Assembly (NCBI GenBank): GCA_017625155.1
Contig: JAGALP010000004.1
Span: forward strand, 288,414 to 352,413
Source of the DNA: Paludibacteraceae bacterium
GTDB taxonomy: Bacteria; Bacteroidota; Bacteroidia; Bacteroidales; Paludibacteraceae
Direction: 5' to 3'
DNA length: 64,000 bases
Program-made: the position numbers and the translations under genes
Shown: piece after piece, positions 1 to 64,000 of the stretch
Position numbering within the stretch: the first letter of the stretch is position 1
Layout of the letters: every line of letters starts with the position of its first letter
The notes under the pieces: model-generated
Seen by the model: only the letters and a program-made list of their open reading frames with translations
Databases searched by the model: none
Told to the model about the DNA's origin: nothing

Positions 1-443
1 AGGATTATGATTTTGGTTTACGTATGACAGAAAGAGGTGTAAAACCTCGTCGTCAATGTAAATTATGGGTCATACATAATACATATCCTCATGAAACAAG
101 AGATACCTACGTGTCCAGTGCAAAATATACAGCGTTATTATTTAGAAACCATTGGTTTAATTCTGAATTCTTATCAAAAAAAATGTTTCCAACTCAGCAT
201 ACTGCGTTTGCACTTTTAACCTGTCTGGTGGGTATATTAGTAGGATATATAATTTATCCATCTTTTTGGTGGACGTCAGTACTTTTTGGTTACCTATTGG
301 TCTTATTTAGAAAAGCAAAAAAGCAAAATGAAGTGAAGATTATAAAGATGATTTGGTTAGTGGTGAAACGGGATATTGTTTTCTTAACATCCATTCTATG
401 TTTTTGGCCTAAATCGATTGAGTTGAAATACGAGGAGAAATAA
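1..443 (+). CDS. glycosyltransferase family 2 protein, C-terminal part (5' end outside window)
   Basis: Frame is open from the window edge (..DYDFGLRMTERGVK..), followed by two hydrophobic helices; stop at 441-443. First gene of a co-directional glycan gene string. Confidence 0.5.
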   Translation, partial: DYDFGLRMTERGVKPRRQCKLWVIHNTYPHETRDTYVSSAKYTALLFRNHWFNSEFLSKKMFPTQHTAFALLTCLVGILVGYIIYPSFWWTSVLFGYLLVLFRKAKKQNEVKIIKMIWLVVKRDIVFLTSILCFWPKSIELKYEEK

Positions 444-449
444 GTTGTT

Positions 450-1811
450 ATGGGTTTTGCTACGGTACAATTGACATACTATTTAATAGCATTAGTATTG
501 ATGCTATGGATGATGTGGAGATACAGACAAAGTTTATTCCTCCTGCTTTTATTGTTACTTGCGTTTAATGGTCCTTTAAGTTATTTTCTACCATCGGGGC
601 CTCAAGTAATGCGAGTTGTGACAACGGTATTAGTAACTTATCTGTTGGTGCAGTACAATGTATTTAAACATTGGGAGCAATTGAAAGGGCTTGTGATTTT
701 ATTTGGTATTTTATCCATATATTTCTTCTATGTGTCATTGATTAAATGGCAAGATGGATTGCTATTTACTTTTGGTCAATACTCGAAGTATTATGTGCCT
801 TTTGCATGTTATTTACTATTTGCGGTATTGCTAAAAAAATCTCCACAAAGTTTGGAGTATATCAATGTGTTTTTTCGAGAATTGATATTTATTCAGATTT
901 TGTCTGGCGTCTTAAAGGCTATTATGCTCAATTTCTCATTTTGGGAAGGAATGGTTGGAACTTTTGGACAACAACAAGGAGGAGGGGCTGGTACTAGTTT
1001 CCCACTTGTTGCGTTAGTTTGGGTGTGTGTAAATACAAACATGGATATTAAGGGATGGAAATCATGGGCTTTCATAGCGGGGTTGTTGTTAATCGGTATC
1101 ATGACGGGTAAACGCGCTGTTGTTGTTCTATTTCCGGCTTTCTTTGTACTTTTTGCACTATATGTTGCCCGTAAAAAATATCCTAGAATGGTCATGACTG
1201 TTATCATATTAGCACCATTGCTATTCTATTTTGGTCTTCGATTGACTCCTACTTTGAATCCAGAAAATAGGGTTTGGGGTAGTTTTGATATGGAGTATGC
1301 TCTAAATTATGGTAAAGATTATTCTATGGGAAAAACAGATCAATATGGTAATCGTGAAAAAGGTGTGGGACGCGTGGGGGCAACGTTATTGATGATTGAT
1401 TGGATAAAAGATGTAGATAACTATGATATTCACTCATGGATAGGACATGGTGTAGAACGAATTTATGCAACTAATGACTTTGAGCATTATTATGATAAGG
1501 ATTATAACTTTGGTATTAATCACCGTGGTAGTATGACTGGAATCGTGATGTGGTATCTTGCGTTTGGATTGATTGGACTAATCTTATTCATGCTATATTA
1601 TTGGTTTTTCTTTAAGATAGTTAAGTATCAACGATTGCGTTTTGCGCTATATGGCATGGTGATGTTTGACTTTATTTTATACAATGCACAAATGATTCGA
1701 GAACCATTTGTATGTGTGTTATTGATATTTGTGATGTATTATTCGCAATTAAAATATACAAATAAAGGTATGTTTGTAGGAACCAATAATTTAAAACTTA
1801 GTTTAAGATGA
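450..1811 (+). CDS. O-antigen/capsule polymerase-like (Wzy / O-antigen ligase family) integral membrane protein
   Basis: 453 aa with about 10 hydrophobic helices and one large loop; typical position in a glycan locus; 4 nt overlap with the next gene. Confidence 0.55.
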   Translation: MGFATVQLTYYLIALVLMLWMMWRYRQSLFLLLLLLLAFNGPLSYFLPSGPQVMRVVTTVLVTYLLVQYNVFKHWEQLKGLVILFGILSIYFFYVSLIKWQDGLLFTFGQYSKYYVPFACYLLFAVLLKKSPQSLEYINVFFRELIFIQILSGVLKAIMLNFSFWEGMVGTFGQQQGGGAGTSFPLVALVWVCVNTNMDIKGWKSWAFIAGLLLIGIMTGKRAVVVLFPAFFVLFALYVARKKYPRMVMTVIILAPLLFYFGLRLTPTLNPENRVWGSFDMEYALNYGKDYSMGKTDQYGNREKGVGRVGATLLMIDWIKDVDNYDIHSWIGHGVERIYATNDFEHYYDKDYNFGINHRGSMTGIVMWYLAFGLIGLILFMLYYWFFFKIVKYQRLRFALYGMVMFDFILYNAQMIREPFVCVLLIFVMYYSQLKYTNKGMFVGTNNLKLSLR

Positions 1812-2737
1812 AACGACCAGTATATAATGCTTTCAAAAGTTTATTGTTCAATAGGGGGCACTTTTTCGCAGCCATCGTATACCGATTGACTTGTTTGATA
1901 CCTAATGATGCGTTATATCTAAAAATTCTATATAGACTAGAATTCAAACGTAGGTTAAATTTAAATAACCCCATTACTTACAATGAAAAATTGCAATGGC
2001 TAAAATTATTTTACCATAATCCAATTCATACAATTATGGCAGACAAATATGTTGTGAAACAGTATGTGAAGGACATCATAGGAGAAGAATATATCATACC
2101 GACATTGCATGTTTGGAATAATGTTGAAGATATAGAATGGGATAAATTACCTCACAAATTTGTCCTTAAGACGACGCACGACAGTGGCAATTTTGGAGTG
2201 ATAATCTGTAAGGATAAAAGTAAATTAGATATTTCATCGGTTGAAAAAAGACTACGTAAATCACTTAATAGAAATACGTTCCAAATAGGAAGAGAGTGGC
2301 CATATAAAAATATCAAACCACAAATTATAGCTGAAGAGTATTTAGAAAACAACAATTCTGATGAGTTGAAAGATTACAAATTCTTTTGTTTTAATGGTAA
2401 AGTTAAAGCAATATGTGTTGTATCTGGGCGGAATTCGGTACATGGTGCGTGTGTAGATTTCTTTGATGTCAATTACAATCAATTACCATTTCGCACATTA
2501 TATGAAAATTCGACAATTATCCCCCAACAACCAAAACTATTACAAGAAATGATAGATGTATCTGCTAAATTATCTCAAGGGGTACCGCATGTACGAGTAG
2601 ATCTCTACGAAGTAAATGGGAAAATATATTTTGGCGAGTATACATTTTTTACATCAGGAGGATTAACTCCATTTCGCCCAGAAGAATATGATTATCAATT
2701 TGGCGAATGGTTAACTTTACCAGAAAAAATGATTTAA
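1808..2737 (+). CDS. ATP-grasp fold amidoligase (TupA-like)
   Basis: N-terminal NPITYNEKLQWLKLFYHNP and central YKFFCFNGK motifs typical of TupA-like ATP-grasp proteins; ATGA overlap with the upstream gene. Confidence 0.7.
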   Translation: MKRPVYNAFKSLLFNRGHFFAAIVYRLTCLIPNDALYLKILYRLEFKRRLNLNNPITYNEKLQWLKLFYHNPIHTIMADKYVVKQYVKDIIGEEYIIPTLHVWNNVEDIEWDKLPHKFVLKTTHDSGNFGVIICKDKSKLDISSVEKRLRKSLNRNTFQIGREWPYKNIKPQIIAEEYLENNNSDELKDYKFFCFNGKVKAICVVSGRNSVHGACVDFFDVNYNQLPFRTLYENSTIIPQQPKLLQEMIDVSAKLSQGVPHVRVDLYEVNGKIYFGEYTFFTSGGLTPFRPEEYDYQFGEWLTLPEKMI

Positions 2738-2747
2738 TTAAAACAAT

Positions 2748-3761
2748 ATGAAATTATTAATTACAGGCGGTGCTGGGTTTATAGGAAGTAACCTATGCGA
2801 ATATTTTGTAGAAAAAGGATATGATGTAGTGTGCTTGGATAATTTAAGCACAGGATTCCTGCGTAATATCCAACATTTAATTGGTAAATCAAATTTCTCC
2901 TTTATAGAAGGCGATATTCGGGATTTGGATACTTGTCGCAGAGCCGTGAAAGGATGTGAAGTGGTATTGCACGAGGCTGCATTGGGATCTGTACCGCGTA
3001 GTATCAATGATCCTATTACTACCAATGCTAATAATATTACAGGTTTTTTGAATATGTTGGTGGCTGCCAGAGATGAACATGTAAAGCGATTTGTTTATGC
3101 GGCATCATCCTCTACCTATGGAGATAGCAAAGAACTTCCCAAAATAGAGCATAATATTGGTCGTCCATTATCACCATATGCAATTACTAAATTTGTTAAT
3201 GAATTGTATGCTAATGTGTTCTCGTCACTATACGGGATAGAAACTATAGGATTACGTTATTTTAACGTTTTTGGTCGTCGTCAAGACCCAAATGGGGCAT
3301 ATGCCGCTGTGATTCCATTATGGGTGAAGGCACTCATCAATCATGAGTCGCCATTTATCAATGGTGATGGCACTTATTCACGAGATTTTACCTATATTGA
3401 CAATGTGATCCAAGCCAATGAATTGGCAGCCACAGTTTCACATGAAGATATCGTAAAACAGGCCGCATTATACAACATGAATCTGCCTCAGAATGCACCA
3501 ATTGATATGGTGTTTAATGTGGCATATGGAGGTAATACAACGCTGAATGATTTATTTAATTGTCTTCGAGTGAATTTGGCCAAGTATGATTCTGAAATAT
3601 CTACGATAGAACCAATCTATCGTGATAATCGCGCAGGTGATATTCCTCATAGCCAAGCATCAATCATCAAAGCACAACGTATTTTAGGATACCAACCGAG
3701 ATACTCAGCGATTCAAGGATTCGAAGAAGCGTGCGAATGGTATTGGAATAATTTGAAATAA
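2748..3761 (+). CDS. NAD-dependent nucleotide-sugar 4-epimerase (WbpP/TviC-like SDR)
   Basis: GGAGFIGSNL Rossmann motif and YAITK (YxxxK) catalytic motif; 337 aa. Confidence 0.8.
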   Translation: MKLLITGGAGFIGSNLCEYFVEKGYDVVCLDNLSTGFLRNIQHLIGKSNFSFIEGDIRDLDTCRRAVKGCEVVLHEAALGSVPRSINDPITTNANNITGFLNMLVAARDEHVKRFVYAASSSTYGDSKELPKIEHNIGRPLSPYAITKFVNELYANVFSSLYGIETIGLRYFNVFGRRQDPNGAYAAVIPLWVKALINHESPFINGDGTYSRDFTYIDNVIQANELAATVSHEDIVKQAALYNMNLPQNAPIDMVFNVAYGGNTTLNDLFNCLRVNLAKYDSEISTIEPIYRDNRAGDIPHSQASIIKAQRILGYQPRYSAIQGFEEACEWYWNNLK

Positions 3762-4708
3762 TGCAGAAGATGAAGGTTATATTTCTTGCATCAGGTAACC
3801 AAAAGATAGAATCAATCGCGCCCTTTGTTCAAGTGCAGATGGATTCGTTGGCAGAACAAGGGGTTGAGATTTCTTTATATCGCGTTGTAGGACGTGGAAT
3901 AAAAGGATATGTAACAAATACGATACGGCTTCGTAAAATATTAAAACGTGAGCAACCAGATATTGTTCATGCCCATTATTCTATTTGTGGATATTTAGCT
4001 TCCATTGCTAATTTGGGCTTGAAATCCAGTGTGGTTGTATCATTAATGGGTAGTGATATGGTCGTAAAATTGCCATTGATACGTTTTTTGGCAAAAAAAA
4101 TATGGGATATGACCATCGTAAAATCCCGCGAAATGTATGATAGGTTGAATGTGGCCAAAGCAAGGATTATTCCTAATGGTGTGAATATAGATAAGATGTG
4201 TCTGTTAGATAGGGACGATTCTCGTAAAAAGTGTGGATTCGAAGATACGAAACAATACGTGATTTGGTGTTCTCAAATTGACCGTGAGGAAAAAAACTAT
4301 CCATTGGCTCAGAAAGCGGTTGATTTATTAAGTGATAAGAATGTTGTGTTGTTACCCATACAAGATGCTCCTCATCATATGATGAATGTATATATGCGGG
4401 CAGCAGATGTATTGCTATTAACTTCTAAACGAGAAGGATCGCCCAATGTGATCAAAGAAGCAATGGCTTGTAATCTGCCAATAGTTTCTACTAATGTGGG
4501 GGATGTAGAGTGGTTGTTAGATCATGTAGAGGGTGCATATATCACTCAAGGTGATACACCTCAAAATGTATGTGAATGTTTAAAAAAGGCATTAACATTT
4601 ATGGGAAATTCGACAGGTCGTCAAAGACTAATAGATATTGGACTAACAACAAGGAGTATTGCAAGTGATATAATCAACATTTATACCGACATATGCAGAA
4701 CGAAATAA
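3761..4708 (+). CDS. glycosyltransferase family 4 (GT-B)
   Basis: C-terminal SKREGSPNVIKEAMACNLPIVSTNVG motif typical of GT1/GT4 retaining transferases. Confidence 0.7.
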   Translation: MQKMKVIFLASGNQKIESIAPFVQVQMDSLAEQGVEISLYRVVGRGIKGYVTNTIRLRKILKREQPDIVHAHYSICGYLASIANLGLKSSVVVSLMGSDMVVKLPLIRFLAKKIWDMTIVKSREMYDRLNVAKARIIPNGVNIDKMCLLDRDDSRKKCGFEDTKQYVIWCSQIDREEKNYPLAQKAVDLLSDKNVVLLPIQDAPHHMMNVYMRAADVLLLTSKREGSPNVIKEAMACNLPIVSTNVGDVEWLLDHVEGAYITQGDTPQNVCECLKKALTFMGNSTGRQRLIDIGLTTRSIASDIINIYTDICRTK

Positions 4709-5721
4709 AAATATTACCTATCACAGCGGAGTTATATCCATCCTTTTATGAGATGGTCCAAGCCTCGCAATGGGGAAATCCAATGCTTCCGAATACTTAT
4801 CAGTCATCTCTTTTGGGTGATCTGTTGGTAGAAGACAATAGAGTAGTTGGCGGATGGGTAGGTACAATTCGCGGTAATATACCTATTGCCAAGATGATTA
4901 CAAAATCAGTATATTTTGATTCTTATCCCATCTTTGCAACAGATGAAATGAAGAATCTGTATCAAGATTCGCTCATAACCTCTATGAAACTGCGGGCAAA
5001 GCGGGAAGGTATCACCATGTTTAATCTTACACATTGGGTAAGAGGCCGTGGTATGCAAGTGGATGCGGAAGAGACTGGGGCTACGTTTGTCTCTGTATTA
5101 CATAAAACAGAAGAGGACCTGTGGAAAGAAGTAGAGTCTAAACAACGCAATTGTGTAAGAAAGGGCGAAAAGAGTGGAGTAGATTGTGTTGTATGCAAGG
5201 GAGAGGATTCGATACGCTATTTGGCTGATTTTCAACGATTGAGACAACGTACTCAACAACATGCTATCGGCAAAAATGCAAAGGCATCTATGCTACTGAA
5301 ATCAGATGAGTTTTTCAAAAAACTATTCATGGATAAGAACACTACATTGTTTGTAGGTATAGCGGATAATCAAGTGGCTACAGTGGCATTGATGATTCAG
5401 TCAGGGAAGACGATATACTATTATTCTGGTGGCAGTGATTACGAACTGAACAAAAAATATAGCTGTTCGGCATATGTGATTTGGAAGGCGATATGCTATG
5501 CATCGCAACAGGGGGTAGAAGTTTTTGATATGGGTGGTGTACCCGTTTCACCATCTAAAGAACATCCTGCATACGGTGTATATGCATTCAAGCGCAGTTT
5601 TGGTGGTGATTACCAAGAGTTTGATGGAGGAAAGATTATCATATCTCATTGGAAATACAAACTACTTAATTGGTTACTTTCACAACGAAAAGTATTGAGA
5701 TTTTTTAGTACGAAATTATAA
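4693..5721 (+). CDS. FemAB-like (GNAT-fold) aminoacyl/peptidyl transferase family protein
   Basis: 342 aa; C-terminal ..YYYSGGSDYE..FDMGGV..YGVYAFKRSFGG.. pattern typical of the FemABX/Acetyltransf_6 family. Confidence 0.6.
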   Translation: MQNEIKILPITAELYPSFYEMVQASQWGNPMLPNTYQSSLLGDLLVEDNRVVGGWVGTIRGNIPIAKMITKSVYFDSYPIFATDEMKNLYQDSLITSMKLRAKREGITMFNLTHWVRGRGMQVDAEETGATFVSVLHKTEEDLWKEVESKQRNCVRKGEKSGVDCVVCKGEDSIRYLADFQRLRQRTQQHAIGKNAKASMLLKSDEFFKKLFMDKNTTLFVGIADNQVATVALMIQSGKTIYYYSGGSDYELNKKYSCSAYVIWKAICYASQQGVEVFDMGGVPVSPSKEHPAYGVYAFKRSFGGDYQEFDGGKIIISHWKYKLLNWLLSQRKVLRFFSTKL

Positions 5722-5726
5722 ATCAC

Positions 5727-6168
5727 ATGATATCATTACGACCATATCGAAAAACGGACTTTCGCCTAATCAATCGCTATTGTTCAAAAAAAGAGATAAA
5801 TAGTTATATAAAAATGGGGGGGTATTTAATTCTTTCATTATTGGGTATTTATAGGTCTTTCTTTCGTCTTTTAGTAGATGGTGAAAAATTACTTGGATGT
5901 GGTGTTATTAGGTGGAAGTGGAGCAAAGATACTTATTGTTTTGGATGGTGGTTATATGGGATTTGGATAAACTTTGATTGTCGGGGACAAGGCTTGGGTG
6001 TTGTGTTAATGGAGAAATTATTTGAAGAACTTTCGCAGGAAAAATGTTAGATATGTGCATTTGATTGTGAGTAATAATAACTCGATAGCAATAAACCTTT
6101 ACAATAAATTAGGATTTATCACTATCAAAGAAAATGATACTTATAAAGTTATGCGATATGAATTATAA
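5727..6168 (+). pseudogene. GNAT N-acetyltransferase disrupted by a +1 frameshift at an A5 run (6040-6044)
   Basis: Frame 0 ends ..CRGQGLGVVLMEKLFEELSQEKC* at 6050. The +1 frame continues from 6049 as RYVHLIVSNNNSIAINLYNKLGFITIKENDTYKVMRYEL* (GNAT motif B) with stop at 6166-6168. Confidence 0.6.
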
Positions 6169-7180
6169 TTTATATTTCACGCTTGATTACGAAATTCATG
6201 GTAATGGCGATGGCAATCCCATCGACCTGATGGTGGAGCCAACCTATCGCTTGATGGATATGCTGGAGCAGTATAACCAGCGACTAACCATCATGGCTGA
6301 TGTAGCAGAAATACTCTGCTTCAAACGCTATTGGGAACAAACGGGCAAAGACGATTTTCATGTGCAAGAGGTGGAGCAACAGCTGTGTGATGCCATTCGT
6401 CGGGGGCATGATGTACAATTGCATGTTCATTCATCCTATTTCAAGGCAGCGTGGAATGGTGAGCATTTCGACCAATGCATTGAGGAATACAATATGGCAG
6501 CACTCTCCTATGAACGTATTACAGAAATGGTCAGCCAGTCTGTGAAATATCTAGAGAATTTATTACGGCCAATCAAATCCGATTACAAAGTTTGGCTTTT
6601 CCGTGCTGCCAACTGGAGCATGATGCCTACGCCTACCTTATATCAAGTATTAGTAGAACATGGTATCACGCACGATACGTCGGTTTATAAAGGTGGTTGT
6701 CAGGGGGGTAATGTGTGCTACGATTATCGCCATGCCTATGATAATCTTCTAACATATAGAGCCTCATCGAAAGATATTAATTTGCAAGATCCTGTAGGAG
6801 ATTTGTGGGAAATGCCTATCTATACCGAGATGCGCCCATTCTGGGACTTTATCAGTCCCATCCGTATCTTCCGTATGGTACGAGCTAAGTTCCATAAGCA
6901 CAAGCATCAGTCGCAACCTCAATCTGCCACAGACAAAAACGATAATCGCAAACTATCCCTACGTAGTTTCTTTGTGAAAAGTCCATTAAAAATGGACTTC
7001 AATCAGGTCAATGGTAAAGGACTCATCCGTATGATGAAGAATATCATGCGTCGTGCTAAGCAGGAACGAATGGATCATCTAGATATCGTGTTGATTGGTC
7101 ACTCCAAAACCTTTGTACCATACAACGAAAAAACTCTCCGCCCATTCTTGCAATGGCTCGAGCAACACCCAAGTTGCTGA
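6158..7180 (+). CDS. hypothetical protein, possibly deacetylase-fold (function uncertain)
   Basis: The ORF track gives 6134-7180. ATG 6158 (MNYNLYFTLDYEIHGNG..) overlaps the restored GNAT stop. His-rich HVHSSYF motif; no firm family assignment. Confidence 0.45.
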   Translation: MNYNLYFTLDYEIHGNGDGNPIDLMVEPTYRLMDMLEQYNQRLTIMADVAEILCFKRYWEQTGKDDFHVQEVEQQLCDAIRRGHDVQLHVHSSYFKAAWNGEHFDQCIEEYNMAALSYERITEMVSQSVKYLENLLRPIKSDYKVWLFRAANWSMMPTPTLYQVLVEHGITHDTSVYKGGCQGGNVCYDYRHAYDNLLTYRASSKDINLQDPVGDLWEMPIYTEMRPFWDFISPIRIFRMVRAKFHKHKHQSQPQSATDKNDNRKLSLRSFFVKSPLKMDFNQVNGKGLIRMMKNIMRRAKQERMDHLDIVLIGHSKTFVPYNEKTLRPFLQWLEQHPSC

Positions 7181-7274
7181 GCGATTAGTGGCGATATACA
7201 AGCAGCTGGTGTAATCGCAGTAAGGACCTTAACGACCTTAATAGATTAAGAGAATAAGTGATGATAAGGCACCA

Positions 7275-8309
7275 ATGATCAAACTACTCACATACCACGA
7301 CATTGACCCCCAGCAATGGCAAGTGCTCATCAACCGCTCGCCCTACGCCACTTGGTTCCAAACGTCAGAGGCGTATCAATTCTATGTGGCGAATAAGGAG
7401 GAAATGATGCCCTTTGCTATAGGTGTGGAAGAAGATGAGCACTTGACAGGAGTCATGGTAGGATATACCACGCAAGAAAGGAATCCTATCAAACAATTCC
7501 TTACTTGTCGATCTATTATTATTGGTGGACCGCTTCTGGACGAGCATATCAGTAATGATGCCCTAAGTGCGTTACTGCTTGCAGCAAAAAGATTTACACA
7601 GAATTCAATATATGTTGAAACACGTAATTTTCATAATTACAGTCACTGGAGAAATCTGTTTGAAGCTTGTGGGTTCCTATATCAGCCACATTTGAATATA
7701 CATGTACATTGCACTGCTACGCACACCATGACCGAGCAGCGTATCCGTCAAGTGAAAAAGGCATTAAAGAATGAGATAGAGATTGTATTAGCAACATCCG
7801 AACAGGAAATACGCGATTGGTACCAGATACTCAGCCGACTCTATCGCACCAAGGTGCGTACGCCGCTATGGAGCGAAGCGTTTTTCTTGCACTTCTATCG
7901 CAGTGGAGTAGGAAAGTACCTACTGGTAAAGTACCAAGATAAAGTCATTGGCGGAATGATGTGTCCGATACTCAAGAACAAAGCGATATACGAGTGGTAT
8001 GTGTGTGGACTGGATGAGGAGTATCGCGAACTGTATCCATCAGTGATGGCTACCTATGCCGCCATCGAATATGCCAAGACCAACGCGCTGCCTCTTTTCG
8101 ATTTTATGGGTGCAGGTAAACCCGATATTCCTTACGGTGTGCGCGACTTTAAGATGGAGTTTGGCGGCGAATTGGTGGAGCACGGGCGATTCCTCTGTAT
8201 TCGCAAGCCATTGCTTTATTGGATAGGTAAATTAGGAGTGAAGTGGATTAAGAGGTTTGCGTATAACTGCAAAATAAAGGAATTTGAGAGTAGAAAAACT
8301 GCGAAATAA
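7275..8309 (+). CDS. FemAB-like (GNAT-fold) transferase family protein with an altered C-terminal tail
   Basis: ..LFDFMGAGKPDIPYGVRDFKMEFGGELVEHGRF.. FemAB-like C-terminal domain. The last ~22 codons run into the 32 bp tandem repeats. Confidence 0.6.
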   Translation: MIKLLTYHDIDPQQWQVLINRSPYATWFQTSEAYQFYVANKEEMMPFAIGVEEDEHLTGVMVGYTTQERNPIKQFLTCRSIIIGGPLLDEHISNDALSALLLAAKRFTQNSIYVETRNFHNYSHWRNLFEACGFLYQPHLNIHVHCTATHTMTEQRIRQVKKALKNEIEIVLATSEQEIRDWYQILSRLYRTKVRTPLWSEAFFLHFYRSGVGKYLLVKYQDKVIGGMMCPILKNKAIYEWYVCGLDEEYRELYPSVMATYAAIEYAKTNALPLFDFMGAGKPDIPYGVRDFKMEFGGELVEHGRFLCIRKPLLYWIGKLGVKWIKRFAYNCKIKEFESRKTAK

Positions 8310-8360
8310 GGGAATTTGATGGTGTGAAAACTGCAAAATAAGGGAATTTATTTGGTGGTT
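8265..8360 (+). repeat. 3 x 32 bp direct tandem repeat (AACTGCRAAATAARGGAATTT + 9-11 nt variable)
   Basis: Units at 8265-8296, 8297-8328 and 8329-8360; the first ~21 nt of each unit are nearly identical. Confidence 0.9.
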
Positions 8361-8374
8361 TCGAAAAAAAATAG

Positions 8375-8382
8375 TATCTTTG
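8375..8382 (+). promoter_or_regulatory. Bacteroidota -7 promoter box TATCTTTG
   Basis: Matches TAnnTTTG, 19 nt upstream of ATG 8401. Confidence 0.5.
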
Positions 8383-8400
8383 CAGCAAATTTATTGATTT

Positions 8401-9699
8401 ATGGATGAGAGAGTTATATTGCAGGTTCTTGCTGAACAACAAGAATATTTAGAGCACTATCGTAAAAATACATGGATAACTCGCCAAGAGGAGAGCCTTT
8501 TGGAGTGGGAGAGCAATATGGCTCAAGTGGTGATAGGTGTAAGGCGTAGCGGTAAATCTACCTTATGCCATAAGGTGCTTTTGCAGCATAATATTCGCTA
8601 TGCGTATGCAGATTTTGATGATGATCGTTTTGCTGCGCTCAAGACATCTGATTTGAATACGGTGCTAAATTGTTTGTATCAACTTTATGGCACGGATATG
8701 CAATATATCTTTTTAGATGAAATACAAAATGTAGAGGGGTGGCATCTGTTCGTTAATCGTCTATTGCGTCAAGGAATGTATGTTTTTCTTACGGGTAGTA
8801 ATGCAAAATTGCTCAGTAGTGAATTGGCTACTCATCTTACTGGACGATATAATGAAATTCGTCTTTACCCATTTAGCTATTTAGAGTATTGTCAGTCCGA
8901 AGATATATCTCTCCATAGCATAACAACCCAAGCAAATGCAGCTCGTAAAGCAGCTCTAACCACTTATTTGCAAGATGGTGGTATGCCAGAATTGCGTAAT
9001 ATTACGCGTCTGCAAAATCGCCGAATATATGTAGAGAGTTTGGTTGAGACAATTGTTTCAAAGGATATTGTAGGACGTTATAAGATACATAATAAGGAAG
9101 GTTTGAGACGTATGTCACATCATTTGATCAACAATTCATGTCAAGTGCTCAATTATGAAATGCTCTCAACAATAGCTGCTCTAAACGCGACTAAAACGGT
9201 ACAAAAATATGTTTCATATCTTTCACAAGCATTTCTGATACATAAATTGCAACAATTCTCCTTCAAAAGTCGTCAACGCATAACGAATGAAAAGGCCTAT
9301 GTGATAGATACGGGTTTTATAGCTAATCGCGATAATGCGCTTATAAGCGAGAATATTGGTTGGAGATTAGAGAATGCTGTGCTGATAGAATTGCTTCGCC
9401 GTCATCATTCTATGGCAGAAGATGTATATTATTATAAACCTTCTAGCCGACAAAAGGAAGTGGATTTCGTTGTTTGTAAACAAGGGGTAGTACTGGAATT
9501 GATACAAGTAGCATATACGGTGGCTGACGCTAAGACATTCAAACGTGAAACAGAAGCCCTTTTTCAAGCATCTAAAAAACTCAGTTGCAATAAACTGACT
9601 TTGATAACCACAGACGAATCACGCAATGTCGAAATAGATGGTAAAACGATTCAGATCTATTCTGCAGTGGATTGGTTGTTAAGAGTGCAAGAGAGGTAA
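8401..9699 (+). CDS. AAA-family ATPase (AAA_14 / DUF4143-type ATP-binding protein)
   Basis: Walker A GVRRSGKST and Walker B-like IFLDEIQ; 432 aa architecture typical of the widespread AAA_14+DUF4143 proteins. Confidence 0.75.
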   Translation: MDERVILQVLAEQQEYLEHYRKNTWITRQEESLLEWESNMAQVVIGVRRSGKSTLCHKVLLQHNIRYAYADFDDDRFAALKTSDLNTVLNCLYQLYGTDMQYIFLDEIQNVEGWHLFVNRLLRQGMYVFLTGSNAKLLSSELATHLTGRYNEIRLYPFSYLEYCQSEDISLHSITTQANAARKAALTTYLQDGGMPELRNITRLQNRRIYVESLVETIVSKDIVGRYKIHNKEGLRRMSHHLINNSCQVLNYEMLSTIAALNATKTVQKYVSYLSQAFLIHKLQQFSFKSRQRITNEKAYVIDTGFIANRDNALISENIGWRLENAVLIELLRRHHSMAEDVYYYKPSSRQKEVDFVVCKQGVVLELIQVAYTVADAKTFKRETEALFQASKKLSCNKLTLITTDESRNVEIDGKTIQIYSAVDWLLRVQER

Positions 9700-9734
9700 G
9701 AACTAATTTAGTGCTTTTGGGAGCAATAAAAAGC

Positions 9735-9845
9735 GGCGTGCGCGACTTTAAGATGGAGTTTGGCGGCGAACTAGTAGAGCATGGGCGATTTTTGTGTATT
9801 CGCAAACCATTGCTTTGTTGGATAGGTAAATTGGGAGTGAAATAG
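9735..9845 (+). pseudogene. orphan 3' remnant (36 codons + stop) of a FemAB-like gene, homologous to 8136-8243
   Basis: Translates GVRDFKMEFGGELVEHGRFLCIRKPLLCWIGKLGVK*. 97/108 nt identical to 8135-8242, with 10 of 11 differences synonymous. No start codon or 5' part. Confidence 0.8.
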
Positions 9846-9908
9846 TTGAAGATATGATAAAATTCCTATTTTTGTGCAGTTTTATTTGTATAATCAAAAG
9901 ATTTTCAG

Positions 9909-9916
9909 TAATTTTG
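9909..9916 (+). promoter_or_regulatory. Bacteroidota -7 promoter box TAATTTTG
   Basis: TAnnTTTG 30-39 nt upstream of the ACP start; an alternative box TATTTTTG lies at 9867-9874. Confidence 0.4.
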
Positions 9917-9954
9917 TAGCGATTTTTATTTATAAAAAAATATCAATGATAATT

Positions 9955-10182
9955 ATGAGTATTCAAGAGTTTGTAGTAAATTTTGCCAACCAGTTTGATG
10001 ATACTGAGTTGGAGGTTTTTAACCCAGAAACTAATTTCCGTGATTTGGAAGAGTGGAGTAGTCTTATTGGTTTAGCAGTAATGAATATGATTGCTAAAAA
10101 ATATGATATTAAAATTACTCCTGCGGAATTAAAATCGACCAATACGATTCAAGAGTTATTCAATTTGGTTAACAATAAGTAG
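9955..10182 (+). CDS. acyl carrier protein
   Basis: 75 aa four-helix-size acidic protein with ..DLEEWSSLIGLAVM.. resembling the ACP DSL phosphopantetheine site. Alternative start at 9946; the ORF-track start 9874 lies in promoter DNA. Confidence 0.65.
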   Translation: MSIQEFVVNFANQFDDTELEVFNPETNFRDLEEWSSLIGLAVMNMIAKKYDIKITPAELKSTNTIQELFNLVNNK

Positions 10183-10191
10183 TCTTAAGAT

Positions 10192-10752
10192 ATGTCGCAA
10201 TTTAATGTGCGTGAATCTATCAATATCCCATATTTTGATCACGATGATAGTAGTTTAAAAAATACTATCAAAAATTCTAGTGCAAGGCGAAATATATCAC
10301 CATTGAGATTCGCAGTACGTAAAACAAGAAACATATTATTGGCAAGGTGGTCATATGCGTGTCCACTCAATAGTTTGCGTATAAAAATGAATCGCAAACG
10401 TGGAGTTAGTATTGGACACAATGTGTACATAGGTTTGCATACAACTATAGATAACGCATATCCAGAATATGTTTATATCGAAGATGATGCATCTATTGCA
10501 GAGGGAGTGCAAATTATCGCTCATAGTAATCCATATCCTCATTTTCAAAATATAGTAGAGTCAAGTGTTGCGCCTATTGTAATAAAAAAAGGGGCTTGGA
10601 TAGGTTCTGGTTCTATAATACTGAGGGGGGTTACCATTGGAGAAAATGCTATAGTAACTGCTGGCGCAGTAATAGATAAAGATGTTCCTGATTGTTCTTT
10701 AGCACAAGGTAATCCAATGAAAATAATTACAGATTATTCTGCATTAATGTAA
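10192..10752 (+). CDS. hexapeptide-repeat (LbH) acyl/acetyltransferase
   Basis: Imperfect hexapeptide repeats (..IGSGSIILRGVTIGENAIVTAGAVI..) at the C-terminus. Confidence 0.75.
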   Translation: MSQFNVRESINIPYFDHDDSSLKNTIKNSSARRNISPLRFAVRKTRNILLARWSYACPLNSLRIKMNRKRGVSIGHNVYIGLHTTIDNAYPEYVYIEDDASIAEGVQIIAHSNPYPHFQNIVESSVAPIVIKKGAWIGSGSIILRGVTIGENAIVTAGAVIDKDVPDCSLAQGNPMKIITDYSALM

Positions 10753-10753
10753 T

Positions 10754-11494
10754 ATGGAAAATCCATTTTCTCTAAAAGATAAGACTATCTTAGTAACAGG
10801 TGCTTCGTCAGGGATTGGTCGTGGTATTGCCATTGCATGTGCCCAAATGGGTGCTAATGTTATTATTACGGCTCGCAACGAAGGACGATTGCAAGAAACG
10901 ATGACCAATATGGTTGGAGATAATCATACCATGATGCTTGCGGATTTAGTGGATGTGGAGCAACGTGCCCACTTGATAGAGCAATTACCGTTACTAGATG
11001 GTGTTGTGCATTGCGCGGGAGTAGGAGCTCGTGTCCCATGTAAGAATATAGAAGGTACAGATATAGAACATGTGATGCAACCGAATTTTTATGCTCCAGT
11101 TCTGCTACAAGCGGAATTATTATCTAGCAAAAAAATAGGTAAGTCAGCATCTATTGTATTTATTGCATCACGTGCAGCAGAAATGCCTAGTGTAGGGAAT
11201 GCTGTTTATAGTGCATCTAAAGGAGCCATTATTTCATATGCTAAATGTTTAGCATTAGAATTAGCACCACGCAAAATACGTGTGAATTGCATTTGCCCTG
11301 CAATGGTTTGGACCGATTTGGCATTGGTGGGGGCATCCCGCGAACAATTACTAGATGCAGAACAAAAATATCCTCTTAAACGATATGGAACTCCAGAAGA
11401 TATTGCATATTTGACTGTGTATATGATGTCAGATGTAAGTGCGTGGATGACAGGTAGTAGTGTGGATATTACAGGGGGGGCGAAGGAGTTATAG
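10754..11494 (+). CDS. SDR family oxidoreductase (3-oxoacyl-ACP reductase-like)
   Basis: TGASSGIGRGIA cofactor motif and YSASK catalytic motif. Confidence 0.8.
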   Translation: MENPFSLKDKTILVTGASSGIGRGIAIACAQMGANVIITARNEGRLQETMTNMVGDNHTMMLADLVDVEQRAHLIEQLPLLDGVVHCAGVGARVPCKNIEGTDIEHVMQPNFYAPVLLQAELLSSKKIGKSASIVFIASRAAEMPSVGNAVYSASKGAIISYAKCLALELAPRKIRVNCICPAMVWTDLALVGASREQLLDAEQKYPLKRYGTPEDIAYLTVYMMSDVSAWMTGSSVDITGGAKEL

Positions 11495-11498
11495 CATA

Positions 11499-12509
11499 AT
11501 GATTATGAAAAAAGCATATATAAAACATATTTCTTACTATCTGCCTGAAGCTATTTTAACCAATGATCAAATAGCGAAAGAGTTTCCTGAGTGGTCGGCA
11601 GAAAAAGTGGCTAATAAAGTAGGTATAACGAAGCGTCATATTGCAGCGGAGAATGAAACTGCAACGGATATGGCTATCAAAGCATCTAAAAAATTAATTT
11701 TAGAGTCAGTAGTAGATAAAGCAATGATTGATTTCGTTTTGTTGTGTACTCAGAGTGGAGATTATATGTTACCATCTTCTGCATGTATCATACAAAATCA
11801 ATTAGGATTGGGCACTCATTGTGGCGCTTTTGATTTCAATTTGGGGTGCTCTGGATATGAGTATGGATTAGCGGTTGCTAAAGGATTGATAATCGGTGGA
11901 ATCGCAAAAAACATTTTGTTATTGACCGCGGAAACATACACAAAATATTTACATCCAAAAGATAAGGGAAATCGTACTATATTTGGAGATGCAGCTACTG
12001 CAACTTTAATTTCTACAGAAGGTTTTGCGGAAATAGGAGAATTTGTGCTTGGTACAGATGGTAGTGGCGCTGAACAGTTAATCGTGAAAACTGGAGGAGC
12101 AAGACAGAAATACTTGTTGAATGATTTACAATTGGATGAGGATGGTAATCCAAGAGGTAGTGATTTTCTATACATGAATGGAGGAGCAATATTTGATTTT
12201 ACGGCTGATATAGTACCTTCTATGGTAGCAGAATTATTATCAAGAAGTAATTTACAGCAAGAGGATATTGATTTGTTTGTATTCCACCAAGCAAATAAGT
12301 ATATGATTAATTATTTGCGTAAATTATTGGATATAGATAAAGAAAAATTCTATATTTTCATGGAAAAGGTGGGGAATACAGTGTCTTCAACAATTCCGAT
12401 TGCTTTATGTGAAGCCCAAAACGATGGTAAGTTGCAGGGAAATGTGATGTTGGCAGGATTTGGTGTTGGATTGAGTTGGGGAGCTACAATGTTAACGATA
12501 CAAAAATAG
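11499..12509 (+). CDS. 3-oxoacyl-ACP synthase III (FabH-like)
   Basis: ..FDFNLGCSGYEYGL.. active-site Cys context, ..FVFHQANKYM.. His motif, GNTVSSTIP Asn motif. Start at 11499 or 11505. Confidence 0.8.
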   Translation: MIMKKAYIKHISYYLPEAILTNDQIAKEFPEWSAEKVANKVGITKRHIAAENETATDMAIKASKKLILESVVDKAMIDFVLLCTQSGDYMLPSSACIIQNQLGLGTHCGAFDFNLGCSGYEYGLAVAKGLIIGGIAKNILLLTAETYTKYLHPKDKGNRTIFGDAATATLISTEGFAEIGEFVLGTDGSGAEQLIVKTGGARQKYLLNDLQLDEDGNPRGSDFLYMNGGAIFDFTADIVPSMVAELLSRSNLQQEDIDLFVFHQANKYMINYLRKLLDIDKEKFYIFMEKVGNTVSSTIPIALCEAQNDGKLQGNVMLAGFGVGLSWGATMLTIQK

Positions 12510-12514
12510 TAGAT

Positions 12515-13426
12515 ATGAGACGATGCATAATGACCAACGATGTAGAGACCACTAGTATCATAAATGGTGGACTGCGTGTAGAAACTGGTGATCGTGTTTG
12601 GAAGGAAGGATTACCACTAATATTGGATATTTATGCTAAATACAATATTCGTGCTACGTTTTTCTTTATAGCCAAATATGCTAAGCGATGTCCTGAAATA
12701 GTAACTATGGTACATAAAGCAGGGCATGAGGTGGCTTTGCATGGATTAACTCATGATCATAAATTGTCCTTTGATACAATGTCTTATGAACTGCAACTTG
12801 AGCATTTAGTTGAGGGAAAGAAAATATTGGAAGATATTGCAGGTGAAGAAATAGTTTCCTTTAGATCACCTGCTTTGAGAGTTAATTCGGATACACCTCG
12901 TGCATTAGTAGAGGCAGGGTTTCGCTATGATAGTTCGGTTGCTCCGCAACGATTGGATATGTTTATGTCCTTAGGCAGTAAGAATAAAATGCAGTGGTTA
13001 AAAGCACCACGAACGCCATACGAAACAGCCATTGATAATTTGGCAAGGCGTGGCAACTCTGGTATAATTGAAGTACCTGTATCTTCATTTGGAGCCCCTT
13101 ATATTGGTACTGCAATGCGTGTAGCTCCACGATTGACAAAATTGACGAGAAGTCTTGTGTATTGTGAAACAAAAGATACAAATAAGGTGGTGAATTTCTT
13201 AATTCACCCAATCGAATTGATTACAGAACCACAACTGAATGAAAAAATTGAACGCAGATCAAAGAATCCGATAGCATATCTACTTTCAGATGTAATTAGA
13301 CATCAGTTAAAACTTAAGAATTTAGGGGAACCTGCTGTGAAATTATTTGAAAAAGAGATAGAATATTGGTTGGAAAATAAATACGATTTTGTTACTATAA
13401 AAGACATTAATGGCAAAGAAAAATAA
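12515..13426 (+). CDS. polysaccharide deacetylase (NodB-homology) family protein
   Basis: MTNDVE.. (DxE/D motif), ..GHEVALHGLTHD.. metal-binding His motif. Start at 12515 or 12530. Confidence 0.7.
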   Translation: MRRCIMTNDVETTSIINGGLRVETGDRVWKEGLPLILDIYAKYNIRATFFFIAKYAKRCPEIVTMVHKAGHEVALHGLTHDHKLSFDTMSYELQLEHLVEGKKILEDIAGEEIVSFRSPALRVNSDTPRALVEAGFRYDSSVAPQRLDMFMSLGSKNKMQWLKAPRTPYETAIDNLARRGNSGIIEVPVSSFGAPYIGTAMRVAPRLTKLTRSLVYCETKDTNKVVNFLIHPIELITEPQLNEKIERRSKNPIAYLLSDVIRHQLKLKNLGEPAVKLFEKEIEYWLENKYDFVTIKDINGKEK

Positions 13427-14588
13427 TAGAATAGCAGTATTTCTTGGACACCCAGCTCACTTTCATTTATACAAAAACATGGTGAGTTGTTTGTCTTCAA
13501 AGAATTATGATGTTGTTTATTTGATTAAACGAAAAGATATACTCGAGAACTTGGTTAAACAATCGGGTATCAAATATGTAGTCGTTCGCGATAAAGAGCG
13601 TTCTCAATCATCAGTTTTTGGATTAATACAGTCAATGTTGAAAATGGACTGGCAAGTAATGAAGTACTTGCTAAAGATTAGACCTAGAGTGCTAACAGGT
13701 ACCTATTGTCCAATATTTTCCTTTTTTACAACAGTCCCCTTTATTTCTTGTAATGAGGATGATGCTTTGGTAGTGCCAAGATTTGCGATGTTAAGTTATC
13801 CTCCATCTAAGGCAATTCTCACTCCAATTGTTTGTAATAATGGCAGATGGGATAAAAAATCAACAAAGTATCCGTCTTATCACGAATTAGCTTATCTTCA
13901 TCCTAATCACTTTACGGCGGATAAAGCGGTGGTTGAGGGGTATGGGATTGATACAGCAAAACCATATTTTGTAATGCGATTTGCATCGCTGAAAGCACAT
14001 CATGATGAAGGAGTGAAAGGTATCAATACTGAAATTGCACAAAGATTGATAGATATACTTTCGCCACACGGACAGATATATATTACTTCAGAGCGCGAAT
14101 TAGAACCACAGTTTGAACCATATCGTATCCGCATCAATCCGCTGGATATGCACCACGTGATGGCCTATGCATCGCTTTATTTAGGGGATAGCCAGACTAT
14201 GGCAGCAGAAGCGGGAGTATTAGGTGTGCCATTTGTCCGATTCAACGATTTTGTGGGTAGGATAGGGTATCTACAAGAATTAGAAGATACTTATCAACTC
14301 GGCTACGGAGTACATGCTACCCCACTGACTACGGATAGCACCATCCGCAGGGTAGATGGTAGCATACAGCCAAGTGGAACACAAGCATTATATGATGCGG
14401 TTGAACAACTCGTAGCGATGGATGCGGACGAACGTAAAACTGTCTTCACTGCTCGCCGCGAAAAGATGCTCAGCGAGAAGATTGATTATGCAAAATTTCT
14501 CACTTGGTTCATTGAAAACTATCCAATGAGCCAAGAACAAACTAAAACTCATCACGACGACCAACAATTCTGGCAAGAATTCCAGTAA
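13410..14588 (+). CDS. DUF354-like protein (GT-B/epimerase-like fold, unknown function)
   Basis: N-terminus ..IAVFLGHPAHFHLYKNM.. resembles DUF354 family starts; overlaps the upstream stop by 17 nt. Confidence 0.5.
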   Translation: MAKKNNRIAVFLGHPAHFHLYKNMVSCLSSKNYDVVYLIKRKDILENLVKQSGIKYVVVRDKERSQSSVFGLIQSMLKMDWQVMKYLLKIRPRVLTGTYCPIFSFFTTVPFISCNEDDALVVPRFAMLSYPPSKAILTPIVCNNGRWDKKSTKYPSYHELAYLHPNHFTADKAVVEGYGIDTAKPYFVMRFASLKAHHDEGVKGINTEIAQRLIDILSPHGQIYITSERELEPQFEPYRIRINPLDMHHVMAYASLYLGDSQTMAAEAGVLGVPFVRFNDFVGRIGYLQELEDTYQLGYGVHATPLTTDSTIRRVDGSIQPSGTQALYDAVEQLVAMDADERKTVFTARREKMLSEKIDYAKFLTWFIENYPMSQEQTKTHHDDQQFWQEFQ

Positions 14589-14593
14589 ATAAC

Positions 14594-15388
14594 ATGGATT
14601 TTACTATACGGAAATATCGACAATTCTTAAATATTCTCTTGGGTAAAGGATACTATTTTGTTACCTTTGAGCAGTATTGTGACTTTCGAGATAGAGGAGA
14701 AGCATTGCCAGATCGGTACATAATCATGCGACATGATGTGGAAGCATTACCTGAGAATAGCTATGCTTTTGCACAGATAGAGTATGAGATTGGTATTCAA
14801 TCAAGTTATTATTTTCGTGTGGTCAAGGCGAGCAATCAGCCAGAATATATTCGCGCTATCGCTGCATTGGGGCATGAAATAGGTTATCACTACGAAGATA
14901 TGGCGATTTGCAAAGGAGAGATGGAACATGCATATGCGCATTTCCAACAGCAGTTGCATTATTTCCGTCAGTTCTATCCCGTGCGTACTATATGCATGCA
15001 TGGTGCACCTACTAGCAAATGGGATGGCCGAGAACTATGGAAACACTATAACTATCAATCGCTGGGCGTAATCGGCGAACCATACTTCGACGTAGATTTC
15101 AGCGATGTGTTCTACCTGACCGATACAGGTCGCTGCTGGGATGGGTTCAACGTGTCAGTTCGCGATAAGATTCCTACCTATCAAGATCAATGGACAGAGC
15201 AGGGACTAGTATATCATACCACAGATGACCTTATCCATGCACTCAATCGAGGACAACTACCTAAGCACATTATGATAACTACCCACCCGCAACGGTGGAC
15301 TGATAACATCATGGCATGGAGCAAGGAACTGCTCTTACAGTCGTTGAAGAATATCGTTAAAAGATTATTGATTGTAGCGCAAAAGTAG
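14594..15388 (+). CDS. polysaccharide deacetylase-like protein
   Basis: ..IIMRHDVEALPENS.. and ..GHEIGYHYED.. motifs consistent with the CE4-like deacetylase fold. Confidence 0.45.
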   Translation: MDFTIRKYRQFLNILLGKGYYFVTFEQYCDFRDRGEALPDRYIIMRHDVEALPENSYAFAQIEYEIGIQSSYYFRVVKASNQPEYIRAIAALGHEIGYHYEDMAICKGEMEHAYAHFQQQLHYFRQFYPVRTICMHGAPTSKWDGRELWKHYNYQSLGVIGEPYFDVDFSDVFYLTDTGRCWDGFNVSVRDKIPTYQDQWTEQGLVYHTTDDLIHALNRGQLPKHIMITTHPQRWTDNIMAWSKELLLQSLKNIVKRLLIVAQK

Positions 15389-15399
15389 CACAGATTTGC

Positions 15400-16584
15400 T
15401 TATAACGCTAGCAAAATATCTACAATGCGTTCGGCTGTGTGACCATCCCACAGTGCAGGGATAGCTCCTTTTTTCCATTGACCGCTAAATAGCAAATCCA
15501 GTGCAGGCTTCACTGCCGCAGGATCGGTGCCTATTAGCTCATTGGTGCCTACGGTGCAAGTCTCAGGACGTTCGGTATTGTCGCGCAAAGTGATACATGG
15601 AACCCCCATCACGGTAGTCTCTTCGGTGATACCTCCAGAGTCGGTTACTACGGCTTTAGCACGCTCTACCATATAGTTAAACTCAAGATATCCCATTGGT
15701 TCTACAATATGCAGATTAGGGAATAACTGACGCAAGGTGGTTTCATTACCCCATAGATTATAAAAGATTTTGGCAGTACGAGGATGGATTGGGAAGATGA
15801 TTGGCAAATCATGTACATTGGTGATAATCTGCTCCATGAGTGCTTTTAGATGTACTTCTTCATCTACATTAGCAGGACGATGCATAGTCATCATGATATA
15901 CTGCCCCTCTGTGAGTTGTAATTCATCGAATACTGCGGGACGGCGGAATCGGTTACGATTAGCCAGTAGCGTATCAATCATCACATTGCCTACATACCAT
16001 ACGCGTTGTGAGATACGTTGGAAAGCATACTGTTCCTCTTGCAGCGCGGGCAATTGGTAATTGGCAATTGGTGATGGGCTATTGACAAGCGTAGCTCCAG
16101 ACATCAGCAGATTCTTGTTGGCAATCTCCGAGGTGGTGAACATATAGTCTGCCAACGAGTCGGTGACCATGCGATTAATCTCTTCGGGCATTGTTAGGTC
16201 CCAACTACGGATACCTGCCTCTACGTGGCATACCTTGGTATTGAGTTTCTTAGCCACAATAGAGCATGCCATAGTACTAGTTACATCACCTACTACTAAT
16301 ACTAAGTCGGTAGGGTGCGCCAACAGATGCTTCTCAAATGCAACCATGATATTAGCTGTCTGCTCAGCTTGTGTGCCGCCTCCACAACCTAAGTTGGCAT
16401 CGGGCATAGGTATATTCAGCTCCTCAAAAAAGGTGTCCGACATATTCTTGTCGTAATGCTGCCCTGTATGTACAAGACTATAATGGATGTCCTTGCCTAT
16501 TGCCTCTGCTGATTTGATAGCGTGGATCAACGGAGCAATCTTCATAAAGTTTGGGCGCGCGCCCGCGATGAGAGTGATATGCAT
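15400..16584 (-). CDS. wecB: UDP-N-acetylglucosamine 2-epimerase (non-hydrolysing)
   Basis: MHITLIAGARPNFMKIAPL.., ..HVEAGIRS.., ..VTDSGGITEE.. hallmark motifs. Carries an extra ~25 aa loop (see findings). Confidence 0.9.
   Translation of the reverse strand: MHITLIAGARPNFMKIAPLIHAIKSAEAIGKDIHYSLVHTGQHYDKNMSDTFFEELNIPMPDANLGCGGGTQAEQTANIMVAFEKHLLAHPTDLVLVVGDVTSTMACSIVAKKLNTKVCHVEAGIRSWDLTMPEEINRMVTDSLADYMFTTSEIANKNLLMSGATLVNSPSPIANYQLPALQEEQYAFQRISQRVWYVGNVMIDTLLANRNRFRRPAVFDELQLTEGQYIMMTMHRPANVDEEVHLKALMEQIITNVHDLPIIFPIHPRTAKIFYNLWGNETTLRQLFPNLHIVEPMGYLEFNYMVERAKAVVTDSGGITEETTVMGVPCITLRDNTERPETCTVGTNELIGTDPAAVKPALDLLFSGQWKKGAIPALWDGHTAERIVDILLAL
16048..16086 (-). repeat. in-frame short-repeat insertion (CAATAGCCC family; AATTGGY x3) inside wecB
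   Basis: Coding strand reads GTC AAT AGC CCA TCA CCA ATT GCC AAT TAC CAA TTG CCC (VNSPSPIANYQLP). Shares the 11-mer CAATAGCCCAT with iorA at 33526-33536. Confidence 0.6.
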
Positions 16585-16598
16585 AGTATGGGTCTTTA

Positions 16599-17975
16599 TT
16601 AGAATCCGCTCAAGTGCAAGAATTGCGAAATCATGCGACGGAATGTTTTCTGAGAACTATTGTTGATATATGCTTCCAGCAGTTTGGTCTGTGGTGTGGT
16701 AGGAATAATGTCATAATCGGCAATGGCCGCGGGAATCAGGCATGAGAAACCCTCGCGTAACTCCACCTCATCGCGCGTACTGCGGATACGAATGGTACAT
16801 GCGCCCTGCGTACAAGTGCTGATCACAAACGAATCGTAGTTCACCATATTGCGGTGGATAGGATGGGTGATAGACACTACGCGCACACTGAAGTGCTCGG
16901 TATCCAAACATGGATTGGCAGCATCTATATCATCCTTGTAACTATTTTTATATTCCTTGTATACGCGATAATCTAGTGCCTGCGCTGCTAGTTCGGTATG
17001 CAAAGCACGTGGTTTGCCGTCTAAGCCTAGACGATCATAATCGTAGATGCGATAGGTGACATCCGATGACTGCTGCACCTCCACTAGTAGCACACCTTTG
17101 CCAATCGCATGCACGCGCCCAGCAGGGATATAGAACACGTCGCCAGTATGAATCTCATGTTTTGCTAGTGCATCCATGATGGTACCATCTGCTACACGAC
17201 GTGCGTATTCTTCGGGAGTGAGTTTCTCTTTGAATCCCGCATAGATATAAGCATCAGGGTCGGCATCAATCACATACCACATCTCTGTCTTACCCGATGC
17301 ATTGTGTTCGCGTAATGCCATCGCATCATTGGGATGGACTTGTACGCTCAAGTCCGCTTTTGTATCAATGAGTTTGACCAGCAGAGGCATATCGTTCTGA
17401 TACTTCTTGGCTACAGCCTTACCCAGAATAGCATCAGGCATCTTGCCGATTACTTCGCGGAGTGGATATCCTGCCCATGTGCCATTAGCAATCACCGAAG
17501 GAAGCATATCCAATGTGGAAACCTCCCAACTCTCGCCTATATTATCTTGTTCGGGCAACTGCTTCCAATTAGTCAAACGTTTGCCCCCCCATACCATAGT
17601 GCGTAGGTTGGGCTCGAAGAGCATAGGGTATAGCTTGGTGCGCTGCGCCTCAATCACGCAGCCCATCGCTAGCATACGCACATCCGTAATGGCATGCAGT
17701 TCGTAGGCCTTGAGATGCTCTACGAAAACAAAGTCTTCGGGGGTGCAATGATGCACTTGTCCATCAATGGTGATATCAATCTCGCCATCGAGGATAAAAA
17801 ATGCGTCTTGCAAATCAGGGTGGATATGTTGCGCACTATGTTCGCCTGCTTTCAGTTCGAGCACAGCAATCTGCGTGATGCTGCATCCACTCTCATTAGC
17901 AGAGAGCAGCACACGCTTGAGTCCCATCTCATAGGAGGTACTCAGTGGAGATATATCGTGTAGGTGTCGTTGCAT
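16599..17975 (-). CDS. manA: mannose-6-phosphate isomerase class I with N-terminal cupin domain (fusion)
   Basis: Residues ~115-458 begin LFEPNLRTMVWGGKRL..WEVS.. (PMI type I). Residues 1-110 carry a cupin_2 pattern (AGEHSAQHIHPDLQDAFFILDG..). No stop between the two parts. Confidence 0.8.
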   Translation of the reverse strand: MQRHLHDISPLSTSYEMGLKRVLLSANESGCSITQIAVLELKAGEHSAQHIHPDLQDAFFILDGEIDITIDGQVHHCTPEDFVFVEHLKAYELHAITDVRMLAMGCVIEAQRTKLYPMLFEPNLRTMVWGGKRLTNWKQLPEQDNIGESWEVSTLDMLPSVIANGTWAGYPLREVIGKMPDAILGKAVAKKYQNDMPLLVKLIDTKADLSVQVHPNDAMALREHNASGKTEMWYVIDADPDAYIYAGFKEKLTPEEYARRVADGTIMDALAKHEIHTGDVFYIPAGRVHAIGKGVLLVEVQQSSDVTYRIYDYDRLGLDGKPRALHTELAAQALDYRVYKEYKNSYKDDIDAANPCLDTEHFSVRVVSITHPIHRNMVNYDSFVISTCTQGACTIRIRSTRDEVELREGFSCLIPAAIADYDIIPTTPQTKLLEAYINNSSQKTFRRMISQFLHLSGF

Positions 17976-17993
17976 ACTAATCCAATTTGGCTA

Positions 17994-18001
17994 CAAAGGT
18001 A
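17994..18001 (-). promoter_or_regulatory. Bacteroidota -7 promoter box TACCTTTG
   Basis: 19 nt upstream of the manA ATG at 17975; supports the long fused form. Confidence 0.55.
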
Positions 18002-18085
18002 CAATAATTTTGTGATTTGGCAAAGTAGGTGGTAGAAAAAAATATTTTTTTTCTTAAAATTATTGTATATGTTGGAAAAAAGTAC

Positions 18086-18093
18086 TACCTTTG
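18086..18093 (+). promoter_or_regulatory. Bacteroidota -7 promoter box TACCTTTG
   Basis: 20 nt upstream of ATG 18113. Confidence 0.55.
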
Positions 18094-18112
18094 TAGCCAT
18101 AATTGAAATGGT

Positions 18113-18850
18113 ATGAAATTTGTACGGACAATATTAGTGATAGTAGTGGCACTGTGTTGCATGTCATTTACCGTGGTAATAGACGCTGGACATGGCGGTA
18201 ATGATGCTGGTGCAATAGGACATGTGCTGAAACTGAAAGAGAAAGACTTGAACCTGTGCGTGGCACAGCGTTTAGCAAATAAGATTCAGGAACAATATCC
18301 CGAAGTGAATGTGGTGATGACACGTACAACAGATGTGTTTCTGCCACTGCAAAAACGCGCGGATATCGTGAATAAAAATCATGCGGATTTATTCATCTGT
18401 ATTCACACTAACGCCGCAGAGAATAGAAAAGCATGTGGCGCAGAGACATTCATTCTTGGTACAGATCGCATGGAGGATAATCTGGATGTGGCCATGCGCG
18501 AGAACGCGGTGATGAAGCTGGAGGCCGATCAGACGGTATATCAGGGTTTTGACCCTAATTCGATAGAGAGCTATATCATCTTCGAATTGATGCAGAACCA
18601 GTATATGGATAATAGTTTGGTGTTTGCCGAATTGGTGCAACAGCAGTTTGTGGGTACGCTGCAACGTGCGAATCGTGGCGTGAGACAAGCTGCATTTTGG
18701 GTGTTGTTGCAATCGGCATGCCCAAGTGTGCTGGTGGAGATGGGCTTTATCACCAATGCAGAAGAGGAGAAGTGGCTTGCTAGTGAAGCAGGTAAAAATG
18801 GAATAGTGAACGGCATTTTTAATGCCTTTGAAAATTATTATAAGAGATGA
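18113..18850 (+). CDS. N-acetylmuramoyl-L-alanine amidase (Amidase_3)
   Basis: ..VVIDAGHGGNDAGA.. and ..FICIHTNA.. zinc-amidase motifs; signal/anchor helix. Confidence 0.85.
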   Translation: MKFVRTILVIVVALCCMSFTVVIDAGHGGNDAGAIGHVLKLKEKDLNLCVAQRLANKIQEQYPEVNVVMTRTTDVFLPLQKRADIVNKNHADLFICIHTNAAENRKACGAETFILGTDRMEDNLDVAMRENAVMKLEADQTVYQGFDPNSIESYIIFELMQNQYMDNSLVFAELVQQQFVGTLQRANRGVRQAAFWVLLQSACPSVLVEMGFITNAEEEKWLASEAGKNGIVNGIFNAFENYYKR

Positions 18851-19749
18851 AATACGCAAGAGAAGTGAAAGTGGGAGTGCTGGCAATAGTATGTGCTGGC
18901 ATCTTGTATTTTGGATTTAATTTTTTGAAGGGAGTGAATATCTTTTCGCCAACAGAGTGCTACTACGGCTATTTTGAACGTAGTAATGGACTCACAGAAC
19001 AAGCACCTGTGTATATCTTAGGTCACAAGGTGGGTCTAGTAGAAAGCATACAGTATGATTTCACACGTACACCTGCATTTGTTGTGGGGGTACATATCGA
19101 CAAAGGAATTGTGCTTCCTCGTGGTACACAAATGGCGTTGATTGCCGATGGTCTGCTGGGTGGTAGTGCCATTGAGTTGAAGTTGCCTGCACTCGCCAAT
19201 CGCGCTGTGCCTTATCAACAAGGTGATACATTGCCATCTATCGTGGTGCCAGGATTGGTGGATAACCTGCAAGCTGGTATCTTGGCGCATTTGGATAGTG
19301 TACTGATGCAAGCAAACGCATTGGTGGCTACGCTTAACAACGAGATGGAAGAGGGTAACCTAGCAGCTACTCTGAAGCATATTGAGCAAATTACAGCCGA
19401 CTTGGAGGTTAGCGGTAAGGATATTCGTCAGCTGACTCACCATCGTTTGCCAAGTATAATGGATAAGGTAGATACTACATTGACTGACTTGCAAGGCGTT
19501 GTATCGGATGTACGCGAGGCAGAGATTAAGCATACGATTGCCGAACTGAATCGCGTTATAGCTTCGGTGAACACAGCATTAGAGTCAGAAGAGGGAACAT
19601 TGGGTCTGTTGTTGAACGATAAAGCCCTATATGATAATCTTAATACGGCGCTGAAAGATTTGGATAGTGCGGTGCTGAATGTGGATTCGGTAGTAATGTC
19701 GATAAAAGCTCGTCCATTCATTCAGAAGAAATTGCCTAAAGGGAAGTAA
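18847..19749 (+). CDS. MlaD/MCE family protein
   Basis: N-terminal anchor MKYAREVKVGVLAIV.., MCE domain-like core, coiled C-terminal region; ATGA overlap with the amidase gene. Confidence 0.7.
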   Translation: MKYAREVKVGVLAIVCAGILYFGFNFLKGVNIFSPTECYYGYFERSNGLTEQAPVYILGHKVGLVESIQYDFTRTPAFVVGVHIDKGIVLPRGTQMALIADGLLGGSAIELKLPALANRAVPYQQGDTLPSIVVPGLVDNLQAGILAHLDSVLMQANALVATLNNEMEEGNLAATLKHIEQITADLEVSGKDIRQLTHHRLPSIMDKVDTTLTDLQGVVSDVREAEIKHTIAELNRVIASVNTALESEEGTLGLLLNDKALYDNLNTALKDLDSAVLNVDSVVMSIKARPFIQKKLPKGK

Positions 19750-19787
19750 TTTTTCGATTGTCTAATTTTTGATAAATGTTTAGAAAG

Positions 19788-19827
19788 TCCCTAATCGGCT
19801 GATAATAAAGCTGGTTAGGGATTTTTT
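19788..19827 (+). terminator. putative intrinsic terminator after mlaD
   Basis: TCCCTAA..TTAGGGA 7 bp stem (extendable with one mismatch) followed by T6. Confidence 0.45.
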
Positions 19828-20009
19828 GTGAAACAATTTTGTGGAACGTTATGAAATTTTAATATATGAATTTCAGTGAGTTACGCTTGATAGAATGCTT
19901 AACTTGGTGATAACCAAATGTGGAAACATAACTGACTGATTATTTGTAGAATAAAATTGAACTAAAAATGTTGTTTGAGGTGGCATTTGGTGGAATGAAA
20001 AAAAAGCAG

Positions 20010-20017
20010 TACCTTTG
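20010..20017 (+). promoter_or_regulatory. Bacteroidota -7 promoter box TACCTTTG (dnaA)
   Basis: 64 nt upstream of dnaA ATG 20081. Confidence 0.5.
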
Positions 20018-20080
20018 CACTCGATTTCGTGAAAAACGGATTCTTTTGGAGATCCGCTTGTTCGGATTTCTTCTCAATCA

Positions 20081-21445
20081 ATGACAAATGATGTGAACAT
20101 ATTGTGGGCTGATTGTCAGCAGATTTTGCGTGACAATTTATCGCAGAGCGCGTACCAAACATGGTTCGCTCCGATTGTTGCATTGCAATGGGAGAACGAT
20201 TTGTTGGTATTGCAAGTGAAGAGTCAGTTTGTGGTTGATTATATAGAAGATAATTATTTGGATATCCTCTCGCGCGTATTAAGAAAGGTATTTGGCGCAA
20301 AAGTACAATTGGAGTACCGCATTCTTATGGCTGGTGGCTCGATTGATATTCCAAGCGATAGTGCTAAGCAAACAACAGTACGCAGAACATTGGAATCATC
20401 CAATCCAACAGTCGTAGAGGAGTGGGAGTCGCAACTGAACTTACAGTATACGTTTGATAATTTTGTCAAAGGTGAACCGAATAAATTGGCTCGTGCAGCA
20501 GGCGTGGAGATTGCTAAACAACCGGGTAAGACTATTTTTAACCCATTGTTCTTATTTGGAGGTAGTGGAGTGGGTAAGACGCACCTGGCTAACGCAATCG
20601 GTAATTATGTGGCACAACATTTTGATAATGCTCGCGTGCTATATGTGACAGCTAATACGTTCAAATTGCAGTTTCAAGATGCAGTGAACCACAATCGCGT
20701 GCCAGACTTCTTGATGTTCTATCAGTCGGTGGATGTGCTGATTGTAGATGACATACAATATTTCTCTGATTTAAAAGGAACACAAGATACGTTTTTCCAG
20801 ATATTCAACTACTTGCAGCAGAGTCACAAACAACTGATTTTGACCTCAGACCGTAGTCCAATGGAGTTGCGTGGTGTACAAGAGCGTTTGTTGTCGCGCT
20901 TCAAATGGGGTTTAGCAGCTGAGATTACTCGTCCAGATTATCAGTTGCGCAAGGATATTCTAGCATTCCATATCAAGAAGAATGGTATCAAACTGAGCGA
21001 TGAGATTATAGATTATATCGCCAATAATGTGACGGATAATGTGCGTGATTTGGAGGGTGTATTGGCAAGTTTGTTGGCATATTCTACCTTGACAGATAGT
21101 GCGATAGATATGGCACTGACGCAGAAAGTGGTAGGTCGTTTGGTGGAGTTGAATCCTCGTACCTATGTGCCATCGGATATTATTACTGCTGTATGTCAAC
21201 ATCTCAATATCCCAGAAAAGGCGATTTCCGCGCGTACACGTCAGCGTGATGCCGTTCGTGCACGCAGTATTGTGATGTATCTTATCAAGAAATATACCGA
21301 GAGTTCGCTCGCGGAGATAGGAGCATATGTGCATCGCGACCATGCCACCGTGGCATATTCTCTCAATGCAATAACCAATCATATGAGCTATGATGCTGTC
21401 TTAAGGCAAGATGTAGCCATGATTGAGCGTGCGTTGGGTCGATAG
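20081..21445 (+). CDS. dnaA: chromosomal replication initiator protein DnaA
   Basis: AAA+ core ..FLFGGSGVGKTHL.., ..VLIVDDIQ.., and C-terminal DNA-binding domain ..HATVAYS... Confidence 0.97.
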   Translation: MTNDVNILWADCQQILRDNLSQSAYQTWFAPIVALQWENDLLVLQVKSQFVVDYIEDNYLDILSRVLRKVFGAKVQLEYRILMAGGSIDIPSDSAKQTTVRRTLESSNPTVVEEWESQLNLQYTFDNFVKGEPNKLARAAGVEIAKQPGKTIFNPLFLFGGSGVGKTHLANAIGNYVAQHFDNARVLYVTANTFKLQFQDAVNHNRVPDFLMFYQSVDVLIVDDIQYFSDLKGTQDTFFQIFNYLQQSHKQLILTSDRSPMELRGVQERLLSRFKWGLAAEITRPDYQLRKDILAFHIKKNGIKLSDEIIDYIANNVTDNVRDLEGVLASLLAYSTLTDSAIDMALTQKVVGRLVELNPRTYVPSDIITAVCQHLNIPEKAISARTRQRDAVRARSIVMYLIKKYTESSLAEIGAYVHRDHATVAYSLNAITNHMSYDAVLRQDVAMIERALGR

Positions 21446-21468
21446 TAGGACCTTAAATCCATTTCGTT

Positions 21469-22326
21469 ATGAATCAGCAATATCACGAGTTAAAAGTGAA
21501 GGATGGGGTATATATTCCTCAACCTGCATTGGATTACCCTCAAACTAATCCGTTTGAACGAACATTGTTTCCAAAATACACCAAAGAGCTAGCTATTGAT
21601 GAGCATTTCCCATACTTGGATGATAGTTTGGGATACAAACTGAACTTGCTATGGGGATATTATTTGGTGATTCATGTGCTGTTGCGTCTAAAATTGCGCA
21701 TACAAATGGGTCTGCGTATTCGTGGGCGTGAGATGCTGAAGAAATACAAAAAAGAGTTATCGCAAGGTGCGATTACGATTGCTAATCACGTATATCGTTT
21801 GGATTGTCCATGTGTGCTACTCGCTGTGAAAGGGGTGCATACCACGCGCATACCTATGTTTGCGCCCAATTTCCGTACAAAGGATGGATTTTTTATGCGT
21901 TTGGCAGGTGGAGTACCTATTCCAGATTCAACTACTAACATGACTGCATTGAAGAAATTTAATGAAGCCTTTGATGAGTTTCATCGTCGTGGTTGGTGGT
22001 TTCATATATTCCCTGAAGCATGTAGATGGGATATGTATAAACCATTACGTCCGTTCCAGAAAGGTGCTTTTACGATGAGTTATAAGTATTGCAAACCGCT
22101 GTTGCCATGCGTCATCACATACCGCGAGCGCAAAGGTATCTTCCGCCTATTCGGACCAAAGGAATTGCCATTGCTGACAGTGACCATAGGCGAACCGATA
22201 TTTCCAGATGTTACCCAACCACGTAAAGTGGAAGTGGAACGTTTGCGCGAGGTGGCACATGCACAGATGGTAGAGATGGCAGGTATCACGCACAATCCAT
22301 GGCCTGCATCGTGGGAAGGACAATGA
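21469..22326 (+). CDS. lysophospholipid (1-acyl-sn-glycerol-3-phosphate) acyltransferase family protein
   Basis: HX4D-like NHVYRLD and IFPEA motifs of the LPLAT family. Confidence 0.65.
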   Translation: MNQQYHELKVKDGVYIPQPALDYPQTNPFERTLFPKYTKELAIDEHFPYLDDSLGYKLNLLWGYYLVIHVLLRLKLRIQMGLRIRGREMLKKYKKELSQGAITIANHVYRLDCPCVLLAVKGVHTTRIPMFAPNFRTKDGFFMRLAGGVPIPDSTTNMTALKKFNEAFDEFHRRGWWFHIFPEACRWDMYKPLRPFQKGAFTMSYKYCKPLLPCVITYRERKGIFRLFGPKELPLLTVTIGEPIFPDVTQPRKVEVERLREVAHAQMVEMAGITHNPWPASWEGQ

Positions 22327-22330
22327 TAAG

Positions 22331-22361
22331 AAAATAGGAAGAGCATGCCTCTTCCTATTTT
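22331..22361. terminator. bidirectional hairpin between convergent genes
   Basis: AAAATAGGAAGAG-CATGC-CTCTTCCTATTTT, a perfect 13 bp stem flanked by A/T runs. Confidence 0.7.
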
Positions 22362-22392
22362 CTTTTGTAAGGTATTATGGCTCAACGCATTG

Positions 22393-23802
22393 TTAGACCA
22401 TTTTTTTTATTAGTTTGAATAATTTATACGGCATGTAGCGGAAAGGCATGTCGATAAAGGTTGGGGTAGAGACTACCGATCGGCGATGAGAGAAAGCCAG
22501 GAAACTATCCTTGCCGTGATATGATCCCATACCCGAATTGCCTACACCGCCAAAGGGCACGTCGTGATTCACTATATGCATAATCACATCATTCACACAA
22601 GCACCGCCTGAAGATGTGTGGCGCAATACATAATCGCCATTGGTGCCGAAATAATACAATGCCAATGGCTTCTCACGGTCGGTAACAAAAGTGATAACTT
22701 CATCTATCTCCTTGAATGTCAGCACGGGGAAGATTGGACCGAAAATCTCCTCTTGCATGACAGGGGCGTCTGGACTGACATCCGTCAAGATTGTTGGACT
22801 CATATAACGTTCGGCGCGGTCATAGTGACCGCCGTAATAGATGGACGCTTCGCTATGGGACGGCGTTCCGCCTATTGGACGCCCTGAAGGGCTATTGGAT
22901 ATAGGCAAGTAACTAATCAAACGCTCCAATGCTTTGTCGCTGACGATACGCACGAAGTGTTTTGCCTTTTGTGGGTCTTTAGTTAGTAGGTGTTTCCACT
23001 CTTTGACAAGCAGTTTGAGGAACTTATCTTTTACGTCCTCATGAATCATCAGATAATCAGGTGCAATACATGTTTGTCCTGCGTTGAGGGCTTTGCCCCA
23101 TGCTACGCGTTTGGCTGCTACTTTGAGGTCGGCGGACTTGTCAATGATACATGGGCTCTTGCCACCCAACTCCAGCACAACGGGAGTGAGGTGCTTCGAG
23201 GCTGCTTCCATGACCATCTTTCCTAGCGAAGGGCTGCCTGTGAAGAATATTAAGTCCCATCGCTCAGCAAGCAGCATTTGATTAACCTGACGGTTACCCT
23301 CAACAATAGCGATATACTCCTCGGGGAAAGTGGCGCGAATCATCTCGGTGAGTACACGAGAGACGTTGGGCACATATGGTGAGGGTTTGAGCATGGCTGT
23401 ACAACCAGCAGAGATGGCACCTACCAATGGATTAAGGAGCAGCTGAACAGGGTAGTTCCATGGGGCAATGATGAGCGTATTGCCAAGCGGCTCTTTGATA
23501 ACCTTGCTGGTAGCAGGCATAATCGCAATAGGCGAACATTTGCGTTCGGGGCGCGCCCAACGGCGCATATGCTTGAGGTGATTGCGAATCTCACCATAGA
23601 CAATGCTCAGTTCGGTGAGGTATGCCTCCTCGTAGGACTTGTGAAGGTCGGTCCAAAGGGCTTCAGCGAGTGGCTTCTCATATTGGTGCATGGCGTCGGA
23701 TAACTTGCGTAGCATTTGTTTGCGGAAAGGTAGCGCAAGGGTAGCGCCAGAGCGGAAATACGCTTGTTGCTTGCTGTGGGTCGTGGAAATGTAGTTTTGC
23801 AT
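22393..23802 (-). CDS. NAD(P)-dependent aldehyde dehydrogenase (ALDH3-like)
   Basis: ..ELGGKSP.. and ..GQTCIAPDY.. catalytic Glu/Cys motifs; 469 aa with an extra ~20 aa loop. Confidence 0.9.
   Translation of the reverse strand: MQNYISTTHSKQQAYFRSGATLALPFRKQMLRKLSDAMHQYEKPLAEALWTDLHKSYEEAYLTELSIVYGEIRNHLKHMRRWARPERKCSPIAIMPATSKVIKEPLGNTLIIAPWNYPVQLLLNPLVGAISAGCTAMLKPSPYVPNVSRVLTEMIRATFPEEYIAIVEGNRQVNQMLLAERWDLIFFTGSPSLGKMVMEAASKHLTPVVLELGGKSPCIIDKSADLKVAAKRVAWGKALNAGQTCIAPDYLMIHEDVKDKFLKLLVKEWKHLLTKDPQKAKHFVRIVSDKALERLISYLPISNSPSGRPIGGTPSHSEASIYYGGHYDRAERYMSPTILTDVSPDAPVMQEEIFGPIFPVLTFKEIDEVITFVTDREKPLALYYFGTNGDYVLRHTSSGGACVNDVIMHIVNHDVPFGGVGNSGMGSYHGKDSFLAFSHRRSVVSTPTFIDMPFRYMPYKLFKLIKKMV
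22840..22909 (-). repeat. in-frame short-repeat insertion (CCAATAGC family) inside the ALDH gene
   Basis: Coding strand: TTG CCT ATA TCC AAT AGC CCT TCA GGG CGT CCA ATA GGC GGA ACG CCG TCC CAT AGC GAA GCG TCC ATC. The 17-mer ATAGCGAAGCGTCCATC is identical to iorA 33279-33295, in the same reading frame. Confidence 0.7.
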
Positions 23803-23849
23803 ATTGATTTAATGAGGATAATCTGATAGTTTTCTCTTAGTAAAGTCTG

Positions 23850-23893
23850 CTGTCGTTGCCGTCTCGTTGCCGTCTCGTTGCCGTGTTTGTCTC
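23850..23893. repeat. 11 bp tandem array (GTCTCGTTGCC; 2 perfect + 2 degenerate units) followed by a small hairpin
   Basis: Perfect units at 23861-23871 and 23872-23882; hairpin TGTCTC-GAAA-GAGACA at 23888-23903. Confidence 0.85.
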
Positions 23894-23930
23894 GAAAGAG
23901 ACAGGCAAAATACAGCGGAAATATGGGTAA

Positions 23931-24734
23931 TTATTTACGACCAGTAAAGTGGTCCATTGTACGATAGATGCCAAAAACTGTGCCAAAGAGCCAGTCGAAT
24001 ACGCGCAATGGCAGAATAGCTTGCCAGAAACGTATGAAATGATAGCCAAAAGGTATGCCTGCAAAGATGGTATTGCGTTCGATGGCACGGATAATCTTCT
24101 TTGCCGTTGGTTCGGGCTTGAGGATAGGGAAGATAGAGCGCACACCTTGGAACATGCCCGTGCTGATGAAGTAAGGTGCGACGGTAGTGACATGTACGTT
24201 GGCTTTGCGTTGCTGTAGTTCGATGCGCATGCTCTCGCTCCAACCGATTACTGCCCATTTGCTAGCACCATAGACCGACATTTTGGGATTACCTAACATG
24301 CCTCCTGCCGAAGCAATATTGCAGATATGTCCGCGATTGCGCTTGAGCATATCGGGCAATACTTGCAAGGTGAGCACCATGGGTGCGACAGTATTGACGT
24401 CCATCGTGAGGCGGATATCCTGGATAGTTTGATGGTCAAACGTATTGTTACCGCGAACAATACCTGCGCAGTTGATGAGGATGTCCACATTGCCACATTC
24501 TTCTTTCACACGCTGGTAAGCAGCAATGACCGCATCGCTATCTGCCACATTCACGGCATAGGTAAAGACCGTGCCTAAAGTGGCAAACTCGGCTTTGGTG
24601 GACTCAAGGTTATCTGGATTGATATCCCATATAATCAGTGATTTCGCGCCTTTCTCCAGAGCAAGACGTCCCATTATTTTTCCTATTCCTGATGCACCTC
24701 CCGTGATCAGTATATTTGTATTCTTGATTTTCAT
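23931..24734 (-). CDS. SDR family oxidoreductase
   Basis: MKIKNTNILITGGASGIGK.. cofactor motif and YGASK catalytic motif. The ORF-track N-terminal extension to 24896 runs through promoter DNA. Confidence 0.8.
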   Translation of the reverse strand: MKIKNTNILITGGASGIGKIMGRLALEKGAKSLIIWDINPDNLESTKAEFATLGTVFTYAVNVADSDAVIAAYQRVKEECGNVDILINCAGIVRGNNTFDHQTIQDIRLTMDVNTVAPMVLTLQVLPDMLKRNRGHICNIASAGGMLGNPKMSVYGASKWAVIGWSESMRIELQQRKANVHVTTVAPYFISTGMFQGVRSIFPILKPEPTAKKIIRAIERNTIFAGIPFGYHFIRFWQAILPLRVFDWLFGTVFGIYRTMDHFTGRK

Positions 24735-24785
24735 ATTAAAATAGTTTTTATTAATATTACTACAATTTCTGTACCAAATCGGCGA

Positions 24786-24793
24786 CAAAGGTA
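24786..24793 (-). promoter_or_regulatory. Bacteroidota -7 promoter box TACCTTTG
   Basis: 52 nt upstream of the SDR ATG at 24734. Confidence 0.5.
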
Positions 24794-24802
24794 GTGCATT
24801 AT

Positions 24803-24822
24803 TTTCGAACAAACGTTCAGTT
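24803..24822. promoter_or_regulatory. candidate TetR operator (GAAC-N4-GTTC palindrome)
   Basis: TTTTCGAACAAACGTTCAGTT lies between the divergent -7 boxes of the SDR and tetR genes. Confidence 0.45.
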
Positions 24823-24859
24823 TTTTGCAAAAAAATTTGCGAGTATAAAATATTTTTAA

Positions 24860-24867
24860 TACCTTTG
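24860..24867 (+). promoter_or_regulatory. Bacteroidota -7 promoter box TACCTTTG
   Basis: 31 nt upstream of tetR ATG 24898. Confidence 0.5.
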
Positions 24868-24897
24868 CAGCCGAAAAAGCATAAAATCGAATGCATT

Positions 24898-25500
24898 ATG
24901 GTAGAAGATAGACGAGAAAAAATACTGCTGAAAGCAATCGAATTGTATATGACAGAGGGCTATGCCAATGTGTCAATTACAGACTTGCAAGCAGCATTGA
25001 ACATGGGGCGTGGTACGTTGTATTACTATTTTAAGGATAAAGAGGAACTATTTCAAGAAGCTGTGAGCATGTATCTTATCCAACCTAAACAACGTGCCTT
25101 GAATAAGGTGAAGGACACCGATGCTATTCCTGAGATGATTGAGGCAATGTTGTACTATATCAATCAGTTGCAAGAGATATACAATCAAGTAGAGAATAAA
25201 AACATCAATATTTCCAATGTGGTGACGGTGATGTACACGGCTTATAGTCGATTTCCCGAACTGCACAAGAAAGCGCGTAAATTGTACGAACACGAATTGA
25301 GTCTTTGGGTACAAGCTATTAAAAATAGTATGCGCGCAGGCGCGATACGCGGAGATGTACCTATCGAAACAACGGCACTGATGTTTTTGCATATCAAAGA
25401 CGGTTGGGACCCAGGTCGAACAAGTGTACCAATCAATTTTGATATTTTTCCACAGCAGTATAACTACTTATATGAATTGATTAAGAAGCAAAATTCTTAA
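24898..25500 (+). CDS. TetR/AcrR family transcriptional regulator
   Basis: N-terminal HTH ..ILLKAIELYMTEGYANVSITDLQAALNMGRGTLYYYF... Confidence 0.8.
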   Translation: MVEDRREKILLKAIELYMTEGYANVSITDLQAALNMGRGTLYYYFKDKEELFQEAVSMYLIQPKQRALNKVKDTDAIPEMIEAMLYYINQLQEIYNQVENKNINISNVVTVMYTAYSRFPELHKKARKLYEHELSLWVQAIKNSMRAGAIRGDVPIETTALMFLHIKDGWDPGRTSVPINFDIFPQQYNYLYELIKKQNS

Positions 25501-25561
25501 AAATATTTGCATATTTCAAAAAAAACGCTAATTTTGCAAAAAATGTTATAAAACACATTCT

Positions 25562-25581
25562 TTTTGAACAGGCGTTCGAAA
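25562..25581. promoter_or_regulatory. second copy of candidate TetR operator (GAAC-N4-GTTC)
   Basis: TTTTGAACAGGCGTTCGAAA, 14 nt upstream of the -7 box at 25591. Confidence 0.45.
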
Positions 25582-25590
25582 AATATGTTG

Positions 25591-25598
25591 TACCTTTG
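25591..25598 (+). promoter_or_regulatory. Bacteroidota -7 promoter box TACCTTTG
   Basis: 30 nt upstream of ATG 25628. Confidence 0.5.
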
Positions 25599-25627
25599 CA
25601 GCCGATAATTCATAAAATACACATAAT

Positions 25628-27280
25628 ATGGAATTAAAACATTATTTGGAGTATCTCCAAAACACGATTGTCAACAAGTGGGACATGTTGGCAATGAAGG
25701 ATTTAGATGGTAATACATCGTATACATATGGTGAAGTGGCGAACGAAATAGCTCGTTTGCACACTACTTTCCGCGAACTGGGTCTTAAGGAAGGCGATAA
25801 GATTGCACTTTGCGGTCGCAACTGCGCTAATTGGGGTTTAACATTCTTGGCTATTGAGACTTACAAGGCAGTTGCTGTAAGTATTCTGCCAGACTTTACT
25901 GCTGAAGGCGTGCATGCATTGGTTAACCACTCTGAGGCAAAGTTGCTATATGTAGGACCTAATGTGTTGAAGAAGATTGACGCCAAGGAGATGCCAGGCT
26001 TGACTGCGATGGTGTTTATGGATGATTTCTCGTTGAAACATGCGGCATCCGAAGAGGTGGAGAAGAAGTATGCTGCTGTGGATGAGGTATTTAAGAAAGA
26101 ATGGCCAGAAGGCGTGAAAGCAGCAGATGTAAAATATCCTACTGATAATATTGATGAGTTGGCATTAATCAACTATACATCGGGCTCAACAGGTAATCCT
26201 AAGGGCGTGATGATTAGCCATAAGAACTTGAGTGGAAATATCTACTTTGCTGTGAAACGTATTCCTCACCAAGCAGGTGATAAAGTGCTGAGTATGTTGC
26301 CTATCGCGCATATGTTTGGTTTGATGTTTGAGTTCTTGTACCAAGTATGCGATGGCGCAGAGGTGTATTTCTTGACCAAAGCTCCAACTCCATCGGTGTT
26401 GATGCGCGCATTTGCACAAGTGCATCCATTTATGATTTTGACTGTACCTTTGGTTATTGAGAAGATTATCAAGGGTAAAGTGTTGCCTGTAATCAATAAA
26501 CCATTGATGAAAGTACTTTGGAAAACGCCAGGTATCAACAAACTATTGCATAAGAAAGTGGGCAATACGTTGCTGCAAGCCTTCGGTGGTAAGTTGCGTT
26601 TCTTGATTATTGGTGGTGCAGCACTCAACGAGGAAGTGGAGAAATGTATGCATGATATGCACTTCATGTATTGCGTAGGTTATGGTATGACCGAGTGCGC
26701 TCCGCTTATCACTTACGAAGATTGGTACAAGTATGTATATCGCTCATGCGGTAAAGGTATTGTGGGCATGGAAATGCGTATTGATTCGGAAGATCCTGCT
26801 ACCAAAGAGGGTGAGTTGCAAGTACGCGGCGTGAACGTGATGATGGGTTACTATAAGAACGAAGAAGCCACTAAAGAAGCGTTTACCGAAGATGGTTGGA
26901 TGCGTACGGGTGACCTAGGTATCATTGATAAAGAGGGTAACCTCTTCCTTCGCGGTCGTAGCAAGAATATGTTGCTTGGTCCTAGTGGACAGAATATCTA
27001 TCCTGAGGAGATTGAGGACAAACTCAATAGTTTGCCATTCGTACTAGAGTCAGTGGTAGTGCAACGCGACCAAAAATTGGTAGCATTGGTTTATCCAGAC
27101 AACTCAGAGGCTGCTAAAAAGCAATTGGCTGGCAAAAACATCTTTGAGGTGATGGATAGCAATCGTCAGGAGCTTAATAAGCAATTGCCTCAGTATAGCC
27201 AAGTGACTGCTATTGAGGTGGTAGAGAAAGAGTTCGAGAAGACTCCAAAGCGTAGTATCAAACGATTCATGTATAGCTAA
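25628..27280 (+). CDS. long-chain fatty acid-CoA ligase (AMP-binding enzyme)
   Basis: YTSGSTGNPKGVM AMP-binding motif, ..GYGMTE.. and ..TGDLG.. motifs. Confidence 0.85.
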   Translation: MELKHYLEYLQNTIVNKWDMLAMKDLDGNTSYTYGEVANEIARLHTTFRELGLKEGDKIALCGRNCANWGLTFLAIETYKAVAVSILPDFTAEGVHALVNHSEAKLLYVGPNVLKKIDAKEMPGLTAMVFMDDFSLKHAASEEVEKKYAAVDEVFKKEWPEGVKAADVKYPTDNIDELALINYTSGSTGNPKGVMISHKNLSGNIYFAVKRIPHQAGDKVLSMLPIAHMFGLMFEFLYQVCDGAEVYFLTKAPTPSVLMRAFAQVHPFMILTVPLVIEKIIKGKVLPVINKPLMKVLWKTPGINKLLHKKVGNTLLQAFGGKLRFLIIGGAALNEEVEKCMHDMHFMYCVGYGMTECAPLITYEDWYKYVYRSCGKGIVGMEMRIDSEDPATKEGELQVRGVNVMMGYYKNEEATKEAFTEDGWMRTGDLGIIDKEGNLFLRGRSKNMLLGPSGQNIYPEEIEDKLNSLPFVLESVVVQRDQKLVALVYPDNSEAAKKQLAGKNIFEVMDSNRQELNKQLPQYSQVTAIEVVEKEFEKTPKRSIKRFMYS

Positions 27281-27315
27281 GATGATAAATTGCTGCGATG
27301 CAGAATAATCAAAAA

Positions 27316-27349
27316 TGCGCATACCGTTTGTGTATGTGCATTTTTTTTT
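27316..27349 (+). terminator. intrinsic terminator after the acyl-CoA ligase gene
   Basis: TGCGCATAC..GTATGTGCA stem (1 mismatch) followed by T9. Confidence 0.6.
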
Positions 27350-27350
27350 G

Positions 27351-27358
27351 TACCTTTG
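27351..27358 (+). promoter_or_regulatory. Bacteroidota -7 promoter box TACCTTTG
   Basis: 5 nt upstream of ATG 27363, which implies a leaderless or very short leader mRNA. Confidence 0.45.
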
Positions 27359-27362
27359 TGCC

Positions 27363-28697
27363 ATGAAATCACAGTCACTTAATTATCAAATATTGCGCCT
27401 TGCTATTCCAAGCATTTTGGCAAACATCACCATTCCATTGGTTGGATTGGTGGATACGGCTATTGTAGGTCATATTGCTAATGCAACTGCTATTGGCGGT
27501 ATAGCTATCGGCACGATGCTGTTTGATTTGCTATATTGGAATTTTGGTTTTTTGCGTGTAGGCACTAGCGGTATGACGGCGCAAGCTTTTGGGCGTGGAG
27601 ATAGGGTGGAGTGTGCACGACTTTTCAGCCAAAGTATATGTATAGCGCTGATAGGTGCCATACTTATCTGGCTGATTCAGTGGCTGTTTGTGAATTTGGT
27701 ATTGATGTTAGTACCGTGTTCTCCTGAGGTGGCGAGTTTTGCACGTGAGTACTTCTTTATTCGTGTATGGGCTGCCCCAGCCACCTTGTCGCTGATGGCT
27801 TTCAAAGGGTGGTTTATTGGTATGCAAGATACTATTAGCCCAATGGTAACGGATATTGTAGTCAATGTGGTGAATATGGTGGTTAGTTATGTGCTGGCAG
27901 TCTATACGCCAATGGGCGCATTGGGTGTGGCATTAGGTACGGTGATAGCACAATTTACAGGTTTAACAATAGCTGCGATGATACTAGTAGCGAAATATCG
28001 CCATCTTTGGAAGGGGCTATCGCCTTGGCATTTGGCGTTTGATGGGAAGGGCATGCGTCGCTTGCTTACGCTCAATGGTAATATATTTATTCGTTCATTA
28101 TGCTTCATGGTGGTCTATGTAGGTTTCACTTCGTTGGCAGCTAAATATGGCGATGTGGAATTGGCTGTCAGCACCATCATGATGAAACTCTTTATGCTCT
28201 TCTCTTATTTCGTAGATGGTTTTGCCTATGCAGGTGAAGCGTTGGTGGGGAAATATGTGGGTTTGGGTCAGGAGTTAGGAACCAAGAACCAAGATAAATC
28301 AGATATATCTCGTGTTGTTCGTTTGTTATTTGTCTGGTCTTTAGGAGTAGGTGTGATCTTTACATTGATTTTTGCCCTTTGGGCGGGAGAATTTTATCGT
28401 GCCATGACTTCTGATTCCATTGTTTTGGAACGGTTAGCCGATTACACTGGTTGGCTGATTGCTATGCCAATTGTATCTACCTTGGCATTTATGTGGGATG
28501 GTATTTATACGGGTGCTACAGCAGGCAAGCAGATTCGCAATGGCATGGTGTATGCAGCACTAGCGTTCGTGTTGGGTTACCTATTAACCTATCAAATATA
28601 CGATGTGTTGTCTATTTATATTGCTTATTTTGCACATTTGTTAGCTAGAGTGATATATCTCTCATTATCATGGAGATATGTTTTGCGAAATATGTAG
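27363..28697 (+). CDS. MATE family efflux transporter
   Basis: 12-TM protein starting ..LRLAIPSILANITIPLVGLVDTAIVGH.. (MATE N-terminal signature). Confidence 0.8.
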   Translation: MKSQSLNYQILRLAIPSILANITIPLVGLVDTAIVGHIANATAIGGIAIGTMLFDLLYWNFGFLRVGTSGMTAQAFGRGDRVECARLFSQSICIALIGAILIWLIQWLFVNLVLMLVPCSPEVASFAREYFFIRVWAAPATLSLMAFKGWFIGMQDTISPMVTDIVVNVVNMVVSYVLAVYTPMGALGVALGTVIAQFTGLTIAAMILVAKYRHLWKGLSPWHLAFDGKGMRRLLTLNGNIFIRSLCFMVVYVGFTSLAAKYGDVELAVSTIMMKLFMLFSYFVDGFAYAGEALVGKYVGLGQELGTKNQDKSDISRVVRLLFVWSLGVGVIFTLIFALWAGEFYRAMTSDSIVLERLADYTGWLIAMPIVSTLAFMWDGIYTGATAGKQIRNGMVYAALAFVLGYLLTYQIYDVLSIYIAYFAHLLARVIYLSLSWRYVLRNM

Positions 28698-28721
28698 TAT
28701 AATGGGTGATTGTGCGGTATT

Positions 28722-28746
28722 CGCAAATATAGTATTTGCGTTTTTT
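28722..28746 (+). terminator. intrinsic terminator after the MATE gene
   Basis: CGCAAAT-ATAGT-ATTTGCG followed by T6. Confidence 0.6.
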
Positions 28747-28769
28747 ATAGAGAATAATATAACAACTAT

Positions 28770-29333
28770 ATGGTAGAGAAATTAGAGAACAGAAAATGGA
28801 AAGTATTGCATTCTGAAACGCTTCTTAAGCGTGGTCCGTGGTTGAATATACGTCAAGAATTGGTGGAATTGCCATCTGGAGCTCAAATCCCCACATGGTA
28901 TGTGATGGACTTCCCAAATTGGATAAATGTGATAGCTATTACTAAGGATGGTCAGTTTGTGATCGAAGACCAATATCGTCATGCTTTGGGCGAAACGCAT
29001 TATGAATTGGTGGCAGGTGTGATTGATGAAGGCGAGACACCATTGCAAGCAGCTCAGCGTGAATTGAGCGAAGAAACTGGTTTCGGTGGAGGAGAATGGC
29101 AGTTGTTTATGACGCTATCGCCCAATCCGACGAATCATACCAATCTTAGTTATACTTTTCTTGCAACTGAAGTAGAGAAACTCACGGAGCAGCACCAAGA
29201 AAAGACGGAGGATATTCGTGTACACCTATTTGATCGTGAGGATGTTGTGGAACTGTTGCAGTCGGGCGAAATAGTCCAAGCCCTGCATGCTGCACCATTA
29301 TGGAAGTATATAGCAACGTCTTGTCGCAAGTAA
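28770..29333 (+). CDS. NUDIX hydrolase
   Basis: Nudix box GVIDEGETPLQAAQRELSEETG. Confidence 0.85.
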   Translation: MVEKLENRKWKVLHSETLLKRGPWLNIRQELVELPSGAQIPTWYVMDFPNWINVIAITKDGQFVIEDQYRHALGETHYELVAGVIDEGETPLQAAQRELSEETGFGGGEWQLFMTLSPNPTNHTNLSYTFLATEVEKLTEQHQEKTEDIRVHLFDREDVVELLQSGEIVQALHAAPLWKYIATSCRK

Positions 29334-29559
29334 AATTTTTAATAATGTTTATTAACGTACTATTTTATATAACGTAAAAATGATTCTAATCCAACGATGC
29401 ACTAAATGTACGATCTTACATGTGCAATCTCAAATGCTATGAGAGGGCAAAAACTATTAGATAATGAATACTCTGAATGGCTATGGGATGTTATGCTATA
29501 AGGTAATGGTATTTTTTTAGAAAAATGCTTGTAAATTTGTGTATGTGCGTTTTTTGTAG

Positions 29560-29567
29560 TACCTTTG
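29560..29567 (+). promoter_or_regulatory. Bacteroidota -7 promoter box TACCTTTG
   Basis: 39 nt upstream of ATG 29606. Confidence 0.5.
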
Positions 29568-29605
29568 CGCCGCTAAAGTATAGAATAATTAAATCATAAA
29601 AGCAT

Positions 29606-30322
29606 ATGAAAAAGATATTTTTTATCCTTGCATTTGGCTTTGGGCTCTTTGCTCCAATGGCAATGGCGCAGGTGCAACCAGGAGATACCACATACAGCGT
29701 ATCGCTACATGTGGGTTATGGGCATAATCTGACATACGGGTCGTATGCGAACTTTGACATCGATGCCTATCTGCCTATCAACAAGCATTTTGATATGCAA
29801 GCCAGTGTCCGAACCAGTACCGCCAATTTCTACACTGCAGGGGTGCAACTCAGACCAAAATTCGTATTGCCCGTGGGCGAACTATACCTCGAAGACCGAC
29901 TGATGATGAGATGGGTCAACAGAGATAGCTTCCGCGATTTTGTACACGCTTTCTCGGTGGGATACAAGATGCAATATGTGAATGTGCAAGTGGGTATGAG
30001 CAATCGTATCATCACTCCATTGCCATACACCAATCGCAGCGAAGATGAGATGATTCTCGAACCATTTGATGCCGTGTATCGCGTGGAGGCGTTTGTGCGA
30101 CCACAGACATCGCCATGGAATATCAGCTTGTGTCTCTCGAATATGGACAACTACCAAGTGGAGCGTATGTGGCAACCCATGTTCTACCTCGGCGGTTGGT
30201 ACGACATCAATGAGCATTGGCGCGTACGCCTATCAGGCAAAATGAAACTGGCAGGAATGTTCCACCTGAATGCACACTACTATGGCGCAGAACTCCGTGC
30301 AGGTGCGGAATACCGATTTTAA
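29606..30322 (+). CDS. putative outer-membrane beta-barrel protein
   Basis: Signal peptide ..LFAPMAMAQV.., alternating amphipathic strands, C-terminal ..AGAEYRF with terminal aromatic residue. Confidence 0.5.
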   Translation: MKKIFFILAFGFGLFAPMAMAQVQPGDTTYSVSLHVGYGHNLTYGSYANFDIDAYLPINKHFDMQASVRTSTANFYTAGVQLRPKFVLPVGELYLEDRLMMRWVNRDSFRDFVHAFSVGYKMQYVNVQVGMSNRIITPLPYTNRSEDEMILEPFDAVYRVEAFVRPQTSPWNISLCLSNMDNYQVERMWQPMFYLGGWYDINEHWRVRLSGKMKLAGMFHLNAHYYGAELRAGAEYRF

Positions 30323-30352
30323 TTAAGAATTTTGAATTATGAATTTTGAATT
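30321..30352 (+). repeat. intercistronic spacer of 14 bp tandem words (GAATTTTGAATTAT x2)
   Basis: The 19-mer AATTAAGAATTTTGAATTA (30321-30339) is identical to the reverse complement of 53741-53759. Confidence 0.85.
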
Positions 30353-31261
30353 ATGAAAAAGAATATACAAATTTGTCTTGGCTCTTTGCTCCTGGTTCTT
30401 GGTTCCATCTTCACCGCTTGCGGACCAGAGGCACGATTGGATATGGTGGGTATGTTTGCTGGTACCTCACCAAAGATTGATGAACGTTTTGAGGAATCCA
30501 AAGTATATAATGACCAGCATGGTTTTACCACGCTGCAAGCACCCGTGGAGGACTATCGCGTGTATGTGTGCACCGACACCCATGTGACCAAAACACAAAC
30601 GCGTTGGACATACTTCATTGATACCTATCGCCATGACCCGCTGTGTCCTGTTGCTGTGCATTTGGGCGATATCATCGATGCGCAAAACTATTTTGATGAG
30701 ATGTACTCGGCATATCAGGCAGTGCCGCTCAATCCAGCGAAAAAGGATACACTGATGGCTGTAGCAGGCAACCACGATATTTATTTTAAGCAGTGGCCAG
30801 AGTATATCAAGTATTTCAAGACGTGCTACTACTACTTCATCGTAGAGACTCCTTCGGGAAAGAAGGACCTGTTCGTGGTCTATGATTCGGCAGACGGCAC
30901 GGTGGGCAGCAAACAGTTGCAATGGCTTCGTGAGACATTGGAGTGGGCAGATAAGCAGGATTTTCGCCATATCGTAGCATGTACGCATACGCATTTCTTC
31001 AAACGTGATGGCTCACAAGGACATACCTCCAACTACACGCAAGAAGAGACATATGCACTACTTAACCTCTTTACCCAGCATGGGGTGGATATGGTATGGT
31101 CGGGACACGACCACTCGCGCGAAATCACCCAAGTGAAGGATATGACATGTATCGTGGTGGACTCGATGAAGGATGAGGACAAGAAACCCTTCTACATGCT
31201 CGTGACCATGGGCGAGAAGATTGATTACGAGTTTGTCTCGGTAGCTGATATCCAAAAATAG
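30353..31261 (+). CDS. metallophosphoesterase lipoprotein
   Basis: Lipobox-like ..GSIFTAC.., and phosphoesterase motifs ..HLGDIID.., ..AGNHD.., ..SGHDH... Confidence 0.7.
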   Translation: MKKNIQICLGSLLLVLGSIFTACGPEARLDMVGMFAGTSPKIDERFEESKVYNDQHGFTTLQAPVEDYRVYVCTDTHVTKTQTRWTYFIDTYRHDPLCPVAVHLGDIIDAQNYFDEMYSAYQAVPLNPAKKDTLMAVAGNHDIYFKQWPEYIKYFKTCYYYFIVETPSGKKDLFVVYDSADGTVGSKQLQWLRETLEWADKQDFRHIVACTHTHFFKRDGSQGHTSNYTQEETYALLNLFTQHGVDMVWSGHDHSREITQVKDMTCIVVDSMKDEDKKPFYMLVTMGEKIDYEFVSVADIQK

Positions 31262-31686
31262 TGCTTATCTACTTTGGCATAGGAACCAATCTGGGCAATC
31301 GCGATGCGAATCTGCAAACGGCACTGCAACTGCTTGACGAGCGAGTAGGGGAGCAGTTGGCGTGTTCTTCGGTGTACAGGAGTGCTCCACAGGGGTTTGT
31401 TTCGGACAATGAGTTTGCGAATATTGTTGCGGTATATGAAACAGATTTTTCGCCCGAAGAAGTGCTACTCCTCACCCAGCAGATTGAGCGCGACATGGGA
31501 CGGACAGAGAAATCAGTCAATGGCGTATATCACGATCGAGTGATAGATATTGACCTGCTGCAAGCAATCCTAAATTCAAAAGCAATAATTCAAAATTCAT
31601 CAACCCTCACTCTGCCACATCCTCGTATGCAAGAGCGTGACTTTGTGATGATTCCTCTCCGCGAGGTAGAAGCATTATTACACTAA
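31261..31686 (+). CDS. folK: 2-amino-4-hydroxy-6-hydroxymethyldihydropteridine diphosphokinase
   Basis: ..YFGIGTNLGNR.., ..YRSAPQG.., ..IDIDLL.., ..LPHPRMQERDFV.. HPPK motifs; GTG start. Confidence 0.85.
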   Translation: MLIYFGIGTNLGNRDANLQTALQLLDERVGEQLACSSVYRSAPQGFVSDNEFANIVAVYETDFSPEEVLLLTQQIERDMGRTEKSVNGVYHDRVIDIDLLQAILNSKAIIQNSSTLTLPHPRMQERDFVMIPLREVEALLH

Positions 31687-31687
31687 T

Positions 31688-32380
31688 ATGCAGGTATTAT
31701 ACGAAGACAACCATATAATAGCCGTGAGCAAAACTTGCCACGAGATTGTGCAAGGCGACAAGACGGGTGATACACCTTTGTCGGATATTGTAAAGGCGTA
31801 TATCAAAGAGAAATACCAGAAGCCAGGCGAAGTGTTTTTGGGTGTTACCCACCGTCTGGATCGTCCCACTACGGGCGTGGTGCTGTTTGCACGCACCAGC
31901 AAAGCATTGACACGACTCAATGCTATGTTTCAGTCGCACGAGCAGATACAGAAGACCTATTGGGCGATTGTGGCGACCGAAAACGGAAAACTGAAAACTG
32001 AAAACGAAGTAGTGAAGTTGGAAAACTACCTCTGGCGCAACGAGAAGCAAAATAAGTCGTTTGTAGTCAAGCCAGGAACCAAAGATGCCAAACGCGCTGT
32101 GCTAACTTATAAGTTGATAGCCAAGAGTGAGCGGTATATGCTGTTGGAAATCAATCTGGAAACAGGTCGCCATCATCAGATTCGTTGCCAGTTGGCAGCT
32201 ATCGGATTGCCTATCAAAGGTGACTTGAAATATGGTGCCAAGCGTAGTAATCCCGATGGAGGTATATCGCTACACGCTCGTAAAATAGAATTTGTGCATC
32301 CTGTGAGCAAACTGCCTATCTCAATCACTGCTCCCGTGCCCGATGATGCTCTCTGGCATGTTTTAGAGCAACAGATATAA
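31688..32380 (+). CDS. RluA family pseudouridine synthase
   Basis: Catalytic motif ..HRLDRPTTGVVLFAR... Confidence 0.85.
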   Translation: MQVLYEDNHIIAVSKTCHEIVQGDKTGDTPLSDIVKAYIKEKYQKPGEVFLGVTHRLDRPTTGVVLFARTSKALTRLNAMFQSHEQIQKTYWAIVATENGKLKTENEVVKLENYLWRNEKQNKSFVVKPGTKDAKRAVLTYKLIAKSERYMLLEINLETGRHHQIRCQLAAIGLPIKGDLKYGAKRSNPDGGISLHARKIEFVHPVSKLPISITAPVPDDALWHVLEQQI

Positions 32381-32443
32381 ATGTTTTACAACATAAATGC
32401 CTGAAAATTGCACTATGTATTTGCATAGGTGCGATTTTTTTTG

Positions 32444-32451
32444 TAACTTTG
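32444..32451 (+). promoter_or_regulatory. Bacteroidota -7 promoter box TAACTTTG
   Basis: 26 nt upstream of iorA ATG 32477. Confidence 0.5.
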
Positions 32452-32476
32452 CACACCTAAAAAATGCAATAATACC

Positions 32477-34120
32477 ATGAAACACCTATTATTAGGCGAT
32501 GAAGCCATAGCGCAAGGCGCTATTGATGCAGGATTGAGTGGCGTGTATGCTTATCCAGGCACGCCATCTACTGAGATTACTGAGTATATACAATTGAGCG
32601 AAAAGCGAAAAGGCGATGAGGCGAAAGACAAGATTTTTTGCCAATGGGCTACCAACGAGAAGACCGCTATGGAAGGCGCACTTGGTATGTCCTATATGGG
32701 CAAGCGCGCGCTTGTGTGCATGAAGCATGTGGGCATGAATGTCTGCGCGGATGCGTTTATGAATGCCGCCATCACGGGCGTGAACGGCGGATTGGTAGTA
32801 GTGGCAGCGGATGACCCATCTATGCACTCCTCGCAAAACGAACAAGACTCGCGCTTCTATGCTAAGTTTGCTATGATCCCATGCCTCGAACCAAGCAACC
32901 AACAAGAGGCATACGACATGATGCACTATGCCTTCGACCTCTCCGAATCATTGCGCACACCTATCTTATTGCGCGTGACTACGCGCATGGCGCATTCGCG
33001 TGCGGTGGTCGAGACAATGGACACTCCTCGTGAGCAAAATGAGCTATCTGCGCCTGAAAATACCAATCATTTTATTCTTTTGCCTGCTTTCGCACGTAAG
33101 AACTACGCCGAACTTGTGGATGCACAAGCCGATTTTATTCAAACGAGTGAGGAGTCGCAATACAACCAATATACCAAAGGCAGTAATCCGAAGAAAGCCA
33201 TTGTGACGACTGGTATTGCGTATAACTACCTGATGGAGGCTATAGGCGAAGCATCCAATACCCATTATCCATTATCCAATAGCGAAGCGTCCATCCTTAA
33301 GATTACCCAATACCCATTACCAAAGGCATTGATCGATCAGATGGTAGCGGATGGAGCAGAAGAGATTCTTGTTATGGAGGAGGGACAGCCCGTAGTGGAA
33401 GAACTATTGCGCGGTATGGTGCCATCTTCTGTGGCTGTCAAAGGCCGATTGACGGGCGACCTCCCTCGCATGGGCGAACTCACACCCGATAGCGTCGCCC
33501 TCGCCTTATCCAATAGCGAAGCGTCCAATAGCCCATTGCCTATACCCGAACTAGTCGTCGGTCGTCCACCTGCATTATGCCAAGGTTGTGGTCACCGCGA
33601 TATGTATGCTGCGCTCAATGAGGTGGCACGCGAACATGAGAATGCCAAGATTTTCGGCGATATAGGTTGTTACACCTTGGGTGCATTGTCGCCTTTCCAT
33701 GCTATCCACGCTTGTGTGGAGATGGGTGCGAGTATCACTATGGCGAAAGGTGCTGCTGATGCAGGACAGTTCCCTTCGTTTGCGGTGATTGGCGATAGTA
33801 CGTTTACGCATTCGGGTATGACGGGATTGCTGGACTGCGTGAATAGCAAGGCGAATGTGGTAGTGCTGATTTCTGATAACCTCACTACAGGTATGACTGG
33901 CGGACAAGACTCTGCGGGTACTGGCAGACTGGAAGCTATCTGCGAGGGATTGGGCGTAGAGAAAGAGCATGTGCGCGTGGTAGTGCCACTGCCAAAGAAC
34001 ATGGAAGAGATCAAACAAGTGCTCCGCGAGGAGGTGGCTTACAACGGCACCAGTGTTGTCATTGCCCGCCGTGAGTGTATCCAAACTCTCAAACGCCACC
34101 TTAAACAAAACAAGAAGTAA
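32477..34120 (+). CDS. iorA: indolepyruvate ferredoxin oxidoreductase subunit alpha
   Basis: ..GDEAIAQGAIDAGLSGVYAYPGTPSTEI.., TPP-binding ..GDSTFTHSG.., Cys cluster ..CQGCGH... Confidence 0.9.
   Translation: MKHLLLGDEAIAQGAIDAGLSGVYAYPGTPSTEITEYIQLSEKRKGDEAKDKIFCQWATNEKTAMEGALGMSYMGKRALVCMKHVGMNVCADAFMNAAITGVNGGLVVVAADDPSMHSSQNEQDSRFYAKFAMIPCLEPSNQQEAYDMMHYAFDLSESLRTPILLRVTTRMAHSRAVVETMDTPREQNELSAPENTNHFILLPAFARKNYAELVDAQADFIQTSEESQYNQYTKGSNPKKAIVTTGIAYNYLMEAIGEASNTHYPLSNSEASILKITQYPLPKALIDQMVADGAEEILVMEEGQPVVEELLRGMVPSSVAVKGRLTGDLPRMGELTPDSVALALSNSEASNSPLPIPELVVGRPPALCQGCGHRDMYAALNEVAREHENAKIFGDIGCYTLGALSPFHAIHACVEMGASITMAKGAADAGQFPSFAVIGDSTFTHSGMTGLLDCVNSKANVVVLISDNLTTGMTGGQDSAGTGRLEAICEGLGVEKEHVRVVVPLPKNMEEIKQVLREEVAYNGTSVVIARRECIQTLKRHLKQNKK
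33244..33295 (+). repeat. in-frame short-repeat insertion 1 in iorA (CCAATAGCGAAGCGTCC family)
   Basis: GGC GAA GCA TCC AAT ACC CAT TAT CCA TTA TCC AAT AGC GAA GCG TCC ATC. The 22-mer TTATCCAATAGCGAAGCGTCCA (33272-33293) recurs at 33506-33527. Confidence 0.8.
33505..33547 (+). repeat. in-frame short-repeat insertion 2 in iorA
   Basis: CTT ATC CAA TAG.. read in frame as L S N S E A S N S P L P I P. Contains the 22-mer repeat plus TCCAATAGCCC, which is shared with the ALDH gene. Confidence 0.8.
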
Positions 34121-34140
34121 CAATACTAAACGATACTCTT

Positions 34141-34719
34141 ATGAAACGCGATATAATTTTAGCAGGCGTAGGCGGACAAGGTATCCTATCTATTGCCACA
34201 GTCATTGGCGAGGCAGCCCTCAAAGAAGGCCTCTATTTGAAGCAAGCTGAAGTGCATGGCATGAGCCAGCGAGGCGGTGATGTGCAATCCAATCTCCGTT
34301 TATCCAGCGAACCCATCTATTCGGATTTGATAGCCAAGGGTGGGGCAGATATCATCATCTCGCTCGAACCAATGGAAGCATTGCGCTATCTGCCATACCT
34401 CAAACCCGATGGATGGATTGTCTCCTCGTGCAAACCTTTTGTGAATATCCCTAATTATCCTGATATTGAGCAGGTGCTGGAGCACATCCAAGCAGTCAAG
34501 AACCACGTGCTATTGGATGTAGAGGTGCTTGCCAAAGAGGCGGGTGCTCCTTTGCAAGCAGCGAATATGGTGCTCTTGGGTGCAGCTATCCCTATGTTGG
34601 GCATTGACCATGATAAGATTGTCGCAGGCGTGGAGCGCATATTTGCTCGCAAAGGCGAAGCCGTTGTCGCTGCCAATATTGCTGCTATCGAAGCAGGGTA
34701 CAGTGCCTCTAAACACTAA
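34141..34719 (+). CDS. iorB: indolepyruvate oxidoreductase subunit beta
   Basis: ..ILAGVGGQGILS.. N-terminal motif; 192 aa; immediately follows iorA. Confidence 0.85.
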   Translation: MKRDIILAGVGGQGILSIATVIGEAALKEGLYLKQAEVHGMSQRGGDVQSNLRLSSEPIYSDLIAKGGADIIISLEPMEALRYLPYLKPDGWIVSSCKPFVNIPNYPDIEQVLEHIQAVKNHVLLDVEVLAKEAGAPLQAANMVLLGAAIPMLGIDHDKIVAGVERIFARKGEAVVAANIAAIEAGYSASKH

Positions 34720-34760
34720 ACAGTAGGCACGAAAAGTGCCGTCCACTAAACACCAAACAT

Positions 34761-36092
34761 ATGTCTTTTCCTCTCAACAAACAACTCGTGGACCAAACCT
34801 GTATTGATTTTGGTCTGCGTAACGCCAAGGAACTGGGCGGTGCCTCTATCCGCCAACTCGTGGGCGTAGTCAAAGATATCGAACGTGCTACTGGTCAGGA
34901 GTTTATCCACATGGAATTGGGTGAGCCTGGCTTGCCCGCCGAACAAGTGGGCATCGCTGCCGAGCATGCTGCCCTGAAAGCGGGTTACGGTTCGCGTTAT
35001 CCTATTATCACGGGTATTCCCGAAGTCAAGCACTGGGGCAGTGAGTTCGTGCGCGCTTTCCTCGGACTGGATATCCCTACCGATTGTATTGTGCCTACAG
35101 TGGGCAGTATGCAAGCCGCTTTTGCGCTTAATATGACGATGGCTCAACTGGATAGCCAACGCGATACGGTCCTCTTTCTTGACCCCTGTTTCCCTGTGCA
35201 GAAACAGCAATGCAAGGTGATTGGTGTGCGTGTGGATGCGTTTGATGTGGCGAATTTCCGTGGCGAAGCATTGGAGAAAGAGTTGGAACGCCATTTTCAA
35301 TCGGGTAGGATAGCCGCCATGCTTTTCTCCAATCCGAATAACCCATCGTGGATGTGCCTCACCGAACGCGAATTGGAGATTATCGGTCGATTGGCTACGT
35401 TGTATAATGTGCTGGTAATCGAAGACTTAGCATACCTAAATATGGACTTCCGCGATAAAGACCGTGGCACGCCATACGAACCGCCATACCAACCCACTGT
35501 GGGCAGATATACCAACAATTGCGTGCATATGATTTCGTGCTCCAAGATGTTCTCGTATGCAGGCCAGCGCGGTGCTATTGTGGCGATGAATCCGTATTTG
35601 GCACACCGTCGCTTCCCTTCATTGGCAGAACGTTATGGCAACGATGGCGAGTTCATACGCAATTTTGTATATATAATCCTTTATAGTCTGTCTTCGGGGG
35701 TGACGCACTCGGTGCAACATGCCATGGCTGCCATGTTCAAAGCGGCTTGTCAAGGCAAGATTGACTTCGTGAATAATACCCGCGAGTATGCTCGCCGTGC
35801 GAAGATTGTCAAGGAGATCATGATTAAGAACGGTTTCCATATCGTCTATGACCAAGATGCCGATGAGCAGGAAGTGGGCGATGGTTTCTTCTTTACGTTT
35901 GGTTATAAGGATTGGACGGGAGAAAAGATGCTTAACAAACTGATTTACTATGGTATCTCGGCTATCTCGCTGACTAGTACAGGCGCGAAGCGTGAGGGCA
36001 TGCGTGGCTGTGTGTCTTGCATCCGCGATGACCAATACGAACTGCTCGATGAGCGCCTTGCGCTCTTCAACCGCGACTATCATGACAAATAA
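34761..36092 (+). CDS. PLP-dependent aminotransferase (class I/II)
   Basis: ..NPNNPSW.. and ..SCSKMFSYAGQR.. (Lys for the PLP Schiff base). Confidence 0.8.
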   Translation: MSFPLNKQLVDQTCIDFGLRNAKELGGASIRQLVGVVKDIERATGQEFIHMELGEPGLPAEQVGIAAEHAALKAGYGSRYPIITGIPEVKHWGSEFVRAFLGLDIPTDCIVPTVGSMQAAFALNMTMAQLDSQRDTVLFLDPCFPVQKQQCKVIGVRVDAFDVANFRGEALEKELERHFQSGRIAAMLFSNPNNPSWMCLTERELEIIGRLATLYNVLVIEDLAYLNMDFRDKDRGTPYEPPYQPTVGRYTNNCVHMISCSKMFSYAGQRGAIVAMNPYLAHRRFPSLAERYGNDGEFIRNFVYIILYSLSSGVTHSVQHAMAAMFKAACQGKIDFVNNTREYARRAKIVKEIMIKNGFHIVYDQDADEQEVGDGFFFTFGYKDWTGEKMLNKLIYYGISAISLTSTGAKREGMRGCVSCIRDDQYELLDERLALFNRDYHDK

Positions 36093-36101
36093 ATTAGAAT
36101 T

Positions 36102-37394
36102 ATGAAATACCTATCTCCTATAGAGGCAGTTGGTCTCGTGAAATCGGGCGACACGATTGTCGTACAAGGTTCCACCTCCATACCTATGGTACTTTTGCGT
36201 GCACTCACCGAGCGCGCAAGCGAACTGCGTGATGTGAAAGTCATTTCGGGCTTTGGCATACACCCCGAAGAAGCACCCTATGCCAAACGCGAACTGATGG
36301 ACTCGTTCCGTGCGCTGAACATCTTTGTGCCCAACAACCTGCGTCGCGCTATGAAAGAGGGCGTGGCTGATACCATCCCATGCTTCTTGGGCGAAGTGCC
36401 ATTTCTGTTCCGTAGCGGACAAGTGCCAGTAGATGTGGCGTTTTTGAATGTGAGTGAGCCCGATGAGAATGGCTACTGCTCCTACGGCATCTCTGCTGAC
36501 ATTGCTTTCTCAGGGGCGGAGTGTGCGAAGACGGTTATTGCACAGGTAAACAAATACATGCCTCGCACTTTTGGCGACCCAGTGATACATGTTAGCCAGA
36601 TTGCTGCTATGTGTCGTGGCGATGAGCCACTGATTGAGGTGCCCACACCTGTGCCCAGCGAGATAGAAACGCGCATTGGTAACTTCATTGCCAATGAGAT
36701 TCCTGACGGCGCAACCCTCCAGATTGGTGTAGGCGGAATACCCAATGCCGTTATCAACGCGCTGAGCGGACATCAGCATTTGGGACTGCATACCGAAGCC
36801 ATTACAGATGGCGTGTTGCCACTGATAGAGAAGGGGATTATTGACAACTCGCTCAAGAAAATTTATCCAGGTAAGTCGTTGGGCAGTTTGGTGTTAGGTT
36901 CGAAGCATTTGTACGAATACATGGATAATAACCCAGACTTTGTTATTCGCGATGTAGCATTCACGAATGATCCGCAGAATATCCGTCAGAACCCTAAAGC
37001 AATGGCGATAAACTCGGCCGTGGAAGTGGACTTGACTGGTCAGATTTGTGCCGATTCGATAGGCGAGACGATTATTTCGGGTGTGGGTGGACAGCACGAT
37101 TTTATGTACGGTGCTTCGCTCTCAGAAGGAGGCAAATGCTTTATCGCGTTGCCCAGTATGACCAGCAAAGGGCAATCAAAGATTGTAGCTAATCTGGCTC
37201 CTGGTGCAGGCGTAGTGACCACACGCTTCCAGGCGCAGTATATCGCTACGGAGCATGGTATCGTTTATCTGCGCAACTTACCATTGGCAGAACGTGCTAA
37301 AGCACTCATCAGCATTGCTGATCCATCAGTGAGAGAGGAATTGGAGCGAGCAGCAGTGAAGCGATTTGGTATAGGATTCTTACGACTGAAATAA
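36102..37394 (+). CDS. acetyl-CoA hydrolase/transferase family protein (4-hydroxybutyrate CoA-transferase-like)
   Basis: ..GDTIVVQGSTSIP.., ..LHTEAITDG.., ..VGGQHDF.. motifs of the family. Confidence 0.8.
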   Translation: MKYLSPIEAVGLVKSGDTIVVQGSTSIPMVLLRALTERASELRDVKVISGFGIHPEEAPYAKRELMDSFRALNIFVPNNLRRAMKEGVADTIPCFLGEVPFLFRSGQVPVDVAFLNVSEPDENGYCSYGISADIAFSGAECAKTVIAQVNKYMPRTFGDPVIHVSQIAAMCRGDEPLIEVPTPVPSEIETRIGNFIANEIPDGATLQIGVGGIPNAVINALSGHQHLGLHTEAITDGVLPLIEKGIIDNSLKKIYPGKSLGSLVLGSKHLYEYMDNNPDFVIRDVAFTNDPQNIRQNPKAMAINSAVEVDLTGQICADSIGETIISGVGGQHDFMYGASLSEGGKCFIALPSMTSKGQSKIVANLAPGAGVVTTRFQAQYIATEHGIVYLRNLPLAERAKALISIADPSVREELERAAVKRFGIGFLRLK

Positions 37395-38411
37395 CCTATC
37401 GAGTACTTCAATTGCATTCATCGTTAGACGAGAAACAGGGTAGGTGTCCAAATCGTTTAACGATATGGTTATGCACTCTGCTATATTGGGCAAAGTGGTT
37501 ACTTTGTGCAGCAAAAAGCGCGTGTGAATACGTTGGTGCGACAATATATGACGATATGTGCCAATACACTGTATATCCGTAGCAGGAAAACCATCTGCGT
37601 ATTCGTTCAACGGAAACTCGTATAAATGTTTCCATATATCATTAGCTGTGCGACGGTGCAGTAGTGTATGCCAATCAGGTGTCAGATAGATATGGTATTC
37701 AAAATAGCGGTCGCGTACCTTAGGACGAGGCTTACGCACGGGCAACAAGTCCACAGTGTTGTTCTCGAATGCTTTACACCATGTTTGCAGTGGGCAACTA
37801 TGGCAGTCTGGAGCATTTGGTACACAGTGTAAAGCCCCCAATTCCATTATTGCCGAATTGAACAAACGTGGACGTGTGCGATCTAATAATTGCTCTGCCA
37901 ATTGCCTAAAATGCTTTTTGCCCTGAGTGGTGTCAAAAGCTATGTCGCAATCGAATAAACGAGATAATACGCGATAGACATTGCCATCTAATGCGGGGTA
38001 GGGCAAGTTGTATGCAAACGAAGCTATCGCTCCAGCCGTATATTCACCTACACCTGGCAGGGATATTAAAAAGTGGAATAGTGTAGCATGATCTTGAGCA
38101 ATATCGGTCCAAGTATGACCACTTTGCACCATCTGTTGCGCCGCTTTGTGCAGGTTGCGAGCGCGAGAATAATAGCCCAAACCTTGCCATAATCGCAGAA
38201 CTTCTTGTTCGCTGGCTGTAGCGAGCGACTCTACATCTGGGAAACGATCAATGAAGCGATAGTAGTAGGTAATACCTTGATCAACACGGGTTTGTTGCAA
38301 GATGATTTCAGAAATCCAAATACAATAAGGATCACGCGTTTCACGCCAAGGCAATGCACGCCCATTCAGTTCGTACCAATCAATTAACTTTTCGTGCAAC
38401 TTATTATTCAT
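37380..38411 (-). CDS. mutY: A/G-specific adenine DNA glycosylase
   Basis: ..LPWRETRDPYCIWISEIILQQTRV.., HhH-GPD ..LPGVGEYTAGAI.., 4Fe-4S Cys cluster ..C..C..C..C. Start 38411 fits the -7 box at 38421. Confidence 0.9.
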   Translation of the reverse strand: MNNKLHEKLIDWYELNGRALPWRETRDPYCIWISEIILQQTRVDQGITYYYRFIDRFPDVESLATASEQEVLRLWQGLGYYSRARNLHKAAQQMVQSGHTWTDIAQDHATLFHFLISLPGVGEYTAGAIASFAYNLPYPALDGNVYRVLSRLFDCDIAFDTTQGKKHFRQLAEQLLDRTRPRLFNSAIMELGALHCVPNAPDCHSCPLQTWCKAFENNTVDLLPVRKPRPKVRDRYFEYHIYLTPDWHTLLHRRTANDIWKHLYEFPLNEYADGFPATDIQCIGTYRHILSHQRIHTRFLLHKVTTLPNIAECITISLNDLDTYPVSRLTMNAIEVLDRLFQS

Positions 38412-38420
38412 AATCAAGTG

Positions 38421-38428
38421 CAAAGATA
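38421..38428 (-). promoter_or_regulatory. Bacteroidota -7 promoter box TATCTTTG
   Basis: 10 nt upstream of the mutY ATG at 38411. Confidence 0.4.
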
Positions 38429-38510
38429 GTAAAAAACGCTGAAATACACAAAAAAATAAAAAAAAATAATTTTTTCTTGTGTATTTCTTTGTAAATCAAA
38501 AAAATATTAT

Positions 38511-38518
38511 TACCTTTG
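38511..38518 (+). promoter_or_regulatory. Bacteroidota -7 promoter box TACCTTTG
   Basis: 79 nt upstream of the HU gene ATG at 38597. Confidence 0.5.
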
Positions 38519-38596
38519 CAGCCGATTTCGATTTTCGGAACATTTTTTTTAATTTTTGAGGTAAGTAAAGTATAACTCATTAAATATAACATTATT

Positions 38597-38869
38597 ATGA
38601 CAAAAGCAGAACTCGTAAATGAAATTGCAATTCAAACAGGTTATGATAAGACTACTATCATGAACGTGGTTGAGGCAGCAATGACCAACATCAAGAAAAC
38701 TGTAGCAAGTGGTGAGGCGGTTTACCTCCGTGGCTTTGGTAGCTTTGGCACAAAGACTCGTGCTGCAAAAGTAGCTCGTAACATTACAAAGAACGAATCT
38801 ATCCTCGTTCCAGAGCACAAAATTCCCGCTTTCAAGCCAGCTGATAGTTTCGCAGATCTTTTAAAATAA
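38597..38869 (+). CDS. hup: HU family DNA-binding protein
   Basis: MTKAELVNEIA.., ..GFGSFGTKTRAA..N..T.. arm motif; 90 aa. Confidence 0.9.
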   Translation: MTKAELVNEIAIQTGYDKTTIMNVVEAAMTNIKKTVASGEAVYLRGFGSFGTKTRAAKVARNITKNESILVPEHKIPAFKPADSFADLLK

Positions 38870-38889
38870 TTTATTAATACATTACAATT

Positions 38890-38979
38890 ATGCCAAACGG
38901 TAAGAAGCACAAAAGACATAAGATGTCTACTCACAAACGTAAAAAACGTTTGCGCAAGAATCGTCATAAGCATAAGTAA
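38890..38979 (+). CDS. 29 aa extremely basic peptide (possible small ribosomal protein, bS22-like)
   Basis: ATG..TAA ORF not in the ORF track: MPNGKKHKRHKMSTHKRKKRLRKNRHKHK. 20 nt after HU, with a terminator-like hairpin and T8 downstream. Confidence 0.5.
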   Translation: MPNGKKHKRHKMSTHKRKKRLRKNRHKHK

Positions 38980-39097
38980 GCTTTGATGTTTCACAAACGC
39001 TTTGTGGTTCACACCTATTTGGGCGCAAATAGGTTGCCACAAGGCATTTTTTTTAACACGTAAGGGCAAGTGAGCCCTGAATAACAAAAATTGACAT

Positions 39098-40678
39098 ATG
39101 AAAAGCGAATTGATTGTGGATGTAACTCCGCAAGAGATTGCTATCGCACTGACAGAAAACGATCGCCTTATGGAGGTCAATCGCGAAAAAAGAGGAATAG
39201 ATACCTTTGCTGTAGGCAATATATACTACGGACGCGTCAAGAAGATTATGCCAGCGCTGAATGCAGCTTTTGTGGATGTAGGACATGAAAAAGAAGCTTT
39301 TCTGCACTACCTTGATTTAGGGACAGAGTTCTTGACGCAACAGAAGTATGTGACTAAACTGATGTCTGACAAGAGGAAAATTCCTGAAATTCACAAGATA
39401 GAACGACAACCTGCTTGTGGAAAAGAAGGGCAAATTGCAGACTATCTGAAAGTAGGAGATACAATTCTGGTACAGGTAACAAAAGAGCCTATCAACTCAA
39501 AGGGACCACGCCTCTCAGCAGAAATCTCTATCACAGGACGTAATTTTGTACTCATACCTTTTATAGATAAGGTGATGGTAAGCAGCAAAATTAGCCGTCA
39601 ATCAGAAAAAGGAAGGCTGAAGCAATTGGTGCAATCAATCAAACCCAAAGGAGTAGGGGTGATTGTAAGAACTGTGGCTGAAGATAAACGCGTGGCGGAG
39701 TTGGATAATGAGTTGAAAGTGCTACTCAAACGCTGGGAAGACTGTGTTGTTACGTTGCAAAAGAAGGAACCTGTTGCGCTAATTAGCGAAGAGTTAGGAC
39801 GGACAATCGGGATAATACGTGATATCTTTTCACCTAATTTCGAAAGTATCCACGTGAACGACAAAGAGGTCTATCAAGAGATTAAGCAATATCTTGATTT
39901 GATAGCACCCGAATCCTCAAAGATTGTCAAACTGTACACTGGTGAACAGCCGATATTTGATAAGTTTGACATCACCCGACAAATGAAGACGGGATTAGGA
40001 CGAACAGTAGGATTCAAGAATGGTGGATACTTGGTAATGGATCGTACCGAAGCACTCTTCTCTATTGATGTGAATAGCGGAAGCAAAAAACTATTCGAAG
40101 ATCAAGAACAAAATGCATTCCATTTTAATATGCTTGCAGCTGATGAGATTGTACATCAATTGCGACTGCGAGATATTGGCGGAATAATTGTCATTGATTT
40201 CATTGACATGGATGACAAAGACAATCAGCAAGCGCTCTACGAACACATGCGCAAGTTGATGGATAATGACCGAGCAAAACACAATGTATTGCCCTTGTCT
40301 AAGTTTGGATTGATGCAGATTACAAGACAACGCGTGCGCCCAGCGGTGGAAGTAAATGTGACGGAAGTTTGCCCTACTTGTATGGGTAAAGGTAAAATTC
40401 AATCTTCGGTGCTGTTTACCGAACAGATTGAGGAGCAAATCCAAAATGTGAAGGCTGCTTATGGCAGAGGAGTAAGACTTCATCTTCACCCTTATGTGTA
40501 TGCATACGTGGAAAGAAATGGATGGAGAAGTTTGAAAACCAAATGGCGACTGAAATACGGAGTCCATACCATTGAAAATCAGAATTTAGGAATGCTGGAA
40601 ACGAAGTTCTATGGCAAAAAAGGTAATCAAATAGAGCTACCTAATAGCAAGGAAGATACTTCAAATGCAGAAAAGTAA
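39098..40678 (+). CDS. rng: ribonuclease E/G family protein
   Basis: S1 domain ..GNIYYGRVKKIMPALNAAFVDVG.., catalytic ..FSIDVNSG.., Zn-link ..CPTCMGKG... Confidence 0.9.
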   Translation: MKSELIVDVTPQEIAIALTENDRLMEVNREKRGIDTFAVGNIYYGRVKKIMPALNAAFVDVGHEKEAFLHYLDLGTEFLTQQKYVTKLMSDKRKIPEIHKIERQPACGKEGQIADYLKVGDTILVQVTKEPINSKGPRLSAEISITGRNFVLIPFIDKVMVSSKISRQSEKGRLKQLVQSIKPKGVGVIVRTVAEDKRVAELDNELKVLLKRWEDCVVTLQKKEPVALISEELGRTIGIIRDIFSPNFESIHVNDKEVYQEIKQYLDLIAPESSKIVKLYTGEQPIFDKFDITRQMKTGLGRTVGFKNGGYLVMDRTEALFSIDVNSGSKKLFEDQEQNAFHFNMLAADEIVHQLRLRDIGGIIVIDFIDMDDKDNQQALYEHMRKLMDNDRAKHNVLPLSKFGLMQITRQRVRPAVEVNVTEVCPTCMGKGKIQSSVLFTEQIEEQIQNVKAAYGRGVRLHLHPYVYAYVERNGWRSLKTKWRLKYGVHTIENQNLGMLETKFYGKKGNQIELPNSKEDTSNAEK

Positions 40679-40683
40679 ACGAA

Positions 40684-40720
40684 AAAATCACCTAATTGAT
40701 TTAGGTGATTTTTTATTTTT
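40684..40720 (+). terminator. intrinsic terminator after rng
   Basis: AAAATCACCTAA-TTGAT-TTAGGTGATTTT followed by a T-rich run. Confidence 0.8.
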
Positions 40721-40755
40721 TGGCAATTTCTTTTGGTTGTATGCAAAAAAAAGTG

Positions 40756-40763
40756 TAACTTTG
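40756..40763 (+). promoter_or_regulatory. Bacteroidota -7 promoter box TAACTTTG
   Basis: 38 nt upstream of ATG 40801. Confidence 0.5.
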
Positions 40764-40800
40764 CATGCTAATTTGAATAAACTTTAATATTTACAATATT

Positions 40801-42900
40801 ATGAAACGAATTTTACTATTTGTTGTTTGCAGTTTTATCGCGATTACGATTGCTGCAAAGACCGTTACTCCTGCTGCCTCTTTGCCAGCGTATTACGAAA
40901 GTATTGATGGTAAATCGGGTAAAGCGCTTTTTGATGCTGTGCAAAAAGTAACCAAAACGGGCTATTCATCACTAGGATATGATGGATTATGGGATGCATA
41001 TCCATATACCGATGTGCACGAGAACGGCTATGTGTGGGATATGTATAGCGATTGCACATGGAAGAGTATCAATTCCAATCACTGTGGTAACTATAGTAAC
41101 GAATGTGACTGTTACAACCGCGAGCACTCTATCCCCAAATCATGGTATGGTGGCACTACTAGTGGTCCTGGGTGCGATATATTCCATTTGGTTCCTACAG
41201 ATGGAAAAGTAAATGGTATCCGTAGCAACTATCCTTTTGGTGAAGTGTCAAGCGCAGATTATAATAAGCATGGTAATAAGAAAGGAACTGCGAAAAGTAT
41301 TACTATTATTGGCGGTAATACCATTGCAGGTAATACAGGAGCTACTATCTCTGCTTCAGGTACAGTATTTGAGCCACGTGATGAGTACAAGGGTGACTTC
41401 GCTCGTGGATATATGGGTGCGTTGCTCAAGTGGGCAGGCGACAAAGCTTTTACAGATGGAGAAGGTTCTAAAACATTTACTACAAACTTCTCTACAGGCT
41501 CTTTCGGTTTGACCAAATATGGTGTGGCATTGCTTATGAAATGGCACCGTCAAGACCCAGTTTCTAAGAAGGAAATAGACCGCAATAATGGTATTCAACA
41601 AACGCAAGGCAATCGTAATCCGTTTATCGATTATCCTTATATAGCAGAGTATATTTGGGGTGAGAAGGCAGGGGAGACGCTCTACCTCGATGACATCATG
41701 ACCGCCTACGATGCGGACTTCGTGTTGGGCGAAAGCGATGGTAGCCGCGAGGATGTGGTTCATACTCCTGTATTGAGCGTTAGCACTACCAAGGTGAACT
41801 TCCCAAGCGTACTCGTGGATGAGGAATCTTCCGTAAGTATCAAGGTGACAGGTGTTTATCTAACATCCAATGTTACCATCACAATCTCAGGCGAAGATGC
41901 AGATATGTTTGAAACTTCACGTTCTTCGCTCACAATCGCGGAGGCAAATAGTTCGATTAGCCAAAATAACGTTACTCTCACCTACATTCCAACCGAGCAA
42001 GGACAACATACAGCCACACTTCAAATCGCTTCTGAAGGCGCTGAAACACTCACTGCGCAGTTGTATGGTGCTTGCAATGCTTCATGCAACGTGACTTGGA
42101 TGGTAAACGGCGAAGAATATACTGCGGGCAATCCTACTACCACGCTAGCTGCTGGCAGCAAAGTTTCCATACTGCCTACAGCGCCTGCTTCACCTTGTAC
42201 CGAGAGCAATCAGTTTGTAGGCTGGAGCGAAGAGGTTATCACTACACCTCAAGATGAAATGCCTGCTGACTTGTTCTCCGATGCTTCTGAAGCACCTGCT
42301 GTCAGCCATGATGTGGTTTATAATGCAGTATTTGCAGATCTCACAGAAACGGATTCTTCTGCACCAGACACATTGATATTTGCTAAGGATCAAGAAACGG
42401 GATGGACTGTGAGCGGTACCTCATATACAAATAAATATTGGATATTAAAATCAAAGGCATATATTGAATCACCTACTGTAGAGTTGAGCAAATTGCAATC
42501 CATCACGCTCAATGTCCGTACGTATGGTGGTACTTCATATAACATTATCGATATCACGTGCAATGGACAGGTATTAGCTACCATAGATGCTGTAAATAGT
42601 ACTTTGAAAGACAAAGAATGGATACCTTCTTCCATACTTTCAGGTGAGGGCAAGATTCGTTTTAGCAGTACGGACAATACCGATGCGAATGGTCCTGCGA
42701 TAGCTAAAGTAACTATTAACTTGGAAGGTGGAACTTCATATGTTTATACTGATTATATCACTTCTTGTGGTTCTACTACAAATGTGGTAGATATACAACA
42801 ACCACAACATGTAGGTAACAAACTTCTCCGCGATGGACAACTCGTTATAGAGTACGATGGAGTATATTACAACACATTAGGACAACCCACAAACTTCTAA
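40801..42900 (+). CDS. secreted endonuclease I family nuclease with long C-terminal extension and conserved C-terminal sorting-like motif
   Basis: Signal peptide; ..NREHSIPKSW.., ..FHLVPTDGKVNGIRSNYPFGEV.. (Endonuclease_1 motifs); C-terminus ..LLRDGQLVIEYDGVYYNTLGQPTNF. Confidence 0.8.
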   Translation: MKRILLFVVCSFIAITIAAKTVTPAASLPAYYESIDGKSGKALFDAVQKVTKTGYSSLGYDGLWDAYPYTDVHENGYVWDMYSDCTWKSINSNHCGNYSNECDCYNREHSIPKSWYGGTTSGPGCDIFHLVPTDGKVNGIRSNYPFGEVSSADYNKHGNKKGTAKSITIIGGNTIAGNTGATISASGTVFEPRDEYKGDFARGYMGALLKWAGDKAFTDGEGSKTFTTNFSTGSFGLTKYGVALLMKWHRQDPVSKKEIDRNNGIQQTQGNRNPFIDYPYIAEYIWGEKAGETLYLDDIMTAYDADFVLGESDGSREDVVHTPVLSVSTTKVNFPSVLVDEESSVSIKVTGVYLTSNVTITISGEDADMFETSRSSLTIAEANSSISQNNVTLTYIPTEQGQHTATLQIASEGAETLTAQLYGACNASCNVTWMVNGEEYTAGNPTTTLAAGSKVSILPTAPASPCTESNQFVGWSEEVITTPQDEMPADLFSDASEAPAVSHDVVYNAVFADLTETDSSAPDTLIFAKDQETGWTVSGTSYTNKYWILKSKAYIESPTVELSKLQSITLNVRTYGGTSYNIIDITCNGQVLATIDAVNSTLKDKEWIPSSILSGEGKIRFSSTDNTDANGPAIAKVTINLEGGTSYVYTDYITSCGSTTNVVDIQQPQHVGNKLLRDGQLVIEYDGVYYNTLGQPTNF

Positions 42901-42929
42901 ACTTCTGAACTTCTGAACCCTCCAACATA

Positions 42930-43892
42930 ATGAATCTATCCGACCAAATACGCACATTGTGCAAACAGAAGAATGCCATTATCATGGCGCATTATTACCA
43001 ACGCCCTGAGATTCAGGATGTGGCTGACTTCGTGGGAGATTCCCTCGCTTTGGCACAGGTCGCAGCCAAAACCGATGCGGATATTATCGTGATGTGTGGT
43101 GTGCACTTTATGGCAGAGACAGCCAAAATCCTCTGCCCTGATAAGAAAGTGCTTATTCCCGAACCAGCAGCAGGTTGCTCCCTTGCGGATAGTTGCAAAG
43201 CGGAAGATTTGGCTGCATGGAAAGCAGAGCACCCTAATCATTTGGTGGTGTCTTATGTAAACACTAGTGCTGCCGTGAAGGCACTGACCGATGTGGTTGT
43301 GACCAGTAGCAATGCATTGAAGATTGTCAATCAGTTGCCAGAAGATAAACCTATTCTCTTTGGTCCTGACCAAAACCTCGGCGGATATATCAATTCAATG
43401 ACGGGACGCAAGATGGCTTTGTGGAATGGCGGATGCCATGTGCATGCCCGTTTCTCAGTAGAAGCAATATTGTCGCTCAAGCAACAATATCCCGATACCA
43501 AAGTGTTAGCACACCCAGAGTGCAAGGCGATTGTATTGCAGAATGCGGATGTGATTGGTTCAACGCAAGCGTTGCTTAATTATGCGAAAACTCATCCTGA
43601 GCAAAAGCGATTTATTGTGGCTACTGAGAGTGGTATTCTCCATGAAATGCAAAAATCGTGCCCAGATGTAGAGTTTATTCCTGTGCCACCAGAAATGACA
43701 GAGAGAATTGGGACGTGTTGTGCACAACCTGTTGCTAATCAATGTGGTTGTAATGAGTGCGAATATATGCGAATGAATACTTTGCAGAAACTGTACAATT
43801 GTCTTCGCGACGAAATAAACGAAGTATTTGTAGCTGAAGCAGTCGCCAAAGATGCTATCAAACCAATCCAACGCATGTTGGAGATGAGCTAA
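42930..43892 (+). CDS. nadA: quinolinate synthase
   Basis: ..AIIMAHYYQRPEIQDVADFVGDSL.., ..VSYVNTSA.., ..HPEC.. NadA motifs. Confidence 0.95.
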   Translation: MNLSDQIRTLCKQKNAIIMAHYYQRPEIQDVADFVGDSLALAQVAAKTDADIIVMCGVHFMAETAKILCPDKKVLIPEPAAGCSLADSCKAEDLAAWKAEHPNHLVVSYVNTSAAVKALTDVVVTSSNALKIVNQLPEDKPILFGPDQNLGGYINSMTGRKMALWNGGCHVHARFSVEAILSLKQQYPDTKVLAHPECKAIVLQNADVIGSTQALLNYAKTHPEQKRFIVATESGILHEMQKSCPDVEFIPVPPEMTERIGTCCAQPVANQCGCNECEYMRMNTLQKLYNCLRDEINEVFVAEAVAKDAIKPIQRMLEMS

Positions 43893-43931
43893 AGAAAGAT
43901 TAGTAGAATAACTCCAAACAGATGAATAAAA

Positions 43932-43964
43932 ATACCCCAATCGAGAAAATGGCGATTGGGGTAT
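43932..43964. terminator. bidirectional hairpin between convergent genes
   Basis: ATACCCCAATCG-AGAAAATGG-CGATTGGGGTAT, a perfect 12 bp stem flanked by A and T runs. Confidence 0.8.
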
Positions 43965-43992
43965 TTTTATCGTATAGAAGGCTTATAACTTG

Positions 43993-45036
43993 CTATAATT
44001 CGATGGTATAAGGTGTGGAGAAATCTGCGTTGAAATAATAGGTGGCTTGTTTTTGGTTTGGATTAAATATGACTGACCAACGTGTCCATCCGTCAAAGGC
44101 TACATTTTGTATGCTGTTTAATAATGACTTGCTGTTTGGTGTTGCAAGCAATTGCTCAAGGCGCTGATGTGAGTTAGAGATAGCAGGTTGCAGAGTAGTG
44201 TCGGTGGGGTGGGCATTGCACGTCAAACGGTGGTTGGTACATGCAATAGATTCTGTTACTACCAATTGATTATCAACGTATTCAACTACCGCGTATTTGC
44301 CTGTAGTATCGCACAAAGCAAAGTGGTGTGCTACGTTCATAGAGGAATGCATATCGTATTGTTGCAGCAATGCAATGGCTTCATCTACGTTAGCGGCATA
44401 GTCCAACATCAGTCGAATGGCAGCCACAGTAGTGATAGGTGTCTTACCTGTGTTTTGATGTGCTGCTTCGCCATCTATCTCAATCAGATCGGCTACGCAT
44501 AGTCCACACTCGTTCATGCCATCAAGAGGCACATAGATTGCTGCTATAGCAGGCATGCGCATGACGATATTGTCCGCAGGTTGCCATGTATCGCCATATC
44601 CCAAGAACAGGATACTATTGGTGGCAATGGAAACATAACCTTCTTTAGGGTAGGTGCGTGTGATCATCGTTTGCCCATGATGCTCGTAATCGAAATTGCG
44701 TCCCATACAAATGCCTGATTCTGTGCGTTGTACCAACGAAGAGCAGCCAAAAGGTTCTTGCTCCGGTGCTTCAGCAGGGGCAGTAGGAATGATACCATGT
44801 GTGAGGAACTGACCTATATACACAGCCATAGCCGAGTCGGTGGTCGCACCGCCAGACGCAAGGAAATCGGCAAAACCATAATCTCCCTCGTAGGTCATGG
44901 TATATACATTGGGAGCAACTTGTTCAATAGACTTGACCGCTTTGACTTGAGGAGCAAAAATATACATGAAGTAGGTGCCAAAAGCAGCAGCACCAATCAT
45001 CAGTAGGATAAAGAATATTCGTAGTATCTTTTTCAT
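43993..45036 (-). CDS. Ntn-hydrolase family protein (C45 / choloylglycine hydrolase-like linear amide hydrolase)
   Basis: N-terminal anchor, then ..PFGCSSLV..MGRNFDY.. resembling the autoprocessing Cys nucleophile context. Confidence 0.5.
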   Translation of the reverse strand: MKKILRIFFILLMIGAAAFGTYFMYIFAPQVKAVKSIEQVAPNVYTMTYEGDYGFADFLASGGATTDSAMAVYIGQFLTHGIIPTAPAEAPEQEPFGCSSLVQRTESGICMGRNFDYEHHGQTMITRTYPKEGYVSIATNSILFLGYGDTWQPADNIVMRMPAIAAIYVPLDGMNECGLCVADLIEIDGEAAHQNTGKTPITTVAAIRLMLDYAANVDEAIALLQQYDMHSSMNVAHHFALCDTTGKYAVVEYVDNQLVVTESIACTNHRLTCNAHPTDTTLQPAISNSHQRLEQLLATPNSKSLLNSIQNVAFDGWTRWSVIFNPNQKQATYYFNADFSTPYTIEL

Positions 45037-45047
45037 CGTTTAATGTG

Positions 45048-46214
45048 TTAGTAGCACGCTTTGAGAATAGCGAAGATGTCTTCTGCATTGAGTTGTTTGT
45101 AGCCGCCACCGAGGGCAGTGGAGTTGGCAATGAGCGGTAGCATTTCTTCGGTTGCTCCCACTTCGCGGAGAGTGGCAGGAATGCCCAATTCAGCGATAAA
45201 TGCTTCAAGGCGGTTGATACCCTCTAATGCAATCGCTTCGTCGCCTTGACCCTTATCTTCTACGCCCCAAACTACTTTGGCATAGCGCACGAACTTATGC
45301 AAGCCGTAGCGGTAGATATAGCGGTAGTAGGCAGGCGAGATGATAGCCAGACCGATACCGTGTGCGCAGTCGGTGTAGGCACCCAATTGATGCTCAATCA
45401 TATGCACTTCCCAGTCTTGGGTCTTGCTGAGGCCAAGAATCTTGTTAAGTCCCATCGTTGCGCACCACATGATATTGCTGCGTGCTTCATAATCCTCTTG
45501 ATTGACAATCGCCTTGCGCGAAGCGGATATGAGCGAGAGCATCAGTCCTTCAATTAGGTAGTCGCTGGTGCAGTCGTCATCGCCAGAGAAGTACTGTTCC
45601 ATTAGGTGGGAGAAGATGTCGAAGATACCGCTAATCATCTGATATTTAGGTACCGAGTAGGTGTATTCGGGGTTGAGGATAGAGAAGCGTGGAGTGACCA
45701 ATGCCAATGGATAGACACGACCAATCTTCAGGTTCTCTGCCTCATTGGTGATGACTGAGCCAGAGTTCATTTCGCTGCCAGTACCTGCCATCGTGAGGAT
45801 ACTACCCACAGGAATAATGCGGTTGGTCACGGGTTCTTGATTGACGTAGTAGCGTTGCCATACATCGCCTTCGGCGTAGGCGGCACAAGCTATACCTTTG
45901 GCGCAGTCGATGACGGAACCGCCGCCAACAGCCAAGATAAGGTCGATATTGTGCTCACGTACGAGGCGAGCGCCTTCGAGGAGTTGGGTATAGCGAGGAT
46001 TGGCATTGATGCCTGCTAGTTCCACGACATGCTTGCCTTCGGCTTGCAGGATATTCATGACTTGGTCATAGAGACCGATTTTCTTGATGGATGCTTTGCC
46101 GTAAACGAGTAGAATGTTTGGTCCGTACTCACGGAGTTCGCCAGCTAGTTTATCGATGGCTTTCTTGCCAAAATGAATCCGCGTAGGATTCTGATAGGTG
46201 AAGTCGTATAACAT
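45048..46214 (-). CDS. iron-containing alcohol dehydrogenase (butanol dehydrogenase-like)
   Basis: ..AVGGGSVIDCAK.., ..H..EH..G.. metal-binding His motifs; 388 aa. Confidence 0.9.
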   Translation of the reverse strand: MLYDFTYQNPTRIHFGKKAIDKLAGELREYGPNILLVYGKASIKKIGLYDQVMNILQAEGKHVVELAGINANPRYTQLLEGARLVREHNIDLILAVGGGSVIDCAKGIACAAYAEGDVWQRYYVNQEPVTNRIIPVGSILTMAGTGSEMNSGSVITNEAENLKIGRVYPLALVTPRFSILNPEYTYSVPKYQMISGIFDIFSHLMEQYFSGDDDCTSDYLIEGLMLSLISASRKAIVNQEDYEARSNIMWCATMGLNKILGLSKTQDWEVHMIEHQLGAYTDCAHGIGLAIISPAYYRYIYRYGLHKFVRYAKVVWGVEDKGQGDEAIALEGINRLEAFIAELGIPATLREVGATEEMLPLIANSTALGGGYKQLNAEDIFAILKACY

Positions 46215-46271
46215 GTTTTGTGTTTAGTTGACGCGTCTTTGACGCTATTGTTTAATGTTTAGAGTAGGGTA

Positions 46272-47489
46272 TTAAGGTTTCAATTGTTTTTGCCCCATGA
46301 TATTATAGAGTATATCATCGTTGACAAGCAGCAATTGACCATTAAGAAAGACTTTTTGTGTAGCATTGTGTTGCACATGTACTTCATCTACATAGGTTGC
46401 AGGTGATGGTTCTATAAAGTTTTGAAATTCACACCAATAGGGCGCTTCTTTGTATCGTTGGCTAGATCCCAATGGCACATGTATAGGTATGCTACGATCT
46501 ACGCCTTCAAAAGTATGCGCTTCGATGATAGGAGGTAGGGTATCTTGCAAGGATATTTTGGCTAACTGATTGCAGTTGCAGAAAGCACTATCACCAATTG
46601 TTTGCAGGCCATCACCCGTAAAGACTAATGAATCCAATGAAGAGCATCCTAGAAATGCACTATGTCCTATTGACTGAATGTTTTTAGGTAGTGATAGTTC
46701 CGATAATTGACTACAATGACTGAAAGCACTATCGCCAATTGTTTGCAGACAATCACTCATAAAGACTAATGAATCCAGTGAAGTGCAGCGCAGAAAAGCA
46801 CCAGAACCAATCGTGTGCACTTTCTTAGGAATGGTGATACCTCCTAAGTTGGTAGCGTAGCACAAGAGGAAATCACCAATCTCCTCCAATTCGCTGGGTA
46901 GAAAATAGGTCTTTATCTTTTTAGGTATAGTATCGTATTTGCCAAATAGGCGTTTGTCGTATGCATGCGAATCGTCTACATATGACCGGTTGAGGAAACT
47001 CGCGGAAGCATAGCCGTAAGTAACGATAAGGGTGTCTAGAGCATCGTTGTAGGCAAGCATACAGGTGATGCCTTTGAAGTAGCGAAGATTGTAGCAATTA
47101 TAGAGTATGCCATTCTCCGATTCTGCATAGCCCTCGCCTTCGTACTCAAAGCGCAATAGAGAAGGCATTTGTGCAAAAGCATCTTTACCAAATTTCTTGA
47201 CAGAAGCAGGAATGATAACTTCCGTAAGTTCTTGTTCCTCAAATGCATAACTATCAATAGATGTGATGCTGTCTGGGAACGATACAGAGGCAACTGTAAT
47301 GCTGTTATTGGTGGTCCATGCAGGGTACTTGTACAGTTGCATTTTGCCTTTGCCCGTGATGTCGAGATGGCGGTTTTCGGTATCAAATGACCAATATAGA
47401 GAATCACCACATTGACCTGTGATGGTGTCTGCCATCGCCAAGGAAAACGGCAGGAGAAAGAGTAATAAAGTAGAAATTCTTTTAAACAT
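46272..47489 (-). CDS. leucine-rich repeat (BspA-type) surface protein with C-terminal sorting-like motif
   Basis: Signal peptide; repeated ..IGDSAFSHCSQLSELSLP..IGHSAFLGCSSLDSLVF.. units; C-terminus ..VFLNGQLLLVNDDILYNIMGQKQLKP. Confidence 0.75.
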   Translation of the reverse strand: MFKRISTLLLFLLPFSLAMADTITGQCGDSLYWSFDTENRHLDITGKGKMQLYKYPAWTTNNSITVASVSFPDSITSIDSYAFEEQELTEVIIPASVKKFGKDAFAQMPSLLRFEYEGEGYAESENGILYNCYNLRYFKGITCMLAYNDALDTLIVTYGYASASFLNRSYVDDSHAYDKRLFGKYDTIPKKIKTYFLPSELEEIGDFLLCYATNLGGITIPKKVHTIGSGAFLRCTSLDSLVFMSDCLQTIGDSAFSHCSQLSELSLPKNIQSIGHSAFLGCSSLDSLVFTGDGLQTIGDSAFCNCNQLAKISLQDTLPPIIEAHTFEGVDRSIPIHVPLGSSQRYKEAPYWCEFQNFIEPSPATYVDEVHVQHNATQKVFLNGQLLLVNDDILYNIMGQKQLKP

Positions 47490-47493
47490 ATTT

Positions 47494-48000
47494 TTAGTCT
47501 TTTACAATAGCAGTACCTAAACACTGGTATGCCATTCGGGGTGAGTTATCGCGGGTGTAGATGATGCCACAACGTGTGAATTGGGCTTGCTCAATGAGAT
47601 GAATCATGCGGGCATTGGCTTGGTGGGTGTCAATGCGGATATTGCTGCATTGTGCTGAGCACCAGTCAAGTACGGTGCGAAAAATTCCTCGTTGCTGCCC
47701 ATTAGATGCAATGCGATGAATGGTGCCGTAGGGTAGCGTGTCGTCTAACCATTGCCCGTCTTCAATATGTTGATAAGTAGGGTCTGCACCTATGATAAAA
47801 ACGAAAGTAGCGCAGGGTACTCCTTCGTGCTCCATGACATAGCTCACGCCGCGTTGGATGTCGTTCTCCAACTGTTCGTGCGTGGGATAACCATCGCCCC
47901 ATTGCGTAGGATTGCCATCAGCAGCCATTTGCGCGCGAGCATGGGCAAAGATTGCCATAAGGGCATCAAGGTCGGCGTATGTAGTGAGGCGGATAGTCAT
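47494..48000 (-). CDS. GNAT family N-acetyltransferase
   Basis: ..IHRIASNGQQRGIFRTVLDWC.. motif A-like; 168 aa. Confidence 0.75.
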   Translation of the reverse strand: MTIRLTTYADLDALMAIFAHARAQMAADGNPTQWGDGYPTHEQLENDIQRGVSYVMEHEGVPCATFVFIIGADPTYQHIEDGQWLDDTLPYGTIHRIASNGQQRGIFRTVLDWCSAQCSNIRIDTHQANARMIHLIEQAQFTRCGIIYTRDNSPRMAYQCLGTAIVKD

Positions 48001-48003
48001 GTA

Positions 48004-48999
48004 TCAGTTGTGCAATGTGATGACGGTTATTTCTGCGGGTACGCCGAGGCGGATGGGTAGGGTGCAACCAATGCCAGTGTTGATGTAGAGGGATTGATCC
48101 TCTAATTGGTACCAGCCCTCTGATTCGGTGAACATAAGTGAGGAGAGAGGGTAGCCGAAGAGGCGCACTTGTCCTGCATGCGTGTGTCCGCTGAGAGTCA
48201 GCGGAATATCGGTAGTAGGTACTACCTCTCCTCGCCAATGCGATGGGTCATGAGAGAGGAGGATTTTGAGAGGCGATGAGGCGATAAGGCTATCAGGCAA
48301 GGTCATCGCCTTTGGCAAATCTCCTCGGGAGGTAGTCTGAAATCCTTGTCCCTGACAAGAGGTATTATCCACGCCAATGATTTGCAGGTGTGCGGTGTCG
48401 CGTGAAATGATATACGACTGATTGCGAAGCAGATGCCAACCCAACGTGTCGCGTTGGTAGGCGGTTAGTTGGTTGACTTTTTCTTCTTTCTGTTCATCGG
48501 TTAGCCTGTGGTGGTAAAGTGCAAAATCGTGGTTGCCGAGTACGCTCGTGATACCATTTTTGGCATGCAGTTGGCGGAGCATATCCGTGAACGGAATAGC
48601 TTCTTCTACACCAAAGCCCACGAAGTCGCCCGTAAAGCAGATAAGGTCGGGTTGTTGAGCATTAATCGTATCTATTACGCGTTGCAGGAATGCAGGATTG
48701 TCGGCAAATGAGGATAGGTGCAAGTCGCTGATATGTACAATCTTATATCCGTTGAAAGCAGCGGGTACATGGGGCGACGTGTATGTGGTAGGTTGCACAC
48801 GCAGTTGGAAGCGTCCGAACCAATAGCCATAAAGCATAGTGCCTATGAACAGCAGTACGAGTGCAAGTCCTGTATAGGCAAAAGGTGCATACGGCATAGC
48901 ATGATGACACAGCCGTGCCACTATCCAACAGAGTAGCCATACTAGGGTAGGGCAGAGGAATAGCACTACGATGCAGAATATGAAGAAGGATATAAACAT
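48004..48999 (-). CDS. membrane-anchored metallophosphoesterase (YkuE-like)
   Basis: ..HISDLHL.., ..FTGDFVG.., ..GNHD.., ..SGHTHAGQ.. motifs. ATG 48999 lies 5 nt after the -7 box; the ORF-track TTG start at 49017 falls inside the promoter. Confidence 0.75.
   Translation of the reverse strand: MFISFFIFCIVVLFLCPTLVWLLCWIVARLCHHAMPYAPFAYTGLALVLLFIGTMLYGYWFGRFQLRVQPTTYTSPHVPAAFNGYKIVHISDLHLSSFADNPAFLQRVIDTINAQQPDLICFTGDFVGFGVEEAIPFTDMLRQLHAKNGITSVLGNHDFALYHHRLTDEQKEEKVNQLTAYQRDTLGWHLLRNQSYIISRDTAHLQIIGVDNTSCQGQGFQTTSRGDLPKAMTLPDSLIASSPLKILLSHDPSHWRGEVVPTTDIPLTLSGHTHAGQVRLFGYPLSSLMFTESEGWYQLEDQSLYINTGIGCTLPIRLGVPAEITVITLHN
48268..48302 (-). repeat. in-frame short repeat (GGCGATGAGGCGATA family) inside the phosphoesterase gene
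   Basis: Plus strand GAGAGGCGATGAGGCGATAAGGCTATCAGGCAAGG encodes LPDSLIASSPL. The 16-mer AGGCGATGAGGCGATA is also at 49250-49265. Confidence 0.75.
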
Positions 49000-49003
49000 G
49001 CTG

Positions 49004-49011
49004 CAAAGGTA
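49004..49011 (-). promoter_or_regulatory. Bacteroidota -7 promoter box TACCTTTG
   Basis: 5 nt upstream of ATG 48999. Confidence 0.45.
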
Positions 49012-49056
49012 CAACAAAATTTGCGAAAATGCAAATTTTGAGTAAAAAGAGTTTTA

Positions 49057-49083
49057 GAGGTGATGAGGCGATGAGGTGATGAG
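49057..49083 (-). repeat. intergenic 8 bp tandem words (GAGGYGAT x3) of the same family
   Basis: GAGGTGATGAGGCGATGAGGTGATGAG directly flanks the terminator hairpin. Confidence 0.7.
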
Positions 49084-49088
49084 AAAAA

Positions 49089-49123
49089 CGCTACCCTAGT
49101 GCAAAGGTAGCGCAAGGGTAGCG
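49089..49123 (-). terminator. intrinsic terminator, member of the CGCTACYCTTGCGCTACCTT hairpin family
   Basis: Minus strand: CGCTACCCT-(17 nt loop)-AGGGTAGCG followed by T5; 34 nt after the stop of the 49157-50110 gene. Confidence 0.7.
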
Positions 49124-49156
49124 AAATGGTAATAGGATAATGCTTGGAGATTTGTA

Positions 49157-50110
49157 TTAGAAATTGGTGAGTGATTGTCCCATAGTGTTGTAGGTTTTGC
49201 CGTCGCGGATAATCAGCAATTGACCATTATGGACAACTTTTTGGCTATTAGGCGATGAGGCGATAGGGCTATTAGGCAAGGCTGTATCGGTCTTGTCGAA
49301 ACGGATTGCTATATCGTCATAAGCGAAATAGGCAGGTGCGTTGAGTCCCCATTGTCCGTAGAGGTCGAGCGTACCAACGATATTAAACGCTACGGCATTC
49401 ACTTCACCCAAGACTGACAGATCCCATTTTTGCCATGTGGTGACCACGCTATCCTTGCCATTGTAGAGGGCAAAAGTAGTGCGACTGATCTCGTGGCCAT
49501 TGGCATCTTGACCTACGGCTATGGCGTACAACTTGGTTGTATCGTTGGCAGGAGGATTATAGCCATCGCCGTACACCAAAGAGTTCAGCACATAGCAGAT
49601 GTTGGTGATATACATGTGGTCAATCACACGAGCCTTGCCGTCGGCAAAGGCGATAGTCTGCATTGAAGTATAGTCTGCATTGTAATCATCTACGTGACCG
49701 TTGTGTACGCAGAAGTTTTTTGAGCCGTTGTTGCCGCCATGGAGAGTGGCAAATTGGAGTTCGTACCATGCGGTATTGGCAGGTAGGTCGTTGTTGGTGT
49801 AGCCAGGGTTTGTGAAGTTGGAGATGGCATGTCCACCATTCCAGTAAGGAGCTGTGAAACTGTGGGTTAGCAGAGTGTTTTGTGCGTCGCACCATGTGTA
49901 AACGCCGCCTGCCGTGTAGGTGAGTGTGCCGTTGTACTGCGCATCGTCTACGAGATCCGACCAGGTGGAGATGGTCTTGTTGGCATACTCGAGGGTGTAG
50001 GGCGTGAAGTGCGCATCTGCGTCCTCGAAAGTAAGGGTTCGTAACTCGTAGTCCTGTGCAAGGGCTACATTAGCAAGGCATAATGCCGCAAGAAAAATAG
50101 ATTTCTTCAT
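49157..50110 (-). CDS. secreted DUF4465-like protein with C-terminal sorting-like motif; controlled by a cobalamin riboswitch
   Basis: Signal peptide ..ANVALAQD. Motifs ..WNGGHAISN.., ..WQKWDLSVLGEVNAVAFN.., ..NAPAYFAYDDIAI.. resemble DUF4465 (from memory). C-terminus ..VVHNGQLLIIRDGKTYNTMGQSLTNF. Confidence 0.5.
   Translation of the reverse strand: MKKSIFLAALCLANVALAQDYELRTLTFEDADAHFTPYTLEYANKTISTWSDLVDDAQYNGTLTYTAGGVYTWCDAQNTLLTHSFTAPYWNGGHAISNFTNPGYTNNDLPANTAWYELQFATLHGGNNGSKNFCVHNGHVDDYNADYTSMQTIAFADGKARVIDHMYITNICYVLNSLVYGDGYNPPANDTTKLYAIAVGQDANGHEISRTTFALYNGKDSVVTTWQKWDLSVLGEVNAVAFNIVGTLDLYGQWGLNAPAYFAYDDIAIRFDKTDTALPNSPIASSPNSQKVVHNGQLLIIRDGKTYNTMGQSLTNF
49243..49281 (-). repeat. in-frame short repeat (GGCTATTAGGCGATGAGGCGATAGGGCTATTAGGC) inside the DUF4465-like gene
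   Basis: Encodes ALPNSPIASSPNSQ. Internal 11 nt direct repeat GGCTATTAGGC; shares a 16-mer with 48271-48286 in the same reading frame (IASSP). Confidence 0.75.
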
Positions 50111-50149
50111 GTTGGTTTGTTGTTTAAAGGGTTAATATTATTTGCTCGT

Positions 50150-50211
50150 TTCTCTCGCTGAGGCTATCAGAGCACCCCAAAAATCAGCAGATTTTTCGGG
50201 GCCCCCGCTGG
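50150..50211. repeat. copy 1 of a two-copy structured element (AGAGCACCCC-AAAA..hairpin..TTTT-C-GGGG-N-CCCCGCTGG)
   Basis: 11 bp stem 50175-50185/50190-50201 with bulged C; upstream segment 50153-50161 is complementary to the hairpin centre. Compare 56755-56825. Confidence 0.7.
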
Positions 50212-50238
50212 CTATTAGGCGAGAGGCGAAAGGCAATG
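50210..50238 (-). repeat. intergenic member of the GGCTATTAGGCGA..GGCGA family in the 5' leader
   Basis: GGCTATTAGGCGAGAGGCGAAAGGCAATG abuts the structured element. Confidence 0.6.
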
Positions 50239-50496
50239 TATTAACCACACCTCCCTGACCATCTACTTCGGATTTTCCCAAATGCGAAGTAACATGGCAG
50301 GTTGATGGTCAGGGGTGTGTGGATAGGCGTTTTGACTCCCGAGAAACACACTGACCATTGGATACAACAAACGGGTGTTTGACCAAACTGTCAACCACCT
50401 ATACGCGTATATGCGTACCATAGATACTATTGAAAACCTTTGCGTCATGTCGTTGGCTCGATTCCCCGAGAGCGTTCAACTTCACCAACTCCTCGT

Positions 50497-50680
50497 TGGT
50501 GGCACGCAGCAGGTCTTCTGACTTATCGCTCCTTTTGTTCAGCCTTCCCAGCTTTGTCAGTTGACAGTTGATAGTTGACAAATGACAGTCAGCCAGTGAC
50601 TTATAAGATTTTGAACATCGGATTGCGAATCACAGCAGCGGGACTGTGCAGGATTCTCACCTGCTTCCCTTGACTGAATG
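50497..50680 (-). promoter_or_regulatory. cobalamin (B12) riboswitch
   Basis: Minus strand reads ..AAGGGAAGCAGGTGAGAATCCTGCACAGTCCCGCTGCTGTGA..GTCACTGG..GCTGGGAAGGCTGAAC..GATAAGTCAGAAGACCTGCTGCG (B12 box). Begins ~7 nt after the -7 box. Confidence 0.85.
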
Positions 50681-50685
50681 CGGTG

Positions 50686-50693
50686 CAAAGGTA
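50686..50693 (-). promoter_or_regulatory. Bacteroidota -7 promoter box TACCTTTG (riboswitch transcript)
   Basis: Immediately upstream of the riboswitch 5' end. Confidence 0.55.
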
Positions 50694-50714
50694 CTACTAA
50701 TTTTTGATATATGC

Positions 50715-50746
50715 AAGAAAAATCGCTTTTTGGGGCGATTTTTCTT
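50715..50746 (-). terminator. intrinsic terminator after the CWC gene
   Basis: AAGAAAAATCGC-(8 nt)-GCGATTTTTCTT, a 12 bp stem with a T-rich tail inside the stem. Confidence 0.65.
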
Positions 50747-50819
50747 ATAGGTATGCCGCTTATGAGCGAAGTTACGCGCCTGCGGCGGGTGTTGTCGGCT
50801 TTGCCGAAGTTGTGTGCGC

Positions 50820-50993
50820 TTAGACAGAAAACTCCAATAGGCACTTTCGGCAAAGGCATTGGTTGGGGTATTGCTCTGCGATATAAGCACGGGTGGCGGG
50901 AGAGAGCAATACACCTGCACATTGACACTTGGCGGGATTTTCGTGTTGGCAAATAAACGTAGCTCCACAGCGCGGACAAGATTTGTGTTCCAT
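50820..50993 (-). CDS. 57 aa cysteine-rich small protein (CWC-like)
   Basis: Not in the ORF track: MEHKSCPRCGATFICQHENPAKCQCAGVLLSPATRAYIAEQYPNQCLCRKCLLEFSV. CxxC..C..CxC..CxC..C pattern; followed by a terminator. Confidence 0.55.
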   Translation of the reverse strand: MEHKSCPRCGATFICQHENPAKCQCAGVLLSPATRAYIAEQYPNQCLCRKCLLEFSV

Positions 50994-51004
50994 AGTTGCT
51001 TGAG

Positions 51005-51592
51005 TTACCTATCCCATGATTTGTGTTTGTCGGATTCGGTTATGGGGCGGACGGGACGGCAAGGGTTGCCCACGGCTACTACATTGTCGGGGATGTCTTT
51101 TATTACCACAGAGCCACCGCCAATGACTACATTCGAACCAATCTTCACGCCTGGCATCACATGTACACCTGCTCCAATCCATACATTATCGCCCACTGTG
51201 ATGGGGTAGGCATACTCCAAACCTTGATTGCGGCGGTCAGCATCAATAGGGTGACCAGCGGTGTAGAAACCACAGTTGGGAGCAATAAACACATTATCGC
51301 CAAAAGTGACTTTGGCACCATCCAAAATGACGGTATTATGGTTGGCGAAGAAGTTTTTACCAACTTCGATATTATAGCCATAATCGCACCAAAAAGGTGC
51401 CTGAATGCAGCAGTTATCGGATTTCTTGCCTAATAGTTGGCTGAGAATCTGCTGTTGGTTGGTCTCATCGGAGGGACTTAGTTGGTTGAACTGGTAGCAC
51501 AAGTCTTTAGCTACTTGACGCTCACGAATGAGTTCGGTATCGTAGTTCGCATCGTACAGCATCTGCTGTTGCATTTTTTCTTTTTCGGTCAT
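51005..51592 (-). CDS. maa: maltose/galactoside O-acetyltransferase (LbH)
   Basis: Mac N-terminal domain ..MLYDANYDTELIRERQVAKDLCYQFN.. plus hexapeptide repeats ..VGDNVWIGAGVHVMPGVKIGSNVVIGGGSVV... Confidence 0.85.
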   Translation of the reverse strand: MTEKEKMQQQMLYDANYDTELIRERQVAKDLCYQFNQLSPSDETNQQQILSQLLGKKSDNCCIQAPFWCDYGYNIEVGKNFFANHNTVILDGAKVTFGDNVFIAPNCGFYTAGHPIDADRRNQGLEYAYPITVGDNVWIGAGVHVMPGVKIGSNVVIGGGSVVIKDIPDNVVAVGNPCRPVRPITESDKHKSWDR

Positions 51593-51611
51593 AATTAGAT
51601 GAATTATGCCA

Positions 51612-51619
51612 CAAAGGTA
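51612..51619 (-). promoter_or_regulatory. Bacteroidota -7 promoter box TACCTTTG
   Basis: 20 nt upstream of the maa ATG at 51592. Confidence 0.55.
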
Positions 51620-51641
51620 GTGCTTTTTGGGGATATGTGCA

Positions 51642-51671
51642 AGAAAAATCGCCTTGGAGGGCGATTTTTCT
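51642..51671 (-). terminator. intrinsic terminator after the FGE-domain gene
   Basis: AGAAAAATCGCC-CTCCAA-GGCGATTTTTCT (minus strand), a perfect 12 bp stem. Confidence 0.7.
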
Positions 51672-51732
51672 TGTTGCGTGAATAGACTTTGTGCCTATTC
51701 TTTGGTATTTTTTGGTTGAGAGCAGGTTTAGA

Positions 51733-53319
51733 CTACTCGTTTTCAACAAGGACAAGGCGCAAGCCGATATAATCATGTCTGTCTGCATGATTCGTCTTAC
51801 AGCGATACCCCACACGGCAGAATCTTGAGCCGTCGCCACTTGAAATCTTCCATCTGCCACCACGGGTTATACGGAATATGTTGTCTTCAGATTTAGGACC
51901 TATAGGGTCGGTCTTTGGATCTGCGGTATAGGTATAATAATAGTCATGGCACCATTCCTCGACATTACCACTCATGTCGTACAATCCCAATTCGTTCGGC
52001 TTTTTTCCTTTCACTGGTTGAGAGTAAGGTAAATCCTGTTCGCCTTTTATACTGTACCATGCCACATCGTTTGCTATATCGCTACCTGCAAAAATATATT
52101 CTTGCTTCATCTTATGCCCACCACGAGCAGCATACTCCCATTCTGCATTAGTAGGCAAACGGAAGGTTCTGCCGTTCAGTTGGTCTGCCAGTAGTTGATT
52201 CAGTTTAGTGACAAATTCTTGGCAATTGTCCCAATTTACCGAATCTACGGGATGTTGCTCATAACCATCACCATTGAATCCACTTGGATTGGTACCCATC
52301 ACTGCCTTCCACAACTCTTGCGTTACTTCGGTCTCGCCAATATGGTAATCGTATGTCAAGGTTACTTGGTGAGCAGGTTTATCATAGTTCGAATGTGTTA
52401 TGTCTAAATCGTCTTGGAAATCCTCTTGCTTTTGTGTTGCTCCCATCGTAAACGTACCCCCTTTTACCGCTATCATCCTAAACGATACCCCATTCGCGGT
52501 GAAGGATTTTATATTGACATCTTGCTCTGGCATAGCCACTGCAGAACCATCGAATGACACATTACCTGTTTTTTCAAATGTATTGAGAATGGTGGAGTTA
52601 TCCTCTGCATACACATCCACCCTAAAGCCAGAAGGCCAGTTGCCTTTAGGAACAACGATATAGAATAAGGTGGAAGCATCTTCTGTGAGGGTAACGTCGG
52701 TGCATGTGAGGGTGTAGGTCTTGCTATCAGCAGGGTTGGTGAGAACAATCTTGCTCAAGGCATCTGAACCTTTCAGTTGCAAGCCCAATAGCGTGTGTTG
52801 TGGAACAAGGGTAAATCCTCCGTCGATCGTACCGTTTTCTGCTGTCATCTTCATAAGCCCCTTGCCAAAACCGTTTTCTACATAGGTTTGGTTGCTGAGG
52901 TCGGGCTCTTCAACGGGGTATTGTACGCTGAAGTCGGTTCCGTCAGCAGGCATGATGCCCTTGAATGTGGCTTGTGCTGTACCAGCGCCACTTTGCAACG
53001 TAAACTCCGCGGTCTTGTCGCCTACTTTTACGAGAATCACATCGTCTGCGTCCCAAGTGAGGTTGATTGTTGTGCCTTCATCTATGCCCGACACGCGTTG
53101 TTTGCCTGGGAGTTGTTGTGCGCCGTTATTGCCTGCGTTAGGCATTTGGGCGGAAATGGTTACTTCCTGACCTGCCTTGAAAGGTGTGCCTATTTCTGGT
53201 GCCACCATACTTATGCTATCCACCTTGATGACATTGCCATCACTACAATAAATATAAAACTGTGCTGAAGCACTAATTGTCATCATCAAGGCGATGACTG
53301 CCATAAAAAGCTTTTTCAT
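51733..53319 (-). CDS. secreted protein with N-terminal beta-rich domains and C-terminal formylglycine-generating-enzyme (SUMF1/FGE-sulfatase) domain
   Basis: Signal peptide; ..FRMIAVKGGTFTMGAT.., ..HQVTL..Y.IGETEVTQELW.., ..FRLPTNAEWEYAARGG.., ..LYDMSGNVEEWC.., ..RGG.W.. FGE-family motifs. Confidence 0.8.
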   Translation of the reverse strand: MKKLFMAVIALMMTISASAQFYIYCSDGNVIKVDSISMVAPEIGTPFKAGQEVTISAQMPNAGNNGAQQLPGKQRVSGIDEGTTINLTWDADDVILVKVGDKTAEFTLQSGAGTAQATFKGIMPADGTDFSVQYPVEEPDLSNQTYVENGFGKGLMKMTAENGTIDGGFTLVPQHTLLGLQLKGSDALSKIVLTNPADSKTYTLTCTDVTLTEDASTLFYIVVPKGNWPSGFRVDVYAEDNSTILNTFEKTGNVSFDGSAVAMPEQDVNIKSFTANGVSFRMIAVKGGTFTMGATQKQEDFQDDLDITHSNYDKPAHQVTLTYDYHIGETEVTQELWKAVMGTNPSGFNGDGYEQHPVDSVNWDNCQEFVTKLNQLLADQLNGRTFRLPTNAEWEYAARGGHKMKQEYIFAGSDIANDVAWYSIKGEQDLPYSQPVKGKKPNELGLYDMSGNVEEWCHDYYYTYTADPKTDPIGPKSEDNIFRITRGGRWKISSGDGSRFCRVGYRCKTNHADRHDYIGLRLVLVENE

Positions 53320-53327
53320 ATTGTTGA

Positions 53328-53729
53328 TTATTTTAATAAGTTACCTAACACATCGTACCAAACTTGTTTACCATCAGGCATCATGGTACGGATAAATAAT
53401 TTACCATTAAACAAAACTTTGTCTGTTGTGGCTTTGTCCAAAGACGATACTTCTTCCAGAGAGGTTGTCGTATTATCTTTCTCCACCATGGCGAAAGTGA
53501 TACAGCGAACACCCGTCACTTCTGCCTCGGGCACACTCACAGCAAGACTCCCCTTGCTGCATAACACACTGAAGTCCGTTACCGAAGTGTAGTCCAATCG
53601 CACCACTTGCTCCGTACCATCTGTCATTTGCACCACCATCGCGGGGACAAGTTCGGCATCCTGAGCAAAAACGGGCATGCTTACACTACATAAGAATAGA
53701 CTTAGTAGAGATAAGAATAACTTTTTCAT
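53328..53729 (-). CDS. small secreted protein with C-terminal sorting-like motif
   Basis: Signal peptide ..SMPVFAQD; C-terminus ..KVLFNGKLFIRTMMPDGKQVWYDVLGNLLK. Confidence 0.5.
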   Translation of the reverse strand: MKKLFLSLLSLFLCSVSMPVFAQDAELVPAMVVQMTDGTEQVVRLDYTSVTDFSVLCSKGSLAVSVPEAEVTGVRCITFAMVEKDNTTTSLEEVSSLDKATTDKVLFNGKLFIRTMMPDGKQVWYDVLGNLLK

Positions 53730-53767
53730 ATTCGTTTTCTTAATTCAAAATTCTTAATTCCAAATTA

Positions 53768-53908
53768 TCACCAAGTTCCAGTTGATTTGCCAATGGATTC
53801 GAGATTGCCTTTTGGAGAGATGTAACTTGGTCCACCTCCAGATGCACAGAGGATAGCGGTTTCTACTTGCAACACTTGTGTGTTGGGAGTTTGATACGTT
53901 TTTTTCAT
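53768..53908 (-). CDS. 46 aa small ORF (candidate leader/precursor peptide)
   Basis: Not in the ORF track: MKKTYQTPNTQVLQVETAILCASGGGPSYISPKGNLESIGKSTGTW. First ORF after the leader terminator; 38 nt upstream of the next gene. Confidence 0.4.
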   Translation of the reverse strand: MKKTYQTPNTQVLQVETAILCASGGGPSYISPKGNLESIGKSTGTW

Positions 53909-53953
53909 TGTTTTACAGTTGTTTTATGGGTTAATATTATTTTTGCTATACAT

Positions 53954-54002
53954 AAAAAAACACGCCATTATTGTCTTCACGAACATAGACAACAATGGTG
54001 TG
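53954..54002 (-). terminator. intrinsic terminator-like hairpin inside the 5' leader (candidate attenuator / riboswitch expression platform)
   Basis: Minus strand: CACACCATTGTTGTCT-ATGTTCGTGA-AGACAATAATGGCGTG followed by T7; 46 nt upstream of the small-ORF ATG. Confidence 0.6.
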
Positions 54003-54418
54003 TAACGTACATAGGCGCGCTTTGCGCCACGATAGCATATCGGCTGACTACCTCCCCCGCCAGGACTGTGTTCGTGTGTTACAGCACACATTTTCACGCT
54101 ATTATGCGCATGCCGAAAGCCCCTGCCAATCTCCATTGGCTGCTGCATTATGATGCTATGTGGGAAGTAGTTATACATAATACAAATAGTGTACAAAAAT
54201 TGTGCCAAAACCTGACGCAAGAATGCGAAGGAAGTACACAATAGGTACAAAGCGCCAGTTTAGTGTACGGCACAAAGTGCCTAGTGTTTATAGATTAGGG
54301 AGTCGGGACACGCTAGACGAGACACCGTCGAGCGTTGAATATGTAGCAACACCGTTAAGCACTGGATAGAACTGTATAATTAGTTATCGTGTTTTTTTTA
54401 GTCGCTCTTGATAAACAA

Positions 54419-54453
54419 CGCTACTCTTGCGTGAAGGTAGCGCAAGAGTAGCG
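54419..54453 (-). terminator. terminator hairpin, member of the CGCTACYCTTGCGCTACCTT family
   Basis: CGCTACTCTTGCG-(9 nt)-CGCAAGAGTAGCG, a perfect 13 bp stem; 35 nt after the stop of the 54488-55795 gene. Confidence 0.65.
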
Positions 54454-54487
54454 AAAAAAGTTATTACTATTTGTTGACTCTTAGGTC

Positions 54488-55795
54488 TTACAAGAGGACA
54501 TACTTATTTTTATCAGGATTAGCAATATCTTTTTGTACATGCCATATTTTTATTCGCGCATTGTCCCAACCGTTATTGTTGATTATGCGTAGTTTACGTA
54601 ATTCTACAGTTTGTTTTTTTGCTTTTTTATTGGTATCATAAACATTTTGGGCTGCTTGTTTGATATATGTAGCATAATCACGTGGCATAACTGCTTTTTT
54701 ATCTGCCAATCTCCACGAATCTTTTGTCTTAACAACATCAAATGTGAGTGTTTCTACTTGAACACTATAAGATTCGGATAGATATTGCTCCAAACTACAT
54801 GTTCGCTGCGTATTAGGTTCTGTTACTGTTGCGATTTTTAAGATGCCTTTGACCAATAAATCGGAAATCAACGAAGCTACCGTATCTTTCTCTCCATCTG
54901 GAACTTCTACATAAAATTCACTTTCAGGAGGAATGCTTACATACAATTTTGTTTTTTCCTCCAACTTTAACATATCGTTCAAGATCATTTGCGTGTAGCG
55001 TGATTCTTCCAAATCAAGGAATAACTTGTGAATTAAATTTGCTGCTTCAGGATTTTCCTTTGAGAGTTTTTGCGGTTTAAGATTACTTACAAACTGTTGA
55101 TATTTTCTTTCAAGTTCTGCTTTTCTTTCCGCTTCTGCATATGCTTCGTACTCTTGTTTTGATACTTCTTTTATTTCATTAGTAGATATGAAGTTTGCTA
55201 TTCGTTTTATGGTAGGTGTATCGTTATCCCATTTGCCAAACGAAGCAATCTCTCCATATTTTGTCCAGTATGAAAAGTCGGTAATAGTCTTAACTTTATT
55301 TAGCTTCACAACTGTGGACTTAGTCATTTTGACAGCTTTTTGTATCACACTTTTCCCTTTATTGTTTTTATACGAAACATATACCCATTCGGATTTACAT
55401 TCGTATTTATCTCCTTTGTTATATTCTATCCATGTATTTTGCTTTGAAGGTAATTTCAAAATGGTTATTCTGTCATTCCTTCTGCTTTCACCCAAGAAAT
55501 TTGAGTATAGTTGTCCTGTACTAATAACCGCATCGTCGGAAATATCATAAGCATATATTGTTATGGTACTTCCCATTGGATAACCATTTTGGTCGGTCAT
55601 ACGAAGTTTTTCTTGTATAACTCGTTCCCAACCACGAGAACTAACGATTATTTCTAACTCTTGAGGAAAATCTGACTCAGGAAGCCAAGTGTATTCTTGA
55701 GAATACTTAGGGTAGAAATAGTCGCTTACTTTTTCTTGTGCTTGAATAGCCAATGTAAGAATTGCACTAATGACTACAAATAGTATTTTTTTCAT
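54488..55795 (-). CDS. hypothetical secreted protein (low-GC islet)
   Basis: 435 aa; signal peptide ..LTLAIQAQE; central Lys/Glu-rich coiled segment; no recognisable enzyme motifs. About 30-38% GC against ~50% in the flanks, by eye. Confidence 0.6.
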   Translation of the reverse strand: MKKILFVVISAILTLAIQAQEKVSDYFYPKYSQEYTWLPESDFPQELEIIVSSRGWERVIQEKLRMTDQNGYPMGSTITIYAYDISDDAVISTGQLYSNFLGESRRNDRITILKLPSKQNTWIEYNKGDKYECKSEWVYVSYKNNKGKSVIQKAVKMTKSTVVKLNKVKTITDFSYWTKYGEIASFGKWDNDTPTIKRIANFISTNEIKEVSKQEYEAYAEAERKAELERKYQQFVSNLKPQKLSKENPEAANLIHKLFLDLEESRYTQMILNDMLKLEEKTKLYVSIPPESEFYVEVPDGEKDTVASLISDLLVKGILKIATVTEPNTQRTCSLEQYLSESYSVQVETLTFDVVKTKDSWRLADKKAVMPRDYATYIKQAAQNVYDTNKKAKKQTVELRKLRIINNNGWDNARIKIWHVQKDIANPDKNKYVLL

Positions 55796-55927
55796 GTTAT
55801 TTAAGAATTTAAATTGCCTACTCTTTGTCGGATTTTCGGCATACTCCGTGTTTTAAGTGTTTGATTTATTGTTTATTAATTGGATTTTATATACATACAA
55901 AAAGCGTGAACTTTCGTTCGCTTCAAT

Positions 55928-56063
55928 TTGATTCTTTGAGGTTCTCGACTACCTTATTTACTCAAATCTACGCACGGAAAACTCACGCTGTTAACGCGAG
56001 CGTGCATAAACCGTACTTGAGTAAATAAAGATTTTTGAAAGTGTCGAGTTTTCAAAGAATCAA
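55928..56063. repeat. 136 bp extended imperfect palindrome (three matched arm blocks plus nested central hairpin)
   Basis: TTGATTCTTTGA/TCAAAGAATCAA (55928-39 / 56052-63), CTCGAC/GTCGAG (55944-49 / 56043-48), TTATTTACTCAA/TTGAGTAAATAA (55954-65 / 56017-28). Confidence 0.85.
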
Positions 56064-56164
56064 GTCTGGGCTTATAACGCTATATTAAATATGTTGGGCA
56101 ACGGTATCGTTGCGGGATTAACTATAAACTATGAGTGATGAGTTATAAGTAATTTAGAGGGTAG

Positions 56165-56506
56165 TTATAAATTAATATCTAATAAATGTCCTATAAGTTG
56201 GTTATTTGCTAGATATACAATACTATATACTTCTTCTAATTCTTCATAAAAAGCATACCAAGTGGTATGTGCGTTTTTACGGTAGCGAACATAAAACAGT
56301 TGCTTGCCATCTACGCTATACCTATTGAAGTGTTCTGGTGCTTCAACAGAAACAGAGTTTTGCAGATTGAGCGCAAAATAGCGAAAGATATCACGCATAT
56401 AATCTACTGCGTAATCTTCGTCGCCAAAATATCGCTGCTCTACAAGTTTTGTAACACTTTCTTCAAATTGCAGAAGCACTTGTTCTGTATAAACAACTTC
56501 TTTCAT
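56165..56506 (-). CDS. putative RelE/ParE-like toxin
   Basis: 113 aa; N-terminal ..VVYTEQVLLQFEES.. and C-terminal ..WYAFYEELEEVYSIVYLANNQ.. resemble the ParE-fold pattern; ATGA-coupled to an upstream 45 aa ORF. Confidence 0.4.
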   Translation of the reverse strand: MKEVVYTEQVLLQFEESVTKLVEQRYFGDEDYAVDYMRDIFRYFALNLQNSVSVEAPEHFNRYSVDGKQLFYVRYRKNAHTTWYAFYEELEEVYSIVYLANNQLIGHLLDINL

Positions 56507-56640
56507 TTGAACATTGCGCGTATTCTTGGTTCAAGAAAAGCAACTGCCTCATCAGCAGTATAGTATTTCTTTTGTACATTGTTGACGCTTCCGCTCTCTG
56601 AGCCAAAAGGCATCTCTTGTGGGGTGCTTGAAGTTTTCAT
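56503..56640 (-). CDS. 45 aa ORF, putative antitoxin partner
   Basis: Not in the ORF track: MKTSSTPQEMPFGSESGSVNNVQKKYYTADEAVAFLEPRIRAMFK. Its stop overlaps the start of the 113 aa ORF (ATGA). Confidence 0.35.
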   Translation of the reverse strand: MKTSSTPQEMPFGSESGSVNNVQKKYYTADEAVAFLEPRIRAMFK

Positions 56641-56687
56641 CGCTGCTATTTTTATACAAAGATGAGTTTATTTTGACCTTTGCGGTG

Positions 56688-56695
56688 CAAAGGTA
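56688..56695 (-). promoter_or_regulatory. Bacteroidota -7 promoter box TACCTTTG
   Basis: 48 nt upstream of ATG 56640. Confidence 0.5.
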
Positions 56696-56718
56696 GTGCT
56701 TTTTTTTGATATATGCAA

Positions 56719-56745
56719 GAAAATGGCGAATTTTTCGCCATTTTC
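56719..56745 (-). terminator. terminator-like hairpin of the repeated terminator-promoter cassette
   Basis: GAAAATGGCGA-ATTTT-TCGCCATTTTC. Confidence 0.55.
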
Positions 56746-56754
56746 AGTTTAGAG

Positions 56755-56825
56755 GACGCTCGCGTGGCGAGCTACAGTTTAAGAGCACCCCAAAACGCCA
56801 CGAGCGTTTTCGGGGACCCCGCTGG
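56755..56825. repeat. copy 2 of the two-copy structured element
   Basis: AGAGCACCCCAAAACGC-CACGA-GCGTTTTCGGGGACCCCGCTGG; upstream 56757-56769 CGCTCGCGTGGCG is complementary to the hairpin centre. Confidence 0.7.
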
Positions 56826-56896
56826 ATAATAAACATAGCTGAAGATAAAGATGGTACTTCGGTGATAGCTGCTTGAAAATACGCTCATCATTCGGC

Positions 56897-56973
56897 GAGG
56901 TTCCGATGAGGTTCCGATGAGATTCCGATGAGGTTCCTATGGAGATAGGTGGCAAATAAGTGGCAGATAGGTG
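56897..56973. repeat. 7 x 11 bp phased tandem array (4 x GAGGTTCCGAT-type, then 3 x GSARATARGTG-type)
   Basis: Exact 11 bp register over 77 bp; ~110-185 bp upstream of the mgsA-mutAB -7 box. Confidence 0.9.
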
Positions 56974-57080
56974 GCATACAACGGGAAACAAAAGGAAATA
57001 GGAGAAGAGAAAAAGAGGCGAAATTTGACTTTATTACAAAAAAAATGCGCATTGCGCTTGCGTATGTGCGAAAAAAGTAG

Positions 57081-57088
57081 TACCTTTG
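57081..57088 (+). promoter_or_regulatory. Bacteroidota -7 promoter box TACCTTTG
   Basis: 126 nt upstream of mgsA ATG 57214. Confidence 0.5.
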
Positions 57089-57213
57089 TCGCGAAAATGT
57101 GCGTTTCGCGCTAATGGCAGGCGAATATGCGCGAAAAAACTGCTGAAAAACATGTTTTGAAGCTAAAAATCAAGAATTGAGAACAAAGACAAGGATTATA
57201 ACAAAGATTGATT

Positions 57214-57687
57214 ATGAAAAAATTGAATATCGCTTTGGTTGCTCATGATGCCAGAAAACAAGAATTGGTGAAATGGTGTACCTTTAATTCGTGTATTCTC
57301 AAACATCATAATTTATTTGCAACAGGTACAACCGGTAGTCTCCTTGCTGCTATTCCTGTAGATTCTGAAAACACCGAGTACCCCCTCAAAGATATTACTC
57401 TGCTGAAGTCTGGACCGCTGGGCGGAGATCAACAAATAGGTGCAATGATTGCCGAAGGGAAATTGGATGCGCTAATATTCTTTTGCGATAACCTCATTAC
57501 GCAAGGACACCAACAAGATGTGGGAGCACTAACACGATTGGCATCATTGTACAACATCGCATTTGCGACCAATCGCACAACAGCAGATATGATTATTACC
57601 TCTCCTCTCTTTGGCAACGAAGAGTATGAACGGATAATTCCTCTATCTATCAAATCATACGAAAATAGAAAATTAACATTAAAATAA
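57214..57687 (+). CDS. mgsA: methylglyoxal synthase
   Basis: ..IALVAHDARKQELV.., ..ATGTTG.., ..GPLGGDQQIGA.. MGS motifs. Confidence 0.9.
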   Translation: MKKLNIALVAHDARKQELVKWCTFNSCILKHHNLFATGTTGSLLAAIPVDSENTEYPLKDITLLKSGPLGGDQQIGAMIAEGKLDALIFFCDNLITQGHQQDVGALTRLASLYNIAFATNRTTADMIITSPLFGNEEYERIIPLSIKSYENRKLTLK

Positions 57688-57712
57688 ACATAATACTAAC
57701 TTTTCTAAAATC

Positions 57713-59602
57713 ATGGCAGAAGAAAAATTGAACATGTTAGCCGAGTTTCCCGCCATCTCTACCAAAGCATGGAAGGAGAAAATCGTAGCTGACCTCAAGG
57801 GCGCCGATTTCGACAAGAAACTCGTATGGCGCACCACAGAAGGCTTTAACGTACAGCCTTTCTACCGTCAAGAAGACCTCAAAGGTCTGAAAACTACTGT
57901 ATCTGCACCAGGTCAATTCCCTTACGTGCGTGGTACCAAAACCAACAACGAGTGGGCTATCCGCCAAAACATTTGCGCTTGCAAGAACGCTCGCAAAGCG
58001 AATGCAAAAGCGTTGGACGTCTTGAGCAAAGGTGTGAACTCGTTGGGCATCTGCTTGAACGCAGAGAAACTGACCTACCGCTACATCAAGACATTGCTTG
58101 AGGGTATCCAACTCGACAAAGTAGCACTGAACTTCAGCGTATGCGCTTGCAAAGCTCCTGCATTGGCAAACATCTTGGTTCGCCTCGTAGGACGCAGCGG
58201 ATATGACTTCAAAGCAGTGAAGGGTAGCATCAACGTGGACCCAATCAAGAACATGCTGCTCAAAGGCAAACCACTGAGCCGCGAGAAAGTAGCAGAGAAA
58301 ATCGTGGCTACCGTGAAAGCTGCTAAGACATTGGTGAACTTCCGCGTGGTAGGCGTGAACTCAGTAATCCTGAACAACTCAGGCGCATACTGCGCTCAAG
58401 AGTTGGCTTACGCATTGGCTTGGGGTGCTGAATACATGACCATGATGACTGAGGCTGGTTTGCCAAACTACTTGGCAGCTCGCGAGATCCGTTTCAACAT
58501 GGGTATTGGTGGTAACTACTTCATGGAGTTGGCTAAGTTCCGCGCTGCACGTCTGCTCTGGGCAAAGATCGTAGAGGCATACAAAGCTCCTATCTTCACT
58601 GCTGCATTGAAAGACGCTGCGAAGATGAATGTTTGCGCAGAAACAAGCCGCTTTAACATGACCATCTTTGATGCATATGTAAATATGCTTCGTACACAAA
58701 CAGAGACTATGTCTGCTGCATTGGCAGGTGTGGATGAGATTGTGGTTACTCCTTTCGACGCAACCTACGAGGTACCAACCGAGTTCGCAGAGCGTATCGC
58801 ACGCAACCAACAACTCCTACTCAAAGAGGAGTCACACTTCGACAAGGTGGTTGACCCAGCTGCTGGTTCATACTACATCGAGAACTTGACCAACGCTATC
58901 GCAGCTGAGGCATGGAAGCAATTCCTCGCTATCCAAGAGCAAGGCGGTATGTACGAGATGGTAGCCGCAGGTAAGGTACAAGAGGCAATGGCAGCTAACT
59001 TGAAGACTCGTTTGGCTGATGTGGCTAAACGCAAAGAGGTGTTGCTGGGTTCTAACCAATTCCCTAACTTCACCGAGAAGGCAGGCAAGAAGATCAAAGA
59101 GACAGGTTGTGGTTGCGGTTGCTGCAAGACCAAACCAGAAGGTGCTATCGCTACCTTGCCAGTGGCTCGCGCTGCTGAGGAGTTTGAGACCTTGCGTCTT
59201 GAGACTGAGGGTGCAAAGAAACAACCAGTGGCATTCATGTTGACCATCGGTAACTTGGCAATGCGTATTGCTCGTGCACAATTCTCTTGCAACTTCCTCG
59301 CATGCGCTGGTTACAAAGTAATCGACAACAATGGCTTCAAATCTGTGGCTGAGGGTATCAAGGCCGCTCGCAAAGCAAAAGCAGATATCATCGTACTCTG
59401 CTCAAGCGACGATGAGTATGCAACATACGCTCCACAAGCATGGTTGCAACTTGAGGATGCAAAAGAACTCTTTATCGTGGCTGGTGCTCCTGCTTGCATG
59501 GAAGACTTGCAAAAGATCGGTATCGAGAACTTTATCCACGTACGCGTGAACGTGCTCGAGACACTTAAGAAATTCAATGCTCAGTTGTTGAACAAGGAGT
59601 AA
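57713..59602 (+). CDS. mutA: methylmalonyl-CoA mutase small (beta) subunit
   Basis: 629 aa; ..PYVRGT.., ..ARNQQLLLKEE.., ..DPAAGSYYIE.. mutase-fold motifs; no DxHxxG B12 motif; lies upstream of mutB. Confidence 0.85.
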   Translation: MAEEKLNMLAEFPAISTKAWKEKIVADLKGADFDKKLVWRTTEGFNVQPFYRQEDLKGLKTTVSAPGQFPYVRGTKTNNEWAIRQNICACKNARKANAKALDVLSKGVNSLGICLNAEKLTYRYIKTLLEGIQLDKVALNFSVCACKAPALANILVRLVGRSGYDFKAVKGSINVDPIKNMLLKGKPLSREKVAEKIVATVKAAKTLVNFRVVGVNSVILNNSGAYCAQELAYALAWGAEYMTMMTEAGLPNYLAAREIRFNMGIGGNYFMELAKFRAARLLWAKIVEAYKAPIFTAALKDAAKMNVCAETSRFNMTIFDAYVNMLRTQTETMSAALAGVDEIVVTPFDATYEVPTEFAERIARNQQLLLKEESHFDKVVDPAAGSYYIENLTNAIAAEAWKQFLAIQEQGGMYEMVAAGKVQEAMAANLKTRLADVAKRKEVLLGSNQFPNFTEKAGKKIKETGCGCGCCKTKPEGAIATLPVARAAEEFETLRLETEGAKKQPVAFMLTIGNLAMRIARAQFSCNFLACAGYKVIDNNGFKSVAEGIKAARKAKADIIVLCSSDDEYATYAPQAWLQLEDAKELFIVAGAPACMEDLQKIGIENFIHVRVNVLETLKKFNAQLLNKE

Positions 59603-59653
59603 GGAACCAAGAACCAAGATAAATTACTAACGACTTAGAACTAGAAAAGGATA

Positions 59654-60025
59654 ATGCATAATTTCCGTAAACTTGACATATGGTCGGATAGTGTGGATCT
59701 TGCAGATACCATCTATACTGTGACAGAGGATTTTCCTCGTCACGAAGTGTATGGACTGGCTTCGCAAATGCAACGTGCTGCTGTATCCATTCCATCCAAC
59801 ATTGCAGAGGGATCGGGAAAATGCTCAGATAAAGATTTTGCGAGATTTTTAGGAATTTCTTTAGGCTCATTGTTTGAATTAGAAACACAGGTGGAAATTG
59901 CACATAGAAGAGGATATATAGGTACACCTATCTATTATAGTCTCAATACAACAATAACTTCCTTACAAAAGCGTGTGTTTATGTTCAGACAATCCATAGA
60001 AGATAGAATCTGCAAAACAAATTAG
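59654..60025 (+). CDS. four-helix-bundle protein (23S rRNA intervening-sequence protein / Avd-like family)
   Basis: ..LDIWSDSVDLADTIY..FP..EVYGLASQMQRAAVSIPSNIAEGSGK.S.KDFARFLGISLGSLFELETQ.. canonical family motifs. Confidence 0.85.
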   Translation: MHNFRKLDIWSDSVDLADTIYTVTEDFPRHEVYGLASQMQRAAVSIPSNIAEGSGKCSDKDFARFLGISLGSLFELETQVEIAHRRGYIGTPIYYSLNTTITSLQKRVFMFRQSIEDRICKTN

Positions 60026-60070
60026 TCTTGATTCCTTGTTCCTGGTTCTTGGCTCAAAAACAAGAAAGTT

Positions 60071-62215
60071 ATGAAACCAAATTTTAAAGATATTGATATC
60101 AAGAAAGTGGCTGCTTCGCATGTAGAAGGAGCCAATGAAGCTAACTGGAAAACACCAGAATTGATTGATGTTAAGCCAGTTTATACCAAAGAAGACCTTG
60201 AGGGCATGGAGCACCTCAACTACGCTTCAGGTATCCCACCATTCCTCCGTGGCCCCTATAGCGCAATGTATCCTCTCCGCCCTTGGACTATCCGCCAATA
60301 CGCAGGTTTCTCTACTGCAGAGGAGTCTAACGCGTTCTACCGCCGTAACTTGGCTTCTGGTCAAAAAGGTCTGTCTGTAGCATTCGACCTTCCAACTCAC
60401 CGTGGTTACAACGCCGACAACATGCGCGTGGTAGGTGATGTGGGTAAAGCAGGTGTAAGTATCTGCTCACTCGAGGACATGAAAGTGTTGTTCGCTGGAA
60501 TTCCATTGAACAAGATGTCTGTGTCTATGACTATGAACGGTGCCGTGTTGCCAATCTTGGCGTTCTACATCAACGCAGGTTTGGAGCAAGGCGCGAAACT
60601 CGAAGAGATGGCTGGTACAATCCAAAACGACATCCTCAAAGAGTTCATGGTGCGTAACACCTATATCTATCCTCCTAAGTTCTCTATGAAGATTATCGCT
60701 GATATCTTCGAATATACCTCACAAAACATGCCTAAGTTCAACTCTATCTCTATCTCTGGTTACCACATGCAAGAGGCAGGTGCTACCGCAGATATCGAGT
60801 TGGCTTACACCTTGGCTGACGGTATGGAGTACCTCCGCGCTGGTGTGAATGCAGGTATGGACGTAGATACCTTCGCTCCACGCTTGTCATTCTTCTGGGC
60901 TATCGGTATGAACCACTTCATGGAGATCGCTAAGATGCGTGCTGGTCGTATGTTGTGGGCAAAAATCGTGAAGTCTTTCGGTGCAAAGAATCCAAAATCT
61001 ATGGCATTGCGTACTCACTGCCAAACATCTGGTTGGTCACTCACCGAGCAAGATCCATTCAACAACGTAGGTCGTACCTGTATCGAGGCCATGGGTGCAG
61101 CGTTGGGTCACACCCAATCATTGCACACCAACGCATTGGACGAGGCCATCGCGTTGCCAACTGACTTCTCTGCTCGTATCGCTCGTAACACTCAGATTTA
61201 CATTCAAGAGGAGACTAAGGTATGTAAGGCCATCGACCCATGGGCAGGTTCTTACTACGTAGAGCAACTCACTCAAGAGCTCGCTGACAAGGCTTGGGCA
61301 CACATCCAAGAGATTGAGAAGCTCGGCGGTATGGCTGCTGCTATCGAGACCGGTATTCCAAAAATGCGTATCGAGGAGGCAGCTGCGCGCACACAAGCAC
61401 GCATCGACTCTGGCGAGCAAAAGATTATCGGCGTGAACGAGCACCGCTTGGCTCACGAGGATCCAATTGATATCCTTGAGATCGACAATACTGCTGTTCG
61501 TGAGGAGCAAGTGGCTCGTTTGCAAGAGCTCCGCGCTCACCGCGATGAGGCAGCTGTACAAGCTGCGTTGGCAGAGATTACTGCTACTGTACAAGAGTGG
61601 GCAGATGGTAAAAAGTGCTCTAACAACTTGCTCGCTTTGGCAGTTAAGGCAGCAGGTCTGCGCGCATCATTGGGCGAGATCTCTGACGCTTGCGAGAAAG
61701 TGGTTGGTCGCTATTCAGCAACTATTAGAACTATTTCAGGCGTGTACGCATCAGGAACTAAAAATGACGAGTTCTTCGTTAAGGCACAAGAACTCACAGC
61801 AGAATTTGCTAAGAAAGAGGGTCGTCAACCTCGTATCATGATTGCTAAGATGGGTCAAGACGGTCACGACCGTGGTGCAAAGGTGGTAGCTACTGGCTAC
61901 GCTGATTGCGGTTTCGATGTGGATATGGGTCCATTGTTCCAAACTCCTGCTGAGGCAGCTAAACAAGCTGTTGAGAACGACGTTCACGTATTGGGTGTAT
62001 CTTCACTTGCTGCTGGTCACAAGACCCTTGTACCACAAGTGATTGAGGAACTCAAGAAGCTTGGCCGCGAGGATATCATGGTTATCGCTGGTGGTGTAAT
62101 CCCTGCGCAAGACTATGACTACCTCTACAAGGCAGGTGTGGCTGCAATCTTTGGCCCTGGTAGCCCAGTGGCTAAGTCAGCTTGCACCATCATGGAGCTT
62201 TTGATGGCTGAGTAA
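60071..62215 (+). CDS. mutB: methylmalonyl-CoA mutase large (alpha) subunit
   Basis: ..[23 protein letters not shown].., ..[20 protein letters not shown].., C-terminal B12 domain ..[13 protein letters not shown].. (DxHxxG). Confidence 0.97.
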
Positions 62216-62311
62216 TACTCAAACTGAGTATATTATGAGTAGCCATTTATGTTTTTTAGCATAAATGGCTATTTTTTTGCATCTTTTTTTGCTCAATTCA
62301 AAAAAATACAC

Positions 62312-62319
62312 TATTTTTG
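62312..62319 (+). promoter_or_regulatory. Bacteroidota -7 promoter box TATTTTTG
   Basis: 35 nt upstream of ATG 62354. Confidence 0.45.
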
Positions 62320-62353
62320 CCGCAGGAATCATGTTCTTAATCATTTTTACATT

Positions 62354-63757
62354 ATGCGACACCACCAGAAAATAGCGATTGCACGTCTGATTTCAGACCT
62401 CATCAAATCTGATGATGTGATATGTAGAGAGGAGATTACACTTTACAATCAAATTGTTAGTTCATTCGATATTTCGCAAGACGAACTATACGAAGCGCAA
62501 TTTATCCCACAAGCAGAAGCCGTGGCATACATCAAAAAGATGACGCCTAGCGAACAGAAGAAAATCTACTCAATCCTACAGAAAGCAGCATATTCCGATA
62601 ATTCATGCGTAGCACGCGAAGCATTGTTGCTTCTGACATTGTCGTTGATGCTCAATGATAACGAGGGTAAGTACCATCTGCTATCCTCCTTGATGAAAGG
62701 TTGGCAAAATATCGAAAAATACGTTATGTATATCGAAAGCGATTACATGCCAGCTATCAATGAAGAGATTCAGCAACAATATGAAACGATTTCTAATCTG
62801 TTGCATCTATGGAAGTTTGAGTTTATCTATTTTCCTAAAATTGCTCAATCTTTATGCGAAATGGATCGTGACTACCTATGCGACATTATTCGCTATATGA
62901 ATCCGCGCATTTCTGCTGATATGCTCAATACATTGTATGACCGCTTAACTAAATTCACTACCGAGAGTTTTACGCGAGACTATTTAGGCAATTCATCGCA
63001 TCAGAATCATTTTTATGACATTGAGCCATCGTTGCTAATCAATGTAGGAACATCGCATGTGCCTGCATCTACGCCTGCTTCGCAAGATACGTATTTTATC
63101 AATTTCCTTACTATTCGGCTGGATGATGAACCAAATTGCGTGCTAAACGAGGTGCGACGCTTCTTGGACCAATATGAGACGTTTATCACCGAACCTGAAT
63201 ATCATCGCCCGAAACGAGGAAAGCCCCTCTTTCACTATCATGGATTCTACAAGCAACTTTTTGATTTCTTGGCACGCCATCATACCAATGGCGAAGAAAA
63301 TAAGATACTGATTGATATTCCTGCGCGACGTATATGGATGCGAGGCATAGAGGTACAGATGAGTGCTACGCAATTGGCTACATATGTCTTCATTCTCCAC
63401 CAAACGCTTTGTACGCACCATTGTGGATTGGTCAAAGCAGGTCAGCATCATCCGTTGTCTGACAAAGAGGTGCAACGGTTGGGTCGTACCTATCATACGA
63501 TTTGCAATCTATTTCGCGATACTCCAATCGCTGAACGTTCGTATTTGGAAGATATACAGAATATACGAGGTTATATCGCACGTATCCGCACCTTGATTAT
63601 GCATCATATTGATGAGCAAGATGTGAACTTCTATCTCCCCATCGATTCCAAAGACAAAAGCATGTATCACATCACTATTGATTCTTCCAAGGTGTTTCTT
63701 AAAACGGTCACGGGAGAACAGCTTTTCACTGATTATGCACTTTGGAAACAGTTATGA
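62354..63757 (+). CDS. hypothetical protein with TerB-like N-terminal domain and possible winged-helix C-terminal region
   Basis: ..IAIARLISDLIKSDDVICREEITLYNQI.. resembles TerB-type helical repeats. ..ILIDIPARRIWMRGIEVQMSATQLATYVFIL.. resembles an OmpR-type wHTH. The ORF-track start 62249 lies in promoter DNA. Confidence 0.4.
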   Translation: MRHHQKIAIARLISDLIKSDDVICREEITLYNQIVSSFDISQDELYEAQFIPQAEAVAYIKKMTPSEQKKIYSILQKAAYSDNSCVAREALLLLTLSLMLNDNEGKYHLLSSLMKGWQNIEKYVMYIESDYMPAINEEIQQQYETISNLLHLWKFEFIYFPKIAQSLCEMDRDYLCDIIRYMNPRISADMLNTLYDRLTKFTTESFTRDYLGNSSHQNHFYDIEPSLLINVGTSHVPASTPASQDTYFINFLTIRLDDEPNCVLNEVRRFLDQYETFITEPEYHRPKRGKPLFHYHGFYKQLFDFLARHHTNGEENKILIDIPARRIWMRGIEVQMSATQLATYVFILHQTLCTHHCGLVKAGQHHPLSDKEVQRLGRTYHTICNLFRDTPIAERSYLEDIQNIRGYIARIRTLIMHHIDEQDVNFYLPIDSKDKSMYHITIDSSKVFLKTVTGEQLFTDYALWKQL

Positions 63758-63781
63758 TTTGCGTATCTCGAAAAAAAGTAT

Positions 63782-63789
63782 TACCTTTG
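63782..63789 (+). promoter_or_regulatory. Bacteroidota -7 promoter box TACCTTTG
   Basis: 24 nt upstream of ATG 63813. Confidence 0.5.
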
Positions 63790-63812
63790 TACCCAATTTC
63801 AATTATAATCGT

Positions 63813-64000
63813 ATGACTGCATTTGTATTCCCTGGTCAGGGAGCCCAATTCTCGGGTATGGGCAAAGACCTTTATGACGCATATCCAGAAGCACGCACGA
63901 TGATGTTGCGTGCCAATGATATCCTTGGTTTTTCGCTTACTGACGTTATGTTTGAAGGCACAGACGAAGAATTGCGCCAAACACGCGTTACGCAACCTGC
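63813..64000 (+). CDS. fabD: malonyl CoA-ACP transacylase, N-terminal part (3' end outside window)
   Basis: MTAFVFPGQGAQFSGMGKDLYD..ELRQTRVTQPA; canonical FabD N-terminus. Confidence 0.85.
   Translation, partial: MTAFVFPGQGAQFSGMGKDLYDAYPEARTMMLRANDILGFSLTDVMFEGTDEELRQTRVTQP

What the first reader, a model, noticed from the sequence alone, without database searches (positions are those of the whole stretch)
33244..33547. iorA contains two in-frame copies of a 22 nt exact repeat that belongs to a family also found in ALDH, wecB and intergenic DNA
TTATCCAATAGCGAAGCGTCCA occurs at 33272-33293 and again at 33506-33527, 234 nt apart. Both copies are read L-S-N-S-E-A-S. Related words flank them: GGCGAAGCATCCAATACC, and TCCAATAGCCCATTGCCTATACCC. 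The same words recur in the ALDH gene (22840-22909), in wecB (16048-16086) and in the ADH/LRR intergenic spacer (46231-50, CAATAGCGTC on the minus strand). Every coding copy has the same orientation and the same frame relative to its host gene (AAT AGC = N-S). That frame avoids the TAG that one of the other frames would create. The pattern recalls in-frame palindromic-element insertions such as the Rickettsia RPEs. I am not aware of it being described for this lineage.
Basis: seen in the sequence. Interest (0 to 1): 0.65.

Follow-up and report, generated by a model that had tools for sequence, protein, structure and literature searches.

The report
Translated mini-hairpin repeat cassettes in IorA
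Two identical 22-base stretches inside a metabolic enzyme gene are copies of a tiny DNA repeat (a 7-base word plus a mini-hairpin) that fills flexible loops of many proteins in a group of herbivore-gut Bacteroidales, and close strains carry different repeat cassettes at the same spots.

Summary
TTATCCAATAGCGAAGCGTCCA occurs exactly twice in iorA (0 expected by chance), and three independent metagenomes hold the same sequence at 160-470x depth.

The 22-mer is one module of a lineage-wide repeat grammar: [TCCAATA-type 7-mer][perfect GC hairpin, usually with a 3-nt GNA loop, e.g. GCGAAGC]G[TCC]. The 18-nt core occurs in more than 113 stretches. Of these, 106 lie in 31 species-level Paludibacteraceae/Bacteroidales MAGs.

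Both iorA copies sit in inter-domain linkers, the only low-confidence parts of an AlphaFold model. Strains whose IorA is 94-99.6% identical elsewhere carry at least 7 unrelated cassettes at site 1 and at least 6 at site 2, all built from tandem 7/8/10-nt units. The ALDH gene shows a clean empty site versus 1 to about 8 modules.

In orthologous arrays of equal length, stems and 7-mers change about 3 times more slowly than the flanks or loops. Seven of 16 changed stem pairs are compensatory. Loops are more alike within a genome than between genomes.

My reading: these are dispersed hairpin modules whose structure is conserved. They are copied between permissive sites and translated as harmless linkers. 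How they are copied is unknown. They work like Rickettsia RPEs and cyanobacterial STRR/SDR repeats but belong to neither family. I found no description for Bacteroidota.

The parts
32477..34120 (+). iorA host gene (547 aa; indolepyruvate:ferredoxin oxidoreductase alpha subunit)
   Evidence: ORF and translation. Pfam POR_N and TPP_enzyme_C. Homologues are named IorA by their sources.
33272..33293 (+). 22-mer copy 1: TTA|TCCAATA|GCGAAGC|G|TCCA (7-mer plus GCGAAGC mini-hairpin module)
   Evidence: Exact match, 0 expected by chance. Module grammar.
33506..33527 (+). 22-mer copy 2, the same module
33239..33295 (+). iorA cassette site 1 (aa 255-273, AIGEASNTHYPLSNSEASI): GCGAAGC hairpin, four 7-mers (TCCAATA CCCATTA TCCATTA TCCAATA), GCGAAGC hairpin
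   Evidence: At least 7 unrelated cassettes occupy this site in proteins 94-99.6% identical elsewhere. DNA of 8 alleles aligned. Mean pLDDT is 57 for residues 261-270, and below 50 at 262-264. Outgroups have a short, unrelated linker.
33491..33547 (+). iorA cassette site 2 (aa 339-357, SVALALSNSEASNSPLPIP): 7-mer, GCGAAGC hairpin, then 7-mer/8-mer units CAATAGCC CATTGCCT
   Evidence: At least 6 unrelated cassettes plus expansions and contractions of 1-9 aa. pLDDT is below 50 over residues 346-363.
32597..32632 (+). iorA cassette site 0 (aa 41-52): AGCGAAA AGCGAAA AGGCGAT GAGGCGA heptamer block
   Evidence: TRF period 7. L007 carries GAGTCGG/GAATCGG units here. L008 carries a 42-nt longer cassette here, and that cassette also occurs at site 1 of L003.
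22843..22905 (-). ALDH cassette: three modules with hairpins GCCC-TTCA-GGGC, GGCG-GAA-CGCC and GC-GAA-GC
   Evidence: About 50 of 121 close ALDH representatives have the empty site (..GYM-DNGT-IYHGG..). Others carry 1 to about 8 modules. DNA of empty, minimal, window and long alleles compared.
16048..16086 (-). wecB cassette: CAATAGCC CATCAC CAATTGC CAATTAC CAATTGCCC (7-mer array, no hairpin), read VNSPSPIANYQLP
   Evidence: TRF period 7/14. Length is fixed in the 120 closest relatives, with raised point variability at aa 170-177.
46227..46250 (-). Intergenic module CAATA-GCGTC-AAA-GACGC-GTCAAC between the Fe-ADH start and the LRR gene end
   Evidence: Sequence. It fits the grammar 7-mer tail + 5-bp stem + 3-nt loop + GTC.
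48270..48302 (-). Octamer-family cassette (GCCTNATC units) inside a metallophosphoesterase gene
   Evidence: The same string AGCCTTATCGCCTCATCGCCT fills iorA site 2 in L006 and L007.
49243..49281 (-). Octamer-family cassette inside the DUF4465 gene, with a degenerate intergenic copy at 49057-49089
31979..32006 (+). GAAAACG/GAAAACT heptamer cassette inside the pseudouridine synthase gene
   Evidence: Replaced by an octamer cassette (TTAGGCAA TATGGCTA ATGAGGTA) in L006 and L009, which are 94-96% identical overall.
31572..31599 (+). AAATTCA heptamer cassette at the 3' end of the HPPK gene
   Evidence: Replaced by GAGGCAAT octamers in L009. TRF.
30316..30357 (+). Intergenic AATTATG/AATTTTG heptamer array upstream of a metallophosphoesterase gene
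   Evidence: Different in L006. TRF.
42891..42918 (+). AAACTTCT octamer array at the end of the endonuclease-I gene and the following spacer
   Evidence: Different in L006. The CTTCTGAAC family also occurs in the ALDH cassette of L011.

Best explanation
The two 22-mers are two copies of one module of a clade-specific dispersed repeat. A module is a TCCAATA-type 7-mer, followed by a short perfect GC-rich hairpin, followed by G and TCC. The hairpin has a 2-6 bp stem and usually a 3-nt loop, often G-N-A; GCGAAGC is the commonest form. Modules string together head to tail. A frequent order is GCCC..GGGC, then GGCG..CGCC, then GCGAAGC; this makes 54 nt, or 18 codons. Modules are embedded in a wider vocabulary of tandem 7/8/10/11-nt units.

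In a group of herbivore-gut Paludibacteraceae these arrays occupy intergenic spacers and also permissive loops and linkers of many housekeeping proteins. There they are translated, mostly as Ser/Asn/Pro/Glu/Ala-rich coil.

Shown here:
- The family, its grammar and its clade distribution.
- The linker location in IorA.
- Allelic replacement and empty sites between near-identical strains.
- Gain and loss of whole modules.
- Stems and 7-mers are conserved about 3-fold better than flanks and loops, with compensatory stem changes.
- Loops are more alike within a genome than between genomes.

Inferred mechanism. The modules form unusually stable single-stranded DNA mini-hairpins during replication or repair. 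The identical 7-mers and the GCGAAGC core give microhomology for slippage within an array, which gains or loses modules. They also allow template switching or short-patch gene conversion between arrays at different loci, which copies and pastes whole cassettes. That is why iorA site 1, iorA site 2 and the ALDH gene share exact strings.

Selection on the host proteins only filters the outcomes: in-frame length, no TAG frame, hydrophilic reading, and a location in a disordered linker. Whether a dedicated enzyme drives the copying is not known.
For: Reality and non-randomness: 0 expected by chance; identical unitig in 3 samples at 160-470x.

Family and distribution: the 18-mer TCCAATAGCGAAGCGTCC is in more than 113 stretches of one-genome-per-species contigs. 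Of these, 106 lie in 31 Paludibacteraceae/Bacteroidales MAGs and 7 are singletons in other phyla, against about 17 chance hits expected for the whole collection.

Grammar: 126 of 154 non-GCGAAGC spacers between two 7-mers are full-length perfect hairpins, versus 4.8 in shuffles. Most of the rest are a 7-mer variant plus a hairpin. In total there are 366 modules, 90% with 3-nt loops, and 52% of the non-GCGAAGC tri-loops are G-N-A. Published work shows d(GCGNAGC) mini-hairpins melt at 70-76 C and that only GNA loops form them (PMC13037366).

Heptamer excess: period 7 gives 44 arrays versus 4.6 expected, and period 14 gives 19 versus 0.6. The clade has 16.8 period-7 arrays per 100 kb, versus 1.8 in the chance-hit genomes.

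Allelic cassettes: IorA; ALDH, including the empty site; NadA, where the window has the native linker; about 10 swap sites per 19 kb at 94% identity.

Same cassette at different loci: L008 site 0 matches L003 site 1. The octamer string of the window's metallophosphoesterase gene matches iorA site 2 of L006/L007. The composite GCCC/GGCG/GC order recurs at non-orthologous sites.

Constraint: in 45 same-length orthologous pairs, the mismatch rate is 0.178 in flanks, 0.060 in 7-mers, 0.059 in stems and 0.156 in loops, with the ascertained 18-mer excluded. Of 203 stem pairs, 187 are unchanged, 8 are broken on one side, 7 changed on both sides and still pair, and 1 changed on both sides and is broken.

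Within-genome homogenisation: loops are identical in 38% of same-genome pairs versus 24% of between-genome pairs at non-orthologous sites; 1 of 300 permutations reached the observed value.

Module-sized indels in IorA and ALDH alleles include loss of exactly NSEAS (15 nt).

Linker location: the AF2 model has mean pLDDT 88 and falls below 50 only at residues 262-264 and 346-363. Outgroups have unrelated linkers at these positions.
Against: - No copying event was observed directly. No donor-recipient pair, target-site duplication or terminal repeat was found at the ALDH or NadA junctions, where native sequence is replaced and not simply interrupted.
- Nearest-neighbour DNA folding gives no support for the iorA copies (MFE 0, z = +1.6 at site 1) and only weak support for the ALDH array (z = -0.96). 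The program cannot score 2-bp GNA mini-hairpins, so the hairpin claim for GCGAAGC rests on published melting data and on the palindrome statistics of its sister modules.
- Most of the clade data were collected by searching for the exact 18-mer. Neighbouring modules are therefore linked to an ascertained one, and copy numbers per genome are lower bounds.
- The data are MAGs and metagenome contigs.
- Stems and 7-mers are better conserved than ordinary coding flanks. That fits a sequence-specific enzyme, or a function, at least as well as passive template switching.
- The wecB cassette shows no turnover among 120 relatives.
Confidence: 0.55

Rival explanations
1. The modules are ultra-small non-autonomous mobile elements. 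A dedicated enzyme that recognises single-stranded DNA hairpins, encoded elsewhere in these genomes, moves them in trans. This could be an HUH/Y1 transposase of the IS200/RAYT kind or another nuclease/recombinase. The enzyme would recognise the conserved 7-mer plus the hairpin shape, with existing heptamer arrays as preferred targets.
For: - A conserved linear word lies next to a hairpin that is conserved in structure but variable in sequence.
- Stems and 7-mers are conserved 3-fold better than flanks, and there are 7 compensatory stem changes.
- More than 100 dispersed copies occur in both orientations, in genes and in spacers.
- The family is confined to one clade.
- Loops are more alike within a genome than between genomes.
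- Empty versus filled alleles exist.
Against:
- There are no terminal inverted repeats, no target-site duplication and no GTAG-like tag.
- Modules form direct tandem arrays, not inverted doublets.
- Junctions show replacement of native sequence.
- Many other unit families without hairpins show the same site-specific turnover.
Confidence: 0.25
2. This is ordinary replication slippage only. Each cassette is a local micro/minisatellite that arose and turned over in place. Similarities between loci are convergence caused by low complexity. No copying between loci and no constraint are involved.
For: - Heptanucleotide tandem repeats are the commonest long simple-sequence repeats in bacteria and have been attributed to polymerase slippage (Mrazek et al. 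2007, as summarised in PMC4679880).
- Alleles that differ by whole units exist, for example the 30-nt duplication TTLHHTTPHY and the loss of NSEAS.
- The unit sequence differs from allele to allele.
Against: - Exact strings of 17-22 nt and ordered three-hairpin composites are shared by non-orthologous genes and by 31 species-level genomes.
- Spacers are perfect hairpins 26 times more often than shuffles.
- Stems are conserved and co-vary.
- Loops are shared within genomes.
Confidence: 0.1
3. The peptides are selected at the protein level. S-N-S-E-A-S and its relatives would be functional linker motifs, for example modification, protease or interaction sites, and the DNA repeats would be a by-product.
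For: - Sense orientation is favoured among coding sites: 34 sense versus 14 antisense, where about 2:3 is expected from open frames alone.
- The same peptide occurs in IorA (twice) and in ALDH.
Against: - The same DNA occurs in intergenic spacers, in antisense orientation and in a second reading frame.
- Alleles at one site encode unrelated peptides, and an empty ALDH allele is 97.4% identical elsewhere.
- The cassette residues have low model confidence and are not shared with IorA of other genera.
- The conserved features are a DNA palindrome and a 7-mer, not codons.
Confidence: 0.04
4. The repeats are an assembly or binning artefact, that is, a chimeric contig or a collapsed repeat.
For: The window comes from an uncultured-organism assembly. 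Word depth rises over the modules (273-415 versus 180) because other loci share them.
Against: - One unitig spans both copies with no differences in three runs at 160-470x.
- The exact protein sits on 7 contigs of up to 515 kb.
- The same cassettes occur in dozens of independent assemblies.
Confidence: 0.01

Closest known systems
Rickettsia palindromic elements (RPEs; Ogata et al. 2000, as summarised in PMC10969869)
   Same: A dispersed palindromic repeat family that is inserted in frame into many unrelated housekeeping genes. It is translated, tolerated at loops, restricted to one lineage, and has no known transposase.
   Different: RPEs are single elements of roughly 100-150 bp (from my own knowledge). 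Here the unit is 15-20 nt (7-mer plus mini-hairpin). It builds direct tandem arrays, sits among heptamer and octamer repeats, and is swapped as alleles between near-identical strains. The lineage is Bacteroidota. I did not compare the sequences with RPEs, and no relation is expected.
Cyanobacterial STRR heptamer repeats and small dispersed repeats (SDR; Elhai et al. 2008, Genome Res 18:1484, cited in PMC3116915; the paper itself could not be opened, so details are from memory)
   Same: Very small (about 21-27 nt) hairpin-forming dispersed elements are found nested within tandem heptameric repeats. They appear to be mobile, and no enzyme is known.
   Different: A different phylum and different sequences. 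The modules here are shorter, have a constant 7-mer with variable hairpins, and about 70% of classifiable sites are inside coding sequences. STRR and SDR are mainly intergenic or in RNA spacers.
Heptanucleotide long simple sequence repeats (LSSR; Mrazek, Guo and Shah 2007, as summarised in PMC4679880) and TAACTGA repeats (PMC4679880)
   Same: A strong excess of tandem 7-nt units, a patchy phylogenetic distribution, and fast change between strains.
   Different: LSSRs whose unit length is not a multiple of 3 are reported as mainly non-coding. Here they are read in frame in essential enzymes, and they carry interspersed conserved hairpins.
REP/BIME elements and REPINs with RAYT transposases (PMC3116915)
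   Same: Short hairpin repeats next to a conserved linear tag. They have many copies per genome, are conserved better than neutral DNA, and are homogeneous within a genome.
   Different: No GTAG tag. Hairpins are 7-16 nt, not 20-40 nt. Arrays are direct, not inverted doublets. Most are intragenic. RAYT presence could not be tested.
Tandem repeats of Borg elements that create intrinsically disordered protein regions (PMC9879509)
   Same: Rapidly evolving nucleotide tandem repeats inside ORFs that add disordered, hydrophilic stretches to proteins.
   Different: Borg repeats within ORFs have unit lengths divisible by 3 and are perfect local arrays. Here the units are 7/8/10/11 nt with hairpin modules, and the same strings are dispersed across loci and genomes.

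Membership tests
Rickettsia palindromic elements (RPE) | Element of about 100-150 bp belonging to the RPE consensus families of Rickettsia | tested here: not met
   The module is 15-20 nt and the commonest composite is 54 nt. Its hosts are Paludibacteraceae MAGs. I made no sequence comparison with RPEs.
Rickettsia palindromic elements (RPE) | Palindromic, able to form a hairpin | tested here: met
   126 of 154 spacers are perfect hairpins versus 4.8 in shuffles. There are 7 compensatory stem changes. For GCGAAGC itself the support is only the published melting data, because folding software gives none.
Rickettsia palindromic elements (RPE) | Inserted in frame in protein-coding genes and read through | tested here: met
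   Open frames run through the cassettes in IorA, ALDH and wecB. There are 48 coding sites among 83. Contigs of runs labelled 'RNA?' span both cassettes (the library type is a guess).
Rickettsia palindromic elements (RPE) | Sits at surface or loop positions compatible with the fold | tested here: met
   In the AF2 model, pLDDT is below 50 only at residues 262-264 and 346-363, which are the two cassettes. These positions are variable-length linkers in other IorA proteins.
REP / REPIN-RAYT | Imperfect palindrome of 20-40 nt with a conserved 5' GTAG tetranucleotide | tested here: not met
   Hairpins are 7-16 nt and the adjacent conserved word is TCCAATA / GTCC.
REP / REPIN-RAYT | Extragenic location; inverted doublets | tested here: not met
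   48 coding versus 20 intergenic sites. Arrays are head-to-tail direct repeats, for example 13 modules in L061.
REP / REPIN-RAYT | Cognate RAYT (Y1 HUH transposase) gene in the same genome | not testable with these tools
Heptanucleotide LSSR / STRR | Head-to-tail tandem copies of a 5-11 nt unit, with 7 nt predominant | tested here: met
   TRF finds 44 period-7 arrays versus 4.6 expected, and 19 period-14 arrays versus 0.6. The clade has 16.8 per 100 kb.
Heptanucleotide LSSR / STRR | Units not divisible by 3 lie mainly outside coding regions | tested here: not met
   Many period-7 and period-8 arrays lie inside long ORFs. There are three such sites in iorA alone.
Cyanobacterial small dispersed repeats (SDR) | Dispersed hairpin elements of 21-27 nt nested in heptamer repeats | tested here: inconclusive
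   The form matches (hairpins nested between 7-mers). The defining paper could not be read, and I made no sequence comparison.
Diversity-generating retroelement | Template/variable repeat pair of equal length, adenine-specific changes, nearby reverse transcriptase | tested here: not met
   Alleles differ in length and are unalignable. No reverse transcriptase is among the called neighbours.
MITE | Terminal inverted repeats and a target-site duplication | tested here: not met
   Comparison of empty and filled ALDH and NadA sites shows neither.

The most novel reading that the evidence does not exclude
The 15-20 nt modules (7-mer plus a mini-hairpin conserved in shape) would be the smallest known class of actively propagated DNA elements. 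An unidentified enzyme that recognises single-stranded DNA hairpins, or possibly a priming or repair pathway acting at GNA mini-hairpins, would copy them. They would home into heptamer arrays and so continually rewrite the linkers of essential proteins in a whole clade of gut Bacteroidales.
Probability: 0.25. Interest if true: 0.8.

Novelty: new variant of a known kind. Interest (0 to 1): 0.6.

Why it matters
If this reading is right, a whole clade of abundant herbivore-gut bacteria tolerates repeat DNA being written into, and swapped within, the linkers of core metabolic and DNA-handling enzymes.

- It gives a natural map of permissive insertion sites in proteins such as IorA, ALDH and NadA.
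- It provides strain markers that change faster than point mutations.
- It is a source of error for gene callers, orthologue clustering and ANI-based strain tracking.
- It offers a tractable system for an old open question: how heptamer and hairpin micro-repeats (STRR, SDR, RPE, REP-like) spread without an obvious transposase.

What is new here is the constant-word/variable-hairpin grammar, the GNA tri-loop bias (a property of DNA hairpins) and the compensatory stem changes. Together these argue that a nucleic-acid structure is what gets propagated or maintained, not a peptide.

Tried and rejected
I replaced it with a one-genome-per-species scan and about 1.08 Mb of fetched clade DNA.
- Phage carriage. 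The 18-mer has 0 hits in viral contigs. A two-module pattern gave 39 hits, but all 95 matches are collagen-like GGTCCAATA 9-nt repeats or other tandem arrays, and none has a hairpin spacer. So there is no evidence for phage copies.
- Thermodynamic folding of the cassettes as DNA: uninformative for 2-bp mini-hairpins.
- Rfam: no family matches any cassette. The only hits in the window are a cobalamin riboswitch and the DUF805b motif.
- Solved structures: only the N-terminal domain of IorA has PDB relatives, so I used an AF2 model instead.
- Orientation rule. Intergenic arrays point both ways relative to their neighbouring genes. The array strand lies on the C-rich strand of its 8-kb locus in 53 of 83 sites, which is too weak and too confounded to interpret.
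- DGR, MITE, intron/intein and artefact readings: rejected (see the membership tests and rival explanations).
- The Elhai 2008 SDR paper could not be opened.
- My first measure of stem conservation was biased by requiring perfect hairpins, and one search was biased by the ascertained 18-mer. One search corrects both.
Full report
**1. The observation**

The 22-mer TTATCCAATAGCGAAGCGTCCA occurs at 33272-33293 and 33506-33527 on the plus strand. It occurs nowhere else in the window, even with 3 mismatches, and none of 100 dinucleotide shuffles gave a match. Both copies lie in the 547-aa ORF 32477-34120, which carries POR_N and TPP_enzyme_C domains. Its close homologues are named indolepyruvate ferredoxin oxidoreductase in Paludibacteraceae MAGs. 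Both copies read L-S-N-S-E-A-S.

- in the ALDH gene (22843-22905, minus strand);
- in wecB (16048-16086, minus strand);
- in the Fe-ADH/LRR spacer (46227-46250, minus strand).

Logan unitigs from three independent gut-metagenome runs reproduce 33067-33688 without a single difference at 160-470x depth. Extra depth over the modules comes from other loci that share them. So this is not an assembly artefact.

**2. What the two iorA sites are**

I aligned the 120 closest IorA cluster representatives (91-99% identical). They are 94-99.6% identical everywhere except at two short sites, which are exactly where the 22-mers lie.

Site 1 (aa 255-273) holds at least seven unrelated cassettes:
- AIGEASNTHYPLSNSEAS (the window)
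- VKGENGKVKTES
- VIGERREAKGES
- CLENGAKSAYSLEFREAS
- ALQHDTILHHTTPHYT
- AIRLLGNEAIGAS
- TLSGLQTPDSRKEAYT

Site 2 (aa 339-357) holds at least six:
- SNSEASNSPLP (the window)
- GDRILDAGFQ
- GDRLLAPGCQ
- MPNSLIASSPKSV
- QFTVDRGQLTV
- SPHSLIASSPNSEASNSP

The two sites assort independently of each other.

The DNA of eight alleles shows that every cassette is a short tandem array of 7-, 8- or 10-nt units: GTGAAAA, AGGCGAA, GACTCCA, CACCATACTA, GCTATTAG, GTTGACA, CTGGATG, CCGGATG, GCCTCATC. There is also a third such site at aa 41-52.

Some alleles differ by whole units. Examples are a 30-nt duplication, a 27-nt insertion, and the loss of exactly the 15 nt that encode NSEAS.

IorA proteins from other genera have unrelated linkers of variable length at all three positions. 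The window's residues are therefore not ancestral. In IorA the repeats have overwritten existing linkers more than they have been added as pure insertions.

An AlphaFold2 model built on a 47-sequence alignment has mean pLDDT 88 and pTM 0.87. It drops below pLDDT 50 only at residues 262-264 and 346-363, which are the two cassettes. Both are coil between folded domains.

**3. The phenomenon is genome-wide in this lineage**

- Tandem Repeats Finder on the window plus eight related loci (229 kb) gives 44 period-7 arrays (4.6 expected from a third-order Markov model), 19 of period 14 (0.6 expected) and 22 of period 8 (5.9 expected). Many lie inside long ORFs.
- Compared with a relative 96% identical over 15.6 kb, the window differs by whole-cassette swaps at five places.
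- Compared with another relative 93.6% identical over 19 kb, it differs at about ten places. About half are in coding sequence: ALDH, HPPK, pseudouridine synthase and iorA twice.
- In ALDH, about 50 of 121 close representatives have an empty site (..GYM-DNGT-IYHGG.., up to 97.4% identical elsewhere). The others carry from one module (PISNSEAS) to about 50 extra residues.
- At the DNA level, the minimal ALDH allele replaces GATAATGGAACT with CCCATATCCAATAGCGAAGCGTCC.
- In NadA the roles are reversed. The window has a native-looking linker and eight relatives have a cassette.
- The wecB cassette, by contrast, has a fixed length in the 120 closest relatives and changes only by point substitutions.

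**4. The grammar behind the 22-mer**

I scanned one genome per prokaryotic species for the 18-nt core TCCAATAGCGAAGCGTCC. Of these, 106 lie in 31 MAGs labelled Paludibacteraceae or uncultured Bacteroidales, from colon, caecum and faeces of water buffalo, roe deer, sheep, yak and others. The other 7 are singletons in other phyla, in line with the roughly 17 chance hits expected for the whole collection.

In this DNA (about 1.08 Mb together with the earlier loci), consecutive TCCNATW 7-mers are either directly adjacent or separated by a hairpin plus G. Of 154 spacers other than GCGAAGC, 126 are full-length perfect hairpins, against 4.8 in shuffled spacers. Most of the remainder are a 7-mer variant followed by a hairpin, or a hairpin with one mismatch.

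Among the 366 modules found, stems are 2-6 bp and 90% of loops have 3 nt. Even without GCGAAGC, 52% of the tri-loops are G-N-A. G-N-A tri-loops closed by C-G are the hallmark of the extraordinarily stable DNA mini-hairpin d(GCGNAGC). Its Tm is 70-76 C, and only GNA loops form it (PMC13037366). This points to a DNA structure and not an RNA structure. Nearest-neighbour folding software cannot score such 2-bp hairpins and gave no support for the iorA copies.

Read this way:
- The ALDH cassette is CCTATA | TCCAATA-GCCCTTCAGGGC-G | TCCAATA-GGCGGAACGCC-G | TCCCATA-GCGAAGC-G | TCC.
- iorA site 1 is a GCGAAGC hairpin, four 7-mers and a second GCGAAGC hairpin.
- iorA site 2 is a 7-mer, a GCGAAGC hairpin and then 7/8-mers.

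The order GCCC..GGGC, then GGCG..CGCC, then GCGAAGC (20 + 19 + 15 = 54 nt, 18 codons) recurs at many non-orthologous sites. Arrays can be long: 13 modules fill a 330-nt spacer in L061.

Other unit families also carry hairpins. One example is GTTTAGAG-AAC-GGCGCT..AGCGCC-TNCA-GTTTAGAG, which sits at iorA site 0 in one strain and at site 1 in another.

**5. Where the modules sit, and how they are read**

The 185 arrays collapse to 83 distinct sites:
- 34 are sense-coding. Of these, 29 are read TCC-AAT-AGC (S-N-S), 5 are read CCA-ATA-GCG (P-I-A), and none uses the TAG frame.
- 14 are antisense-coding.
- 20 are intergenic.
- 15 are ambiguous.

The TAG-avoidance argument is right.

Intergenic arrays point either way relative to their neighbours. 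I therefore attribute the sense bias in genes to the hydrophilic S/N/P/E/A reading being better tolerated than the antisense readings. That is an inference.

Contigs of runs labelled 'RNA?' span both iorA cassettes. They also show other alleles co-existing in one community. The library type is a guess, so this is weak evidence that the cassettes stay in the transcript.

**6. The modules are constrained or homogenised; they are not drifting junk**

I compared 45 same-length orthologous array pairs located through their flanks, excluding the ascertained 18-mer. Mismatch rates per site were:

| Region | Mismatch rate |
|---|---|
| Flanks | 0.178 |
| 7-mers | 0.060 |
| Stems | 0.059 |
| Loops | 0.156 |

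Of 203 stem pairs, 187 were unchanged and 8 were broken on one side. Seven had changed on both sides while still pairing, and 1 had changed on both sides and no longer paired. By a rough estimate of my own, independent mutation would give well under one such compensatory pair.

At non-orthologous sites, hairpins of one stem family have identical loops in 38% of within-genome pairs against 24% of between-genome pairs. Only 1 of 300 label permutations reached the observed value.

Together with the exact strings shared between iorA site 1, iorA site 2 and ALDH, this argues for ongoing copying or gene conversion between arrays within a genome. It also argues that the hairpin is maintained.

**7. 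Mechanism**

Shown:
- a clade-specific, dispersed module family whose structure is conserved;
- its location in permissive linkers and spacers;
- gain and loss of whole modules;
- replacement of whole cassettes between near-identical strains;
- empty sites.

Inferred:
- The modules fold as stable ssDNA mini-hairpins during replication or repair.
- The identical 7-mers and the GCGAAGC core provide microhomology for slippage within an array, and for template switching or short-patch conversion between arrays.
- Host-protein selection only filters for frame, absence of stop codons, hydrophilicity and linker location.

I cannot exclude a dedicated hairpin-recognising enzyme; I put that rival at about 25%. 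The better-than-coding conservation of the 7-mer and stems is what one would expect if something reads them. Pure local slippage is disfavoured. Protein-level selection on the peptide and artefact are nearly excluded.

**8. Comparison with known systems**

The system works like Rickettsia RPEs: palindromic repeats inserted in frame into many genes, with no known transposase. It also resembles the cyanobacterial combination of STRR heptamers and 21-27 nt small dispersed hairpin repeats (Elhai et al. 2008; from memory, because the paper was not available).

It is a member of neither family. It fails the defining features of REP/RAYT elements (no GTAG tag, direct arrays, mostly intragenic), MITEs (no TIR or TSD), DGRs, and Borg-type codon-periodic repeats (PMC9879509). 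It shares the heptamer excess of bacterial LSSRs (Mrazek 2007 via PMC4679880), but unlike those it is read in frame.

Full-text searches found nothing on this for Paludibacteraceae or Bacteroidota. No Rfam family matches. No phage contig carries the modules.

Earlier notes from this scan report the same words in aroA, mnmA, polA, vsr, priA, COG0523 and UPF0597 genes of related MAGs. These are AI leads that agree with my reading. They are not independent evidence.

**9. Verdict**

- This is a new variant of a known kind: a translated micro-repeat or palindromic-element invasion.
- The copying mechanism remains open.

Noticed in passing
window 56897-56976 and 23853-23884; L009 upstream of ALDH: The window has a composite array of GAGGTTCCGAT x4 followed by ATAGGTGGCAA x3 at 56897-56976. 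A look-alike composite (GAAGTCCCTAT x4 followed by ATAGGTGGCA..) sits upstream of ALDH in L009. At that position the window instead has a different 11-mer array (GTCTCGTTGCC x3). So whole 11-mer composites also move between intergenic sites.
   Followed up: partly
window about 43780-43840 (nadA, 42930-43892): There is a second hypervariable site in NadA, just before the C-terminal Cys motif. The window has a long Cys-rich stretch there. Relatives carry a short GGGC linker, an AATTCAA heptamer array (L102) or a CACTACA-type array (L068).
   Followed up: partly
L007 14374-20784; L001 14150-17587; L002/L004/L008 13652-15717: The region downstream of the iorAB-aminotransferase genes is a gene-content hotspot. 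The window, L003, L005 and L006 have a CoA-transferase there. L002, L004 and L008 have a PIF1-type helicase. L001 has a DUF559-DEAD helicase. L007 has a cluster with Peptidase_C39, E2-CBASS (weak hit), JAB and ThiF genes that looks like a defence island.
   Followed up: no
L061 3557-3890: A 330-nt intergenic array of at least 13 modules lies between a 708-aa gene and the next start codon. It is the largest array seen, and three spurious antisense ORFs of 100-164 aa run through it.
   Followed up: partly
window 8364-8397, 19999-20032, 24849-24882, 38500-38533, 63771-63804 and others: The repeat families D3, D6 and D10 of the repeat finder share TACCTTTGCA/TACCTTTGTA preceded by an A/T-rich run. 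This looks like the Bacteroidetes TAnnTTTG promoter box upstream of genes, not a mobile repeat.
   Followed up: no
window 50491-50693 (-) and 55815-55849 (-): Rfam gathering-threshold hits: a cobalamin riboswitch and a DUF805b RNA motif.
   Followed up: no
L125-L163 (viral contigs): GTCCAATAG is common in phage and giant-virus contigs as part of collagen-like GGTCCAATA (G-P-I) 9-nt repeats. It is a chance look-alike that will contaminate any pattern search for the module.
   Followed up: yes
L031 (2.2-kb contig labelled uncultured Alistipes): This contig carries the module in the same gene context as Paludibacteraceae locus L037. It is probably a mis-binned Paludibacteraceae contig.
   Followed up: no

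Follow-up and report, generated by a model that had tools for sequence, protein, structure and literature searches.

The two hairpins described here belong to a family of short dispersed elements. They are probably selfish palindromic elements of the REP/RPE kind, carried as passengers at both of their sites in the window, by which we mean the whole 64,000-nt stretch of DNA that was analysed. In this joint reading, copy 1 sits at the tip of an older leader hairpin and copy 2 in a divergent intergenic region.

Two copies of a hairpin element in the window

Both copies are on the + strand, at 50169-50211 and 56782-56825, lie 6.6 kb apart and read identically at their ends. AGAGCACCCCAAAA is matched exactly at 50169 and 56782, and TTTTCGGGGNCCCCGCTGG at 50193 and 56807, where chance would give 0.01 matches with up to three mismatches. 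This right block has the form TTTTCGGGG-N-CCCCGCTGG, and exact and near-exact searches of the window found it nowhere else. A sequence-only reading of this DNA had placed two copies with shared ends here, which the exact matches at both positions confirm. The extents that it drew also included flanking sequence; the units themselves cover about 50170-50209 and 56783-56823 (Table 1). A 1-nt G ambiguity at the edges of copy 1 also permits 50171-50210.

Table 1. Coordinates of the two element copies and of neighbouring features in the window
Feature	Position	Strand	Basis
Copy 1 unit, GAGCACCCCAAAAATCAGCAGATTTTTCGGGGCCCCCGCT, 40 nt	50170-50209	+	Orthologous leader precisely without it in L045, with it in L024; covariance model, 67 bits
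Copy 1 hairpin, CCCCAAAAATC / loop AGCA / GATTTTT, bulged C at 50197, GGGG	50175-50201	+	Sequence; family covariation
Copy 1 unpaired 3' tag, CCCCC	50202-50206	+	Family norm is ACCCC (131/133 distinct sequences among the matches listed)
Copy 2 unit, GAGCACCCCAAAACGCCACGAGCGTTTTCGGGGACCCCGCT	56783-56823	+	Covariance model, 59 bits; edges modelled on those of copy 1
Copy 2 hairpin, CCCCAAAACGC / loop CACGA / GCGTTTT, bulged C, GGGG	56788-56815	+	Sequence and fold
Copy 2 unpaired 3' tag, ACCCC	56816-56820	+	Sequence; family alignment
Older host hairpin, 5' arm CTCTCGC	50152-50158	+	Present in L045 empty site; pairs with 50219-50225 in leader fold
Older host hairpin, 3' arm GCGAGAG	50219-50225	+	L045 empty site; leader fold
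Separate small GTAG-tagged REP-like hairpin, GTAGCTCGCCACGCGAGCGTC	56755-56775	-	"Upstream complement" of copy 2; outside the element
Cobalamin riboswitch aptamer	50491-50693	-	Rfam, 75.9 bits
DUF4465 gene	49157-50110	-	Pfam

The stem of copy 1 follows the pattern CCCC AAAA ATC / AGCA / GAT TTTT (C) GGGG, and that of copy 2 the pattern CCCC AAAA CGC / CACGA / GCG TTTT (C) GGGG. Both hairpins have 11 bp and an identical bulged C, and their apical pairs differ by two double-sided changes (A-T to C-G and T-A to G-C). The claimed 11-bp stem, with its shared bulge and two fully compensated pairs, can thus be read directly in both copies. The fold of copy 1 is predicted on either strand. A covariance model built from family members scores copies 1 and 2 at 67 and 59 bits (E about 1e-14 and 1e-12) and, with its filters off, finds no further copy in the 64-kb window. 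A third candidate at 11839, a left block with one mismatch, has no hairpin and is a chance match.

A hairpin family shared by distant phyla

Scanning one genome per species for the pattern GCACCCCAAAA-N(4-34)-TTTT-N(0-1)-GGGG-N-CCCC returned at least 125 exact matches at at least 118 loci, against roughly one by our own chance estimate. A looser pattern, applied to the listed loci and the window, gave at least 144 copies. The earlier description of a two-copy element holds inside the window, but elsewhere the family counts well over a hundred copies in many phyla, and the suggested search for more copies in relatives was positive. Hosts among the matches listed are mostly Paludibacteraceae and other Bacteroidales MAGs, together with Nitrospirota, Xanthobacteraceae, Sphingomonas, Burkholderiales and Desulfarculus, as well as Clostridia/Bacillota, Saccharibacteria and Troglogloeales. 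At the phylum level, these matches spread over Alpha-, Beta- and Deltaproteobacteria, Firmicutes, Nitrospirota and Bacteroidales. One Nitrospirota MAG (JBBISG01) carries at least ten loci, and many Paludibacteraceae MAGs carry several apiece. The window itself belongs to Paludibacteraceae; L024 and L045 are its syntenic relatives, and L120 is identical to part of it. We rejected a phage origin, as 2.9 million viral contigs held one match only.

The family signature is (G)CA-CCCC-[A arm, loop, T arm]-(C)-GGGG-A-CCCC-G. The stem has a CCCC/GGGG base, an A-tract/T-tract middle and a short variable apical part with a loop of 3-5 nt. The flanks are unpaired and conserved: (G)CA precedes the hairpin and ACCCCG follows it (CGGGGT on the opposite strand), and GTAG is absent. 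About 24 nt are common to copies across phyla. Among the 133 distinct sequences of the matches listed, the base left free between GGGG and CCCC is A in 131, the tag is followed by G in 115, and the bulged C occurs in 82. Copy 1 of the window is the only one of the 133 with a C at the free base; this variant tag is also found in the same-species contigs L120-L122. No subfamily is commoner than the two whose centres are seen in the window; among the matches listed, these have 12 and 9 copies, from different species.

In an alignment of 109 distinct members, the stem is paired in 93.8% of cells, a value that leans towards the structure because the alignment was fitted to the model. The same model-fitted alignment contains 74 double-changed cells, compared with 27 in shuffles, and none of 500 shuffles reaches the observed number. 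Compensatory changes cluster in the three apical pairs. The proposal of a selected hairpin is therefore borne out by the two copies here and by more than 100 elsewhere, whose stems are kept by compensatory changes. Neither the window copies nor a 7-unit array in L029 matched Rfam 15 at the gathering score or at E up to 10, in agreement with the earlier statement that no known family fits.

Filled and empty sites

Comparison between species indicates that the unit enters or leaves a site whole and cleanly. At a Nitrospirota site, it is present in L005, L006, L008 and L084, and absent from L098 (TCAC|TGCGAC). A host hairpin of Paludibacteraceae, GCGCGGCAATCAA|CTCCCTGCCGCGC, is empty in L048 and L011 and filled in L071, with another position in L023/L104. 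In L049, a GTAG-type REP, GGGCGAGGCATGC|CTCGCCCCTAC, is found filled once and empty twice within 1 kb. The inserted blocks measure 36-42 nt, with no target duplication beyond a 1-nt ambiguity. The compared filled and empty sites share no common target sequence, and the unit edges vary by 1-4 nt between events.

Perfect flank complementarity of at least 7 bp surrounds 27% of the listed copies, compared with 4% of the permuted controls, and the element often occupies the tip of an older hairpin. The empty sites show that these outer hairpins preceded the insertions, and we dropped the outer stems as a candidate covarying RNA helix since they were already there. Meanwhile, both window copies, the C variant included, are present in all contigs at 99-100% identity, among which no within-species polymorphism was seen. 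Both copies are fixed in the species.

Copy 1 lies in the leader of a cobalamin riboswitch

Copy 1 is located on the strand opposite to the DUF4465 gene, in the leader of about 380 nt between the aptamer and the start codon. In L045, the corresponding leader is an empty site (...GAGCTCATTA|GGCTATCAGG...), with the aptamer and the remaining leader conserved. At the same point, the window and L024 have 40 nt, GAGCACCCC...CCCCGCT. The aptamer scores 86.4 bits in L045, from which the element is absent, and 83 bits in L024, in which it is present. At this locus, L045 is the sister of the window, at 90.3% identity, and L024 serves as outgroup, at about 80%. Since the window and L024 have the element and L045 does not, either the L045 lineage lost it precisely or it entered the same site twice.

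We considered a cis-regulatory RNA, in which the hairpin and an upstream complement would form a switch or pseudoknot with the cobalamin riboswitch at copy 1, or control a promoter at copy 2. This idea draws on the position of copy 1 in a transcribed leader from aptamer to start codon, on stable hairpins predicted for both strands, and on an unusually good upstream complement at both window copies. However, L045 retains an intact aptamer and the conserved rest of the leader without the element. Copy 1 is thus not required by the riboswitch, nor is it an expression platform conserved alongside the aptamer, and the suggested switch or pseudoknot linked to the riboswitch is not supported. The element has no Rfam match, and no terminator-like site was detected in 49900-51100. 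It is not built as an intrinsic terminator either, as its T run is within the stem and what follows the hairpin is ACCCCG or, on the opposite strand, TGCTCT. In addition, the family is randomly oriented, with many copies in ORFs, and the complement is missing in every other listed copy with the same centre and in the orthologues of copy 2. The cis-regulatory reading is already largely refuted, and we give it very little credence. For the window, a false lead is gone: the hairpin was inserted into the B12 leader and does not belong to the switch.

The upstream complement deserves a separate account, since three-partner covariation had been claimed for it. Complementary segments are indeed present upstream of both window copies, with local-alignment scores of 6.5 (copy 1) and 8.0 (copy 2), and only 0.3% of permuted centre/upstream pairs score 7 or more. 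Over 137 copies among the matches listed, the own-upstream score averages 4.17, compared with 3.96 for permuted pairs. The 21 other copies among the matches listed that have exactly the window's centres reach scores of 3 to 5.5. In L045, L088 and L007, the orthologue of copy 2 has an unchanged centre and a different upstream sequence.

At copy 1, the complementary segment overlaps the 5' arm of the older host hairpin and is already there in the L045 empty site. At copy 2, it belongs to the separate small hairpin of Table 1, which reads GTAG-CTCGC-CAC-GCGAG-CGTC on the minus strand and whose GTAG tag matches the description of REPs in PMC3733652. The L045 counterpart of this hairpin, GTAGGCGCTTTGCGCCGTC (GTAG-GCGC-TTT-GCGC-CGTC), is about 190 nt from the element. 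The complement does not belong to the element. What looked like covariation among three partners is made up of an older host hairpin at copy 1 and a neighbouring REP-like hairpin at copy 2. Further copies keep the stem but not the complement, so that the third partner has to be given up.

Copy 2 and the 5-kb variable block

Copy 2 lies between divergent genes, upstream of both, and a promoter-hairpin repeat adjoins it. Its centre occurs 12 times over the listed loci. A 5-kb block (51650-56686) is missing from L045, and the edges of this block are promoter-hairpin repeats at 51612-51672 and 56688-56748. One of these edges is about 35 nt from copy 2. Together with the dyad symmetry of GGGG-N-CCCC, this proximity would suit a double-stranded DNA site (the palindrome GGGGNCCCC) for a site-specific recombinase or another DNA-binding protein that marks the borders of variable regions. 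However, it is the promoter-hairpin repeats that bound the block. L045 has copy 2 but no block, and copy 1 is not at any variable-block border. The conserved flanks are asymmetric (CA vs ACCCCG), and intragenic copies are hard to reconcile with such a site. We regard it as highly improbable; for this 5-kb block, the check on whether copies mark the boundaries of variable regions turned out negative.

Copies inside and between genes

Among the matches listed, 39 of the 144 copies are intragenic, with at least 60 open codons on both sides. At least eight copies are in frame inside housekeeping genes. Host genes confirmed by Pfam are IleS (element residues 912-922), LigA (494-503, in the gap between OB fold and zinc finger), GltX, GlnS, the SMC hinge, serine dehydratase, a histidine kinase and a protein with a glutamine amidotransferase domain (L101). 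The intragenic copies are read in both orientations, in a roughly even split, and in several frames, and encode peptides such as APQKSADFSGTP and SGVPEKSADFWGA. In IleS, GltX and LigA, the predicted insert is 13-14 residues long. Intergenic copies among the matches listed are co-oriented with flanking genes in 18 cases and anti-oriented in 24. The orientation relative to genes is random, and no replication-strand bias was detected with local GC skew as a proxy (p = 0.6). A 40-nt element that is nearly letter-identical across distant phyla is thus tolerated in aminoacyl-tRNA synthetases, DNA ligase and SMC. Such elements put spurious "conserved structures" into RNA-motif searches and odd peptide inserts into protein alignments of MAGs.

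The element also forms tandem arrays of 2 to 7 units, which abut and differ in their stems. Neighbouring copies are direct or tandem (L010, L011, L026, L029, L033, L060, L093 and L117), and no inverted, REPIN-like doublet was found among the neighbouring copies listed. Several arrays (in L026, L093 and L035) have their first unit only a few bases past a stop codon and run in the same direction as the gene upstream. These arrays, the stable hairpins and the report that REPs act in this manner (PMC3733652) raise the question of a host function at the RNA level, such as protection of the upstream mRNA 3' end, transcript insulation or attenuation, which would retain the element in place of its own spread. 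Against this, copies antisense to flanking genes are equally common, and coding regions contain many copies, facing either way. Conservation of the strand-asymmetric tags does not depend on which strand is transcribed, and copy 2 is upstream of both divergent genes. A host RNA function is, in our judgement, quite unlikely to be what maintains the element.

Short arrays of the 8-mer AGGCGANN are enriched in the window (12 vs 1.8 expected) and vary within the species, and about 20 Paludibacteraceae copies among the matches listed have GGCGA arrays on both sides. Such arrays could in principle support copying free of any enzyme, by conversion or recombination among them or by template switching at replicating hairpins; the slightly ragged unit edges and the lack of a transposase beside the listed copies would agree with it. 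On the other hand, insertions also occur where arrays are absent, namely in the Nitrospirota repeat, the GCGCGGCA hairpin, an alphaproteobacterial REP and IleS, and array conversion leaves the identical ends in phyla lacking arrays unexplained. We consider enzyme-free copying unlikely.

Proposed mobilization of the element

Returning to the selfish palindromic element, we speculate that it spreads as DNA through a trans-acting enzyme. Such an enzyme would act on single-stranded DNA and recognize both the strand-asymmetric hairpin and the unpaired tags, much as RAYT/TnpA(Y1) HUH proteins do with REPs and with the ends of IS200/IS605. Only the pairing of the apical stem would be read, which would leave the apical letters free to vary. 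By analogy with these systems, an HUH-type step may be involved, although we lean somewhat against it. The earlier suggestion of a selected RNA or single-stranded DNA structure survives in one of its forms. A recombinase or transposase hairpin on single-stranded DNA fits best with an element that is a discrete indel, dispersed, strand-asymmetric and free of transcription bias, whereas the riboswitch-related forms do not. If a mobilizing activity were found, it would represent a compact hairpin-recognizing DNA insertion system.

In the 119 sources, no Y1_Tnp-like ORF was found beside copies except in L049, where one reaches 22 bits against a cutoff of 23. This ORF has GTAG REPs on its flanks, one of which contains the nested element. 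We rejected the ORF as the mobilizer of the element, since it belongs to the surrounding GTAG REPs. Searches with this RAYT-like ORF (tblastn and phmmer) against all loci and the window matched itself alone. The ORFs between copies in L117 encode SpoIIR or have no Pfam match. All-against-all clustering of the ORFs of the listed loci revealed no gene family recurring beside copies across phyla, and no solo or split left or right ends of an autonomous parent were seen among these loci. Given the lack of a common target and the 1-4 nt ragged edges, the element is not obviously the product of a site-specific HUH enzyme.

Comparison with known repeat systems

Two hallmarks of canonical REPs are seen in the element, a short imperfect stem-loop (11 bp with one bulge, in units of 40-41 nt) and many dispersed copies, while GT[AG]G at the 5' foot and inverted doublets as a common arrangement are not. 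Like GTAG REPs, which measure 20-40 nt, the element is an imperfect palindrome that is dispersed and high-copy, with a stem kept by compensation, unpaired conserved foot residues, tandem clusters after genes and some nested or intragenic copies (PMC3733652). It differs from them in having CA before and ACCCCG after the hairpin instead of the GT[AG]G tag, in showing no RAYT beside the listed copies, and in lacking inverted doublets. It also shares about 24 nt across phyla, whereas GTAG REPs share just a tetranucleotide; this conservation is stronger than that of classical REPs, which speaks against the REP-like reading.

Di Nocera et al. 2013 (PMC3733652) described REP super-families distributed over several phyla, with individual REPs lying within palindromes or inside uvrA, dnaE, ligase, tRNA synthetase and repair genes. 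Their CGTC super-family has no dedicated transposase and is present in several phyla, including Bacteroidetes. The element resembles CGTC REPs (including RPE-4 and RPE-6 of Rickettsia) in its occurrence in several phyla, its intragenic copies, its short unpaired 3' tail, a stem opening with A-T pairs and the lack of a known dedicated transposase (PMC3733652). The ends are different, with CA...ACCCCG in the element and CGTC...CCA in CGTC REPs, and so is the stem, which has 11-13 bp and a CCCC/GGGG base compared with 8-9 bp.

RPE-1 is roughly 100-150 bp long and known only from Rickettsia, whereas the element is about 40 nt long and found in several phyla. Like RPE-1, the element is probably selfish palindromic DNA, and it stands in frame in functional, often essential genes, to which it adds a short peptide (PMC3733652). 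The Y1 HUH enzymes of the IS200/IS605 family read an irregular hairpin with conserved foot bases on single-stranded DNA and leave no duplication or footprint (PMC6006769). Such footprint-free excision and insertion would fit the clean empty sites. In contrast, the element has one hairpin and no common target, where IS200/IS605 have two different ends and a fixed target tetranucleotide.

Several behaviours of the element are thus already known from REPs, namely spanning phyla, nesting, copies in housekeeping genes and the lack of a dedicated transposase (PMC3733652). The family differs in its tag, in lacking inverted doublets and in sharing far more sequence across phyla than classical REPs. 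Quentin et al. 2018 reported that TnpA subclass 2.6, which corresponds to RAYT group 5, is rich in Bacteroidetes and has "atypical secondary structures" on its flanks, and their REP tables include no GGGGACCCC-type hairpin. A literature search with the string GGGGACCCC returned only noise, and our limited search found no description of this family. As a tentative proposal, which we think doubtful rather than probable, the family may be a third REP-like super-family beside the GTAG- and CGTC-tagged ones. This "ACCCC-tagged" hairpin of about 40 nt would keep about 24 nt from Nitrospirota to Bacteroidota, Proteobacteria and Firmicutes, move as a single hairpin, land preferentially in hairpin tips, excise cleanly and be tolerated in frame in essential genes. 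If so, a widely shared enzyme or host pathway that recognizes single-stranded hairpins would be implied.

The element shares with integron attC sites its conserved ends, variable centre, imperfect hairpin on single-stranded DNA and extra-helical bases. The attC sites have a length of 57-141 nt and are therefore longer. Unlike them, the element has no cassettes and no integrase, and the integron R''/R' core (RYYYAAC / GTTRRRY) and the R''/L'' and L'/R' boxes could not be read in either copy or its flanks.

A CRISPR array would consist of regularly spaced identical repeats, which are not found here. The only relevant-looking papers containing both CCCCAAAAA and TTTTTGGGG are those on Cas13a crRNA, and the element has a CA-CCCC-AAAAA...GGGG-AC stretch in common with the Cas13a repeat, CACCCCAAAAAUGAAGGGGAC. 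It might hence be taken to derive from, or to imitate, a type VI-A CRISPR repeat. Yet the Cas13a repeat has a 4-bp stem, a 9-nt loop and a UAAAAC end, and the element lacks UAAAAC. The tandem units abut and differ in their stems instead of forming a repeat-spacer array, copies lie inside genes, and no cas gene was seen in the inspected parts of the window and the loci. The shared letters are of low complexity, and we discarded the resemblance to the Cas13a crRNA oligo as superficial. The chance that the element derives from such a repeat seems negligible.

MITEs are characterized by terminal inverted repeats that match an IS, a target duplication and a length of 70-300 bp. The element has a unit of 36-42 nt, at most a 1-nt ambiguity and no split ends. 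Inverted GAACCAAGAACCAAG motifs at 59604 and 60055 were tried as marks of a MITE in the window and rejected; the indel at this place is a 23S_rRNA_IVP gene.

Variable segments and their borders

Comparing the window with the sister locus L045 revealed that a ~5-kb block of the window is missing in the latter. This block contains an FGE-sulfatase gene, three ORFs without a Pfam match, and a DUF805b RNA motif. A 61-nt repeat made up of a promoter and a hairpin stands at each of its two borders, and a third copy of this repeat is listed in the table. The DUF805b motif lies directly upstream of an ORF (54488-55795) for which Pfam gives no match.

Beside the second copy of the hairpin element, we notice a small GTAG...CGTC-tagged hairpin bordered by direct repeats of CAGTTTAGAGG. 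Its version in L045 carries compensatory changes in the stem relative to the window, and the hairpin probably represents a second, classical REP-like family of this genome. Tandem 11-nt repeats are also found nearby, where a pemK RNA match is weak and sub-threshold (19.8 vs 34.8 bits).

Between the two methylmalonyl-CoA mutase genes, ~465 nt are missing in three relatives of 96-97% identity (L007, L075, and L113). This segment, which carries a 23S_rRNA_IVP gene, has inverted GAACCAAGAACCAAG motifs on both sides. A ~480-nt segment with an MGS-domain ORF is found in the window and L113 and is missing in L075 and L007.

Repeat and repeat-associated features of the window and compared loci
Feature	Position (window unless stated)	Strand	Remark
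~8-nt unit tandem arrays	32604-32624, 48272-48292, 49059-49079, 49243-49271, 50210-50230	+	
~8-nt unit tandem arrays, relatives	L014, L043, L012		
Long hairpin CCACACCTCCCTGACCATC...GATGGTCAGGGGTGTGTGG	50240-50327		nearly perfect; riboswitch leader
Aptamer length polymorphism	50552-50592	-	30 nt
61-nt promoter-plus-hairpin repeat	51612-51672, 56688-56748; third copy 50686-50746		
~5-kb block	51650-56686		
DUF805b RNA motif	55815-55849	-	45.8 bits
GTAG...CGTC-tagged hairpin GTAGCTCGCCACGCGAGCGTC	56755-56775; L045 about 2880-2900	- (window)	
Tandem 11-nt repeats GAGGTTCCGAT	56897-56990		4 units, then ATAGGTGGCA-like repeats
Segment with MGS-domain ORF (57208-57687)	57160-57690		
~465-nt indel	59584-60068		
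23S_rRNA_IVP (PF05635) gene	59654-60025		
RAYT-like gene with REPs	L049 4520-5440		
Tandem element copies	L025 130-225		41 and 42 nt

The riboswitch leader and the ~8-nt arrays

In the leader of the cobalamin riboswitch, the long hairpin is almost unchanged in L045 and in the outgroup L024, and it may be the real expression platform of the riboswitch. An Rfam search of this hairpin returned chance miRNA-like matches only. The aptamer itself shows a length polymorphism inside one species. In the window and L122, its peripheral loop holds a run of TGTCAAC-like ~8-nt units; at the same site, L121 (98-99.98% identity) and L045 have an 11-nt loop.

Short tandem arrays of ~8-nt units (AGGCGATG, AGGCGAGA, or GGCTATTA) match the window 12 times against 1.8 expected, on the plus strand in all cases except one. 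In relatives, such arrays lie within real genes, namely IleS (at three separate sites), LigA, and an MBOAT-like protein, where they encode repeats of the peptide (Q)SPIAN(S/C/T)Q. Across Paludibacteraceae, the arrays enclose many copies of the hairpin element.

The hairpin element in other genomes

The element consensus, CA-CCCC-AAAAA...GGGG-AC, looks similar to the hairpin formed by the CRISPR repeat of Leptotrichia Cas13a; we judge this likeness to be a low-complexity coincidence. In a Nitrospirota MAG (L025), two tandem copies of the element lie within the ATPase domain of a histidine kinase. The pair totals 83 nt, which is not a multiple of three; the gene may be disrupted here, or the assembly may be faulty. 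In a Xanthobacteraceae MAG (L049), two GTAG REP types surround a RAYT-like gene, and the tip of one of them holds the hairpin element, with empty copies of the same REP nearby.
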